NCBI GenBank assembly: GCA_043769275.1
Contig: JAYVJM010000091.1
Span: forward strand, 1-58,557
DNA: 58,557 nt
Direction of reading: 5' to 3'
Source: Cellvibrionales bacterium
Lineage (GTDB): Bacteria > Pseudomonadota > Gammaproteobacteria > Pseudomonadales > UBA7239
Shown: positions 1-58,557 of the stretch, one piece after another
How positions within the stretch are numbered: the stretch's first letter is position 1
Layout: each line of letters starts with the position of its first letter
Translations under genes and position numbers: made by a program
Notes under the pieces: model-generated
The model's input: the letters and a program-made list of their open reading frames with translations, nothing else
Databases searched by the model: none
What the model was told of the DNA's origin: nothing

Positions 1-29
1 AGCTCAATCCCTTCGCGCTTTGTCGGAAA

Positions 30-632
30 TTACTCATCAACGCATCGCGAGCCGCCTATGCAGAACTTCAGCAATTTAGCGCGGCTGCGTAACATCAGCC
101 ACGTAATAGATAACAAGGTCGCAGTTGTCTTGCTCTCTTGCTTTTCAAAATGCAGTCCCACGTTGGTATGGCTCGATAGATTGGCACCTGCGTCATTTTT
201 TGCGCAAAGGATCAGCCCATTTTCGCCGACAATACACACTTCCTGGTCTGAAATGGCTATGGAATGCAGGTCGAGTGCGCCATGCCAGCTCTTGTATACA
301 GACGGCAGCGATACCCTCTCCCAGTCCAGCCCAGTAGGGCTCTGCAACACCATACCGTTGGCTCCCACTGCCACGAATTGGCTGTTGGTGCGATTCCATA
401 CCACATCATAAAGGTCTTGCTGTGTACCGGAGGCAATTTGTCTCCAGTTTTTAGCATCGGTGCTTATGTATATAACGCCACCATAGCCAACCGCAACAAG
501 ATAACGCTCATTATTGATCACTGCGCTTGCGACGTTGGTTAGGCCGTTTCGGCTTGCATTGGCGTAATGACAAAGTGACATGCCCATAGAGAAAACAAGG
601 GCTAACAGCAGAGTAGACGCTCTAAAGCGCAT
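30..632 (-). CDS. secreted BNR/Ycf48-like beta-propeller repeat protein
   Basis: 200-aa ORF with an N-terminal signal peptide (MRFRASTLLLALVFSMGMSLCHYANA). Repeated blades of the form VAVG..G.V..S.D...W carry Asp-box-like motifs (ISTDAKNW, QSPTGLDW). The family call rests on motif resemblance only. Confidence 0.5.
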   Translation of the reverse strand: MRFRASTLLLALVFSMGMSLCHYANASRNGLTNVASAVINNERYLVAVGYGGVIYISTDAKNWRQIASGTQQDLYDVVWNRTNSQFVAVGANGMVLQSPTGLDWERVSLPSVYKSWHGALDLHSIAISDQEVCIVGENGLILCAKNDAGANLSSHTNVGLHFEKQESKTTATLLSITWLMLRSRAKLLKFCIGGSRCVDE

Positions 633-711
633 GGGCTTTCCTTTGGTCGGCGGATGTTGAGGATGCTTTTTTCAGAGAGAAATTAGCGGCACCAGCTCAG
701 GCAACACTCGA

Positions 712-1230
712 TCACATTGGTTTGCGCCGCTCTAGCTGCACAAAGCTGTAGGGGTAAGGATTGCCTTCACTTGGCACAAAATCTTCGCGTGCGCACTGTT
801 GCCATTCTTCTGGATTTAATGCGGGAAAGACGGTGTCGCCGGCAATATCTACCCCGAGTTCCGTGAGATAAATATGCTGTACCTGTGGCAGCGCAACCGT
901 ATAAATTTGCAGGCCGCCGATGATAAAAATTTCATCAACACCATCGCGCGCAGCGACCATGCGCGCCAACGCCAAGGCCGCGGGGAAGTCTGCAACGAGG
1001 TGTGCGCCCTCTGTTTGCAGCCCTGCTTGGCGACTAACAACGATATTGGTGCGGCCAGGCAATGGGCGAACACGGGTCAGCGAATCCCAGGTGCGTCGAC
1101 CCATGATGACGGGTTTCCCTAAGGTCAAGGCTTTAAAATGCTTCAGGTCTTGGGGCAGGTGCCACGGTATCTGATTGCCTGCGCCGATCATGCCGTTTTG
1201 CGCACGAGCGACGATCAAGGCCAAAGTCAC
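712..1230 (-). CDS. folA: dihydrofolate reductase
   Basis: DHFR motifs are present: MIGAGNQIPWHLPQDLKHF, GRRTWDSL, LPGRTNIVVS, FIIGG. The ORF-track ATG at 1347 adds a non-homologous 39-aa leader. The in-frame GTG at 1230-1228 is preceded by AGGAG (complement of 1236-1240) and gives a normal DHFR N-terminus (VTLALIVARAQNG). Confidence 0.9.
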   Translation of the reverse strand: MTLALIVARAQNGMIGAGNQIPWHLPQDLKHFKALTLGKPVIMGRRTWDSLTRVRPLPGRTNIVVSRQAGLQTEGAHLVADFPAALALARMVAARDGVDEIFIIGGLQIYTVALPQVQHIYLTELGVDIAGDTVFPALNPEEWQQCAREDFVPSEGNPYPYSFVQLERRKPM

Positions 1231-1376
1231 ATAGACTCCTGTGGTTGCTCGAGCAGCTTCAGATTTGAGCGCCAAGGTGTATTTGCCGCGCATTTGCTTG
1301 TGTTTCCTCTCGGTCACAATACCTATCCAGTTGCTGAGCTTTAACATCCGCTATGGATATGCGTTTTTCAGGATAA

Positions 1377-1466
1377 TGGTGGTGAGATAGGGATTTGAAC
1401 CCTAGGTACGCTTGCGCGTACACAAACTTTCCAGGCTTGCGCCTTAAACCGCTCGGCCATCTCACC
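1377..1466 (-). tRNA. tRNA-Ser (anticodon GGA), type II with long variable arm, encoded CCA
   Basis: The reverse complement folds as a cloverleaf. Acceptor stem GGTGAGA/TCTCACC. Anticodon stem CAAGC/GTTTG with loop CT-GGA-AA. 17-nt variable arm TGTACGCGCAAGCGTAC. T arm TAGGG-TTCAAAT-CCCTA. Discriminator A followed by CCA. Confidence 0.9.
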
Positions 1467-1640
1467 AGATTAAACACCCAAGATTCGGGGAGGGGGAACT
1501 CTACACAAGCACCCCTCTGAAAGCAATTTAAAGTCGTTTAGGTATACATAAGCCTGTGAAAAATCACATAAAACGAGCAGCTTTCATAGGGGCGAAGCCG
1601 ATTCTTGTTTTTTTGAGTAGGTCAAATGTTTGGCCTTGGC

Positions 1641-1667
1641 TTGACAAGGTTTTTGGGCAGCTATAGT
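1641..1667 (+). promoter_or_regulatory. candidate sigma70 promoter of the dcw cluster (Pmra-like)
   Basis: TTGACA (1641-1646) and TATAGT (1662-1667) lie upstream of mraZ. The spacer is only 15 nt, which is shorter than optimal. Confidence 0.4.
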
Positions 1668-1673
1668 GTGCAT

Positions 1674-1698
1674 GTGGATAAAAGTGGGCTAAAGTGGT
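1674..1698 (+). promoter_or_regulatory. MraZ operator: three GTGGN direct repeats at 10-bp phasing
   Basis: GTGGA (1674), GTGGG (1684) and GTGGT (1694) are each separated by a 5-nt A-rich spacer. They lie between the candidate -10 and mraZ, matching the known MraZ-box architecture (GTGGG repeats with 5-nt spacers). Confidence 0.55.
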
Positions 1699-1752
1699 AG
1701 TTATTGGATTTACTGCGGCTTGTACATTGCAGTCATTCGCAGAGAGCGCGTC

Positions 1753-2199
1753 ATGTTTAGAGGCATAGCGGAAATCCATCTCGACCCGAAAGGTCGTTTG
1801 GCTATTCCAGCCAAGTACCGCGATGTACTGGCAGAGCTTTGCTGTGGTCAGCTAGTGGCCACTATTGATATTCAGGACGTTTGTTTGCGTATATATCCTT
1901 TGCCCGTGTGGCTCGTTTTGGAAGCGCAGCTAGAGGCTTTGCCTAGCACCAACCCTAATGTGCGTCGTATTCAGCGTTTGTTGCTGGGTTATGCCAGTGA
2001 GTTGGAGATGGATAGTGCGGGGCGCGTGCTGTTGCCTGCCTCTTTACGTAAATATGCGCAATTAGACAAAAAGCTGATGCTGGTAGGACAGGGTAGAAAA
2101 CTTGAGTTGTGGAGTGAAGAAAACTGGCAGCGCTGCCTTGATGCTGCGGTAAATGGCGAATTTGGGTTGCCAGATGAAATTGCAACGATTTCCTTCTAG
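1753..2199 (+). CDS. mraZ: transcriptional regulator MraZ
   Basis: Canonical N-terminus MFRGIAEIHLDPKGRLAIPAKYR and a duplicated SpoVT/AbrB-like half (DSAGRVLLPASLRKYA). It is the first gene of the dcw cluster. The ORF-track TTG start at 1720 was replaced by the ATG at 1753. Confidence 0.9.
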   Translation: MFRGIAEIHLDPKGRLAIPAKYRDVLAELCCGQLVATIDIQDVCLRIYPLPVWLVLEAQLEALPSTNPNVRRIQRLLLGYASELEMDSAGRVLLPASLRKYAQLDKKLMLVGQGRKLELWSEENWQRCLDAAVNGEFGLPDEIATISF

Positions 2200-2207
2200 C
2201 TCGACTT

Positions 2208-3209
2208 ATGGATATTACTCGACCTATGGATATTAGAAGTCATAAGGCAGTTTTGTTGCATGAGGCGATGGAGGCGTTGATGCTGGGTGCAGGTGGTATT
2301 TATATCGATGGCACTTATGGGCGCGGCGGGCACAGTGGCGAGCTGCTGAAGCGGCTGTCGCCTGCGGGAAGGCTGCTGGCGTTTGATCGTGATCCAGTCG
2401 CTGTTGCTCATGCTCGTGCGCAGTATGCGGATGATCCACGCTTTGAAATGGTATCAGGAAAATTTTCAGCTATGCGTGCGGCCTTGTGTGAGCGTGGTTA
2501 TGAGGGTCGCGTGCAGGGTGTCCTTGTGGATTTGGGTGTGTCGTCGCCGCAAATAGACGATGCTGAACGTGGCTTCAGTTTTATGAATGACGGTCCGCTC
2601 GATATGCGCATGGATACGCAGAACGGTATGAGTGCCGCTGATTGGATCAATCATGCATCCGTTGCAGATATGGCGGTTGTTTTTCGCGAGCTTGGCGAGG
2701 AGCGTCATGCAAAACGCATTGCCTCTGCGATTGAGCGTGAGCGCAAAGTAAACCCTTTCGAGCGTACACAGCATTTGGCGGAGGTGGTTACGCTCGCCAA
2801 TCCGACGTGGGAAAAACACAAGCATCCAGCCACTCGTGTATTTCAAGCAATCCGTATTTTTATTAATGATGAATTGGGTGAGCTGCGCTCTTTATTGAAT
2901 GATGTGGTCGATATGCTTGCACCCCACGGCCGTATTGCTGTGATCGCTTTTCACTCTTTGGAAGATCGCATTGTTAAGCAGTTTTTGCGTGCTCAGAGTT
3001 GCGGGCGCGAATTGCCGCGCGGCGTGCCGCAGATGGGCGGCCCTGAAGGCCAAACGATGCGTTTAGTGGGAAAGGCGATTAAACCAAGCGAAAAAGAAGT
3101 GTCCGAAAATCCACGTGCCCGCAGTGCCATATTGAGGGTTGGCGAAAAGCTGGGAGCCGGTGACGGGCTGCCTGTGGCCGCTAAATTAAGCAGAGGCATA
3201 AAAATCTAA
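2208..3209 (+). CDS. rsmH: 16S rRNA (cytosine1402-N4)-methyltransferase RsmH
   Basis: HKAVLLHEAMEAL, YIDGTYGRGGHS, DLGVSSPQID and FHSLEDRIVK motifs, in the position after mraZ. A second possible ATG lies at 2226. Confidence 0.92.
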   Translation: MDITRPMDIRSHKAVLLHEAMEALMLGAGGIYIDGTYGRGGHSGELLKRLSPAGRLLAFDRDPVAVAHARAQYADDPRFEMVSGKFSAMRAALCERGYEGRVQGVLVDLGVSSPQIDDAERGFSFMNDGPLDMRMDTQNGMSAADWINHASVADMAVVFRELGEERHAKRIASAIERERKVNPFERTQHLAEVVTLANPTWEKHKHPATRVFQAIRIFINDELGELRSLLNDVVDMLAPHGRIAVIAFHSLEDRIVKQFLRAQSCGRELPRGVPQMGGPEGQTMRLVGKAIKPSEKEVSENPRARSAILRVGEKLGAGDGLPVAAKLSRGIKI

Positions 3210-3523
3210 TGCTGCGAAATCAACCACAGGCCGTTTCGTGGCAAATTAGCGTGTTTGCGCTGCTATGTTTTTTGCTGCTGTTGTTGTCGGTAATGGGGAG
3301 CGCATTAGGTGTCATTGTCAGTACATTTGAAAACCGCCGTTATCTTGCGGAGTTAGAGGCGCTTCGTGTAGATGCGCGTGCTATGCAGGTATTGTGGGGG
3401 CAGTATTTGGTTGAAAAAAGCACGTGGGCAGCCTACGGGCGTATCCATGATATTGCTGTGCAGGGCTTGGCTATGCGTGCGCCACAAACGGATGCCATGC
3501 TGATTGTTAAGGTAAAGCAGTGA
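3209..3523 (+). CDS. ftsL: cell division protein FtsL
   Basis: 104-aa ORF between rsmH and ftsI with a single TM (VFALLCFLLLLLSVMGSALGVIV) followed by a helical segment. Its ATG overlaps the rsmH stop (TAATG). Confidence 0.75.
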   Translation: MLRNQPQAVSWQISVFALLCFLLLLLSVMGSALGVIVSTFENRRYLAELEALRVDARAMQVLWGQYLVEKSTWAAYGRIHDIAVQGLAMRAPQTDAMLIVKVKQ

Positions 3524-5412
3524 GTGCTTACGATGACGCTATCGTTCGCGACCGCAGAAAATCTGCGATCCATGGTCACGATAAAGCAAAATTGGATATG
3601 CAAAAAAAAGCGTCAGAAAAAGCAGTAAAAAAATCTGCGCGTGTACAGGATGGCAGTAATGAAAAAATGCTTTCCGGTGTTGCTGTTTGGCGATTTAAGG
3701 CGGTTGTCTGTTTATTGGTTTTGCTTGCCTTGTTGTTGATTTGGCGCATTGCGGATCATCAGGTGTTAAGGGGGCATGCATTTTTAGAAAAACAAGGCGA
3801 TGCGCGTACCGTACGCACAGAAGTAATTTCTGCTCATCGCGGCATGATTGCGGATAGAAACGGCGAGCCGCTGGCGGTAAGCACGCCGGTAGTGACTTTA
3901 TGGGCTAACCCCAAAGCACTGGGAAAAGATATCAATGGCTGGCGTGAAATAGCCGACGCGATGCGCTGGAGCAAAGCTGATTTGCAAGAAAAAATGGCAC
4001 AGTACGGCGATAAAGAATTTATGTACTTAAAGCGCCATTTGTCGCCAGTGGAAGCGGAAGATATTCTCGCGTTAAAAATTGACGGCATTAACGCGCTACG
4101 TGAGTACAAGCGCTTTTATCCTGCCGGTGAAGTTGTTGCACAGTTAGTGGGGTTTACGAATATCGACGATAAAGGCCAAGAGGGTATTGAGTTGGCCTAT
4201 GAGGATCAAATAAAAGGCAGGGAAGGAAAGAGACGTGTATTGAAGGACCTTAAAGGGAGAGCCGTTAAAGATTTAGGCGTTCTTAGACCAGAGCAAAATG
4301 GTATGGATGTCACCCTTAGTATCGATCTGCGTGTCCAGTATTTTGCATACACAATTTTGAAAAATATTGTCAGTGATTTTCAGGCGCTGGGTGGTTCTGC
4401 CGTGGTGCTGGATGTTGCTACGGGTGAGGTGTTGGCAATGGTGAGTTCGCCTTCGTTCAACCCCAATAATCGCGCTGGTATTAAGCCGTCCCAGATGCGT
4501 AATCGTGCATTGGTCGATGTTTTCGAGCCAGGATCAACCATGAAGCCCATTACTGTTGTGGCTGCATTGGAAAGTGGGAAATATAAGCCTGAATCACGCA
4601 TTGACACTACGCCTGGCTCTATTGTTGTACAGGGAAAGCTATTGAAGGATCACAATAATTATGGGGTGATTGACTTAAAGAAGGTGATCGCTAAGTCGAG
4701 CCAAGTGGGTGTTACGAAAATTGCTTTGTCGCTTGAGCCGAATGCGGTGCGTGACATGTTTCACCGTTTTAGGTTTGGGCAATCTACAGGCACAGGTTTT
4801 CCAGGTGAAAGCTCTGGTGTGTTGCCAAGCTACCATCATTGGCGTGATCTTGACCGCGCTACGCTGGCGTTTGGGCATGGCGTTTCCGTTACTACCTTGC
4901 AGTTGGCGCAGGCCTATGGAGTGCTGGCCGATTACGGCGTGTTTAAGCCTTCATCTTTGTTGCGCGTGGATAAGCCGTTATCCGCTGAAAGAGTGGTTTC
5001 AGAAAAAATAGTGCGCCAAGTTTTGCCGATGATGGAGGCTGTGACGCAACTAGGCGGAACAGGTACGCGCGCGCGCGTGCCTTCATTTCGTGTGGCGGGC
5101 AAAACGGGTACTGTGCACAAATTGGGCGCAGGTGGATACAGCAAAGATAGATATATGGCGATGTTTGCAGGTCTTGCGCCGGTCAGCGCGCCGCGCTACG
5201 TCATTGCTGTGATGATAGATGAGCCGCACAGCGGAAAATATTACGGGGGCGAAGTGGCGGCTCCTGTGTTCGCGCAGTTGATGCAGGGTGTTTTGCAGTT
5301 GATGGGCACAGAGCCAGACGGTTTGCCGCTCAATAATCCAGATAAAAGCGTAGTGTCTGAGTCAAAATCCGCATCTGAAAAAGCGGTGCTTGTGGGGAAG
5401 AAAGCCGCATGA
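3520..5412 (+). CDS. ftsI: peptidoglycan D,D-transpeptidase FtsI (PBP3)
   Basis: Class B PBP with N-terminal TM, an SxxK motif (GSTMKP) and a KTG motif (AGKTGTV). The GTG start overlaps the ftsL stop. The Lys-rich cytoplasmic tail is longer than in E. coli. Confidence 0.92.
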   Translation: MSAYDDAIVRDRRKSAIHGHDKAKLDMQKKASEKAVKKSARVQDGSNEKMLSGVAVWRFKAVVCLLVLLALLLIWRIADHQVLRGHAFLEKQGDARTVRTEVISAHRGMIADRNGEPLAVSTPVVTLWANPKALGKDINGWREIADAMRWSKADLQEKMAQYGDKEFMYLKRHLSPVEAEDILALKIDGINALREYKRFYPAGEVVAQLVGFTNIDDKGQEGIELAYEDQIKGREGKRRVLKDLKGRAVKDLGVLRPEQNGMDVTLSIDLRVQYFAYTILKNIVSDFQALGGSAVVLDVATGEVLAMVSSPSFNPNNRAGIKPSQMRNRALVDVFEPGSTMKPITVVAALESGKYKPESRIDTTPGSIVVQGKLLKDHNNYGVIDLKKVIAKSSQVGVTKIALSLEPNAVRDMFHRFRFGQSTGTGFPGESSGVLPSYHHWRDLDRATLAFGHGVSVTTLQLAQAYGVLADYGVFKPSSLLRVDKPLSAERVVSEKIVRQVLPMMEAVTQLGGTGTRARVPSFRVAGKTGTVHKLGAGGYSKDRYMAMFAGLAPVSAPRYVIAVMIDEPHSGKYYGGEVAAPVFAQLMQGVLQLMGTEPDGLPLNNPDKSVVSESKSASEKAVLVGKKAA

Positions 5413-6935
5413 GCCGCCAGATGCAAGCCAAGAGTTTATACGATGTATCTGGGCAGGACTTGCACAAAAATATTCGCGTGCTTGATTTGCGTATGGATAG
5501 TCGACTTGTGCAGAAGGATGATTTGTTTTTTGCGCTGTCTTTGGATGCAAAGCAGCGTGCGCAGCATATTGATCAGGCGGTTAGTCAAGGATGTTCTGCT
5601 GTGGTAGTCGACGCGGGAGCGCCACTTTTTGAGCATGGCGTATTGCCGGTTGTCGCTATTAAAAATCTTCGTTCAGCTTTGGGGGAAATTGCAAATAATT
5701 TTTATGATCAGCCATCATCACAGGGCGTGGTCGTAGGAATTACAGGCACTAATGGCAAAACATCGTGCAGCCACTGGATGGCGCAAGCGTGGAGTGCAGT
5801 GGCAGGCTCTGCTGCTTTTATGGGTACGCTGGGTAGTTCGATAATAGAAAACGGCGTAGAAACGACAAGTCTACAATCATCCGGTTTAACGACAGCCGAT
5901 GTGCTCAGCAATCATCGCGTATTGACGCAAATATTTTCCAGTGGCGCGAAAATGGTGGCTATGGAAGTGTCATCGCACGCATTAGATCAGGGGCGAGTTG
6001 ATGGTGTTGGTTTTGACACGGCCGTTTTTAGCAATCTGACACGGGATCATCTGGATTATCACGGCGATATGGAGCGTTATGGCCAAGCAAAGCAGCAACT
6101 GTTTTTACGGCCTGATTTAAAGCATGCCATTGTCAATATTGATGATGTGTTTGGTCAGTACTTGCTAAAAATAATCGCTGAAAAAAATAGCGGCGTGCGT
6201 CGATTGAGCTATGCGGTCGCAGATAAAACAGCCGACATCTGTGTGCAATCGTATTCAGCGACGGGTCGAGGTATCCATGCGCTTGTGCGTACGCCCTGGG
6301 GCGAGGGCGAGCTTTGCAGCAATAGCCCAGGAGAATTTAATTTACTAAATTCACTAGCTGTTCTGGCTGTTTTATGTAGCCACGGCTTGGCGTTTGAGTC
6401 GGCGTTGACTGCAATAAAGCAGTTGCGGGCAGTATCAGGGCGCACGCAGATAGTAAGTGAAGTAGAAGACGATGTATTGGTTGTTGTGGATTATGCGCAT
6501 ACCCCTGACGCTTTACAGAAAATTCTGCATGCGATGCGCCCACAAACAGGCGGAAAGTTATGGTGCGTTTTTGGTTGTGGTGGTGAGCGTGACGCAGGCA
6601 AGCGCCCACAAATGGGCGCTATTGCCGAAAGTTTTTCCGATGTTGCGGTGATTACAGACGACAACCCTCGCAATGAAAATTCGCAAAATATTATTGATGG
6701 AATTATCGCGGGGTTTAAAAATAAAAACTTTCATGTGGAGCGAGATCGCTCTCGAGCCATTCAGTTTGCCATTCATGAAGCTGCTGCTGCTGATGTCGTT
6801 TTGATTGCAGGCAAAGGCCATGAAAGCTATCAGGATATCTGTGGAAAAAAACTGCCTTTTTTAGATGAAAGCTGTGCGAAGTTGGCGTTGCGGCAGCGTA
6901 AAAATAAACAGCTTAGAGGAGTTGCGCATTCATGA
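5409..6935 (+). CDS. murE: UDP-N-acetylmuramoyl-L-alanyl-D-glutamate--2,6-diaminopimelate ligase
   Basis: Mur ligase P-loop GITGTNGKTS and the DNPR motif (ITDDNPRNE) typical of meso-DAP-adding MurE. ATGA overlap with ftsI. Confidence 0.93.
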   Translation: MSRQMQAKSLYDVSGQDLHKNIRVLDLRMDSRLVQKDDLFFALSLDAKQRAQHIDQAVSQGCSAVVVDAGAPLFEHGVLPVVAIKNLRSALGEIANNFYDQPSSQGVVVGITGTNGKTSCSHWMAQAWSAVAGSAAFMGTLGSSIIENGVETTSLQSSGLTTADVLSNHRVLTQIFSSGAKMVAMEVSSHALDQGRVDGVGFDTAVFSNLTRDHLDYHGDMERYGQAKQQLFLRPDLKHAIVNIDDVFGQYLLKIIAEKNSGVRRLSYAVADKTADICVQSYSATGRGIHALVRTPWGEGELCSNSPGEFNLLNSLAVLAVLCSHGLAFESALTAIKQLRAVSGRTQIVSEVEDDVLVVVDYAHTPDALQKILHAMRPQTGGKLWCVFGCGGERDAGKRPQMGAIAESFSDVAVITDDNPRNENSQNIIDGIIAGFKNKNFHVERDRSRAIQFAIHEAAAADVVLIAGKGHESYQDICGKKLPFLDESCAKLALRQRKNKQLRGVAHS

Positions 6936-8311
6936 TGAATCCCTTGTCTTTACGCACCATAGCGCAGGTTTGTTCGGGATATTATTCTGGTGCAGATATC
7001 TTTTGTGAGCGAGTGAATATAGATAGTCGTCGAGTTGAGCACGGCGATTTATTTATCGCGTTGCGAGGCGATGTTTTTGATGCGCACGATTTTTTAGTTG
7101 ACGCTGAAAAGGCGGGCGCAACAGCCGCCTTGGTGGAAAAAAGGCAAGCTAATTGTTTGATGCCGCAGGTGTTGGTTAGTAACACGCTAATCGCTTTGGG
7201 CGAATTGGCTGCATTTAATCGAGCGGCATTTAAAAAGAAAGTTATTGCCTTAACGGGTAGCGCAGGAAAAACAACAACCAAAGAAATGATCGCTGCCATT
7301 CTTGCTCAAACAGGGAACCCGTTAGTGACGGAAGGTAACCTCAACAATCATATCGGCGTGCCATTAACTTTGCTGCGTTTGGCGCTTGAACACGAAAGCG
7401 CAGTGATAGAAATGGGCGCGAGCGGTTTGGGTGACATTTCCTATTTGAGTAAAATGGCAAAGCCGGATATAGCGTTGGTTAGTAATGTAGCTGCTGCGCA
7501 TATTGCCGGTTTTGGCAGTATTGAAAATGTGGCGTTAGGTAAAAAAGAAATTTTTGACGGCTTGGCTGCAAATGGCGTTGCCATTATCAATCTTGATAAT
7601 GCTTACACGGCAAATTGGCTGGCAGATACCGCTGCGTACTTTTCTGTATTGACGTATTCCATTGAAAAAAAAGCGGATGTGTTTGCCGCTGCTATCAAGC
7701 AAACAGCTTCTGGTATGGAGTTTACCTTGTGTTATGGCGGGGAAGTCTGTTTGGTGTCGCTGGCGTTTTTAGGTAGACACAATGTCGCGAATGCCGTTGC
7801 TGCTGCGGCCTGTTGTTTGGCGCTTGGTAAAAGCCTGCCTGAAGTTGCATCGGGATTACAGAGAGCGAAACCCTACAAAGGTCGCTTGCAGCGCAAGAAG
7901 GGACTGAACGGCTGCCTGATCGTTGATGATAGTTATAACGCGAATCCCGCTTCGTTGCAGATGGCTATTGATAGCCTAATGGCGTGCGGTGGCGAGCCGA
8001 TTTTGGTGCTGGGTGATATGGCTGAATTGGGCGCCGATGCTGCGAGTATGCATCGCGCTGCTGGAGAGTACGCGCATCTAGCCGGTGTGAAAAAATTATT
8101 AGCATATGGTGAATTGTCTAAAGCAACAGTTGCTGGCTTTGGCGAAGGGGCGCGGCATTTTGCAGATTGGCAAAGTTTGGCAGATGCGTGTCTTTTAATG
8201 GCAGATTCTGATGCCGCTTTTCTGGTGAAGGGCTCGCGCAGCGCTGGAATGGAGCGTGTGGTGAATGCGCTAGTCGTTTCCGAAAAAACTACGGAGAAGG
8301 AAAAAATATAA
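6932..8311 (+). CDS. murF: UDP-N-acetylmuramoyl-tripeptide--D-alanyl-D-alanine ligase
   Basis: P-loop [12 protein letters not shown], a Mur ligase C-terminal domain, and the conserved position after murE. ATGA overlap with murE. Confidence 0.93.
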
Positions 8312-9393
8312 TGCTGATTTGGCTGGCAAATTATTTAGCGCAGTTTCACACGGCCTTTGGCGTTGTAAATTATTTAACGTTTCGCGCCATTATGAGCGTG
8401 CTAACCGCGCTGGCTTTGTCGTTGTGGATGGGGCCTGTTGCCATTGCGTATCTGAAGCGGCTGAAGGTGGGACAGTCTGTACGTGATGATGGCCCGCAAA
8501 GCCATCTGAGTAAATCGGGCACGCCGACAATGGGCGGCATCATGATTTTGGCATCTATCTGTACTAGCACTTTGTTGTGGGCGCGTTTAGATAATCGTTT
8601 TGTATGGGCTGTACTGCTGACATCTGTGCTGTTTGCCGCGATTGGCTGGGTGGATGATTGGCGCAAAGTTGTCGAGAAAAATTCGCGAGGTTTGCCTTCG
8701 CGCTGGAAGTATTTTTGGCAGTCTCTGTTTGGTTTAGGTGTTGCTGTTTTTCTTTATAAAACAGCAGCAAGCCCAGTTGAGACACAGCTATACATACCCT
8801 TCTTTAAAAATGTGGTGATTAATCTTGGTTGGTTTTTTATTCCGCTCGCCTATTTTGTCATTGTAGGTAGCAGCAATGCGGTGAATTTAACCGATGGTCT
8901 TGATGGTTTGGCGATAATGCCATCGGTCATGATTGCTTTTGCGTTGGCTGTTTTTGCGTATGTCACGGGCAACATAAAATTTGCACAGTATTTGAATATT
9001 CCTTATGTCGCAGGCAGTGGGGAGTTGGTGATCTTTTGCGGCGCTTTAATTGGCTCTGGCTTGGGCTTTCTTTGGTTTAACACTTATCCCGCGCAAGTGT
9101 TTATGGGTGATGTTGGCGCTTTGGCCTTGGGCGCGGCATTGGGTTTGATTGCCGTTATTGTGCGTCACGAAATTGTATTTTTCATTGTGAGCGGCGTGTT
9201 TGTCATGGAGACGGTGTCGGTCATTTTACAAGTGGCATCATTCAAATTGACCGGTAAACGTATTTTCCGTATGGCTCCCATACACCACCATTTTGAATTA
9301 AAGGGTTGGCCAGAGCCGCGTGTCATTGTGCGTTTTTGGATTATTACCGTCATTCTCATGTTAATTGGTTTGGCAACGCTCAAACTCAGATAA
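8311..9393 (+). CDS. mraY: phospho-N-acetylmuramoyl-pentapeptide-transferase
   Basis: 360-aa polytopic membrane protein with [13 protein letters not shown] and [11 protein letters not shown] motifs. TAATG overlap with murF. Confidence 0.95.
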
Positions 9394-9409
9394 GTTGGCA
9401 GCTAAAACT

Positions 9410-10756
9410 ATGACGATTATTGCAACGGATAGAAAATATATAGTCATTGGCCTTGGAGAGTCAGGCTGGGCATGTGCGCGCTTTTTACGTGCGCGTGGAG
9501 ATGTGTTTGTGATGATGGATACGCGGATTTCGCCGCCTAGTCTTTCTGCATTTCAGAAAGAGTTTCCCGATGTCTCGGTGATTTGCGGCGCGCTAGATAG
9601 CGCGCTGCTTGTGCAGGCTAATGAGATTGTTGTAAGCCCAGGCATTTCTCTCGCGGAGCCTGCGTTGCAGGCGGCAAAAAGAGCAGGTGTATCGCTGGTA
9701 GGCGATATTGAATTATTTGTGCGACACACAAAAAAGCCGATTATTGCCATTACTGGTTCAAACGCTAAAAGTACCGTGACCACACTGGTAGGCGAAATGG
9801 CGGTAGCTGCTGGGCTTTCCGTCGGTGTGGGTGGCAACCTCGGCATTCCTGCATTAGACATGTTGGATGATGGGCGTATTGATTGTTATGTGTTGGAGTT
9901 GTCTAGTTTTCAGTTGGAGACGACGTTTTCTTTGTGCGCTCAAGTGGCGGTTCTTTTAAACATCAGTGCCGATCATATGGATAGATACGAGAATTTGCAG
10001 GCATATGTTTTGGCGAAGCAACGTATTTACCGCGGTGCGCAGCATGTTGTTTTTAATCGAGCTGATAAATTAACGCACCCGATGTTGGCAAACCAACAAA
10101 CAGCTTGGTCTTTTGGTTTGGATATGGGTGACCGTTTTTCCGTGGGTATAAAAAATATCTCAGGAGAAGACTGCTTGGTTCGCAATATGCGCGAGCCGCT
10201 CCTGCGTGTGGATGATGTGCCGTTGGCGGGCAGCCATAACATAGCCAATGTGGTGGCGGCTTTGGCTATTGCGAGTGCGGCTGGTTGGGATATTGCCGCT
10301 TGTGTTGCTGCTGTAAAGAAATTCAGCGGTCTTGCACATCGTTGTCAGTTTGTTGCAAAAGAAAAAGGCGTGTCGTTTTTTAATGATTCTAAGGGTACCA
10401 ATATCGGCGCGACAATTGCTGCTATTACGGGCTTGGCTGCTGCGAAAAAAAATATTGTTTTGATCGCTGGTGGAGAAGGGAAAGGTGCTGATTTTTCAGA
10501 TATGGCGGCCTGTGTACAAGCGCACGTCAAGCATATTGTGTTAATTGGTAGAGACGCGGATTTAATTGCGTCTGCTTGTACAGGTGCGGCGCACAGCAAG
10601 GCATCATCAATGGCGGCTGCCGTGCAGCAGGCGGCGCAATTGGCTACGGAAGGGGACATTGTGTTGTTGTCGCCCGCTTGTGCCAGTTTTGATATGTTCA
10701 AAAACTACGAAGATCGCGGTAGACAATTTTGTGTCGCTGTGGAGTCTTGCGTATGA
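9410..10756 (+). CDS. murD: UDP-N-acetylmuramoylalanine--D-glutamate ligase
   Basis: N-terminal Rossmann motif VIGLGESG and P-loop ITGSNAKSTV. The ATG at 9410 was chosen because the track start at 9365 overlaps the mraY end. Confidence 0.93.
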   Translation: MTIIATDRKYIVIGLGESGWACARFLRARGDVFVMMDTRISPPSLSAFQKEFPDVSVICGALDSALLVQANEIVVSPGISLAEPALQAAKRAGVSLVGDIELFVRHTKKPIIAITGSNAKSTVTTLVGEMAVAAGLSVGVGGNLGIPALDMLDDGRIDCYVLELSSFQLETTFSLCAQVAVLLNISADHMDRYENLQAYVLAKQRIYRGAQHVVFNRADKLTHPMLANQQTAWSFGLDMGDRFSVGIKNISGEDCLVRNMREPLLRVDDVPLAGSHNIANVVAALAIASAAGWDIAACVAAVKKFSGLAHRCQFVAKEKGVSFFNDSKGTNIGATIAAITGLAAAKKNIVLIAGGEGKGADFSDMAACVQAHVKHIVLIGRDADLIASACTGAAHSKASSMAAAVQQAAQLATEGDIVLLSPACASFDMFKNYEDRGRQFCVAVESCV

Positions 10757-12000
10757 AAAGCCTGCACGCATTTATTTATCCTGTGTCATCTGCTTATCCG
10801 GTGAAAAAAACAGAGGACGGCAGTGTTTTGTGGTGTATGGATATGCCAATGCTTGTTTTTGCGCTTGCATTGTTTTTTCTTGGTTGGGTTATGGTCAGTT
10901 CTGCCTCGATGGATTACGCATGGCATGGTACGGCAGACGCATTTTATTTCAGCAAACATCACGGTGTTTATGTCTTGTTGTCCATTTTATGTGGCGCTGT
11001 CGTGCTCGCCGTGCCCATCTCCGCTTGGCGGCGATTGGACGCTGCGTTTCTTGTTCTTGCTGCTTTGTTGTTGCTGATTGTGCTGGTGCCTGGGATAGGG
11101 CGGCGTGTTAATGGCGCTCAACGCTGGCTAAATTTCGGCTTTATGACTTTGCAGGTTTCAGAAATTGCGAAATGGGCAGCTATGGTTTTTTTCGCCGGTT
11201 ATCTTGTGCGTCGCCGTGCAGATATGCAAAACAGCATGTGGGGTTTTTGTAAGCCGTTTATTGTGCTGGGTGTTTTGGCCGCATTGTTGTTGGCTGAACC
11301 GGATTTCGGCGCAACGGTTGTAATTGGTTTATCTACTCTGGCGTTGTTGTTTCTAGCAGGCGCGCCGCTTGTGCGTTTTGTTTTGTTGCTGTTGACGTGT
11401 TTGGGTGCTGCCGTATTTTTGGCGGTTTCTGAGAGTTATCGTTTTGCACGTTTGATGGCATTTGTTAATCCTTGGGATGAGAGCGTGGTGTACGGAAGCG
11501 GTTATCAGTTGACGCAGTCTTTAATTGCTATTGGCCGAGGCGAGTGGTTTGGTGTTGGCTTGGGGAATAGCGTGCAAAAATTATTTTATCTTCCAGAGGC
11601 ACACACCGATTTTGTATTCAGTATTTGGGCTGAAGAAACGGGTCTTGCGGGTGCTGCTTTGGTGGTTTTCTTGTTTTCTGCATTGATCTGGCGTTTGTTT
11701 GTCGTTGTAAATATCGCTGCACGGCGAGGCGAGAATTTTGGTGCGCTGGTTGTTAGCGGCATTGCGCTCGTGCTCGGGTTCCAAGTCTTTATCAATATCG
11801 GCGTGGCCTCTGGATTGCTACCAACCAAGGGCTTGACCTTGCCGTTTATAAGCTACGGCGGCAGTAGTTTAATGATCAGTGCAGCGATGATTGCTATGGC
11901 CTTGCGTTTGAGTTTTGAGAATCGCATTTACGGTTCAGATGAGCGTGCTGTTTCTGTAGAAAAAACCGTAGTAGCGACCGAGCGATATCGCGATGACTAA
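10753..12000 (+). CDS. ftsW: SEDS-family peptidoglycan glycosyltransferase FtsW
   Basis: Polytopic protein with PEAHTDFVFS and LPTKGLTLPFISYGGSS motifs. The ATG at 10753 overlaps the murD stop (ATGA) and is preceded by GGAG (10741-10744). Confidence 0.92.
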   Translation: MKSLHAFIYPVSSAYPVKKTEDGSVLWCMDMPMLVFALALFFLGWVMVSSASMDYAWHGTADAFYFSKHHGVYVLLSILCGAVVLAVPISAWRRLDAAFLVLAALLLLIVLVPGIGRRVNGAQRWLNFGFMTLQVSEIAKWAAMVFFAGYLVRRRADMQNSMWGFCKPFIVLGVLAALLLAEPDFGATVVIGLSTLALLFLAGAPLVRFVLLLLTCLGAAVFLAVSESYRFARLMAFVNPWDESVVYGSGYQLTQSLIAIGRGEWFGVGLGNSVQKLFYLPEAHTDFVFSIWAEETGLAGAALVVFLFSALIWRLFVVVNIAARRGENFGALVVSGIALVLGFQVFINIGVASGLLPTKGLTLPFISYGGSSLMISAAMIAMALRLSFENRIYGSDERAVSVEKTVVATERYRDD

Positions 12001-13084
12001 GCCGACGGTTAGTGCAAAAACAGTATTGATTATGGCGGCTGGTACGGGTGGGCACATATTCCCCGCTTTGGCGGTGGCGCAGCTATTGCGCACGCGCGGA
12101 TGGCGGGTGGAGTGGTTGGGCACGGCAGTCGGCATTGAGGCAACAGTTGTCCCTGCCAATGATTTTTCGCTGCATCGCATTAGCGCGGTTGGGTTACGGG
12201 GCAAGGATTTTAAAAAGTTGCTGCTGGCTCCGTGGTTTTTGGCCTGTTCTTTTTGGCAGACAGTAAAAATATTCCGGCAGATTAGGCCTCGTGTTGTGCT
12301 GGGCATGGGTGGGTTTGTCACGGGTTCTGGCGGTATGTGCGCACGAATTTTTGGCGCGCCTTTGGTTATTCATGAGCAAAACGCTATTGCAGGAACCGCC
12401 AATCGTGTATTGGCTTGTTTTGCGCAACGCGTACTTTCTGCCTTTCCTAATGTATTTGCACATGGTGAGGTCGTTGGTAACCCAGTGCGTGCTGATATTG
12501 CGCGGTTGGCGAAAGAACCCAAAAAAATTAGCGATCAAAACACAGCAATTAAGTTACTGGTATTGGGTGGCAGCCAAGGCGCACAGATATTGAATGATGT
12601 ATTGCCCCATGCCATCGGGCTGTTGCCAGATACGATACGGCCAGAAGTATTCCATCAGTCAGGAAAAGGCAAAAAAGAAGGGACGCGTGAGCGTTATGGT
12701 CAGCTCGGTGTGGATGCTCGAGTTGACGATTTCGTAGACGATATGGCAGCCATGTATCAGTGGGCTGATATCGTTGTGTGTCGTGCAGGTGCAATGACCG
12801 TGTCTGAGCTGGCCTGTGCGCAACTCCCAGCGGTGCTAATTCCATTGCCCTCTGCTATTGATGATCACCAAAATTTCAATGCGCGATACTTGGTCGATGC
12901 GGGCGCGTCATATTTATTGCCACAGTCTCAGCTCAATGCGGAAACATTGGCGGACATGTTAAAAAAAATCATGGCGAATAGAGCGGCATTACAGGCTATG
13001 GCAGATACATTGCGTTCGTTGGCCAGCATTACTGCGGCAGAGCGAGTGGCGGATATTTGCGAGGAGTTGGCTGATGTTCAGTAG
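11993..13084 (+). CDS. murG: undecaprenyldiphospho-muramoylpentapeptide beta-N-acetylglucosaminyltransferase
   Basis: N-terminal AAGTGGHIFPALAVA motif and a GT28 C-terminal domain. 8-nt overlap with ftsW. Confidence 0.93.
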   Translation: MTKPTVSAKTVLIMAAGTGGHIFPALAVAQLLRTRGWRVEWLGTAVGIEATVVPANDFSLHRISAVGLRGKDFKKLLLAPWFLACSFWQTVKIFRQIRPRVVLGMGGFVTGSGGMCARIFGAPLVIHEQNAIAGTANRVLACFAQRVLSAFPNVFAHGEVVGNPVRADIARLAKEPKKISDQNTAIKLLVLGGSQGAQILNDVLPHAIGLLPDTIRPEVFHQSGKGKKEGTRERYGQLGVDARVDDFVDDMAAMYQWADIVVCRAGAMTVSELACAQLPAVLIPLPSAIDDHQNFNARYLVDAGASYLLPQSQLNAETLADMLKKIMANRAALQAMADTLRSLASITAAERVADICEELADVQ

Positions 13085-13108
13085 GCAAATTTTTTTAAGG
13101 TTATACCT

Positions 13109-14527
13109 ATGTTGATTCCAGAAATGCGTCGGATACGTCGCATACATTTTATTGGTATTGGCGGTGCTGGTATGTGCGGTATTGCCGAGGTTTTGTTGAA
13201 CCAAGGCTATGTTATTTCTGGCTCGGACGTGCGTGATTCTGCTGTTGTTAAGCGGCTGCATACACTGGGTATTCCGGTTGCGATTGGGCATTGTCCAGAC
13301 AATGTCGTCAATGCAGATGTTGTTGTGGTATCCAGCGCAATTGATATGCAAAACTCGGAATTGGTTGCTGCACGCGCAGCGCGTATTCCTGTAGTGCGTC
13401 GTGCAGAAATGTTGGCGGAGTTGATGCGTTATCGGCACGGAATTGCTGTGGCCGGTGCGCACGGAAAAACTACCACGACAAGCCTAATTGCTTCGATTTT
13501 GGCTGAGGGCGGGCTGGATCCTACCTATGTTATCGGCGGTTTGCTCAATAGCACGGGCAGAAATGCCGGCCTTGGGGCGAGTCGTTATTTAGTGGCAGAA
13601 GCCGATGAAAGCGATGCGTCTTTTTTACATTTGCAGCCTATGGTTGCCGTTGTGACCAATATTGATGCAGATCACATGGAAACCTACGCGGGCGATTTTA
13701 AGCGCCTGCAAAAAACGTATGTTGAGTTTCTGCATAATTTGCCATTTTACGGCGTGGCGGTGATTTGCATTGATGACGCTGCGGTGTTCGAAATCATGCA
13801 AGACATTGGTCGACCAATAATTACCTACGGGTTTGACGTAGATGCTGATTTCCGTATTGTCGATGCTGTACAAGACAAAATGCAAAGTACTTTTACAATT
13901 TTAAGGCCAGAGCAATTACCAATAACCGCAACAATTAACTTGCCAGGCTTACACAACGTACAAAACGCGGCGGCGGCTGTTGCTGTGGCTACGGATGAAG
14001 GAATAGCGGACGATGCTATTGTGCGCGCACTCGCAAAATTTCAAGGCGTAGGTCGTCGTTTTCAAGTGTACGGTGAATATGATGTCGAGCATGGAAAAGT
14101 CATGCTTGTGGATGATTATGGCCATCATCCGCGTGAAGTGGATGCTGTCATTTGCGCCGTACGCGCCGGCTGGCCAGAGCGTAGATTGGTGATGGTTTAT
14201 CAGCCGCATCGTTACACGCGCACGCGCGATTTGTACGAAGACTTTGTTGGCGTTTTATCCCAGGTTGATGTCCTTGTTTTGCTTGATGTATACAGCGCAG
14301 GCGAGGCGTTTATTGCGGGTGCCGATAGCCGTACTTTGGCGCGCAGTATTCGTCAGCGCGGTATGGTCGATCCTATGTTTGTTGAAAATATAGAGGCGGT
14401 TCCTGCGCTGCTGTCTCGGGTGTTGCAAGCGGGCGATTTTGTCGTGACGCAAGGAGCAGGAAATGTGGGTGTTTTGGCGGCAGATTTAGCGCGCTGCAAG
14501 TTATTGGATGAGTCCGTGTCATGTTGA
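13109..14527 (+). CDS. murC: UDP-N-acetylmuramate--L-alanine ligase
   Basis: [15 protein letters not shown] and [10 protein letters not shown] motifs, with the Mur ligase middle and C-terminal domains. Confidence 0.93.
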
Positions 14528-15501
14528 CGTTTGATAAAGAAAAAGCAGGCATTTTTGATGCACAGAAAATGGGTCGTGTGGCGGTTTTATATGGCGGCCT
14601 TTCTTCTGAGCGTGAAGTCTCGCTTAAGAGTGGGCGCGCCATTTTTGATGCGTTATTGCGCTTGGGTTGTGATGCTGAATTGGTTGATGTGAAGGAGGAT
14701 TTTTTGCTGGTACTTGCGCAAGCGCAAGCGTCAGAAAAGCCTTGGCAGCGTGCATTTATTGCGTTGCACGGTGTAGGAGGCGAAGACGGAGTTATTCAGG
14801 CTGTGCTGCAAATGGCGAGTATTCCTTATACCGGCAGCGGTGTTCTGGCGTCTGCTCTGACGATGAATAAATGGCGGACAAAACAGTTATGGATGGAACA
14901 GGCTTTGGCCACGCCGGCGCATGAGCTTCTGCATGAGAATAGTGATTGGCATGCCTGTATAAGAAAATTGGGCGGAGTGGCTATTGTTAAACCTGCCTGT
15001 GAAGGCTCCAGTATGGGCATGCGTAAAGCTACGAGCGCAGAAAGTTTACGGAATGCTTATTTTTTTGCGCGTCAATTTGCCGGCGTTGTGTTGGCGGAGG
15101 CGTGGATAAATGGGCCGGAATTTACGGTTGGTATTTTGAATGACGAAGCATTGCCGGTTATCCGATTGGAAACAGATAGCGAGTTTTACGACTTCGACGC
15201 GAAATATGTATCAAATAACACGCGCTATTTATGTCCTTGTGGTTTGTCGCCGGACAAGCATCTGGAATTACAGCAATTGGCATTGTCAGCCTTTAATGCT
15301 GTTGGCTGTCGTGGCTGGGGGCGCGTAGATGTTATGAGTGATGATACGGGTAAATTTTACTTGCTTGAGGTTAATACTGTGCCTGGTATGACGGATCACA
15401 GCTTGGTGCCAAAGGCCGCTGCAGCGAAAGGCGTAGATTTTGACGGGTTGGTTATGCAGATTTTGTTGAGTAGTTTTCATTTCATTGGGGAGGTTGTTTA
15501 G
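14521..15501 (+). CDS. ddl: D-alanine--D-alanine ligase
   Basis: ATP-grasp protein with [21 protein letters not shown] and [11 protein letters not shown] motifs. 7-nt overlap with murC. Confidence 0.92.
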
Positions 15502-15504
15502 CCC

Positions 15505-16290
15505 ATGCATGCAGATAATGCAATGCGACTATCGGCAACACGTAAGCCTACTGCTTCTGGCTCGATTGTGGAGGCCAAAGGCGGTGCGTTTTTTTATCGT
15601 TTTTTGTTGGTCTTCATGCAGACTGTTCTGGTTTTTTTATTGCTGTGTGGCATTTATTTTGCTTTGCCTTGGTTGCATGCGGCCTTTAATAAGCCAATTG
15701 CGCGTATCTTGGTGCGTGGTGATTTGCAGGCATTGAATCAGAAGGCAGTCATGGATGTTGTTGCAATTTATGAAGAAGACAGCTTTTTCGACGTTGATTT
15801 AGCCGCTTTAGTTCATCGCCTAGAATCGCAGCCGTGGATTGCGCACGCACGCGCACGCAGGCGTTGGCCCGATGCGGTTGAAATTGATTTGGTCGAGCAA
15901 AAGCCGATCGCTTATTGGGGGAATAACGCAATAGTTAACGCAAAAGGACGTATTTTTGAGCATCAGGGTCTGTATCAGAATCACGCCTTGCCTCGCCTTT
16001 GGAGTGAGCTAGGTACGCCGGCGGAGGCGATGAGCCACTACGAAATTTTTACGCAGCAATTGCAGCCTCTTGCTTTGGGTTTGCGCTCGATAAGTCAGAA
16101 TGTGCAGGGTGATTGGCAGTTGCAATTAAGCAATGGAATAACGGTAATGCTGGATCGTGCAGATCCAGTCGGCAATGTACGCAACTTTATCAGCGTATAT
16201 CGGCAACTATTGTTGCACAGTGCGCGGCGTGCATTAGTGGTAGATATGCGCTATCGCCATGGCGCGGCGATACGTTGGCAGCCCGTGTGA
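15505..16290 (+). CDS. ftsQ: cell division protein FtsQ
   Basis: Single TM followed by a POTRA-like segment (ARILVRGDLQALN...), positioned between ddl and ftsA. Confidence 0.8.
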   Translation: MHADNAMRLSATRKPTASGSIVEAKGGAFFYRFLLVFMQTVLVFLLLCGIYFALPWLHAAFNKPIARILVRGDLQALNQKAVMDVVAIYEEDSFFDVDLAALVHRLESQPWIAHARARRRWPDAVEIDLVEQKPIAYWGNNAIVNAKGRIFEHQGLYQNHALPRLWSELGTPAEAMSHYEIFTQQLQPLALGLRSISQNVQGDWQLQLSNGITVMLDRADPVGNVRNFISVYRQLLLHSARRALVVDMRYRHGAAIRWQPV

Positions 16291-16314
16291 TAGCCGGTTA
16301 AATGGGAGAGCGAT

Positions 16315-17559
16315 ATGAGTTTGGATAAGAGCCATTTAAAAAATAATTTAATCGTGGGCTTGGATATAGGCACATCTAAAGTTGTGGCTTTGGTGGGAGA
16401 GATTGGCACAGACGGCAGCTTAGAGGTTATTGGCATTGGGTCGCATAAGTCAATTGGTTTGAAGAAAGGTGTGGTGGTCAATATTGAATCCACAGTGCAG
16501 TCTATTCAGCGCGCCATAGAGGAAGCTGAACTGATGGCGGGGTGCCAAATTCACTCTGTTTATGCAGGTATAGCGGGCAGTCATATTCGCAGCTTGAATT
16601 CACACGGTATCGTGGCTATCCGTGATCGTGAAGTGCAAGTTGCGGATGTAGAGCGTGTAATTGATGCGGCGCAGGCGGTAGCGATTCCTGCCGATCAAAA
16701 AGTGCTGCATATTCTTCCTCAGGATTACATAATTGATAGCCAGGAAGGGGTGCGCGAGCCGTTAGGGATGTCAGGTGTTCGCCTAGAGGCCAAAGTACAT
16801 CTGGTCACTTGCGCTGTGAATGCTGCACAAAACATTGAAAAATGTATACGTCGATGCGGGCTGGAAGTAGATGATATTATCTTGGAGCAGTTGGCATCTA
16901 GTTATGCTGTGCTTACAGAAGACGAGAAAGAGTTGGGCGTGTGTTTGGTGGATATCGGCGGAGGCACAACGGATATTGCTGTATTTACCGAGGGGGCAAT
17001 AAAGCACACGGCAGTGATTCCCATTGCGGGAGATCAAGTCACGAATGATATTGCTATGGCGCTGCGTACGCCGACACCGTTTGCGGAAGAGATTAAAATC
17101 AAATATGCCTGCGCGCTTACGCAGCTTGCGCGGGCAGACGAAATTATTAAAGTGCCCGGTGTGGGCGAGCGTGTAGCGCGTGATTTATCGCGCCAAGCAC
17201 TCGCTGAAGTGGTTGAGCCACGGTACGATGAATTATTTACTTTGATACAAGCGGAGCTGCGTCGCAGCGGTTATGAAGATTTGATTGCCGCGGGTGTCGT
17301 GTTAACGGGTGGAACTGCTAAAATCGAGGGAGCGGTGGAGTTGGCTGAAGAAATATTTCATATGCCCGTACGTGTAGGTGCGCCAGTGGATGTGAAAGGT
17401 TTGAGCGATATTGTTAGAAATCCCATTTACTCGACTGGAGTCGGATTGCTTTTGTATGGTCTCAAGCAGCAGAAGGAAGGTAGGTTGGGTATAGAAACTG
17501 CAAGCAATCGTGCCAGCATCATCGATAAGGTGAAGCGTTGGCTTAAGAATAATTTTTAA
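16315..17559 (+). CDS. ftsA: cell division protein FtsA
   Basis: Actin-fold motifs VGLDIGTSKVVALVGE and VDIGGGTTDIAVF, with a C-terminal amphipathic helix (VKRWLKNNF). Confidence 0.95.
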   Translation: MSLDKSHLKNNLIVGLDIGTSKVVALVGEIGTDGSLEVIGIGSHKSIGLKKGVVVNIESTVQSIQRAIEEAELMAGCQIHSVYAGIAGSHIRSLNSHGIVAIRDREVQVADVERVIDAAQAVAIPADQKVLHILPQDYIIDSQEGVREPLGMSGVRLEAKVHLVTCAVNAAQNIEKCIRRCGLEVDDIILEQLASSYAVLTEDEKELGVCLVDIGGGTTDIAVFTEGAIKHTAVIPIAGDQVTNDIAMALRTPTPFAEEIKIKYACALTQLARADEIIKVPGVGERVARDLSRQALAEVVEPRYDELFTLIQAELRRSGYEDLIAAGVVLTGGTAKIEGAVELAEEIFHMPVRVGAPVDVKGLSDIVRNPIYSTGVGLLLYGLKQQKEGRLGIETASNRASIIDKVKRWLKNNF

Positions 17560-17592
17560 ATCGCTTTTTAGCCGAGATAAGTGAGGCAGGCC

Positions 17593-18795
17593 ATGTTTGA
17601 ACTAATTGAAAATGTACCACAAACAGCAGTAATTAAAGTTATCGGTGTTGGGGGCGGTGGCGGCAATGCTGTGCGTCATATGATCGCTAACGATGTTGAG
17701 GGTGTTGAGTTTATTTGTGCCAACACCGACGCACAGGCATTGCGTGATTTAGCGCAGGGCAGTGTCCTCAAGATCGGTAGTGGTGTGACGAAGGGTTTGG
17801 GTGCCGGTGCGAATCCAGACATGGGGCGTCAAGCCGCGCTTGAAGACCGAGAGCGTATTGCTGAGGTATTAAAAGGAGCCGACATGGTCTTTATTACTGC
17901 AGGCATGGGCGGCGGAACGGGTACAGGTGCTGCACCTGTTGTGGCGCAAATTGCACGAGATTTAGGTATTTTGACTGTGGCCGTTGTGACGAAGCCTTTC
18001 CCCTTTGAGGGCAAAAAGCGCATGGCGATTGCGCAGGAAGGCTTGCGTGCGCTTGCGGAAAATGTCGATTCATTGATTACGATTCCCAATGAAAAATTGC
18101 TCACAGCAATGGATAAAAACACGTCCTTGCTGGATGCATTTAAAGCGGCCAATGATGTGTTGCTGGGTGCAGTGCAGGGCATTGCACATCTGATTATTCG
18201 TGAAGGTCTGATTAACGTGGATTTCGCGGATGTGCGCACAGTGATGTCTGAGATGGGCGTTGCGATGATGGGAACCGGCAAAGCCTCAGGTGAAAACCGT
18301 GCGCGCTTGGCAGCAGAGGCCGCTATTCGTTGTCCATTACTGGATAATGTTGATCTTCAAGGAGCGCGTGGCATTTTGGTTAACATCACGGCTGGCTTTG
18401 ACTTAACGATGGGAGAGTTTGAAGAGGTGGGTAATGCGATACATGAGTTTGCCTCCGATAGTGCAACAGTCGTGGTGGGTACGGTTTTGGATCCAGATAT
18501 GAGCGGCGAATTGCGTGTCACGGTTGTAGCAACAGGTCTTGGCAGTCACGCAATCGCGCCGGAGCAGAAGCCAGCGAAGCTTGCGGATAATGGGGCAAGC
18601 TTGCGTGCATCAGCTTCTGGTGTGACGGACTATTCGCAATTGGATCGTCCAGCCGTGATGCGCCAACAGCAGTCTGCTCAAGTGGCAGCGGAGCGTGTGG
18701 CTGTCGCTGTGCCGGCTGTTATGCCGAGACAAAGCACGGATGCCGATCTTGATTATCTTGATATCCCTGCCTTTCTGCGTCGCCAAGCGGATTAA
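17593..18795 (+). CDS. ftsZ: cell division GTPase FtsZ
   Basis: IGVGGGGGNAV, the tubulin signature GGGTGTGAAPV, and the C-terminal peptide DYLDIPAFLRRQAD. ATG at 17593 (MFELIEN); the track lists an upstream GTG. Confidence 0.96.
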   Translation: MFELIENVPQTAVIKVIGVGGGGGNAVRHMIANDVEGVEFICANTDAQALRDLAQGSVLKIGSGVTKGLGAGANPDMGRQAALEDRERIAEVLKGADMVFITAGMGGGTGTGAAPVVAQIARDLGILTVAVVTKPFPFEGKKRMAIAQEGLRALAENVDSLITIPNEKLLTAMDKNTSLLDAFKAANDVLLGAVQGIAHLIIREGLINVDFADVRTVMSEMGVAMMGTGKASGENRARLAAEAAIRCPLLDNVDLQGARGILVNITAGFDLTMGEFEEVGNAIHEFASDSATVVVGTVLDPDMSGELRVTVVATGLGSHAIAPEQKPAKLADNGASLRASASGVTDYSQLDRPAVMRQQQSAQVAAERVAVAVPAVMPRQSTDADLDYLDIPAFLRRQAD

Positions 18796-19081
18796 GTGCC
18801 ACTGCATTTTGATGGCATATTAGCTCCAACGTTAAGCAGCCTTGGTTAGCTTTTTGCTGATCGGGGGTTTTTTATTGCATCGGACAAAATATCTCTGGCA
18901 TGCCCCTGTTATTGAGCCTGCACATGCTCAGCGTGTGTGGGCGAGTAGCCGTACCCTGAAGAAAAACGATAACAAACAGCAAAGCACCAGTTTTCCGCTA
19001 TATTTCATTATGGATAAGTGAACATTGCTTGCTAATCAACAAGCTGGTAATGCCCTTAACGTCGACTCATGAAGCGAAACC

Positions 19082-19489
19082 ATGAAGACAATTGTGCGGC
19101 AGTTTCATCAACCTTGCCTGTCTGCGTGCAGACGGCAGCATGGTTTTGCTCTGGCGGAGGTTTTGGTGACTTTTTTTGTGCTCTCTGTTGGCCTGATGGG
19201 CTTGGCTGCTTTGCAGGTCAAAGCGGTGAAGTACAACCAGAGCGCCTATACGCGTTCGCAGGCCACAGCAGCAGCAACCAGCATATTGGATAGTATCCGA
19301 GTTTCCGGTGGTGCCGCACCTCTAGCTGCAGACAAGGTTGAGTGGGACGCTTTTTTGTCGACGAGTTTGCCAGGCGGTAACGGTACTGTGGTGTGTGCCG
19401 GCACCGGTATTTGTACGGTTACGATTTCTTGGAGCGATACCTTGGCAGCTGCGGGTAATGACACGCTGACAGTGACATCATTGCTGTGA
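19082..19489 (+). CDS. pilV: type IV pilus minor pilin PilV
   Basis: Prepilin leader ending QHG|FALAEVLVTFFVLSVGLMGLAALQ (Glu at +5), typical of the PilV N-terminus. It is the first gene of the pilVWXY1E block. Confidence 0.75.
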   Translation: MKTIVRQFHQPCLSACRRQHGFALAEVLVTFFVLSVGLMGLAALQVKAVKYNQSAYTRSQATAAATSILDSIRVSGGAAPLAADKVEWDAFLSTSLPGGNGTVVCAGTGICTVTISWSDTLAAAGNDTLTVTSLL

Positions 19490-19518
19490 CATACGCTGGC
19501 TTGTCGAGGGGGTAAGGG

Positions 19519-20658
19519 ATGAAGCATTGCAGTCAGTCCGTCACAATAAGGCACAGTGGACACAGCCTCTGTACGCTTCAACTTGGCGTAACGCTGGTGG
19601 AGCTAATGGTCTCCCTAGCGCTTGGCGCGTTTTTAATCTTTGGCGTAATGAAGGCGTTTCTGAGTGGAAGGCAGGCGTACAGCTTGCAGCAGTCACTTTC
19701 GCACATCCAAGAAAGTGGCCGCTTTGCGCATGAATTTATTGGTTTTGATGTGCGCAGCTCAGGCGATTATGGCTGCGGTACAGGCGATGCTTTTGTTAGC
19801 AGCAGTACACCGGATGACAAAGTGTCTGTTGCTTGCGCAGGCATTAATGCATTGAATGATGCAGACGATGTTCGCTACAACTTTGGTTACGCGGTATATG
19901 GCTACGATAATGTGAGTGCAACCACGATTGCGGCGCTGCCTTATCTTGCTCCAGCACCTATTGCCGGAACCGATATCTTGGTTACGCATCCCGCTAGTGA
20001 TGTAGGCTCCTTGACTGCAGGGGTGGCAGGGGCTGCCGTCGATACACTAGCGATCCAGCCTACTACTGGATTGGCTCGTGGTGATTTTATTGCGTTGAGT
20101 GATTGCGCCAATACGCGCATCTTGCAGGTTAAGACTGTTTCTACGACCACTATCAAAGTTGTAAAGGATGGCGCGGTAGTGCCAGCACCTGGGGATCGTT
20201 GTATTGTAAATATCCCGTTTGATGCGGCCTCTACTGTTCGCAGGTTGGATACCGTGTTTTATTACATTGGCAATAACACTAGTGGTGTTCCAGCCTTGTA
20301 TGCCTATAGCGTTAGTGACGACGTTAGCAACGAGCTCATTGCAGGCGTTGAGAACATGCAGTTGAAATATGGCGTTGATCTACAAGCAAAGGGTGCGGCG
20401 GGTTATGGGTTGGTTGATAGTTACAAAGATGCCTCAGCGATCTCTGATACGGCATGGAATGGGTGGGATAGAGATGCCAACGTGGTACGTTCGGTTCGTT
20501 ACTATTTGTTGATACGAGGCGAGGATTCCGTGCTGTCAGACCCACAAACCTATACCTTTCCGCCTACTGCATCTTCCGCCACCACGGCAGCAGATTTACG
20601 CCTGCGCCATATCTTTGTCAACACGGTTGGCATACGCGTACGTACAAATCCGCGCTAA
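19519..20658 (+). CDS. pilW: type IV pilus minor pilin / assembly protein PilW
   Basis: QLG|VTLVELMVSLALGAFLIFGV N-terminus followed by QQSLSHIQESGRFA, which is PilW-like. 379 aa, in the expected position. Confidence 0.75.
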   Translation: MKHCSQSVTIRHSGHSLCTLQLGVTLVELMVSLALGAFLIFGVMKAFLSGRQAYSLQQSLSHIQESGRFAHEFIGFDVRSSGDYGCGTGDAFVSSSTPDDKVSVACAGINALNDADDVRYNFGYAVYGYDNVSATTIAALPYLAPAPIAGTDILVTHPASDVGSLTAGVAGAAVDTLAIQPTTGLARGDFIALSDCANTRILQVKTVSTTTIKVVKDGAVVPAPGDRCIVNIPFDAASTVRRLDTVFYYIGNNTSGVPALYAYSVSDDVSNELIAGVENMQLKYGVDLQAKGAAGYGLVDSYKDASAISDTAWNGWDRDANVVRSVRYYLLIRGEDSVLSDPQTYTFPPTASSATTAADLRLRHIFVNTVGIRVRTNPR

Positions 20659-20668
20659 GGAGGAGGGT

Positions 20669-21259
20669 ATGTATCAAGATAGAGTGTATTGCGAGATAAG
20701 CGCTAGACAGAGACTACGTGACAGTCAATGGCTTCAGCGCAAAAGGGAGTGTCCAGGTCGTCAGCATGGCGCAACGCTGATAATTGGTTTGATCATGTTG
20801 TTGTTGTTGACGCTAATCGGGGTGGCCGGTATTCGCGATACCACTTTACAAGAACGTATGGCAGGTGGTGAGCGTGATCGAGCGCTGGCACAACAGGCGG
20901 CGGAGTCAGCATTGCGGATTGCGGAGAAAACGCTGCCCCCTACTCCTGCGATTGTGGCACTAACATCAACTCAGTTATTGCGTGGCGGCCTTAGCGAGAC
21001 GGCATATTGGCAAAAGACAACCAGTTGGGCAGGTGCTGTCACTGTTACGGGTTTGCCAACGGCCTCTGGTTTAGCGGAAAGTCCAAAATACGTGATAGAA
21101 AAAATGCCCCTGAGCTACAGCGGTATTGACGGCACAGTTAATGCGGGCTCTGTGGGTGCGACAGAGACGGTGGTGGATTACAGAATTACCGCACGCGGCG
21201 TAGGTTCGACTACGGATGCCGTGGTCATTTTACAGACAATGTATCGGTTAGTTGAGTAA
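20669..21259 (+). CDS. pilX: type IV pilus minor pilin PilX
   Basis: PilX_N-like QHGATLIIGLIMLLLLTLIGVAGI...LQERMAGGERDRALAQQAAESAL, with no Glu5 as is usual for PilX. The ATG at 20669 is preceded by AAGGAGGAG. Confidence 0.7.
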   Translation: MYQDRVYCEISARQRLRDSQWLQRKRECPGRQHGATLIIGLIMLLLLTLIGVAGIRDTTLQERMAGGERDRALAQQAAESALRIAEKTLPPTPAIVALTSTQLLRGGLSETAYWQKTTSWAGAVTVTGLPTASGLAESPKYVIEKMPLSYSGIDGTVNAGSVGATETVVDYRITARGVGSTTDAVVILQTMYRLVE

Positions 21260-21309
21260 ATTATATTGATGTTTTTGCGCCGCTTAGCTTGTAACTAAAG
21301 GATTGGTGT

Positions 21310-24300
21310 ATGAAAAGCAAGGATGGTCGGCATTTGTATCGGTTTTTGCTGGTTTTTGTATTGTTTGCGCTAGGGTTGCTATCGGCATCACCGTCTATGG
21401 CTTTTGGCTGGGACTATGCCTCGATGCCATTGTTTTTGGCAAAAGCCAGTAAGCCAAATGTGATGGTGGTGATTGATAATTCAGAATCAATGAACAGCGT
21501 TGCTTACTCTCAGGAGTTCAGTGATTATTTGCTGAACTCAAGTGATACCGCTAATAAAAAATACAGTGATGCTTGGTATCCATGCACCGCTTACAGCACA
21601 AAGACACACACATGCACATGCACGTCTGCTGGGGCTGTCGAATTAAATGTTTTGACGGAAGCCCCAACACACAAGGTTTTCGTTGTAAAGGGGCTGCCGT
21701 CTGCCGTTCGTTGTAATGTTCTCTCAGGTACGGAGGAGCACGGAGGGCAGGGATTGATGGTGAGCAATAGCCTGAAAAGCCCTGATCCTAGCGAGCGAAG
21801 TGCAGGAGGTGCCGTCCCAATAACCAGCAGCCATCACCGTGTGGTGAATGCGTGTGTGCTTTTTAATCGCGCTAATACGGCTCAACTTCCCGCCACAAAT
21901 AATATTCATGACCCACACTACCCTGTGGGATCCAACCAGGATGCCTCTACGGCTTACGAGGCTGATTACGTCAGTTTTTTGCTGAACAAGCACTTTGTCG
22001 ATAGCGCTGTTAATGAGCTTGCCGTCACCGCGACGAGCAATGCAGGTCGACTGAAATTTGATATGAGCAAGAGCGCCATTGTGCCTAAGTTTAATCGTCT
22101 TCAGGCGGCACGTATGGTTGTCAAGGCGTTTGTTAATGCGAACGCACGCGATGCTAATGTTGGTCTGGCCACGTTTGATGCCAAAGGAAGCCGTCGGGCT
22201 TCCAAAATCTCTGTCAAGTGCGCGCTGGGCGATGTCGCACATATTAATGAGCTAGAAAAGCAAATTAACACGGCGCTTAAACCCAGTGTTCATACGCCGC
22301 TTGCAGTCACGCAAGAAGTTGTCAATCACTATTTTGCGGGTAGCGACAGCCCAGTAACCAGTCGCTGTGATACAAATGCTGTTGTGGTAATGACGGATGG
22401 CACGCCTACTGGAGACTTTGATGCCACAAAGAACCGAGAGAAAGACATTGATGGCGCTACAGATCACCCTTATAACAATCAAAGTCTGCTGGACGACATT
22501 GCTGAGGCCGGTTTTAAAACCATATTTAAGCAGGGCGGCAAGGATTCAGCAGGTGTTAGCTGGACAGGATCCGGCTCTAAAAAGCAAAAAATAGACACTT
22601 ATGTTATTGGTTTTTCTGCGGAATATGACCTCCTGCGCATGACACCGCTGGTTAACCGTGTGCCGGTGCCTGCCACCGATGTCCAGCTTGCCACGCTCAG
22701 GCCGCCAAACGGCTCTATTAAAATTGCATCACATGGCCTCAGTACAGGCGACCCTGTTTTGTATGAAACATTAACAAAAGAGGGCAGCGTGATCACGGCT
22801 AAAACGACAGGTCTTTTACAGACATTGGGCGGAAGCTTGCCATCTCATCTTGCAGATGAGGAGAACGGTACGCCTGGGCTGTATTTTGCTATTCGTTTGG
22901 ATGAAGATCATTTTGCGCTGGCTTCCTCGAAAGCAAAGGCGATAGACATGCCGCCAATAGGCATTCCCATTACAGGTGTAGGCACTGGCACCCACTTGTT
23001 CAGCACAGGCCCGGGTAAGTCATATTTTGCGCAGTCCACCGATGAATTGGTTGTTGCTTTAGGTGAGGCATTTAGTGCCATTTCTGCAGAAAATTCGGCA
23101 GTTTCAGCGGTGTCAGTTAATGCGAGTAAGGCCGAGGTCAGCACCCGCGTTTTTCAGGCGCGGTTTAACACCAAAAACTGGAGTGGAGATGTAGCTGCCT
23201 ACAATATTGATATAGCTTCTGGTGTGCGTAGCGTGACACCAATATGGACGGCTAATCATCCCAGAGAACCCGCAAGTGGCAGTGTCTTAACATGGAATCC
23301 GCAAGCGGCGGGTGGGCATGGTGCCGGTGCAGATTTTTTATGGCCTTCGCTCAATAGTGAGCAGCAGGCAGCATTGCACAGTCCTCAGGTTTTGAGTTGG
23401 ACAAGGGGCGAGCCTGTGGAAGGCTTGCGTAAGCCAGGAAGCGGCCTGTGGGGTGATGTCGTAAATTCTGGATTGCAGTTTGTGGGGGCTAGCAATGAGG
23501 GCTACAGCGCATTGCCTGGCATGGAAGGTAATAGTTATCAACAATTTGTAGCGGGAGTAAAAAGCAGCCGCACGCCCATGCTGGTGTTCGGTGCTAACGA
23601 CGGCATGGTTCGTGGCATTGATGTCAGCATGAGTGGCGATACCGATATAGGGCAGGGCAAACCACTTTTTGCATTTTTGCCCAATGGGGTATACAGAAGT
23701 TTTACTGATTTAAATGACAATGGTGTTATGGACGGCGGCAAAGAAAGCAATGATGCCACCGACAATCTTTTTCTCTTGAGCCAGCCCAATTACGGAAAAG
23801 CCGACAACCCGCATCGTTTTTTGGTTGATGGCTCGCCATCTGTAGGGGATGCCTGGTTTGCGCATCACGGCGGCGGTTTACGTTGGGGCACTGTGATGCT
23901 CGGTGGTGCACAATCTGGTGGTCGCTTCATTTATGCCATCGATGTAACGGGAACTCCCAAAAAAGAGGACGTGTTGTGGGAGTTCAGTAAAGACGACGAC
24001 TCTGTCGACCACTCCCCCAGCATTAACAGCCTAGGCTATACCTTTAGCCGACCATTGATTGGGCGTATGGCTAACGGCAAGTGGGCGGCTATATTTGGCA
24101 ATGGTTACAGCAGCGGCGGTCATAAAGCGCAGCTTTTTATTGTGGATATCGCCAGCGGCGCGGTTATTAAGCAAATAGACACGAAAAATGGGGGTGTTGC
24201 TAACCCGAACGGCCTATCTGATGTGCAAGTTCAGTTGGGCGGTGCTGGCGGAAAAACGGTTCAAGCTGTTTATGGTGGTGACTTGCGAGGCAATATCTGG

Positions 24301-24672
24301 AAGTTCGATGTCAGCGACGCCAGTGAGATGCATTGGAAAGTGGCCTACGGTACCGCTGCATCTCCTCTGCCGCTATTTACCGCGACTGACCGTAACGGAA
24401 ACCCCCAGCCCGTCACCGGAGGCATCGCGCTTAAAGAACATGGCGACGGCACACTGGTGTTTTTTGGTACCGGTAAGTATTTTGAGAAAAGCGATACGCG
24501 GCCTCATGTTATCGCTGGCGGAAAGGGGTACGCGCATATAAATTCGCTATACGGACTACTGGATAACGGCACGCCAATTGCCGGTGTTAATGAGCTTGTA
24601 GAGCAAAAAATGGACACGGTGCTGATGGGAGCTGGTACGAATGCCGGTGTCGTCTACCGTAAAAGCACGTAA
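21310..24672 (+). CDS. pilY1: PilY1 tip adhesin / pilus biogenesis factor, N-terminal 1120 codons ending at an in-frame TAA
   Basis: Signal peptide, then a vWA-type MIDAS motif DNSES (21475-21489), then PilY1-type beta-propeller segments (FGANDGMVRG, RFLVDGSPSVGD, GGRFIYAIDVT, FGNGYSS, VYGGDLRGNIWKFD). The ORF stops at TAA 24670-24672, before the end of the domain. Confidence 0.8.
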   Translation: MKSKDGRHLYRFLLVFVLFALGLLSASPSMAFGWDYASMPLFLAKASKPNVMVVIDNSESMNSVAYSQEFSDYLLNSSDTANKKYSDAWYPCTAYSTKTHTCTCTSAGAVELNVLTEAPTHKVFVVKGLPSAVRCNVLSGTEEHGGQGLMVSNSLKSPDPSERSAGGAVPITSSHHRVVNACVLFNRANTAQLPATNNIHDPHYPVGSNQDASTAYEADYVSFLLNKHFVDSAVNELAVTATSNAGRLKFDMSKSAIVPKFNRLQAARMVVKAFVNANARDANVGLATFDAKGSRRASKISVKCALGDVAHINELEKQINTALKPSVHTPLAVTQEVVNHYFAGSDSPVTSRCDTNAVVVMTDGTPTGDFDATKNREKDIDGATDHPYNNQSLLDDIAEAGFKTIFKQGGKDSAGVSWTGSGSKKQKIDTYVIGFSAEYDLLRMTPLVNRVPVPATDVQLATLRPPNGSIKIASHGLSTGDPVLYETLTKEGSVITAKTTGLLQTLGGSLPSHLADEENGTPGLYFAIRLDEDHFALASSKAKAIDMPPIGIPITGVGTGTHLFSTGPGKSYFAQSTDELVVALGEAFSAISAENSAVSAVSVNASKAEVSTRVFQARFNTKNWSGDVAAYNIDIASGVRSVTPIWTANHPREPASGSVLTWNPQAAGGHGAGADFLWPSLNSEQQAALHSPQVLSWTRGEPVEGLRKPGSGLWGDVVNSGLQFVGASNEGYSALPGMEGNSYQQFVAGVKSSRTPMLVFGANDGMVRGIDVSMSGDTDIGQGKPLFAFLPNGVYRSFTDLNDNGVMDGGKESNDATDNLFLLSQPNYGKADNPHRFLVDGSPSVGDAWFAHHGGGLRWGTVMLGGAQSGGRFIYAIDVTGTPKKEDVLWEFSKDDDSVDHSPSINSLGYTFSRPLIGRMANGKWAAIFGNGYSSGGHKAQLFIVDIASGAVIKQIDTKNGGVANPNGLSDVQVQLGGAGGKTVQAVYGGDLRGNIWKFDVSDASEMHWKVAYGTAASPLPLFTATDRNGNPQPVTGGIALKEHGDGTLVFFGTGKYFEKSDTRPHVIAGGKGYAHINSLYGLLDNGTPIAGVNELVEQKMDTVLMGAGTNAGVVYRKST

Positions 24673-25146
24673 AATGCAGTTGACTACCAGACCCAGCGTG
24701 GCTGGTACGTGCTGCTGCAAGTAGGCCGCATCAAGGCTGGCGAGCGAATAACCAGCGCGCCAATGGTTCATGGCAAGCGAGTTATTGCCATCACTTTTAC
24801 TCCTGCTGTAGATGACTCCTGCTCAAGCGGTGGCAGAAGCGCCTTGTTGGAGCTTGACGCGGCCACGGGTGGCGAGCTAAGCGATCCAGTCTTTGATGTT
24901 AATGGTGATGGCGTAATTGATGTGACGGACGTTTCTGTTGCTGGATTTGAAAGTGACAGCATTTTAAGTGCACCTCGCATACTGCAAAGTACAGGTAATG
25001 ATGGCAAAGTGGAAGAAAGAAAAGTATTAGGCTCCGGCAGTGCTTCTGACCCCATCGTCGTGGTAAAAGAGCGCGCGGATGCCACTCCTAGCAGCCAGAT
25101 TCGGCCGGGGCGCAGGTCTTGGCGGGAGCTTCGTAATGGTGGATAG
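24673..25146 (+). pseudogene. pilY1: C-terminal remainder of pilY1 in the same reading frame, beyond the in-frame stop
   Basis: The same frame as 21310 continues as NAVDYQTQRGWYVLLQ...GERITSAPMVHGKRVIAITFTP...SSGGRSALLELDAATGGELSDPVFDVNGDGVIDVTD. This includes an EF-hand-like loop, DVNGDGVID (24895-24921). The ORF track lists it from GTG 24709. Confidence 0.75.
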
Positions 25147-25240
25147 TCCATATGCTCCTGTAATGGGGGCGATAAAATTTGTTAGTCTTGGCTAAGTTTT
25201 ACAGCGATAAATTTTTTTTACAATGATAAAGGGAGATAGG

Positions 25241-25636
25241 ATGAATAATTCAGATGGTAGAGGCTGGATGTTTGCGCGTGGTTTTACCCTCGTCGAGCTA
25301 ATGATTGTGGTGGCTATTGTTGGCATATTGACGGCGATTGCTTATCCATCGTATATCCAAGAAGTACGCAAAACGCGCCGCGCCGATGCGATAACCGCTT
25401 TGCTTGATCTGTCCCAGCGATTGGAGCGTTGCTTTACTGCGAACTCCAAGTATGACGGCTGTATAACCGGCACGCCGGTGACCGATAAAGGCTATTACTT
25501 GCTGACCGTAACGGCCGCAGCCACCACTTTTACACTGGAGGCAGATTCTACGGGTGATCAAACTGCAGACCTTTGTAAAAACTTCACGATCACGAATACT
25601 GGCTTAAGAACGGCTTCAGACCCTGTGTGCTGGTGA
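25241..25636 (+). CDS. pilE: type IV pilin-like minor pilin PilE
   Basis: Canonical class III signal ARG|FTLVELMIVVAIVGILTAIAYPSY and two C-terminal Cys residues (C...C). The ATG at 25241 is preceded by GGGAGA. Confidence 0.75.
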   Translation: MNNSDGRGWMFARGFTLVELMIVVAIVGILTAIAYPSYIQEVRKTRRADAITALLDLSQRLERCFTANSKYDGCITGTPVTDKGYYLLTVTAAATTFTLEADSTGDQTADLCKNFTITNTGLRTASDPVCW

Positions 25637-25675
25637 TTTGTGGCTGTGTGTGCAAAAGTTTGGCATGTAAATTGA

Positions 25676-25700
25676 AGCCGCTCGTTCATCATGAGCGGCT
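25676..25700. terminator. hairpin between convergent pilE and rpoS
   Basis: Perfect 8-bp stem AGCCGCTC/GAGCGGCT with a 9-nt loop. Only weak T/A tracts flank it on either side. Confidence 0.5.
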
Positions 25701-25792
25701 AAATTATTAGCCTGAATTTTGGTGAGTGGTATAACGCGCTACGCAGGGTGCTGTTGCCAATGGACGATTTATAGTTATTTGGGTTGCGCGAG

Positions 25793-26833
25793 TTAGTGAA
25801 AAAACTCACGGCTATCCAGTCCTTCGTGCTCCATCTGCACACGCAGGCAAGCCAAAGCATCTAATTGAATTTGCCTTACTCGTTCGCGTGTTAGCCCAAT
25901 TTCTGCCCCAACTTCTTCCAGTGTGCCAATTTCATGGCCGTTGAGGCCAAAGCGGCGACACAGTACATCACGTTGTTTGTCGGGCAGTTCGCTTATCCAG
26001 CGATCAAGATGTGTTTTGATGTCACTGTTTTGCAGCAGTTCGAGCGGGTCGACGCAATGGCTATCTGCCACCATGTCCAGCAGCGATTTTCCAGTATCAT
26101 GCCCCAAAGAAACGTCAACCGACGTTACTTTTTCATTGAGGCTCAACATATATTTCACTTCTTCCACTGGCCTTTGCAGCAAAGCCGCGATGTCTTCTGG
26201 CGAGGGCTTGTGATCTAGTTTCTGGGTGAGTTCGCGTGCCGCGCGCAGGCAGGCATTCAAGCCTTTGACGACATGGACGGGCAGGCGAATAGTGCGTGTC
26301 TGATTCATAATTGCGCGTTCGATGGTCTGCCGTATCCACCAAGTAGCGTAAGTCGAAAAACGAAACCCTCGCTCAGGGTCAAATTTTTCTACAGCGCGGA
26401 TAAGACCAAGATTGCCTTCTTCTATCAAGTCTAAAAGGGGTAGGCCGCGATTTAGATAGCGCCGCGATATTTTAACCACCAAGCGCAGGTTACTTTCGAT
26501 CATCCGCTTACGGCCTTTTGCGTCGCCTTTTAACGCCAGTCGCGCAAAATGCACTTCTTCTGTCTGTGTTAGAAGCGGTGAAAAACCTATTTCGTTTAGG
26601 TAAATTTGAGTGGCGTCGAAGGTCTGTCGCAGATCATCATCCGAATCAAATACAGAGCGAGCCGAATATTGCGAGACTGCGGGGCTGCCTTCTGGCGAAA
26701 ATGCTATTTCCCCCTCAGTGTGGGAGGACTCTGTCTCAAGCAGTTCACTATCAAAAGTAGGCTCGGGGGTCTCCGCAGCAAAAATCGAAAATCCCTCAAG
26801 CTCCCCTGTAATTTCCCTAGCACCGTTTACCAT
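25793..26833 (-). CDS. rpoS: RNA polymerase sigma factor RpoS
   Basis: Sigma70 regions 2-4 ([36 protein letters not shown]; [20 protein letters not shown]), in the classic position downstream of pcm-nlpD. The ATG at 26833 (MVNGARE) has an AAGGA SD; the track start at 26899 is also possible. Confidence 0.88.
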
Positions 26834-26946
26834 AGAAAAGTCCTTTTCATGGTTGATTTCTTTGTGCGGCAGCCGTGCTCTACTGCACGACATCTCCAAC
26901 GCGATAACCTAGCAAGCTCGTATCGAAACGTGGCGGCTGGCTTGCC

Positions 26947-27840
26947 TTAGCGTGCGGGCAGATAAAGTAGAGGATCTACCGGTTTGCCAGTACGCCTTAT
27001 TTCAAAGTGTAGCAAGCTGTCGCCTTTGCTGCTCGAACCCAGCTCAGCAATTTTTTGTCCTGCTTTAATCGTGTCTCCTTCTTGCGCAAGCTGGCGGCCG
27101 TTGTGCGCGTAGGTGCTTAAAAACTGCTCGTCATGTTTTACGATAATCAGTTCGCCGTACCCTGTTAGCCCCGCGCCTGCATAAACAACGCTTCCATCCG
27201 CTGCGGCAAATACAGGGTCGCCTAACTTTCCTGCAATATCAATCCCTTGTTGTGCTTTGGTTGTGTTGGCAGACGACCCTGCTAAGGTGCCTGTAGCAGG
27301 CCAGAGCCAGTGTCGTGTCGTCATATTTTCATGCTTTAAGTTATGTTCCACGGTTTTTTTGGGTTGTTCGGATGAGGTGGCGCGTATTTCCCGAACATGG
27401 CTTTGTTCGTTCACGGCATAACCGCTCGCTGGCGCAGCCCCCTGCTTAATTGCTTGTGGGTTTTCTGTGTGAATGTCGCGTGTTTCCCCATTGTTCAGCG
27501 ACACAATGTACCGTGGAAGTTTGATGCTCGGGGGCGGGGCAAGCTGCTCAATCGTCGCTTGATGTGTGCTGTTTCCGCACCCATATAGCGCAAGGCATGT
27601 TACGTAGGTATAAAGCAGAAGGAGGCGGGTGCTGTTTTGGTGTGCTTGTGTTGTTCCACGGTGTTTGCTACGGTGTTTTTCATTGAAAAAGAGAATTAGT
27701 GCGCGCTTTAGATTTAAAAAAAGTCTTAAAAATAGCCTGCGTAATCTAATGTTAATCCGCTTTTTATTTGATTTAGACGGGTTGCTGCTTTGGAAATTGC
27801 CCGTCATTATTTTGATTGCGCGGCACTTATTGTTAAACAC
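26947..27840 (-). CDS. nlpD: M23/LytM-domain lipoprotein NlpD (start uncertain, no LysM domain seen)
   Basis: C-terminal LytM domain (GIDIAGKLGDPVFAAADGSVVYAG...LLHFEIRRTGKPVDPLLYLP) and a lipobox LALYGC. The first ~70 codons of the listed ORF are AT-rich and look non-coding. Confidence 0.8.
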   Translation of the reverse strand: MFNNKCRAIKIMTGNFQSSNPSKSNKKRINIRLRRLFLRLFLNLKRALILFFNEKHRSKHRGTTQAHQNSTRLLLLYTYVTCLALYGCGNSTHQATIEQLAPPPSIKLPRYIVSLNNGETRDIHTENPQAIKQGAAPASGYAVNEQSHVREIRATSSEQPKKTVEHNLKHENMTTRHWLWPATGTLAGSSANTTKAQQGIDIAGKLGDPVFAAADGSVVYAGAGLTGYGELIIVKHDEQFLSTYAHNGRQLAQEGDTIKAGQKIAELGSSSKGDSLLHFEIRRTGKPVDPLLYLPAR

Positions 27841-27911
27841 GGCTTTCTCCTGTAGAAATATGTCTGTAGAAATATGCCTGTAGAGATTCGGTGCCGTTGC
27901 AAAAGAGCGTG

Positions 27912-28580
27912 TTAGCGCAATACGCCCCTGACAAAAGGGACAAAGCGCACGGGTTCGATATCATCATGTTGATAGGCTCCTGTTTCTGGGTGGCGATATA
28001 CCACTACTAAGTGCTGCTCATCATCACCAACGGGTGTCACCAATACGCCGCCAAGTCCCAGTTGCTCGAGTAGTCTTGGTGGAATTTCCATGGGCGCGGC
28101 GGCTAACAGAATCCCATCAAAAGGGCCTGCCTCCTCCCAGCCAACAGCTCCGTCGCCATGGCGCGTGAAAACATTGTCAAGTTTGAGAAGATGCATTCGC
28201 GCCCGCGCTTTGTCGAGTAAGGGTGCAATTCGCTCCATGCTGTAAACCTTGTCGACTAACTGCGCCAGTACGGCTGTTTGATAGCCAGAGCCTGTACCTA
28301 TTTCTAAAACGCGATGGCGTGCGCCGTGCGACAGCAATAACTCTGTCATGCGGGCGACTATATATGGCTGCGACAGTGTTTGGTTGTAGCCTATTGGCAG
28401 TGCATCGTTTTCGTAAGCGCGATGCGCGAGTGCTTCATCTAAGAAAAGATGGCGCGGCGTTTCACGAATGGCATTGATAACCCTGAAGTCACGAATGCCC
28501 TGATCCATCAATCGTTCGATAAGGCGATCACGCGTGCGGCGCGATGTCATGCCTATACCATCAAGATTAAATTGATCCAC
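27912..28580 (-). CDS. pcm: protein-L-isoaspartate O-methyltransferase
   Basis: GIGMTSRRTRDRLI, QTLSQPYIVA and the SAM motif VLEIGTGSGYQTAVLA. Confidence 0.92.
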   Translation of the reverse strand: MDQFNLDGIGMTSRRTRDRLIERLMDQGIRDFRVINAIRETPRHLFLDEALAHRAYENDALPIGYNQTLSQPYIVARMTELLLSHGARHRVLEIGTGSGYQTAVLAQLVDKVYSMERIAPLLDKARARMHLLKLDNVFTRHGDGAVGWEEAGPFDGILLAAAPMEIPPRLLEQLGLGGVLVTPVGDDEQHLVVVYRHPETGAYQHDDIEPVRFVPFVRGVLR

Positions 28581-28721
28581 ATCTCTCTCTCCGCCAAAAG
28601 AAATTAAGGGTGTTCCGGCTGTTTTTTATGACTATATCACACCAGCAAAGAGGCTATATTGTGCTTTGTTGCTTCTCTCGTGCACGGTGTTTGTTCCATT
28701 TTGTCGCGTAAAAAATTGATG

Positions 28722-30110
28722 CTAAATATGGTCGCTCATGAAGCGATGGGTGACAGAAAGATCGTTGGGCAACACGGTATAACGCTCGGTGCGCTCAAAC
28801 AAATCCTGCATGTGTGAGGGCAGGGGAGGGTCTTTCGGATAGCCTGCGTTGCGTACAGCTTCTGGGAATTTGGCAGGATGTGCCGTGGCTAACGTCACGA
28901 CGGGTGTGTTTTTATTTTGACAGCAGGCGCGAGCGGCGCGCACGCCAATGGCTGAGTGCGGATCGAGCAAGTAGTCGCTCTCCGCCAGCACTTCGGCGAT
29001 GGTGCTGCAGGTATTTTCATCATCTACTGCAAGGCTTGAAAACAGTGCGCGTGCTTTATCAAAGCGTGACGGTGCAATTGAGACAGCACCGTTTTTAAAG
29101 TCACTCATCAGTGTGTTGATGAGTGCGCCATCACGCTCGTGTAGCTCAAACAGCATGCGCTCGAAATTACTTGAAATCATAATGTCCATGCTGGGAGACA
29201 GCGTGTGTTTCAGCTCGGTTTTTTCTAAGCGGTTGCCGCTCATGAATCGGTGCAAAATGTCGTTGCGGTTCGTGGCGATAATCAGTTGTGTAATGGGCAA
29301 ACCCATGCGCTTCGCCACATAGCCGGCAAAAATGTCGCCGAAATTGCCGGTGGGTACTGAGAATTGCATGGGGCGGGCGGGTGCGCCTAACTGCACTGCG
29401 GCATAAAAGTAGTAGACCACTTGCGCCATGATGCGCGCCCAGTTGATCGAATTCACAGCCACCAGAGGCTTGCCTTTCAGGAAAGACTGGTCGTTAAAGC
29501 TGTCTTTGACCATTTGTTGACAGTTATCAAAGTTGCCTTGTATGGCGATGTTGTGGATGTTGTCCGCCAGTACGGTCGTCATTTGGCGACGTTGCACGTC
29601 GGACACGCGCTGGTGAGGATGTAATATAAAAATATCAATGTTTTTGCAGCGACGGCAGCCTTCAATGGCGGCCGATCCTGTGTCGCCTGATGTAGCCCCC
29701 ATGATGACAACGCGCTCGTTTCTGCGCGTTAGCAGAGCGTCCAGCAGGCGGCCTAGCAATTGCAGTGCAACGTCTTTGAATGCCAAGGTGGGGCCATGAA
29801 AAAGCTCCAAAACCCACTCGTTACTGTTGAGCTGCACCAGCGGTGTAACGGCTGGGTGGCGGAAGCTGCGATACGTGTCGTCGACAATGGCGGCAAATTC
29901 GGTGTGCGTGAATGCGCCTTCCACAAACGGGTACATCACCCGCAAAGCCACTTCGCTGTATGAAAGCCCGCGCCATGACGCAATGTCTTCGTGACTGAAT
30001 TGCGGATACGTTTCTGGCACGTATAGGCCGCCATCACTGGCGAGTCCTGTCAGCAAAACCTCCTCGAAGTTAAGTGCTGGTGCCTGCCCGCGTGTGCTGA
30101 TGTATTTCAT
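28722..30110 (-). CDS. thrC: threonine synthase
   Basis: N-terminus MKYISTRG and the PLP-lysine motif HGPTLAFKD. The ATG at 30110 was preferred over the upstream GTG at 30122. Confidence 0.93.
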   Translation of the reverse strand: MKYISTRGQAPALNFEEVLLTGLASDGGLYVPETYPQFSHEDIASWRGLSYSEVALRVMYPFVEGAFTHTEFAAIVDDTYRSFRHPAVTPLVQLNSNEWVLELFHGPTLAFKDVALQLLGRLLDALLTRRNERVVIMGATSGDTGSAAIEGCRRCKNIDIFILHPHQRVSDVQRRQMTTVLADNIHNIAIQGNFDNCQQMVKDSFNDQSFLKGKPLVAVNSINWARIMAQVVYYFYAAVQLGAPARPMQFSVPTGNFGDIFAGYVAKRMGLPITQLIIATNRNDILHRFMSGNRLEKTELKHTLSPSMDIMISSNFERMLFELHERDGALINTLMSDFKNGAVSIAPSRFDKARALFSSLAVDDENTCSTIAEVLAESDYLLDPHSAIGVRAARACCQNKNTPVVTLATAHPAKFPEAVRNAGYPKDPPLPSHMQDLFERTERYTVLPNDLSVTHRFMSDHI

Positions 30111-30134
30111 ATATTCTCTCACTTGCTGTGTTTT

Positions 30135-31457
30135 TTAACGGCCTAAAGATTCCACGTGCAGCCGCACAACAGGGCTCACAATGGAGGGCAGGGATTCTAG
30201 TTTTGCTACCGTTTCTAGGAGCGTTTTTTCTAGAACGATATCGGTTATCAATACGACACTGACATTTTTTTCGTTGCGATTGGGTTCTTTTTGAATCAAG
30301 GCTTCGATGCTGATACCGGCGGCACTTAAGTGGTGGGTAATTTCTGACATCACGCCGGGTTTGTCTGCCGCGACAAAGCGCAAGTAATAAGCAGAGTGGC
30401 ATTCTTCAATGGGCAGTATGTGACGTTCACGGATCGCTTCTGGCACAAAGCCCATATAAGGCACCGGTAGATGCTTGCCTTGCCCAATGCCGCCGTGCGT
30501 CAAAGCCCGTGCGATATCAACGATATCGGCAATCACGGCTGAGGCCGTCGCCTCGCTGCCTGCGCCGGCTCCGCTGTAAAGCGTGGAGCCTACTGCGTCA
30601 CCCATGATCATCACTGCGTTTTGTACGCCATCTACTTTGGCGATTAGGCACTCTTCTGGCACGAGTGTCGGGCAAACACGCAGCTCAACGCCTTCGGCTG
30701 TTTCGCGCGCAATCGCCAAATGTTTGATGCGATAACCAAGTTCTTCTGCATGGCGGATATCATTTTGTGTAATGCCGGTAATGCCTTCGGTGTGAATGCG
30801 GTCAATGGCCAGCGGCATGCCCAGCGCAATGGCAGCGAGGATGGCCAGCTTGTGTGCAGCGTCGATTCCTTCCACATCAAAGGTCGGATCCGCTTCTGCG
30901 TAGCCCAGTGCCTGTGCTTCTTTTAAGACATCCTCAAAGGTGCGGTTTTTGTCGCGCATTTCAGTAAGGATGAAATTAGTTGTGCCGTTGATGATGCCAG
31001 CAATCCATTCAATGCGGTTGGCGACTAGCCCGTCGCGCAAGGCTTTGACGACGGGAATGCCTCCTGCAACTGCCGCCTCGTAAGCTACAGCCACTTTTTT
31101 GGCAGCGGCGGCGGCGAAAATTTCTGCGCCGTGGTGAGCGATGAGCGCCTTGTTGGCCGTCACGACATGCTTGCCGTTTTCGATGGCGGTTAGCACTAGC
31201 TTACGCGCTACATCGGTGCCGCCTATTAGCTCGACGACGATATCCACAGCAGGGTCTTGCGCCACGGCAAAAACGTCGGTGCTGACGTTGATTTTTGATG
31301 TGTCGCAGCCGGCGTGCTGGCGGCGGCTGCCAACGTGTACGACCTTAATCTCGCAGCCGCTGCGCGCTGCAATCAGTGCTGCATTGCGCTCTAGTACTTT
31401 CCATACGCCGCTGCCAACCGTACCCAAACCACACAGCCCCACCGTTACTGTTTTCAT
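30135..31457 (-). CDS. hom: homoserine dehydrogenase
   Basis: NAD-binding GLCGLGTVGSG, the catalytic domain, and a C-terminal ACT domain. It lies 12 nt upstream of thrC. Confidence 0.92.
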   Translation of the reverse strand: MKTVTVGLCGLGTVGSGVWKVLERNAALIAARSGCEIKVVHVGSRRQHAGCDTSKINVSTDVFAVAQDPAVDIVVELIGGTDVARKLVLTAIENGKHVVTANKALIAHHGAEIFAAAAAKKVAVAYEAAVAGGIPVVKALRDGLVANRIEWIAGIINGTTNFILTEMRDKNRTFEDVLKEAQALGYAEADPTFDVEGIDAAHKLAILAAIALGMPLAIDRIHTEGITGITQNDIRHAEELGYRIKHLAIARETAEGVELRVCPTLVPEECLIAKVDGVQNAVMIMGDAVGSTLYSGAGAGSEATASAVIADIVDIARALTHGGIGQGKHLPVPYMGFVPEAIRERHILPIEECHSAYYLRFVAADKPGVMSEITHHLSAAGISIEALIQKEPNRNEKNVSVVLITDIVLEKTLLETVAKLESLPSIVSPVVRLHVESLGR

Positions 31458-31642
31458 GCACAACCCTCACACACCTAATCCGGCTTCGGACTAGAAAAGG
31501 CCGGCATTGTAACGCAGGAAAATCCTTGCAGGCTTTACGCTGTAGGCGATGCGTATTGTCTTTTCATGCCACAGCCGTGCAAAGTGGGTCGCTGTGCTTA
31601 ACTCATAAGAACGTTGACCCCTACGGTACAATCGCGCTCATT

Positions 31643-33247
31643 ATGCAAACGCAGACCGATTTTCTAGCGCAAGACGCTTCTCGGGATAATTACAATTTGC
31701 TGCGGATTTATGCGTGGTATCGCGCGCTGCTGGCCGGCAGTCTGCTGTGCCTATTTGCCCTAGGCATGAATTCCAATGTGTTGGGCACAACGCACCCTGT
31801 TGTCTATGGCTACACGGTCGTTTTTTACACAGGGCTGAATCTCCTGACCCTTGTGAATCTGCTTTGGAAGCGTACAGACCCTCCTGCGCGTCAGTTGTTT
31901 GTTGTTTGTTTGACGGACGTTATCGCACTTACGCTGATTGCGCACTGTAGCGGTGGGATCACCGGCAGTGTCGGCATGTTGATTTTTATCACCGTTGCGG
32001 TCAGCGGTATTTTTGTGCGGGGTGTGCCAGCGACATTGCTTGCAGGCCTCGCTTGCGTTGCCATCATTGTTGAAAACATTACAGATAACACCGACAAAAA
32101 CCCGTTAGCCGCTGTGCTGTTAAGCGTGCTGATTTTCGTCACATCCCAGTTGTTCCAGTATTTGACGCGCCGCATTTTAAAAAGCCAGAAAAATGCCGAA
32201 GAGCAAACGATGCAGGCGGAGTTAATGCAGCAGCTCAATCAACTGATTGTGCAGCGCATGAGTACAGGCATCGTTGTCGTGGACAACGAAACGCACGTGC
32301 TTCTTTACAACGCGGCCGCCGCCCGTCTTCTCAATCTGCCTCTAGCCTACGATGCGCGAACCCCGCTGTTTTTTAGTCAGATGCCCTTATTGCACGCGCG
32401 CTTACAAAGCTGGCAAGCGAACCCTTATCAGCGCACAGCGTTTGTGCAGCTTGACGAGGGTAGCCCTGAAATTCAGCTTGATTTTGCTAGCTTAGAATAC
32501 AAAGCAATAAAGTTGGTGCTTGTCTATGCAGAGGACACTCGCTTTTTGGCGCAGCGCGCTCAACAGCTCAAGCTGGCTTCTTTGGGGCAGCTCACGGCGA
32601 ATATTGCGCACGAAGTACGCAATCCATTGGGTGCGATAAGCCATGCCGCGCAGTTGCTAAATGAGTCGCCGCAACTATTTACCACCGATAAACGGCTGGC
32701 GAATATTATTCAAAATCATTCTATGCGCGTGAACGGCATTGTCGAAAATGTTTTGCAGCTTTCGCGTAGACAGGCCGCTCAGTTGGAGCTGCGCGATTTA
32801 GGGGTGTGGCTTGTACAATTTGCGCAGCGTTACCGGCAAAATCAAGTGCCGTCTTTTGAGCTTGAGTTGCGCATGCCCGAAGACGCGCTTCCTGTCACCG
32901 TGGACTTTAGCCAAATGGAACAGGTGTTAAGCAATTTGTGCGACAACGCAGCACGCCACAGCAAACAGAAAACAGGCTGCGCCAAGGTCACGCTGTACGC
33001 GTATTATCACAGCACGCTGAACATTGTCTGCTTGGATGTAGTTGACTACGGCGATGGCATCGCTGATAAATATCGTGCACGTATTTTCGAGCCGTTTTTT
33101 ACCACTGAAAGTCAGGGCACAGGCTTAGGGCTTTATATCGCCCGCGAGCTTTGCCAGGCGAGCCAAGCCAGCCTTGACTACAAGCGAGATGTCGATGGAC
33201 GGAGTTGTTTTCAAATCAGCTTCCAAACCCCCCACAAAGAGGCCTAA
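31643..33247 (+). CDS. pilS: type IV pilus sensor histidine kinase PilS
   Basis: About six N-terminal TM helices, H-box HEVRNPLGAI, N box DNAARH, and G boxes DYGDGI and GTGLGLYIAREL. It lies directly upstream of pilR. The track ORF start (31376) overlaps hom, so the ATG at 31643 was chosen. Confidence 0.82.
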   Translation: MQTQTDFLAQDASRDNYNLLRIYAWYRALLAGSLLCLFALGMNSNVLGTTHPVVYGYTVVFYTGLNLLTLVNLLWKRTDPPARQLFVVCLTDVIALTLIAHCSGGITGSVGMLIFITVAVSGIFVRGVPATLLAGLACVAIIVENITDNTDKNPLAAVLLSVLIFVTSQLFQYLTRRILKSQKNAEEQTMQAELMQQLNQLIVQRMSTGIVVVDNETHVLLYNAAAARLLNLPLAYDARTPLFFSQMPLLHARLQSWQANPYQRTAFVQLDEGSPEIQLDFASLEYKAIKLVLVYAEDTRFLAQRAQQLKLASLGQLTANIAHEVRNPLGAISHAAQLLNESPQLFTTDKRLANIIQNHSMRVNGIVENVLQLSRRQAAQLELRDLGVWLVQFAQRYRQNQVPSFELELRMPEDALPVTVDFSQMEQVLSNLCDNAARHSKQKTGCAKVTLYAYYHSTLNIVCLDVVDYGDGIADKYRARIFEPFFTTESQGTGLGLYIARELCQASQASLDYKRDVDGRSCFQISFQTPHKEA

Positions 33248-33255
33248 GGCAAGCC

Positions 33256-34653
33256 ATGTGCCCCTCTGCGATCCCCGTAAACAAAACGACACCAAAACCT
33301 ATGCCCATTGCGCTGATCGTCGATGACGAGCCAGACATTTGCGAGCTGCTAGAAATTACATTGGGGCGCATGCATTTACGTACGCGCAGTGCGGGCGATA
33401 TTAAAACCGCCAAGCAATTATTGCAGACCGAAAATGTCGCGCTGTGTTTGACGGATATGCAACTGCCCGATGGCAGCGGTATAACGCTGGTGCAGCATAT
33501 TCAAAGCCAGTATCCGCATATTCCTGTTGCCGTTATTACCGCTTTTGGCAGCATAGATGCGGCTATAGGCGCGCTTAAAGCGGGGGCTTTTGATTTCGTA
33601 TCAAAGCCTGTGCATCTCGAACAACTGCGCACACTGGTACATACTGCCCTTAATTTGCACACGCCGATAGCGCCCTCCGCGCTTCCAGACACCCAACTGC
33701 TCCAAGGTGATAGTGTCGCCATTATCAAATTGCGTGCCCAAATTGCGAAGCTGGCGCGCAGTTTGGCACCCATTTATATTCATGGAGAGTCTGGCAGCGG
33801 CAAAGAACTGGTGGCGCGTTCTATTCATCTGCAGGGGCCGCGTGCAGACAAGCCTTTTATTGCCGTGAACTGCGGCGCGATTCCAACAGAGCTCATGGAA
33901 AGCGAGTTTTTTGGGCACAAAAAAGGCAGCTTTACCGGTGCCAGTGCCGACAAGCAAGGGCTGTTTCAGGTCGCGCACGGGGGCACGCTTTTTTTGGATG
34001 AAGTGGCCGACTTGCCACTGGCAATGCAAGTAAAGCTGCTGCGTGTTATCCAAGAAAAAACTGTGCGACCCATTGGTGCCGAACAAGAAACCTCTGTTGA
34101 TGTGCGGCTGCTGAGTGCAACCCATAAAAATCTGGCTGAGGCGACAGCCGCAGGACGTTTTCGGCAAGACTTGTTCTATCGCATCAATGTGATAGAGCTG
34201 GTTGTTCCTGCGCTGCGCGAGCGAGGCATGGACATTTTAAAGCTGGCACACCGTATTCTTGAGCGTTTTGCGCTGGATATGCGCTTGCCGCCCGCACAGT
34301 TGAGCGAACAAGCGCAGGCGGTTTTGCTGGGTTATGCCTTTCCCGGCAATGTACGCGAGCTAGAAAACATATTGGAGCGAGCCTATACCTTGTGCGACGG
34401 CGCCATTATCAATAGCGATGATTTGCTGCTGGACGAAACGCGGGCAGATGCGGCACTGATCCCCTCAATCGACAGCATTGAAATCCCAGATGGCATTAGC
34501 GAGTTAGATGCCTATTTGGAGGCCGTTGAGCGAGAAATTATTACGCGGGCGTTGACGGCCAGTCGCTGGAATAAAACGCTGACTGCGCGAAATTTAGGTA
34601 TTTCGTTTCGGCAGCTACGTTACAGGTTGGACAAACTCAAGCTTGATGATTAA
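33256..34653 (+). CDS. pilR: sigma54-dependent response regulator PilR
   Basis: REC domain (LIVDDEPDICELLEITLGRM...LTDMQLPDGSG) that I recall closely matching P. aeruginosa PilR. AAA+ Walker A GESGSGKE, a GAFTGA-type loop GSFTGA, and a C-terminal HTH. Alternative ATG at 33301. Confidence 0.88.
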   Translation: MCPSAIPVNKTTPKPMPIALIVDDEPDICELLEITLGRMHLRTRSAGDIKTAKQLLQTENVALCLTDMQLPDGSGITLVQHIQSQYPHIPVAVITAFGSIDAAIGALKAGAFDFVSKPVHLEQLRTLVHTALNLHTPIAPSALPDTQLLQGDSVAIIKLRAQIAKLARSLAPIYIHGESGSGKELVARSIHLQGPRADKPFIAVNCGAIPTELMESEFFGHKKGSFTGASADKQGLFQVAHGGTLFLDEVADLPLAMQVKLLRVIQEKTVRPIGAEQETSVDVRLLSATHKNLAEATAAGRFRQDLFYRINVIELVVPALRERGMDILKLAHRILERFALDMRLPPAQLSEQAQAVLLGYAFPGNVRELENILERAYTLCDGAIINSDDLLLDETRADAALIPSIDSIEIPDGISELDAYLEAVEREIITRALTASRWNKTLTARNLGISFRQLRYRLDKLKLDD

Positions 34654-34736
34654 GTATTCGTGGCGTTGTTTTAAGGATTACATTGGATAGAATCGCTGCC
34701 GGAAAACACAACGATTCGTGGCAAAGGATTGCCTTT

Positions 34737-35309
34737 ATGCAGACAACTATTTTTCAGCGCGCCCATACCTTATTGGAATTGCTTGTAACACTGGCTTTTA
34801 TTGGTGTTTTATTAAGTTTGGCTGTGCCGGCGCTTGCACATATTTTACGGCAACAGCGGGCGAATACAGCGATTAACAGCATAGCCGGTGCCTTTCAGAC
34901 GGCACGAAATAGTGCCATTTCTCTTAAAGTGCCGGTTGTTTTTTGCGCTAAACAAGATGATGCGCTCTGCGGGCGTGATTGGCATAACGGTGCTTTGGTT
35001 TTTGTCGACAGAAACCGAAACAGTGTGGTGGATAGCGGTGAGCGTGTGCTGACGCAGCTTGCGGCATTTCCGGCTGGAAGCACTCTGCGCATTAGTACGT
35101 TTGGCAACCGGCAAAATTTGCGGTTTTCAGCACAGGGTTTTCTGGAAAACTACAGCGCAGGCAATATAGTCTTTTGTGCGGTGGAGGGAGATGCCCGCTA
35201 TGCGCGCAATGTGATTTTTGCGCGGATGGGGCGTTTTCGTTTTGGTGATGACGCAAATCATGATGGCTTTAACGAAGATGCGAACGGGCGAGCACTGACT
35301 TGCCCATAG
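34737..35309 (+). CDS. fimT: GspH/FimT-family minor pilin (FimT-like)
   Basis: Hydrophobic pilin N-terminus HTLLELLVTLAFIGVLLSLAVPAL followed by a GspH-like body (INSIAGAFQTARNSAIS...VVFC...ALVFVD). It lies downstream of pilSR. The ATG at 34737 has an AAGGA SD. Confidence 0.65.
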   Translation: MQTTIFQRAHTLLELLVTLAFIGVLLSLAVPALAHILRQQRANTAINSIAGAFQTARNSAISLKVPVVFCAKQDDALCGRDWHNGALVFVDRNRNSVVDSGERVLTQLAAFPAGSTLRISTFGNRQNLRFSAQGFLENYSAGNIVFCAVEGDARYARNVIFARMGRFRFGDDANHDGFNEDANGRALTCP

Positions 35310-35372
35310 GCCGCAGGCAGCGCATCCATGTGTATCAAGTTCTTGGCTTGGTGTATGATGTTCGCCTACTTT

Positions 35373-35396
35373 AGGCCGGATATTTCCGGCTTTTTT
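35373..35396 (+). terminator. rho-independent terminator after fimT
   Basis: GCCGGA-TATT-TCCGGC hairpin followed by TTTTTT (35391-35396). Confidence 0.65.
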
Positions 35397-35454
35397 GCGG
35401 CCAGCTTTTGTTGTCTGGCATGCCGCCGCGTTTGAATACACAGGGTTTAGGAAC

Positions 35455-36636
35455 ATGAGCATCGCTGATCGCTGGCTGCTGCCGGACGGCATCGAAGAGC
35501 TGTTGCCGACACAGGCAGGGCGCGCCGAGCGGCTGCGCAGGCAGCTAGTAGACCTTTATGCCACTTGGGGCTACCAACTGGTCATGCCGCCTTTGGTGGA
35601 GTTTACCGAGTCGCTGTTGATCAACGGGCATCACGATCTTGACTTGCAAACCTGTAGGCTCACCGACCAGCTTTCTGGTCGATTGATGGGCATACGCGCC
35701 GACATCACACCGCAAACAGCCCGTATTGACGCGCACTGTCTTAAGCACGAAGGCGTCACACGTTTGTGTTATGCCGGCAGCGTGTTGCATGCGCGCCCCA
35801 AAACCGCGTTAGCCTCACGTTCACCTATCCAGATGGGTTGTGAGCTATACGGAGCCACGGGAACAGAGGCAGACAGCGAAGTTGTTTCGCTGATGCTGGC
35901 CACGGTGCAGGCCGTCGGTATGGCGGACATCACGCTTGATCTTGGGCATGTGCGCATCTGCCGAGAATTGGCTTTATTTGCTGGCCTGAATGCCGAACAG
36001 CAAGAGGTTTTGTTCGATATTTTGCAGCGCAAAGCCACGGCAGATTTGCAGCATTTTGTACAGACATACGTTATGGATGCGCGTGCAGCCGCATTGTTGC
36101 TTGCGCTGCCTGCACTAAGCGGCGGCGTGGAGGTTTTGGTCAAAGCGCGTGCTGCTTTTGCAGCGGCACCGGCGGCGGTACATGCTGCAATTATTGAGCT
36201 GGAGCAATTGGCGGCCTGTCTCGTGCAGCGTTCGCCAGATGTGAACGTGTACATTGATCTCGCTGAACTGCGCGGTTATCACTACCACACGGGCGCGGTA
36301 TTTTCCGTGTATGTGAGCGGTGCCGGCGAAGCCATAGCCAACGGTGGCCGCTACGACGATTTTGGTGCAGCTTTTGGCCGCGCACGGCCAGCCAGCGGCT
36401 TTAGTTTTGATCTCAAGCACTTGCTGGACTTAAGCGACGACGATCCTGTAGAAAAAATGAGCATCTGGGTCGTGCTTGATGGCAGTGCAGCGCAGTGGCG
36501 GGCTATTCAGGCATTACGCACAGAAGGCGAGGTGGTTATTGCTGCCGGCGCGGCCGAAAAACAGCCCGCCGATTGCTTGCGTGAGCTGGTTCGTTGCGAC
36601 GATCAGTACACAGTGAGAGTGCTGTCGGCGGGCTAA
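35455..36636 (+). CDS. hisZ: ATP phosphoribosyltransferase regulatory subunit HisZ
   Basis: N-terminus MSIADRWLLPDGIEELLP and a HisRS-like class II core without an anticodon domain. The hisZ-purA pairing is conserved. The ATG at 35455 has an AGGA SD; the track start lies inside the fimT terminator. Confidence 0.88.
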   Translation: MSIADRWLLPDGIEELLPTQAGRAERLRRQLVDLYATWGYQLVMPPLVEFTESLLINGHHDLDLQTCRLTDQLSGRLMGIRADITPQTARIDAHCLKHEGVTRLCYAGSVLHARPKTALASRSPIQMGCELYGATGTEADSEVVSLMLATVQAVGMADITLDLGHVRICRELALFAGLNAEQQEVLFDILQRKATADLQHFVQTYVMDARAAALLLALPALSGGVEVLVKARAAFAAAPAAVHAAIIELEQLAACLVQRSPDVNVYIDLAELRGYHYHTGAVFSVYVSGAGEAIANGGRYDDFGAAFGRARPASGFSFDLKHLLDLSDDDPVEKMSIWVVLDGSAAQWRAIQALRTEGEVVIAAGAAEKQPADCLRELVRCDDQYTVRVLSAG

Positions 36637-36740
36637 TTGACTCTTGCAGTGTCCTTCAGCAGGCTCAGAACGAACGGTTTTATCTAGGGTGAATTCCATT
36701 CATGGTGAGTCTGTCGAGTCATAAATGGTGCGAAATCTAA

Positions 36741-38072
<1,332 letters not shown>

Positions 38073-38085
38073 GTGACAAAAAACC

Positions 38086-38907
38086 ATGCTCATTTACCCT
38101 GTTATTGATCCCATCATTGTGAGTTTCACCTTGCCTGTGATGGGGCTGGTCGCTATACGTTGGTACGGCGTGATGTACCTTCTGGGTTTGGCGTGCGCAT
38201 GGTGGCTGGCGCTGCGCCTTACGCGTGCGGGGCGCGCACCCACCCGCACCCGCGAGGAAGTGGATGATCTAATTTTCTATGCGGCGATGGGTGTGATTGT
38301 GGGCGGGCGTATCGGTTACGCGCTGTTCTATCAGTTTAATGAACTTTTGCACGACCCGCTGTTCCTATTCAAGATAACGCAGGGCGGCATGTCGTTTCAC
38401 GGCGGCCTGTTGGGCGTACTGCTGGCTATGTGGTTGTATGGCCGCAAAATCCACCAGCCTTTTTTTGCGATCACTGATTTTATCGCGCCGATGGTGCCAA
38501 TTGGCTTAGGTTTGGGGCGGCTGGGCAATTTTATCAATCAGGAGCTTTGGGGGCGAGCCACCGATGCGCAATGGGCAATGGTTTTTCCGTCAGACCCGCT
38601 ACATTTGGTGCGTCACCCGTCGCAGTTATACCAGTTTGCCTTGGAAGGCGTGTTGCTGTTTATTGTTCTGCACATTTACGCGTCGAAGCCGCGTGCGCTG
38701 GGCATGGTGTCGGGCTGGTTTTTGATTTTGTATGCATTGTTCCGTTTTGCGGTAGAGTTTTTTCGTGAGCCGGATGCGCAAATTGGTTTTGATTGGCTAG
38801 GCTGGATGACACGTGGGCAAGAGCTGTGCGTTCCCATGCTTATCGCCGGCATCGCCATTTGTATTTGGGCGTGCCATCGGAGTAAAAAACCGCACAGCAG
38901 AGGATAA
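38086..38907 (+). CDS. lgt: prolipoprotein diacylglyceryl transferase
   Basis: Polytopic protein with [13 protein letters not shown] and [13 protein letters not shown] motifs. The lgt-thyA pairing is conserved. Confidence 0.93.
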
Positions 38908-38911
38908 GCCG

Positions 38912-39706
38912 ATGCAACTCTATTTAGACTTGCTGCGTGATCTACGCGACAACGGAACCGTCAAGACCGACCGCACCGGCACTGGCACGCGCAGCGTATT
39001 TGGGCATCAAATGCGCTTCAATCTTGCCGATGGTTTTCCGTTGCTCACCACTAAAAAGCTGCACTTGCGTTCGATCATTGTCGAGCTTTTGTGGTTTTTG
39101 CGCGGCGAGACTAACATCAAATACCTTAACGATAATGGCGTAAAAATATGGGATGAATGGGCCGATGTAAACGGCGATCTCGGCCCCGTGTACGGCCATC
39201 AATGGCGCTCATGGCCAGACGGGTGTGGCGGCACTATCGACCAGATCAGCCAAGTTATCGCGATGATTAAAAAAAGCCCCGACTCACGCCGCTTATTGGT
39301 GAGTGCGTGGAATGTGGCCGAAGTGAACCAAATGGCGATACCGCCTTGCCATACTTTGTTTCAGTTTTATGTGGCTGATGGCAAATTGTCTTGCCAGCTC
39401 TACCAGCGCAGTGCCGATATCTTCCTGGGCGTGCCGTTCAACATAGCCTCCTACGCATTGCTGACCTTGATGGTGGCGCAGGTCTGCGACCTGTTGCCTG
39501 GCGATTTTGTGCACACCTTTGGTGATGTTCATCTGTACAGCAATCATCTTGTGCAAGCAGAAGAGCAACTATCACGCAGCCCTCGCGCACTGCCCAAAAT
39601 GCATATCAACCCAGCAATCAAGGATGTTTTTGCTTTTCGGCTTGAAGATTTTGAGTTGCGTGATTACGAAGCGTTGCCAAATATTTCTGCGCCTGTAGCG
39701 GTGTGA
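38912..39706 (+). CDS. thyA: thymidylate synthase (ThyA type)
   Basis: [20 protein letters not shown], the catalytic [11 protein letters not shown], and [18 protein letters not shown]. 264 aa from the ATG at 38912. Confidence 0.96.
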
Positions 39707-39707
39707 A

Positions 39708-40052
39708 TCAACGGCTTTTTTGCTGCCCGTGCTCACCTTGAGCTCGTCGACTGTGAGTGGTCAGTGCGTCGAACTGCATCTCGTGTGTGCAATGCCTCTC
39801 GGCCTCCTTGAAATCCTCGCCACTTTCTCCGGCAGCATCGTGTAGCTGGTCTTGCTGGGTATGGAACTTTTTTAAGAATCTCCTTTCAAAGGCTTGAGGT
39901 TTCGTTCTTAGCGCAAAGTTTGCTAGCACGTAACGGTATTGGATAAAGACTGTTTTTATTTGTTTAATCATCGCCGCAATTTTTTGTTCAGATTGTACAC
40001 ATGTTGTTGTTTTTTTGGCGTGTTTTTTTGTTTGTGTGGATAAATTAAGCAT
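39708..40052 (-). CDS. hypothetical small protein (orphan ORF, weak support)
   Basis: This is the only sizeable ORF in the 450-bp gap. I recognise no motif and its composition is low-complexity and basic. The listed 180-aa version would overlap the neighbouring gene start, so the ATG at 40052 (or 39971) is a guess. Confidence 0.25.
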   Translation of the reverse strand: MLNLSTQTKKHAKKTTTCVQSEQKIAAMIKQIKTVFIQYRYVLANFALRTKPQAFERRFLKKFHTQQDQLHDAAGESGEDFKEAERHCTHEMQFDALTTHSRRAQGEHGQQKSR

Positions 40053-40159
40053 CCCTTGGTTTTGATGCGAGATGGGTAACGCAAAAAACTGTTTTTCAGC
40101 GCGGCTTATCCAGGTTCGATAAAAAGCGAGCCACTTTAAATAATTGAGAGGAATTTGAA

Positions 40160-42178
40160 ATGAAGAAAGTTCGAAAAGTACATGCGGCAACCTTCGTCGG
40201 CATCCTGCTGGCGGGTGTTTTGCCTGGCTATGCAGCGGCTGCAGCCGCACAAGTTTGTGTTGTTAAAAGCGGGGAAAGGGCGGGTGCAATCCGTGCCATG
40301 CCGCGCAGCGGCAACTGTGCAAAACATGAGCGTATTGGCAGTTTGAGCGGGGCGGAACCGGTTAACGTGTGCGTTAATCAGGGCTCCGGCGCCATGCGCT
40401 TGCAATTAAGAAAAGATCGTTTAGGTGATGTGAGTGCGTGTAAAGCAGGCGAACTGGCGCAGGTGCTACAAGACTCAGGAAGCAAGGATATCACTGCCTG
40501 CGTGAGCAAAAAAGGCGGCGCGATAAAAGTTTCTAACGGGAATGCTGCGTGTAAGGCAAAAACGGAAGACACCATTCAATTACATGGCGCTGGTTCTTTT
40601 GCTGAGCAAAACAAAGGTGCAAGTTTTGACCCTGCTAGATTGTCGCCACTTATCGACGCGTCTCTAACGGCTCAGTTGCCTGCCGCGTTACCCGCCGCCA
40701 TTGCTGCTGCCGGCATTACTGAGGCATCTGTTGCTGCTGCGGGTCTCCCCGCTAGCATTGCTGCTGCTGCTGGTTCAGCCACTGCTGCTCATACTGAAGC
40801 TGGTAATGCCGCTACTTCAGCCGCTAATGCTGCTGGTTCGGCCACTGCTGCTCATACTGAAGCTGATAATGCCGCTACTTCAGCCGCTAATGCTGCTGGT
40901 TCAGCCACTGCTGCTGCTGGTTCAGCCACTGCTGCTCATACTGAAGCTGGTAATGCCGCTACTTCAGCCACTGCTGCTCATGCAGATGTTGTGACTACTA
41001 ATGCAGATGTTGGTTTAACTCATGCAGATGTTGTGGCTACTCATGCAGATGTTGGTTTAACTAATGCAGATGTTGTGGCTACTCATACAGATGTTGGTTT
41101 AACTAATGCAGATGTTGCGGCTACTAATGCTGCTGCCGCTACTGTTGCCGCTACTGTTGCCCCTGCTGCCGTCACTGCTGCTATCGTGGCTAATGCTGCT
41201 TCTGTTCAGGCTCTCGGCGCCGCCATCGGTGCTGACGTTACCGCTTTGCCTGCTTTGGGTAATGATCTTGCTGGTAATCCTGGTACCGTCACGGCCTTTG
41301 GTAATGCGATAGCGAATGATGCTGCTGAGGTTCAACGTCTCGGCGCCGCCATCGGTGCTGACGCTACCGCTTTGCCTGCTTTGGGTAATCATCTTGCCGC
41401 CAATGCTGCCACCGTCACTGCTTTTGGTACTGCGATAGCGGGTGATGCTGCTGAGGTTCAACGTCTCGGCACCGCCATCGGTGCTGACGCTACTGCTTTG
41501 CCTGCTTTGGGTACTGCTCTTGCTGGTAATGCTGGTGCCGTCACTAACTTTGGTACTGCTCTTGCTGGTAATGCTGGTGCCGTCACTAACTTAGGTAATG
41601 CTCTTGCTGGTAATGCTGGTGCCGTCACTGCTTTTGGTACTGCGATAGCGGGTGATGCTGCTGAGGTTCAACGGCTCGGCACTGCTCTTGCTGGTGACCC
41701 TGCCATTACCGCAGCTATCGCTCCCCAGTTGCATGTGTACGACAACGCCAATAATGATCTGGGTGTCTACCTTCCCGGCTTGGGCTTGTATGATCCTGCC
41801 AATGGCACGGTTCTTGTGATTAGTGACTTGGCCCGAGGGCGTCTCAAAAGCATTAACGTTAACGCCCCCGTTGGTTACTTCAGTGATAATGCTTGCAACA
41901 CAGATGCGTTCCCCCTGGATGCAACGGATGGCTTTGTTCAGAAAATTATGTGGGACACCACTGCACGTGCTCCTATGCTAATTACCCCAAACAACATTGT
42001 AGAAGGTCAGTTGTATGTTGTTGACGGCGCTAACACCTGTTATGAATACCCGGGTCTTGGTGTTTTAACTCGGTATACCCGAGTATTTGTCTCAGCAGCC
42101 GTGCCAGCGGCAAGAGCAGGCCTCACTGTGGTTAATCTGGCTGCTTTAAGAGTTAACCTTCCTCTCGTAATCCGTTAA
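40160..42178 (+). CDS. secreted Ala/Thr/Gly-rich tandem-repeat protein of unknown family
   Basis: 672-aa ORF with a signal peptide (MKKVRKVHAATFVGILLAGVLPGYAAAAAA). The N-terminal module holds three Cys-hairpin repeats. About 310 aa of nested repeats follow, then a unique ~160-aa C-terminal domain with two Cys. A strong terminator lies downstream. Confidence 0.8.
   Translation: MKKVRKVHAATFVGILLAGVLPGYAAAAAAQVCVVKSGERAGAIRAMPRSGNCAKHERIGSLSGAEPVNVCVNQGSGAMRLQLRKDRLGDVSACKAGELAQVLQDSGSKDITACVSKKGGAIKVSNGNAACKAKTEDTIQLHGAGSFAEQNKGASFDPARLSPLIDASLTAQLPAALPAAIAAAGITEASVAAAGLPASIAAAAGSATAAHTEAGNAATSAANAAGSATAAHTEADNAATSAANAAGSATAAAGSATAAHTEAGNAATSATAAHADVVTTNADVGLTHADVVATHADVGLTNADVVATHTDVGLTNADVAATNAAAATVAATVAPAAVTAAIVANAASVQALGAAIGADVTALPALGNDLAGNPGTVTAFGNAIANDAAEVQRLGAAIGADATALPALGNHLAANAATVTAFGTAIAGDAAEVQRLGTAIGADATALPALGTALAGNAGAVTNFGTALAGNAGAVTNLGNALAGNAGAVTAFGTAIAGDAAEVQRLGTALAGDPAITAAIAPQLHVYDNANNDLGVYLPGLGLYDPANGTVLVISDLARGRLKSINVNAPVGYFSDNACNTDAFPLDATDGFVQKIMWDTTARAPMLITPNNIVEGQLYVVDGANTCYEYPGLGVLTRYTRVFVSAAVPAARAGLTVVNLAALRVNLPLVIR
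40769..41700 (+). repeat. nested in-frame tandem repeats (63-bp, 21/42-bp and 126-bp families)
   Basis: 63-bp units at 40769-40831 and 40832-40894 differ at 2 nt, with partial copies running to about 40978. Seven 21-bp units span 40979-41125. 126-bp units lie at 41195-41320, 41321-41446 and 41447-41656. The third contains three 42-bp subunits (41516-41641). A partial fourth unit starts at 41657. Confidence 0.85.
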
Positions 42179-42191
42179 TTGCTATTTGTGT

Positions 42192-42224
42192 AAAACAATG
42201 GGGCGCAATGCCCCATTGTTTTTT
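42192..42224. terminator. bidirectional rho-independent terminator between the repeat-protein gene and mutS
   Basis: Perfect 13-bp stem AAAACAATGGGGC/GCCCCATTGTTTT with a 5-nt loop (GCAAT). An A-tract is built into the left arm and a T-run follows on the right. Confidence 0.8.
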
Positions 42225-42252
42225 CTAACAAGACCAAAACGTCCCTTTGCGT

Positions 42253-44889
42253 TCACAGCTCATTTTTCAAACGATACAAAAACTCCAGCGCGGCTTTGGG
42301 TGTTAGCTCGTCGGGGTTGATGGCGCGCAGGCTGTCCACACAAGGCGGCATCGCCGTGGCAAATAAATCGGCTTGAGCGGGCACTGTTGGCATGCGTGCA
42401 GCCGGTTTTTTTGCGGTGTGGTGCGTTGCGCTATTTTCCAGCTCGGCCAGTTTCTCGCGCGCTTGTGTGAGCACAGGCAAGGGAATGCCCGCCAGTTTTG
42501 CCACCTGCAAGCCATACGATTTATTGGCCGCGCCCATTTGTACTTTGTGCAGAAACACAATGCCGTCGTGGTGTTCGCTGGCATCCAAATGCGCATTAGC
42601 GACGCTCGCGCATTCATCAGGTAAAGCCGTTAATTCAAAATAATGTGTGGCGAACAGCGTAAATGCGTGCACGCGCTCGGCTAAATAGTGCGCGCAGGCC
42701 CAGGCAAGCGAAAGGCCGTCAAACGTGCTGGTGCCGCGCCCAATTTCATCCATCAGCACCAAACTTCTGGGTGTGGCGTTGTGCAGAATGTTGGCGGTTT
42801 CTGTCATTTCCACCATAAAGGTGGAGCGGCCAGAGGCGAGATCATCCGACGAACCTATGCGCGTAAAAATGCGGTCAATAATGCCAATTTCTGCGCTCTC
42901 GGCAGGTACAAAACTGCCGGTGTGGGCGAGTAGCGCAATCAGTGCCGCTTGACGCATGTAGGTAGATTTACCGCCCATGTTGGGGCCGGTGATGATCAAC
43001 ATGCGTAAATTGCTATGCAGATGCAGATCATTCGCCACAAACGCTTCCCCATGCACGCGGTTGACCACTTGCTCAACCACGGGGTGACGGCCTTTATGAA
43101 TGCGTACACCAGGCTCGGCGGTGAGGGTCGGGCGGCTCCAGCTCAGTGTCTCGGCACGCTCGGCAAAGCTGCTTTGCACGTCTAGCTCTGCCAGCGCAGT
43201 GCTGGTTTCTTGCAGCGGCAAAAGCTGTTCGTTGAGCGTATCCAGCAATTCCTCGTACAATTGTTTTTCGCGTGTGAGAGCGCGGCTTTTGGCGGAAAGT
43301 GCTTTGTCTTCAAAGACTTTCAAATCTGGCGTAATAAACCGCTCGGCATTTTTTAGCGTCTGCCGCCGAATATAGTCGGCAGGAACCGTGTGTGATTGTG
43401 CGGCGGAAAGCTCTATAAAGTAGCCATGCACGCGGTTGTAACCCACTTTCAGCGTGGATAAACCGGTGCGCTCGCGTTCTTGCTGTTCTAGCCGCTGCAA
43501 AAAATCGCCCGCGTTTTGTTGCAGGCTGCGTAGCTCGTCCAGTTCCGCGTCGTAGCCGTCGGCCATCACGCCACCCTCGCGGATCACCATCGGCGGGTTT
43601 TCCATCAGTGCACGCACAAGCAAGTCGTTAAGTTCAGGAAATGGCTGAATTTGCATCGCCAGTCTGTGCAATGTTTTTGTATCGGCCTGCTGTAATTGAG
43701 CAAGCAATTGCGGCAAACAATGCAACGATTGCTGCAAACGGGTGAGGTCACGCGGGCGTGCCGAGCGCAGGGCGATGCGCGACAAAATACGCTCCATATC
43801 ACCCACCGCGCGCAGCGTTTCACGCAGTGGCTCGAAGCGATAGTCGGCCAGCAAGTCGGCTACGGTTTGCTGGCGTTGTTGCAGCGCATCAAGACGCGCC
43901 AATGGACGGTGCAGCCAGCGACGCAGCGCACGTGCACCCATGGCCGTCACCGTGCTGTTCACCACGGAAAACAGCGTGTTTTCCTGCGAGCCAGCGAGGT
44001 TGCTGTCAATTTCCAAGTTGCGGCGCGTGGCGGCATCCATTTCCACCGCGTCGCCACGGCGTTCGGTGGTAAGTGCGCGAATATGTGGCAAGGCGCTGCG
44101 CTGGGTTAAGCGCACGTAACTCATCAGCGCGCCCGCTGCACGCAAAGCCAGCGGTAAATCGTCACAGCCAAAACCGGCCAAGTCGTGTGTGGCGAATTGC
44201 TGCGTTAGTAAACGCAAAGCTGCATCAAGATCAAATTCCCACGGTGCTTGTTTGCGCAAACCCGCACGGCGCACAAGGGGTTCGGGCAGGCTCCAATCGT
44301 CAGGCAACAACAGTTCAGCGGGATTCAGTCGCTGCATTTCGCCCAGTAGCGCGTCGAGGGTGTCGACTTCCTGCACACAAAAACGTCCTGCGCTGATATC
44401 GAGCGAAGCAATACCGAAACGCGCTTGTTGTGCAAAGACGGCCACCAGCAGGTTGTCGCGGCCAGCATCTAAAAGCGCCTCGTCACTGACGGTGCCTGGG
44501 GTAACAACGCGCACCACCTTCCGCTCAACAGGGCCTTTGCTGGTAGCGGGGTCGCCAATCTGTTCGCAAATCGCCACCGATTCACCCAAACGCACCAAAC
44601 GAGCCAGATAATTTTCTGCCGCATGATAGGGAACGCCCGCCATTGCAATGGGCTCGCCGCCAGATTTACCACGCGCGGTAAGGGTGATATCCAGAAGCTG
44701 CGCCGCTTTTTTGGCATCGTCAAAAAACAACTCGTAAAAATCGCCCATGCGGTAAAAAAGCAGCTCATGCGGATGCTGGGCTTTGAGTGCCAGATATTGC
44801 TGCATCATGGGCGTGTGGTCGGTGCGGCTGTTTTCTGTGGTCGACTGGTCTGCTTTATTCACGATAACAACCCGAAAGCTCAATGGCAT
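42253..44889 (-). CDS. mutS: DNA mismatch repair protein MutS
   Basis: [27 protein letters not shown], Walker [10 protein letters not shown], and [12 protein letters not shown]. Confidence 0.95.
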
Positions 44890-45074
44890 GACGCGCAGTT
44901 TACTTTATCGCTCTGGCGATGGCTTTTGGTGATGCCTTTATTGCCGTTTTGCGCTTGCAAAATTGAAACACATGCCGATAATACACACCTGAGCAATAAC
45001 CCATGTGGGGCTTGATGAATACCTAGTCAGCGTCGTCCTTTTCGGTCGGCGCATTTACATAAACGTCGAAACGA

Positions 45075-45572
45075 ATGAGGGTTGCCTTGATGGGAACAAA
45101 CTCCGCGCTCGCTCTTGTCAGCGAAACGTCAGCTTCTAGCCAACAAAAAATATGGCCAGCACACCACAATCTCCAGCCAAGTGCTGATACTCAGGATCAT
45201 TTCATTCATCGTAACGGCGTTGAATTCGCCGGTACGCATTTGATTTTTGATTTTTGGGGCGCACACAAGCTCGATGATCTCAAATTGATGGAGCAGGCCA
45301 TGCGCGACAGCGTAGTGGCTGCCGGCGCAACGCTGTTGCACATCCATCTGCACCACTTTACACCCAATGGTGGCATTTCTGGCGTGGCGGTATTGGCGGA
45401 ATCACATATCAGCGTCCATACGTGGCCTGAGCGTGGATTTGCGGCATTTGACGTGTTTATGTGCGGTGATGCAGAGCCAGAAAAGGCAATTGCGGTGTTA
45501 AAAAAAGCATTTACACCTAAGCGTATGAACATCACTGAGCATCTACGTGGAGTGACGCAAAGCGATGACTAA
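45075..45572 (+). CDS. speD: S-adenosylmethionine decarboxylase proenzyme (small bacterial class)
   Basis: Self-processing motif [27 protein letters not shown]. 8-nt overlap with speE. The start is uncertain because there is an N-terminal extension. Confidence 0.8.
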
Positions 45573-46428
45573 GACGTGGAATGAAACGCTGTACGATGCG
45601 TGGGGTCAACGTCACGACATTGATAAGGTCTATTTTGAGTTTGATACCGGCCATCAGCAATTGATGATCTTCCATAACGCGCTGTTCGGGCGCGTGATGA
45701 CACTTGATGGTGTGGTGCAAACCACCGAAAAAGACGAGTTTATCTACCATGAAATGATGACCCATGTGCCGATTCTGGCACATGGTAAAGTCAAGCGCGT
45801 GCTAATTATTGGCGGTGGTGACGGCGGCATTTTGCGCGAAGTGTGTCGTCACAAGACGGTCGAGCATGTTACGCAGGTTGAAATAGACAAAGCCGTGATT
45901 GATATGGCGATCGAGTACCTGCCAAGCCATTCAGCCGGTGCTTATGACGATCCGCGCGCCAATGTCGTTATTGATGACGGCTGCCGTTTTGTTGCGCAGT
46001 GTCAGGAAAAATTCGACATTATTATTTCTGATTCAACAGACCCCATCGGTCCAGGCGAAGTGTTGTTTACCAGCCAGTTTTACAGCGATTGTAAGCGCTG
46101 CTTGAATGATGGCGGCATTATGGTCACGCAAAATGGCGTGGTGTTCATGCAATTGGATGAGGTGAAAACCACGGCTCAACGCATGGCATTGACCTTTGGC
46201 GATGTGCATTTTTATAGCGCAGCCGTGCCTACCTACGTTGGTGGCATTATGACTTTTGCTTGGTCAAGTGATGATAAAACGCTACGTCATGTGGATGCCA
46301 AAACATTGCGTGAGCGCTTCAAAGCGGCAGGCATTAAAACACGCTATTACAATCCAGACATTCACGCGGCTTCTTTTTGTTTGCCGCAATATGTATTGGA
46401 AGCGATAGGCAAAGCCGACAACCGCTGA
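45565..46428 (+). CDS. speE: spermidine synthase
   Basis: [28 protein letters not shown] and YHEMM motifs. Confidence 0.92.
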
Positions 46429-46506
46429 TTTACGCTTATCTAAAAAATGGGGGGGGCAGCCATACACCGCGCTTTCTTCTTTTTACTCTGAAATGGGGCC
46501 TTTATC

Positions 46507-47661
46507 ATGGCAAACCTGTTCTCGGAAGTTCTTTTTTCTGAAGCTAAAACACAAGCTCTGGTGAGCCAGTACGGCTCACCCTGCATGCTGCTGGATTGCG
46601 AAAAGCTCGCCGATCAGTACCGGCAATTGTCGGCCGCGCTGCCGAATGTGGGCTTGTTTTATGCGGTAAAAGCCTTTCCGCATGAAGCTATTGTGAACAC
46701 GCTCAATCAACTGGGTGCTGGTTTTGATATTGCCACTACGGGTGAGATCAGCTTGCTGCGCAGCGAGCATATCAATCCGCGTCGCACCATTCATACGCAT
46801 CCCATTAAAAAAGACCGCGACATACGCGACGCTTTACGTTTTGGTTGCAGCACCTTTGTTGTCGATAATTATGCAGAGCTGAAGAAGTTCCGCAAATATG
46901 GCAGCCGTGTTGGCTTGCTGTTGCGCGTGTCGTTTCGCAGCCCAGATTGCGCTGTTGATTTGTCGAAAAAGTTTGGTTGTCAGCCAGAAGAAGTGCAGGT
47001 TTTATTGGCGCAAGCAAGTGCGCTTGGCTTGCATGTTAAGGGCTTGTCTTTCCATGTCGGCTCACAGTCTACTAGCCCCAATGCGCATGTTGCTGCTATT
47101 CATGCCTGCCGCGAACTCATTGAAAACGCGTCGTTGCCGCTGCGCATACTCGATATCGGCGGCGGCTTTCCGGTGGATTATGATCAGGCAAATGATATGG
47201 ATATTGCCGCATTTTGCGCCCCGATTCGCGCGGCATTGGCGCAATTGCCAAAAAATGTTGACGTTATCGCTGAGCCTGGTCGCTTTTTGATAGCTCCCGC
47301 CTGCGCGACGATTGTCTCTGTAGTGGGCAAAGCCTTGCGTGGCGATCAGCCGTGGTACTATCTGGATGATGGCGTGTACGGCATGTTCAGTGGTCGTTTG
47401 TTCGACCATGCGCGCTACCCGCTGCACGTTTTTCGCACGGGTGTCGCCGTGTCTTCTGTTTTGGCGGGGCCAACGTGCGACAGTATCGACGTGATTGAGG
47501 AGGATATTCAATTGCCTGAGCTGGAGGTGGGTGATTTGGTAGTAGGGTGCATGATGGGCGCTTATACGGCGGCTACGGCCACCACGTTTAACTCACTGCC
47601 CGTGCCGCGCGTGGTGGTGTTTGGTGAGCCAGTACGGGCCAAATTGGCGTATATATCCTGA
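46507..47661 (+). CDS. PLP-dependent ornithine/lysine decarboxylase (alanine-racemase fold, Orn/DAP/Arg decarboxylase family 2)
   Basis: PLP-lysine motif FYAVKAF, DIGGGFPVDY, and EPGRF...GPTCDSID. It lies downstream of speDE. Confidence 0.85.
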   Translation: MANLFSEVLFSEAKTQALVSQYGSPCMLLDCEKLADQYRQLSAALPNVGLFYAVKAFPHEAIVNTLNQLGAGFDIATTGEISLLRSEHINPRRTIHTHPIKKDRDIRDALRFGCSTFVVDNYAELKKFRKYGSRVGLLLRVSFRSPDCAVDLSKKFGCQPEEVQVLLAQASALGLHVKGLSFHVGSQSTSPNAHVAAIHACRELIENASLPLRILDIGGGFPVDYDQANDMDIAAFCAPIRAALAQLPKNVDVIAEPGRFLIAPACATIVSVVGKALRGDQPWYYLDDGVYGMFSGRLFDHARYPLHVFRTGVAVSSVLAGPTCDSIDVIEEDIQLPELEVGDLVVGCMMGAYTAATATTFNSLPVPRVVVFGEPVRAKLAYIS

Positions 47662-47692
47662 TGACTGATGTTGCGCAACGTAGCAATATCCA

Positions 47693-47759
47693 TTCGGGCT
47701 GAGCCTGTCGAAGCCTTATCTTCTGTAGTAGGCAGTCCTTCGACAAACTCAGGGCGAAC
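47693..47759. repeat. imperfect 21-nt inverted repeat (REP/MITE-like palindromic element) between convergent genes
   Basis: TTCGGGCTGAGCCTGTCGAAG (47693-47713) pairs with CTTCGACAAACTCAGGGCGAA (47739-47759). 17 of 21 positions pair, with two 2-nt mismatches. The spurious ORF 47588..47773 translates it as ..LSLSKD...RLRQAQPE. Confidence 0.5.
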
Positions 47760-47823
47760 GGATAACTTGTCAATTTGGGAAGATACTTGTCACCAATTCC
47801 TTAAAAAAACCGGCTAAGCAATC

Positions 47824-48246
47824 TCACGCAGGCTCCAATACCACCACAGGCAGTTCTCGTGTGGTTTTCTTTTGATATTCAATGTAATCGGGAAAAATGG
47901 CGGTCATGATGCCCCATAGCGTTTGGCGCTCTTTGCCCTCTGCTACGCGCATTTTTACAGCCATTTTCTCGGCTTTAACTTGAATATGTGCAAGTGGGTT
48001 CGCGCACAGGTTTTGATACCACGCGGGTGGAATGTCGCTGCCGCCTTTTGATCCCATTACCACGTAGTTATTGCCGTGCTTGCCGTAAATGAGTGCCACC
48101 TGTCGAATTTCGCCTGATTTTTTGCCGGTGGTGCTGAGTATCAGGCAGGGGCTGCCGTACATGATGTGGCCGTCTTCGCCGTTGCTGGCCAGATAGCGGC
48201 GGATGTGGTCTTTCATCATGTCAATGGGACTGTTGGTATTGCTCAT
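47824..48246 (-). CDS. DUF385 / deazaflavin-dependent nitroreductase-family protein
   Basis: 140 aa with [20 protein letters not shown] and ERQTLWGIM segments typical of the Ddn/DUF385 split beta-barrel family. Its ATG overlaps the apeB stop (ATGA). Confidence 0.75.
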
Positions 48247-49571
48247 GGCGTGTCTCCAGTTGAGCGATTGAAAAATGCGCTTAGCGTTTTTTGCAGATAC
48301 GCCACATCCAAAACGCCGGCCAGTTCGCGTATCGAATGCATAGCAAAGGTTGGTACGCCGATATCCACGGTGTCCACACCCACGGCGGCGGCGGTGAGGG
48401 GGCCTATCGTGCTGCCGCAGCCCATGTCGCTACGTGCCACGAAGTTTTGCAGCGGAATATTGTGGCGAAGGCATAAATCGCGCAGCAGTGCTTGGGTTTT
48501 GCTATTGCTGGCATAACGCTGATTGGCGTTAATTTTTAGCGCAGGGCCGCCATTCAGTAATGGGCGATGATTTTCGTCGTGTTTTTCGCTGTAATTCGGA
48601 TGAAGTCCGTGGGCGTTGTCGGCGGAAATCAGCAGCGAGCGGGCAATCGTGCGTTCGTAGTTTTCAACAGGAGAGCCTTCCATCAGCAAACTCTCGCCAG
48701 CACCCAGCCAGCGTTCCAGCACTGCACGCAAAAATGCGCCTTGTGCGCCGCACGCGGATACGCTGCCCACTTCTTCATGGTCGGTGCATGCGAGCACGCA
48801 GGCTTGATCCGCATTTGCTTGCAGCAGTGCTTGTAGACCACAAAAACAGCTCAAAAGATTGTCCAGTCGCGCACTTGCAATAAATTGTTGGCGCAGGCCA
48901 ATGAGTGCCGGTGCCTGTGTGTCGTACAGGGAAAGCTCGTAATCCAGCACGCATTCCGCATCACAATTTGGCTGTTCCAGGCGCAGTTGTGCGAGCAGAA
49001 CATTGTGAAAATCTGTTGCGGCTACAGCGTCGTCGACTTGCAATAAGAGCGGGGGCAATTCTTTTTGGGCGTTGATGGCGCGACCATTGTTGACATCTCT
49101 GTCTAGGTGAATGGCGAGGCTGGGAATGGTCGCCACGGCGTGGCGGAAATCAACCAGTGCGGTCGCTAATACGCCATTTTTTTGACGGTAATGTACCCGT
49201 CCGGCAATGGACAAATCACGATCAAACCACGGGTGCAGCAGCGCGCCGCCGTAGACCTCGACACCCAGTTGCAGATAGCCAAAACGCAGCATGTCTGGCT
49301 GTGGTTTGATTTTTAGGCAAGGGCTGTCAGTGTGCGCGCCAACCAGCCGCACTCCGTGCTCTTGTGGTGTGTTTTTGCCGCTAGTCCATGCAATGAGTGA
49401 TGAGTCGTTGCGCGTCACTAGGTACTTTTTTTGGGGTTGTATTTGCCATCTTTCTCCTTCGTTAAGCGCTTCAAAACCTGCCGCTAGGAGTTGCTTGCGC
49501 ATCTGGGATACGGCGTGAAATGGCGTAGGCGATTGCTGGAGAAAATCAAGAATGGCTATGGGGTGGGTCAT
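48243..49571 (-). CDS. apeB: M18-family aspartyl aminopeptidase
   Basis: [33 protein letters not shown] and the C-terminal [11 protein letters not shown], typical of M18 aminopeptidase 2. Confidence 0.88.
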
Positions 49572-49639
49572 GGCGGCACTGAAAAGTGGAAACAGGGATT
49601 TAGTATAACCACGAGAGTCTTGTCTTATCGCTTCCTAAT

Positions 49640-50185
49640 TTATGAAGGCGACTGCCATGTTTCCGGCAGCACGGTGATGCTGCTTGTATTGTTGCTGACG
49701 GTTGCTTGGCCGTCTTGCATAAACAGGTGTAAATCCATATTGCGCGTTGCCAATAAAGCCATCGCGTCAGTGACTTCTTTGGATAGAAAAAATACGGATA
49801 AATTTTCAAAGCGCGCCAATTTCTGCCGGTTTTTTTCCCACCAAGGCTGCGCTGTGCGTGCGCCGTAGCAGTAAATGGAGACGCGACGCGCGCGGCCACA
49901 GGCTTTGCGAATGCGGCTTTCATCAGGCATGCCTATTTCTATCCAGTGCGTGATGGTACCCGTCGAGTCTTTGTCCCATAAGTCAGGTTCATTTTCACTG
50001 GAAAGTCCACGCGTGAACTGGAGTGAGTCGCTGGCGTGTAAAGCAAACGCCAATAGCCTGAGCATTAATCGCTCTTCGGTTTCTGATGGATGGCAAGCTA
50101 AAGTCAGGTTGTGTTGAGCGTAATAGTGCCTGTCCATATCGGCAATTTGGAGAGAGGCTTTGTAAATAGTGGCCTTCATCGCCAT
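49640..50185 (-). CDS. yaeQ: YaeQ-family protein
   Basis: MAMKATIYKASLQIADMDRHYY...LTLACHPSETEERLMLRLLAFAL, which from memory closely parallels E. coli YaeQ. Confidence 0.85.
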   Translation of the reverse strand: MAMKATIYKASLQIADMDRHYYAQHNLTLACHPSETEERLMLRLLAFALHASDSLQFTRGLSSENEPDLWDKDSTGTITHWIEIGMPDESRIRKACGRARRVSIYCYGARTAQPWWEKNRQKLARFENLSVFFLSKEVTDAMALLATRNMDLHLFMQDGQATVSNNTSSITVLPETWQSPS

Positions 50186-50379
50186 AGTGTTTTGCCTGAT
50201 TTAAAAAAAGTGTATTTTTTTTGTCGTGTAAGTGCGTGATGGATTAAAGCCAATTTGAGCAACCGCTTTTTGTGAAAAGGGTCTATTCTTTGATCGCTTT
50301 GGCTACTCGTTAGCGGCCACTTACACAAAGCCTGAAACAAACTATAACAGTTGGCCGGTATTGCTGCAGGAGATATTCC

Positions 50380-50973
50380 ATGAGTCACAGTCTTATTTTG
50401 TTCATTGTATTGATAGCGTTAGCTGTCTACATCATTAGCTTATTCAACAGGCTGGTGGCCTTACAGAATCGCTACAAAAATGGGTTCGCGCAAATTGATG
50501 TGCAATTGAAGCGCCGTTACGACCTGATTCCTAATCTTGTTGAAACAGCAAAAGCCTATGTGTCACATGAAAGCAAAACGCTAGAGGCGGTCATACAAGC
50601 GCGCAATCAAGCACAAACACAGCTCGTGCAGGCTGCGGCCAATCCTGGTGACGGTCAATCTATGCGAGGTCTGTCGCAGGCAGAGCAGCAACTGGGTGGA
50701 GCATTAGGGCAATTAAAAGTCACAATGGAAGCCTACCCAGACTTGAAAGCCAGCCAAAACATGGCGCAATTGTCAGAGGAGCTAACTAGCACGGAGAATA
50801 AAGTCGCTTTTGCGCGCCAAGCATTCAATGATGCGGTAGCTGATTACAACACGACGCGGCAAATTTTCCCCGTTAATGTTCTCGCGGGTATCTTTGGCCA
50901 TACACAAGATGCCGCACTTCTCGAATTTGAAGATCACAAAGAAATTCAGGCCGCCCCTAAAGTGAGTTTTTAA
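50380..50973 (+). CDS. lemA: LemA-family membrane protein
   Basis: N-terminal TM and LemA core (RRYDLIPNLVETAK...AYPDLKASQN...YNTTRQIFPVNVLAGIFG). Confidence 0.88.
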   Translation: MSHSLILFIVLIALAVYIISLFNRLVALQNRYKNGFAQIDVQLKRRYDLIPNLVETAKAYVSHESKTLEAVIQARNQAQTQLVQAAANPGDGQSMRGLSQAEQQLGGALGQLKVTMEAYPDLKASQNMAQLSEELTSTENKVAFARQAFNDAVADYNTTRQIFPVNVLAGIFGHTQDAALLEFEDHKEIQAAPKVSF

Positions 50974-50992
50974 TTACAGACCAGCCATTTGC

Positions 50993-52927
50993 ATGAACTT
51001 TTTTCAGGCACAGGATGCCGCCCGCCATAAAACAGCCCTGCTGATAGTGCTGCTTGTCTTGGCCGTTCTATGCTTGATTGGTTTAACGCAGTTGCTGGTG
51101 ATGGCGGTTTTACACTACGGTTCAGCACCGACTTCACAATTGGCACAAGGCAGCCTGTGGTCTGGTTTTTCATGGCTTATGTTGGCGTGTATTGCGGCAG
51201 GCATTATTTCCGTCGTTAGCCTCGCCTCGGTTTATAAAATTGTTCAGCTACGTGCTGGCGGTTCCGCTATTGCCGAACTCCTAGACGGGCATACGCTTGG
51301 TCGCGGAGCTGGCAATTTATCCGAACAAAAAATTCTGAATATTGTGGAAGAAATGGCTATCGCCTCCGGCATGCCTGTGCCGGCCGTATACATCATAGAA
51401 GAGCCTGCCATCAATGCTTTTGCGGCGGGACACGACAGCAAAGACGTTGTTATAGGCGTTACGCGTGGCTGTATTGAGCGCCTCAATCGCGACGAGTTGC
51501 AGGGGGTCATTGCCCACGAATTTAGTCACATTTTCAACGGTGATATGCGTCTAAATTTAAAATTGATCGGCATTTTGCACGGCATTTTATTTATCGGCTT
51601 GCTGGGGCGCATGCTGCTGGAAGGTGGAGGCAGTCGCCGTGCTGGCGGTCGTGACGACATGCGCACTGTTATCGTCTTGTTTTTTTTGGGTGTCGGCTTA
51701 ACGATTATTGGCTATAGCGGTGTTTTTTTTGGAAATTTGATTAAGGCCGCCATTAGTCGACAGCGCGAGTTTTTGGCTGATGCCTCTGCTGTGCAATATA
51801 CGCGCAACCCCATTGGTATTGGGGGCGCACTCAAGAAAATTGGTGGTTTTCCTCGCGGCTCGCGCTTGCTGCATCCTAATGCGCAGCAAATAAGTCATTT
51901 GTTTTTTAGCGATGGAATCGGTGCTTCATCGTGGATGTTTTCAACACATCCTTCGCTGGCGCGACGCATAAAGGCTATCGATCCGCACTGGAAGGGCGAC
52001 TATCCCCATGTCGATGCATTAGCCGTTGATAAAGAAATTTCCGCATCGGAAGATGTGCTGCCCAAGGCTGATATTCCATACACGCCGCATCAGGTTGCAG
52101 CAGTCATTACCGGAGCGGCTTTAACGCAAGCTATCAATGGCATTGGCGCACCATCGGCGGAGCATTTGTTGCAGGCGCGTATGGTGCTCACCAGTTTGCC
52201 AGACGATATCAGGCAGTTGAGCTATAAAACACAAGGAGCCGCTGCGCTTATACACTGCTTGTTATTGGACAAAAACCCTGAAAAACATCAACAGCAAATG
52301 GTTTTGCTGAAGGGTCTAATTGACCAAGGTATTTATTCAATATGTGAAAAGGTTAGCGCGGGTATTGCGCATCTGCCCGTTAACTTGCGTTTACCATTGT
52401 TGGATATGTGTTTACCCACACTTAAAACGCTTGATGCAGCGCAGCTTCAGCAATTTATGCGTGTGGTGATGTCGCAAATCAAGGCCGACACACATATTTC
52501 GCTGTTTGAGTGGGCGCTGTATCGTTTGCTGTGTCAGCATCTTGTAGGCCGCCGCCAACACGGCGTGGGTAAGGTGCCGCTGTCTGCGCTTGGTTCAGCG
52601 TGCTGCACGGTGTTGTCTGCGCTGGCTCTGGCAACAAACAACGATCCAGAACACGCCAGAAAGCAGTTTGCGCAAGGCTGGAAAATGCTGACTTTGTCTG
52701 CTGCGGAGATTGAGCTCACTGCGCTCGACAACATGGCAAAGCTCGATCAAGCCGTACAGGCGCTGAAAAAAATACAGCCACTAATGAAGCCGCGTTTATT
52801 AAAGGCCTGCTGCGCAGTGATCGAAAATAATAATTGTTATGGCGAGGAATCCATCGAGTTGTTACGCGCGATAGCAGATACCATTGAAGCGCCTATCCCG
52901 CCTGTTATTACTGCCCCGCGTATTTAA
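50993..52927 (+). CDS. M48-family (HtpX-like) zinc metallopeptidase with long C-terminal extension
   Basis: Two N-terminal TMs, HEFSHI (HExxH), two more TMs, and REFLADASAV as the third ligand region. A ~330-aa C-terminal region follows in which I recognise no motif. It begins 20 nt after lemA. Confidence 0.8.
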   Translation: MNFFQAQDAARHKTALLIVLLVLAVLCLIGLTQLLVMAVLHYGSAPTSQLAQGSLWSGFSWLMLACIAAGIISVVSLASVYKIVQLRAGGSAIAELLDGHTLGRGAGNLSEQKILNIVEEMAIASGMPVPAVYIIEEPAINAFAAGHDSKDVVIGVTRGCIERLNRDELQGVIAHEFSHIFNGDMRLNLKLIGILHGILFIGLLGRMLLEGGGSRRAGGRDDMRTVIVLFFLGVGLTIIGYSGVFFGNLIKAAISRQREFLADASAVQYTRNPIGIGGALKKIGGFPRGSRLLHPNAQQISHLFFSDGIGASSWMFSTHPSLARRIKAIDPHWKGDYPHVDALAVDKEISASEDVLPKADIPYTPHQVAAVITGAALTQAINGIGAPSAEHLLQARMVLTSLPDDIRQLSYKTQGAAALIHCLLLDKNPEKHQQQMVLLKGLIDQGIYSICEKVSAGIAHLPVNLRLPLLDMCLPTLKTLDAAQLQQFMRVVMSQIKADTHISLFEWALYRLLCQHLVGRRQHGVGKVPLSALGSACCTVLSALALATNNDPEHARKQFAQGWKMLTLSAAEIELTALDNMAKLDQAVQALKKIQPLMKPRLLKACCAVIENNNCYGEESIELLRAIADTIEAPIPPVITAPRI

Positions 52928-53101
52928 AAGCCGCTAGTGTAAAAATTAAATTTCATCTTCATTGGTGGCGGAACAGTAGAGAGAAAGGCTGCATTTTACG
53001 GTTGTTCGTGGTCGGTTATGCACTTATACTACGCGCCGCTTTGTCGGCTTTAAAGTTCTACCTGTTTGACGGGCTTGTGGCGAGTTAAGGTGGGGATAAG
53101 C

Positions 53102-53494
53102 ATGCAGCACTGCCACGCGACAATTCGCCCGCCCCCGCTTTATCTTGTCAGCGCGGCTCAGTTGGCCGTGCTTGCGCCAGTTCTCTTTGTGGTTTTCTGG
53201 CTGCAGCCATTAGGTGCCAAAGCCTTAGCGATGGGCGCGTCGATTGAGATGGCGGCTAGGTTGTATTTCGGGTTTTATGCTTTTCGTTATATTGGCGCGC
53301 GGCAAATGCAACAGGTGGCACGTGCTTTTCGGCAGGGTGCTGTGGGTAAGTTTGTATTGGTTGTCGTGTTGTTTGGGCTGGTGTTTGCTTACTGCAGGTG
53401 GGCATCTCCGCTGCTGATTTTTTCGGGCTACGTGCTGGCATGGATTTTGGGCTCTGCCTTAAGCGCGAAATTGATAAGTACGTATCGATTTTGA
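53102..53494 (+). CDS. atpI: ATP synthase protein I
   Basis: Small hydrophobic protein directly upstream of atpB. The ATG at 53102 is preceded by AAGGTGGGG. Confidence 0.7.
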   Translation: MQHCHATIRPPPLYLVSAAQLAVLAPVLFVVFWLQPLGAKALAMGASIEMAARLYFGFYAFRYIGARQMQQVARAFRQGAVGKFVLVVVLFGLVFAYCRWASPLLIFSGYVLAWILGSALSAKLISTYRF

Positions 53495-53533
53495 TGTTTC
53501 CGTTTGATGTGTTTTAGGGCGGCAATTAGATAA

Positions 53534-54835
<1,302 letters not shown>

Positions 54836-54875
54836 TTCAGGTGCCCGCAAGTTAACCCTAACAAGAGGTGTTGGC

Positions 54876-55346
54876 GTGAATATCAACGCTACCATTATCG
54901 GACAAATGTTGTCCTTTTTGCTCTTTGTCGCTTTCTGCGCCAAATTTGTGTGGCCGGCCATTATTGGCGTGATGGCTGCGCGTGAAAAACGTATTGCGGA
55001 TGGCTTAGATAGTGCCGAGCAGGCAGGTCGAGACCTTGAGTTGGCGAAAGAAGAAGCTAGGCACAAATTACGTGTCGCTAAAGAGCAGGCTGCGGCCATC
55101 ATCGAACAAGCGAACAAACGTGCGAGCCAAATAGTAGAAGAGGCCAAGGAGCAGGCGAGCGCGGAAGGGGATCGCTTAAAAATCTCTGCACATGCCGAAA
55201 TAGATAAAGAGAAGGGGCGTGCGCGTGAAGAATTGCGTAAGCAGTTGGCGGCTTTGGTTGTCGTGGGTGTTGAGCGTGTTCTGCAGTCGTCGATAGACGT
55301 AAAGCAGCACAGTGAGATGCTCGGAAAGTTGGCAGCGGAGCTATAA
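54876..55346 (+). CDS. atpF: F0F1 ATP synthase subunit b
   Basis: N-terminal TM followed by a long charged helix. GTG start. Confidence 0.92.
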
Positions 55347-55349
55347 AGC

Positions 55350-55898
55350 ATGGCTGAATTAGTGACGCTGGCCAGACCCTATGCCAAAGCGGCATTTGCG
55401 GTGGCTTTAGATGCAACGGCGTATACCAAGGGATTAACCCATTGGCAGGACATGCTCAACACATTAGCTGCGGTCGTTGGGCAACCCAAAATGCAAGCGG
55501 CACTTGATCGGCCTGAGTTAACCTGCGAGCAGCAGGCGCAGTTGTTATTGTCTGTTTGTGGTGATGCGTTGGATAGCAAGGCGCAAAATTTTGTGCGCGT
55601 ATTGGCAGGCAACAAACGTATGTCCTTGCTGCCGGAAATTGCCTTGCAGTTTGCAGAACTTAAAGCGCATCAGGAAAAAACGGTAGCGGTCGATGTGCGT
55701 TCAGCGTTTGCGCTAGATGCGACTCAAGCGGCATCTTTGGCACAGGTTTTGGGTCGGCGGTGGCGGTGTCAGGTTGAGCTTTCCACCGAAGTTGATGCCA
55801 GCTTGTTGGGCGGATTGGTGATTAAGGCGGGCGATACTGTGATTGATGCCTCCGTGCGTGGACGACTGCATAAATTGGCCGATGCGCTGAACGTCTAA
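55350..55898 (+). CDS. atpH: F0F1 ATP synthase subunit delta
   Basis: N-terminus LARPYAKAAF and OSCP-family length, in the expected position. Confidence 0.9.
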   Translation: MAELVTLARPYAKAAFAVALDATAYTKGLTHWQDMLNTLAAVVGQPKMQAALDRPELTCEQQAQLLLSVCGDALDSKAQNFVRVLAGNKRMSLLPEIALQFAELKAHQEKTVAVDVRSAFALDATQAASLAQVLGRRWRCQVELSTEVDASLLGGLVIKAGDTVIDASVRGRLHKLADALNV

Positions 55899-55991
55899 CT
55901 CGCAAATAACAAATTGACAACATTATTTATCGTTAATTATTGACAGAGAAGCTGGCCAAACACCGCAGCTTCTACATGAGGATAGCCGGAC

Positions 55992-57536
55992 ATGCAGCAA
56001 CTAAATCCCTCTGAAATCAGCGAAATCATCAAAAGCCGCATTGAGAAACTTGATGTTGCGACACAAGCTAAAAATCAAGGCACGATTGTGTCGGTGTCGG
56101 ACGGCATTGTGCGTATACACGGCCTTGCTGATGTGATGTACGGTGAAATGATTGAGTTTAACGGCGGCATTTACGGTATGGCACTCAACCTTGAGCGCGA
56201 TTCTGTTGGCGCGGTTATTTTGGGCGAATACCAGAGCTTAGCTGAAGGGCAAACCTGTCGTTGCACGGGTCGTATTCTTGAGGTGCCGGTCGGCCCTGAA
56301 CTGGAAGGTCGCGTGCTTGATGCGCTCGGCAATCCAATTGACGGTAAAGGCGCGCTCAATGCCAAGTTGTCTGAGCCTTTGGAAAAAGTGGCTCCTGGTG
56401 TTATTGCTCGGAAATCAGTCGATCAGCCATTACAAACGGGTTATAAGTCTGTTGACTCTATGGTGCCGGTAGGTCGCGGTCAGCGCGAGTTGATTATCGG
56501 TGACCGCCAAGTCGGCAAAACGGCGCTTGCAGTTGATACGATCATCAACCAAAAAGGCACCGGCATTAAATGTATTTATGTGGCTATCGGTCAGAAACAG
56601 TCGACCGTCGCCAACGTGGTGCGCAAACTAGAAGAGCATGGTGCGATGGCGCACACTACCGTGGTGGTGGCTGCGGCAGCTGATCCAGCTTCTATGCAGT
56701 TTCTGGCACCGTTTGCTGGTTGCACCATGGGTGAGTATTACCGCGATCGCGGTCAAGATGCGCTTATCATTTATGATGATTTGACCAAGCAGGCATGGGC
56801 GTATCGTCAAATCTCTCTGTTGCTGCGCCGCCCACCCGGTCGGGAAGCCTACCCTGGTGATGTTTTTTATCTTCACTCTCGTCTATTGGAGCGTGCAGCG
56901 CGTGTGAATGCTGAGTATGTGGAGCAGTGCACCAAAGGCGCAGTAAAAGGCAAAACTGGCTCTTTGACTGCATTGCCAATTATCGAAACACAAGCCGGCG
57001 ACGTATCTGCATTCGTGCCGACTAACGTGATTTCCATTACGGATGGCCAAATATTTTTAGAAACCAGCTTGTTTAATGCCGGTGTTCGCCCTGCTATGAA
57101 TGCCGGTATTTCGGTGTCGCGTGTAGGTGGCGCAGCGCAGACTAAGATCATCAAAAAATTGGGTGGTGGTGTGCGTTTGGCTCTGGCGCAGTACCGTGAG
57201 CTTCAGGCGTTTGCACAGTTCGCTTCTGATCTTGACGAGGCGACACGCTCGCAATTACAACACGGTCAGCGTGTGACGGAATTGATGAAGCAGAAGCAGT
57301 ATGCGCCGATGTCGGTGGCTGAAATGGGTATTTTGTTGTACGCCGCCGATAACAAATACCTCAATGATATTGACGTGAATAAAATAGGCGGTTTTGAAGC
57401 GTCTCTGTTGTCTTATTTGCACGCAGAACATGCGGCATTGCTTGCGAAAATCAATGAAAGTGGCGATTACAACGCAGATATTGAGGCGGGTATTCGTGCT
57501 GCGCTCGATACATTCAAAGCCACTCAGACGTGGTAA
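55992..57536 (+). CDS. atpA: F0F1 ATP synthase subunit alpha
   Basis: Walker A GDRQVGKT, with [27 protein letters not shown]. Confidence 0.97.
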
Positions 57537-57547
57537 GGCGGTAGCTT

Positions 57548-58408
57548 ATGGCAGGCGCCAAAGAGGTACGCACCAAAATCGCCAGTGTGAAAAGCACGCA
57601 GAAAATCACTAAGGCGATGGAAAAGGTGGCGTTCAGCAAGATGCGTAAAGCGCAAGAGCGTATGGCGAACGGTAAGCCCTATGCGACGCGCATGCGCGCA
57701 GTGATTGCGCACATTGCCAACGCTACGCCGGAATATAAGCATCGCTACATGATTGATAGACCGGTCAAACGTGTGGGCTATATCGTGGTGTCGTCTGATC
57801 GTGGTTTGTGCGGCGGTTTGAATATCAATGAGTTCAAGCTGGCAGTGAAGTCCATGAAAGCGTGGAGCGAGCAGGGCGTACAAATTGATATCTGCGCCAT
57901 CGGCACGAAAGCACAGTCATTTTTCAAAAGTTATGGCGGTAACGTATTGGCTGCAATGCGAGATATGAGCGATACCGTATCCACCAGCGAGCTTATTGGC
58001 AGCGTAAAAGTGATGCTGGATGCTTACGATAACGGCAGCATTGATCGCCTGTTCGTCTTGTCAAATGAATTTGTGAACACGATGACCCAATTGCCCACTC
58101 TGGCGCAGTTGTTGCCTCTGGTGCCGGAAGCTCATGAAAAGCGTGCACATGGCTGGGATTATATTTACGAACCCGATGCACAAAGTCTTTTAGATGGTTT
58201 GTTGACGCGCTACATCGAATCGCAAGTGCATCAGGCTGTAGTAGAAAACAAAGCCTGTGAAATGGCCGCACGTATGGTTGCAATGAAAAACGCCACTGAA
58301 AACGCCGGTGATTTAATCAACGATTTGCAGTTGCTATACAACAAAGCGCGCCAAGGGGCGATCACGCAAGAGCTGTCTGAAATCGTCAGCGGGGCGGCGG
58401 CGGTCTAA
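57548..58408 (+). CDS. atpG: F0F1 ATP synthase subunit gamma
   Basis: N-terminus [28 protein letters not shown] and C-terminus [20 protein letters not shown]. Confidence 0.95.
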
Positions 58409-58500
58409 ACGTGTTTAAGCAAAAAAATCCAGAGACACCGTAAGCGCGGTCGTTTTTAATAACTGATGTTACGCAACCCTCCCCCTGATAAGCTTGCCGA

Positions 58501-58557
58501 ATGAAAAAAGCCGACCTTGATTTATACACCGACTATTTGTTGAGCACTTTTGGTGCT
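58501..58557 (+). mobile_element. possible 5' end of an IS (IS4/IS701-like DDE transposase), truncated by the window edge
   Basis: ATG at 58501 followed by MKKADLDLYTDYLLSTFGA. The DLYTDYLxSxFG start resembles N-termini of a DDE transposase family as I recall it. It is clearly not an AtpD N-terminus. Only 19 codons are visible. Confidence 0.4.

Follow-up and report, generated by a model that had tools for sequence, protein, structure and literature searches.

A putative exported stalk-and-head fiber with a length-variable heptad stalk and a fast-evolving head in an uncultured gammaproteobacterium

We analyzed a 58,557-nt contig of an uncultured, marine-type gammaproteobacterium (this whole stretch of DNA is hereafter called the window) and found that one of its genes encodes a modular protein of 672 amino acids: a signal peptide, three Cys-bracketed repeats, a long array of heptads in one register, and a C-terminal domain that changes its amino acids much faster than the product of the adjacent mutS. 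Our preferred reading, which we hold with about even confidence, is that this protein is an exported, probably trimeric stalk-and-head fiber, with a stalk that varies through slippage of its repeats and a head under diversifying selection. In such a fiber, the three Cys-clamped hairpin repeats would probably be the base or attachment end, the 46-heptad stalk would resemble the proximal shaft of T7-type phage tail fibers, and the beta-rich globular C-terminal domain would be the head. The length of the stalk would shift by whole heptads via slippage or unequal recombination between exact direct repeats of 50-60 nt, each change sparing the frame as well as the coiled-coil register, and the exposed head would bind a ligand or be the target of phages, grazers, or competitors. 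Taken as a whole, the protein looks like an undescribed family of a familiar sort, that is, a variable surface fiber or adhesin.

The open reading frame lies on the plus strand at positions 40160 to 42178, flanked by thyA and a convergent mutS. Its neighbors are purA, lgt, thyA, mutS, speD, and speE, in the window and in a second contig (L001) alike, and in neither set did we find phage structural genes. The locus comprises the following features:

39707 to 40159, plus strand: upstream intergenic region, AT-rich in its proximal ~250 bp
40146 to 40152, plus strand: Shine-Dalgarno sequence GAGAGGA, 7 nt 5' of the ATG, as read from the sequence
40160 to 40246, plus strand: Sec-type signal peptide, read from the translation, with a putative cleavage site
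40253 to 40567, plus strand: N-terminal module, with its three Cys-bracketed repeats at aa 32-57, 70-98, and 113-136
40568 to 40768, plus strand: Ala-, Pro-, and Leu-rich linker (aa 137-203), with the heptad register starting at about aa 198
40769 to 40978, plus strand: 63-bp family of three-heptad units GSATAAH-TEAGNAA-TSAANAA, three copies and one additional heptad
40979 to 41125, plus strand: seven 21-bp heptads, xADVVAT alternating with xADVGLT
41126 to 41194, plus strand: connector rich in Ala, Val, and Thr that keeps the heptad phase (aa 323-345)
41195 to 41719, plus strand: 126-bp family of six-heptad units LGAAIGA-DATALPA-LGNHLAA-NAATVTA-FGTAIAG-DAAEVQR, three copies and a partial fourth
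41720 to 42175, plus strand: C-terminal head domain (aa 521-672, roughly 150 aa), predicted to be beta-rich
42192 to 42222, both strands: bidirectional intrinsic terminator common to the convergent mutS, built from an A-run, a GC-rich stem of 13 bp, and a T-run

The frame is open in three independent assemblies and its indels are in frame which, together with the Shine-Dalgarno sequence and the terminator, argues for a real gene. A first-pass annotation of this DNA had described a 672-aa frame at these positions with a signal peptide and three Cys-bracketed repeats, as the translation bears out, and had set the gene between thyA and mutS with an AT-rich upstream region and a strong terminator. 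The latter description is confirmed by an upstream GC content of 0.38-0.42, versus 0.505 for the window, and by the 13-bp terminator stem, with a folding energy of -22 kcal/mol (z = -4.0). The terminator has the same sequence in an orthologous contig (L082), and an exact-DNA scan of metagenome contigs for it gave no match. Upstream, a weak sigma-70-like match lies at 40116-40144, and promoter-like sites are at least as frequent in shuffled sequence. Among the 80 nearest mutS loci, none had thyA, lgt, purA, or speD beside mutS, at MutS identities of at most 65%, where the genomes are too distant to judge an insertion.

Tandem Repeats Finder resolved the central part of the gene into arrays with a period of 63 nt at 40765-40915 (96% match), of 21/42 nt at 40980-41130 (93% at period 42), of 126 nt at 41212-41559 (87%), and of 42/84 nt at 41402-41695; a second repeat search returned the same families. 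The copies listed in the first-pass annotation (63-bp units at 40769 and 40832, seven heptads at 40979-41125, and 126-bp units at 41195, 41321, and 41447) are exact in the translation. Its remark that the unit lengths are multiples of 3 is true and understated, as all of them are multiples of 21 nt, i.e., of one heptad. The three families that it called nested are indeed three, but mostly consecutive, with only the 42-bp units sitting inside the 126-bp unit, whose third copy holds two additional such subunits. Alanine, said to be encoded almost exclusively by GCT, uses this codon in 70 of 109 cases (64%) in the repeats, still very different from the 13% in six flanking genes.

At the protein level, residues 198-519 form 46 heptads in a single unbroken register, with I, L, or V invariably at position 5 and L/F taking turns with D/N at position 1. 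The stalk is most likely a parallel alpha-helical coiled coil. AlphaFold2 rendered it as helix at low confidence, splitting the part encoded by the 126-bp family into short helices of ~12 residues; the full-length monomer reached a pLDDT of 37.3, and every model stayed below 50, too low to be of use. In the 126-bp family, Gly is frequent and Pro occurs once per 42 aa, features not usually seen in a canonical coiled coil. Sequence and profile searches of the repeat region against the PDB gave no match.

One block of the stalk is the sole part of the protein with database relatives outside its own family. The xADVVxT heptads are 59-78% identical over 50-60 residues to heptad arrays in phage tail-fiber ORFs, and all of the relatives are phage tail-fiber shafts or viral-contig proteins. 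The tail fibers compared carry PF03906 N-domains or PF13884 C-terminal chaperone domains and belong to PHROG "tail fiber protein" families. Their shafts are heptad-phased throughout and have Ser/Thr/Ala-rich heptads before xADVVxT, as does the stalk studied here. A tblastn search with the repeat region as query gave no match in 50,697 phage genomes, probably owing to low-complexity masking. In its proximal region, which corresponds to the stalk, T7 gp17 is a coiled coil of three helices (bioRxiv 10.1101/2025.10.22.683886). This structure and the likeness to phage shafts, together with two features of relatives, suggest a coiled-coil stalk that is probably trimeric: relative to the window stalk, that of an ortholog (P0026) has a 4-residue insertion, a classical coiled-coil "stutter," and a distant homolog (P0030) has four collagen-like GXY triplets, GPKGPKGEAGPD, likewise an element that forms trimers, where the stalk would be.

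The head consists of conserved blocks with hypervariable patches between them, and its two conserved Cys (579 and 627) are both kept in the distant homolog. We compared it with that of the ortholog on contig L082, where the mutS fragment is 99% identical in protein and the C-domain 78%. In this single pairwise comparison, made over 151 codons, the C-domain had a dS of 0.061 and a dN of 0.129 (omega 2.1), as against a dS of 0.068 and a dN of 0.004 (omega 0.06) in the adjacent mutS fragment, such that amino acid replacement in the head is ~30 times faster than next door. An omega above 1 had a bootstrap P of 0.018 and a one-sided Fisher value of 0.057, and 39 of the 50 nucleotide differences fell on codon positions 1 and 2. 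The best reading of these data is diversifying selection on the head, with a conserved scaffold and changing patches, which fits the expectation for an exposed domain that binds or is targeted. Import of a divergent allele by recombination is disfavored by the dS equal to that of mutS, and we rejected a diversity-generating retroelement target on the grounds that the substitutions show no adenine bias (among others, G>A 9, A>G 8, and C>T 6); the 58-kb window holds no second copy of the C-domain DNA. AlphaFold2 on the C-domain, from a 2-sequence alignment, gave a pLDDT of 36.5. A stretch of ~35 residues (TVLVISDLARGRLKSINVNAPVGYFSDN) resembles the "G-x-V-x-V-x-DL-x-x-G-x-Y...AP-x-GY" strand pair of SpaA (PF17802), DUF11, and DUF7601, a hint of a prealbumin-like beta-sandwich fold. 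These matches came from an exhaustive search, cover domain residues ~31-66 only, and owe their significance to the summing of many target repeats. Pfam, including PF17802, gave no match to the C-domain at E <= 10, and we rejected membership in SpaA/Cna-B, as the resemblance is motif-level and repeat-inflated and reaches no Pfam threshold.

At the other end of the protein, the signal peptide has an n-region MKKVRKVH, an h-region AATFVGILLAGVL, and a c-region PGYAAAAAA with AXA sites. Reading its sequence, we found neither a lipobox nor a prepilin motif; the first Cys is residue 33, in the context A-Q-V-C, which differs from the lipobox [LVI][ASTVI][GAS]C. The Cys repeats that follow have the common pattern C-[VL]-x3-6-G-x-[IML]-[RK]...C-x3-E and probably form disulfide-closed hairpins. 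The protein has eight Cys in all, forming 3 + 1 candidate local pairs. This even count, the canonical signal peptide, and the conservation of the C-domain Cys in P0030 point to export. For the N-module, profile libraries and the PDB gave no match, and a word-based homolog search found nothing.

Where an exported protein of this kind would reside is a question on which the main competitor to a surface fiber turns. Scans of Pfam and NCBIfam revealed no autotransporter barrel, T1SS/T9SS signal, or sorting tag, and with a Sec signal alone and no recognizable outer-membrane route, the default place in a Gram-negative cell is the periplasm. The protein might instead be a spanning protein comparable to TolA, TonB, or Lpp, either periplasmic or anchored in the inner membrane: its hydrophobic N-segment would serve as a signal or as an uncleaved anchor, its rod would reach across the periplasm, and its C-terminal domain would touch the wall or the outer membrane. 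An Ala-rich helical rod of variable length would suit such a role. Phages and colicins exploit both TolA and TonB by way of the C-terminal domain, and such use could also drive fast evolution of the domain seen here. We nevertheless consider a spanning protein unlikely. The Pro-Gly break and poly-Ala c-region make the signal peptide look cleavable, no TolA, TonB, or Lpp profile matched, and P0030 is almost stalkless, so that spanning a fixed distance is no property of the family. Moreover, a helix rises about 0.15 nm per residue, and the 322 helical residues would hence extend over ~48 nm (~30 nm in the short allele described below), the first of which exceeds usual periplasm widths.

The family to which the exported fiber would belong is tiny, with three or four members in about 15 billion sequences. 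Relatives of the C-domain are the ortholog P0026 and the distant homolog P0030, the latter a protein of 310 aa with the same architecture, i.e., a like signal peptide, again three Cys repeats directly after it, and the head. Neither the whole protein nor any single domain gave a significant match in Pfam, NCBIfam, PHROG, or PADLOC; no anti-phage model of PADLOC-DB matched at E <= 1, and the sole PHROG match (phrog_1419) had an E of 0.11. PDB sequence and profile searches with the C-domain gave no match, and pattern scans for it in GTDB genomes, JGI metagenome contigs, and IMG/VR gave no relatives. The earlier description of an orphan outside known families thus holds for curated libraries and PDB sequences; its claim that the C-terminal domain matches nothing does so for those same sources and has to be amended by P0026 and P0030. 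A bolder proposal, which we regard as rather doubtful, is that the protein is the founding member of an undescribed exported family with a Cys-hairpin base, an interchangeable, trimer-forming stalk exchanged with phages, and a hypervariable head in an arms race. Its members may be cell-borne receptor-binding fibers that recognize kin or prey; alternatively, they may protect the cell, as a decoy or shield, from phages with the same shaft. If the fiber reading is true, a free-living uncultured gammaproteobacterium would combine contingency-type variation at two levels, stalk length and head replacements. Two unclassified envelope-protein domains, the Cys-hairpin repeat module and the roughly 150-aa head, would be added, and a heptad shaft motif common to a cellular exported protein and phage tail fibers would bear on the trade of fiber modules between hosts and phages. 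The small size of the family makes the practical value modest.

The affinity of the stalk to phage fibers also raises the prospect that the gene is a captured or domesticated phage tail-fiber (receptor-binding) gene or a prophage remnant. Tail fibers share the overall plan of an attachment end, a rod, and a distal binding head. Beyond the heptad block, whose relatives are all of tail-fiber type or on viral contigs, the Ser/Thr/Ala heptads of the 63-bp family are also like those shafts, and the repeat block has a foreign-looking codon usage, with a GC3 of 0.25 versus 0.50-0.62 in the neighbors and a general preference for T-ending codons. We find capture improbable nonetheless. The N- and C-domains have a GC3 of 0.46-0.48, near that of speD (0.50), and are without relatives in PHROGs, the 50,697 phage genomes, and IMG/VR. 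Unlike tail fibers, the protein has a Cys-hairpin module, an unrelated head, and a Sec signal, which tail fibers are not known to carry, and the tail-attachment domain PF03906 had no Pfam match in it. The gene is single and chromosomal, among housekeeping genes and with no phage genes nearby, and the dS equal to that of mutS indicates residence since the two strains split. At most, a shaft module would have been exchanged with phages, or both would have converged on the same heptad.

A different structure for the stalk itself is suggested by the 14-residue periodicity of the 126/42-bp family (e.g., ALAGNAGAVTNFGT), since the head of YadA is built from 14-residue repeats. Here, too, the repeats have 14 residues; Ala, Gly, and Asn abound in them, small and hydrophobic positions alternate, and the Gly and Pro content speaks against a continuous helix. 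A beta-roll or solenoid of this sort seems quite improbable, given that AlphaFold2 shows helices instead of strands, at low confidence, and that the register runs on from the phage-shaft-like heptads. The YadA barrel anchor (PF03895) and the head and stalk motifs (PF05658 and PF05662) gave no match even at E <= 10, and a C-terminal beta-barrel anchor is absent. With YadA-type trimeric autotransporters, the protein has in common a fibrous head and stalk, as well as polar Asn/Asp at alternate core positions of its heptads; polar core layers are a trait of YadA-type adhesin stalks. Its orientation is reversed, however, with the globular domain at the C terminus.

The variation in length that the coiled-coil fiber would undergo is seen in a twin metagenome contig, with DNA flanks 100% and 99.9% identical to the window. 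Its protein (P0001) has 553 aa and is 100% identical save that two segments, one of 49 aa (7 heptads) and one of 70 aa (10 heptads), are deleted from it. The first corresponds to a missing 147-bp segment of the 63-bp family, whose ends are 62-nt exact direct repeats, and the second to a missing 210-bp segment (10 heptads) of the 126-bp family, whose ends are 52-nt exact repeats. Because these exact repeats are shorter than typical reads and the assembler k of 141, both length versions are resolvable in principle; the 553-aa allele stems from a short-read metagenome assembly (k141), in which repeats may have collapsed. We regard it as very improbable that an assembly error created the repeat block, or the difference in its length, and that the frame is no functional gene. 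Short-read assemblers do handle tandem repeats poorly, the shorter allele was assembled at k141, and contig L082 ends inside the repeats; yet the frame is open in three assemblies, the longest exact repeat is only 62 nt, both deletions are whole heptads, and the Shine-Dalgarno sequence, terminator, and conserved Cys and sequence blocks speak for a real gene. As to the first-pass suggestion of a size-variable surface fiber or adhesin, the size does vary (672 versus 553 aa), while the surface place and adhesin role are what we infer.

A design analogy without homology is found in Lcl of Legionella pneumophila and, more loosely, in BclA of Bacillus and Clostridioides spores and streptococcal Scl, which likewise combine a signal, a tandem-repeat rod, and an orphan C-domain. 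In Lcl, the number of repeats is polymorphic between strains and scales with adhesion and biofilm formation (PMC6460258). The Cys-repeat N-module is without a described counterpart in Lcl, and the stalk is built of heptads instead of collagen triplets, with no Collagen (PF01391) match or GXY run in the protein. P0030, unlike the window protein, carries its GXY triplets at the stalk position, as in collagen-like proteins.

The repeat arrays that the first-pass annotation had described in the 672-aa protein were recovered by Tandem Repeats Finder and by a second repeat search at the positions where it had placed them (as 63-bp, 21/42-bp, 126-bp and 42/84-bp arrays), and the units in translation matched its description exactly. 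Its overall observation was confirmed, and its cautious reading has largely held up and become sharper. It had missed that the unit lengths of 21, 42, 63, 84 and 126 nt are all multiples of 21 nt, i.e., of one heptad. The features concerned are as follows.

40160-42178, + strand: open reading frame of the protein (672 aa)
residues 32-57, 70-98 and 113-136: three Cys-bracketed repeats, read from the translation
residues 198-519: heptad stalk
residues 521-672 (41720-42175): C-terminal domain, or head
42192-42222: terminator common to this frame and the convergent mutS (13-bp stem, -22 kcal/mol, z = -4.0)

With the translation set out seven residues to a line, positions 198-519 gave 46 heptads with zero phase breaks across the three families and the connector. 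Heptad position 5 was I, L or V throughout this stretch, and in the 126-bp family position 1 was L/F alternating with D/N. As judged from sequence, positions 1 and 5 correspond to the a/d pattern of a predicted coiled coil with polar core layers, although abundant Gly and a Pro at 42-residue intervals speak against a canonical coiled coil. An AlphaFold2 monomer model from a three-sequence alignment gave weak backing to a helical stalk, which it predicted as continuous over residues 198-283 and as ~12-residue helices thereafter (mean pLDDT 37).

The stalk also varied in length. A near-identical twin contig (ENA metagenome contig k141_3729638) encodes a 553-aa version, P0001, and its two flanks match the window at 100% identity (8.7 kb) and 99.9% identity (8.6 kb). 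P0001 lacks two segments, of 49 aa and 70 aa, i.e., exactly 7 and 10 heptads, and is otherwise 100% identical to the window protein. Because these deletions are bounded by exact direct repeats of 62 nt and 52 nt, both lengths are the expected outcome of slippage or unequal recombination. The longest exact repeat in the array is 62 nt, so short reads could resolve both lengths; assembler collapse may instead lie behind the difference. This heptad-exact length polymorphism, seen in few sequences from metagenome assemblies, is among the most interesting points.

The alanine codon bias that had been reported for the repeats proved real but overstated, GCT making up 64% of Ala codons in the repeats but 13% of those in six flanking genes. 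Codons ending in T prevailed generally in the repeats (GC3 0.25 versus 0.50-0.62 in the neighbours); the N- and C-domains of the protein itself had GC3 of 0.46-0.48. Within the repeat DNA at 40761-41181, GCT, ACT, GGT, GTT and AAT codons predominated, and the 21-nt consensus from Tandem Repeats Finder was CTGCTG-rich. This suggests that the stalk may have grown from an amplified GCT-rich seed, rather than through host codon preference.

In a full-length search, 24 proteins matched the window protein in the xADVVxT block only, and 7 of the 10 best of these matches were PHROG tail-fibre proteins, some of which carry PF03906 (T7-type N-domain) or PF13884 (S74 chaperone domain). The xADVVxT heptads also occurred on 11 IMG/VR viral contigs (identity up to 78% over 51 residues), within open frames of 550-1040 aa whose shafts were entirely heptad-phased and included Ser/Thr/Ala heptads resembling the 63-bp family. 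In T7 gp17, the region corresponding to the shaft (proximal) is a triple-helical coiled coil. The viral heptad blocks were likewise low in GC3 (0.13-0.43).

The head behaved differently from its neighbour mutS. A word-based search found P0026, a 219-aa orthologue fragment. Its JGI contig, L082 (1.8 kb), breaks off inside the repeats and, at the other side, runs into mutS; a break within repeats is typical of short-read assembly. The mutS fragment (342 codons) was 99% identical to that of the window in protein and the terminator was identical, which makes the two close relatives, yet the heads were only 78% identical. By Nei-Gojobori, the head gave dS 0.061, dN 0.129 and omega 2.1, against dS 0.068, dN 0.004 and omega 0.06 for the mutS fragment (head dN ≤ dS: bootstrap P = 0.018; one-sided Fisher 0.057). 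Equal dS in head and mutS speaks against a foreign allele having been imported. That the frame is coding is beyond doubt, since it is the sole long one in place and the single indel spans exactly one codon. Codon positions 1 and 2 took 39 of the 50 head differences, which were grouped in patches separated by invariant blocks (e.g., LGVYLPGLGLYDPANGTVLVI, PVGYFSDN, ANTCYEYPG and NLPLVIR). An omega above 1 next to a near-identical mutS, again from few sequences, is also among the most interesting points. A diversity-generating retroelement is not behind the variation, as the 58-kb window contains no template repeat and the differences show no bias towards adenine. The P0026 stalk (L082 1-204, residues 1-68; window 41450-41719) was far more diverged than the head, at 61-69% nucleotide identity. 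In it, four residues are inserted (AIAAEIANTPAEVQR versus AIAGDAAEVQR in the window), as many as in a coiled-coil "stutter".

When 1.84 billion representatives were scanned exhaustively with HMMER, one more relative came to light, the true distant homologue P0030 (310 aa; E = 2e-8; L083 6986-7918, also L084-L087, identical in five samples). Its head is 38% identical over 114 aa and keeps both Cys of the pair 579/627, the other six of the eight Cys in the window protein being 33/53, 71/94 and 114/131. In P0030, a signal peptide leads into three Cys-bracketed repeats with the pattern seen in the window protein; GPKGPKGEAGPD (four collagen-type triplets) and then the head follow. Its neighbourhood differs from the window, with a DUF1302 outer-membrane-type protein on one side and, on the other, an amidohydrolase in a run of genes that also includes methyltransferase, HAD and SDR genes; its host is likewise a Cellvibrionales-like gammaproteobacterium. 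The JGI sample holding P0026 also holds P0030, which could be a paralogue within the P0026 genome or a related one. Other matches in the scan were multi-repeat SpaA, DUF11 or DUF7601 proteins covering only ~35 residues of the head, a resemblance that hints at a possible beta-sandwich fold and nothing beyond.

These parts would add up to a stalk-and-head fibre with predicted Sec export. The disulfide-clamped N-module may be the attachment end, the heptad-built rod would keep both reading frame and coiled-coil register on gain or loss of units, and the distal head would combine a conserved scaffold with rapidly changing patches. The phage-shaft relatives and the collagen triplets at the stalk position of P0030 suggest a putative trimer. 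Although the protein belongs to a new, very small family without curated or structural relatives, its kind, exported fibrous proteins with variable repeat length, is well known. The strongest functional analogue, by design and not by homology, would be Legionella Lcl, in which a signal sequence likewise precedes a polymorphic repeat rod and an orphan C-domain, and in which adhesion and biofilm formation are tuned by the number of repeats (PMC6460258). Chief among the rivals is a TolA-like protein spanning the periplasm. It keeps some probability because the window protein shows no visible outer-membrane export signal, but both the stalk-less P0030 and a ~48-nm rod fit it poorly. That the whole gene is a domesticated phage fibre is unlikely despite the shaft matches, given the Sec signal, a locus and N- and C-domains without phage context or relatives, and a dS showing that the gene has been resident since the strain split; a shaft module swapped with phages is plausible.

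The gene has GAGAGGA 7 nt 5′ of its ATG; its upstream neighbours are purA, lgt and thyA, and mutS, speD and speE lie downstream. The rest of the window looks like core chromosome, with one tRNA as its sole Rfam element. The window MutS was at most 65% identical to those of GTDB species representatives, its closest matches being MAGs of Pseudomonadales, Cellvibrionales and Porticoccaceae type, which marks the host as a gammaproteobacterium from a poorly sampled group. The 453-bp gap upstream of the gene may partly be a small divergent gene: an 87-codon frame (MIKQIKTVFIQYRYVLANF...GQQKSR; 39708-39971, - strand), uncalled in the twin contig and without a Pfam match, ends 2 nt past the thyA stop. 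The longest thyA frame begins at GTG 38813, overlapping the end of lgt (38813-38911); in the twin contig the gene was called as 264 aa, from the ATG that corresponds to 38912, which is apparently the real start. At 3520-18795, a long co-directional run of frames resembles a dcw-type (cell-division, cell-wall) cluster, in support of a core chromosomal setting.
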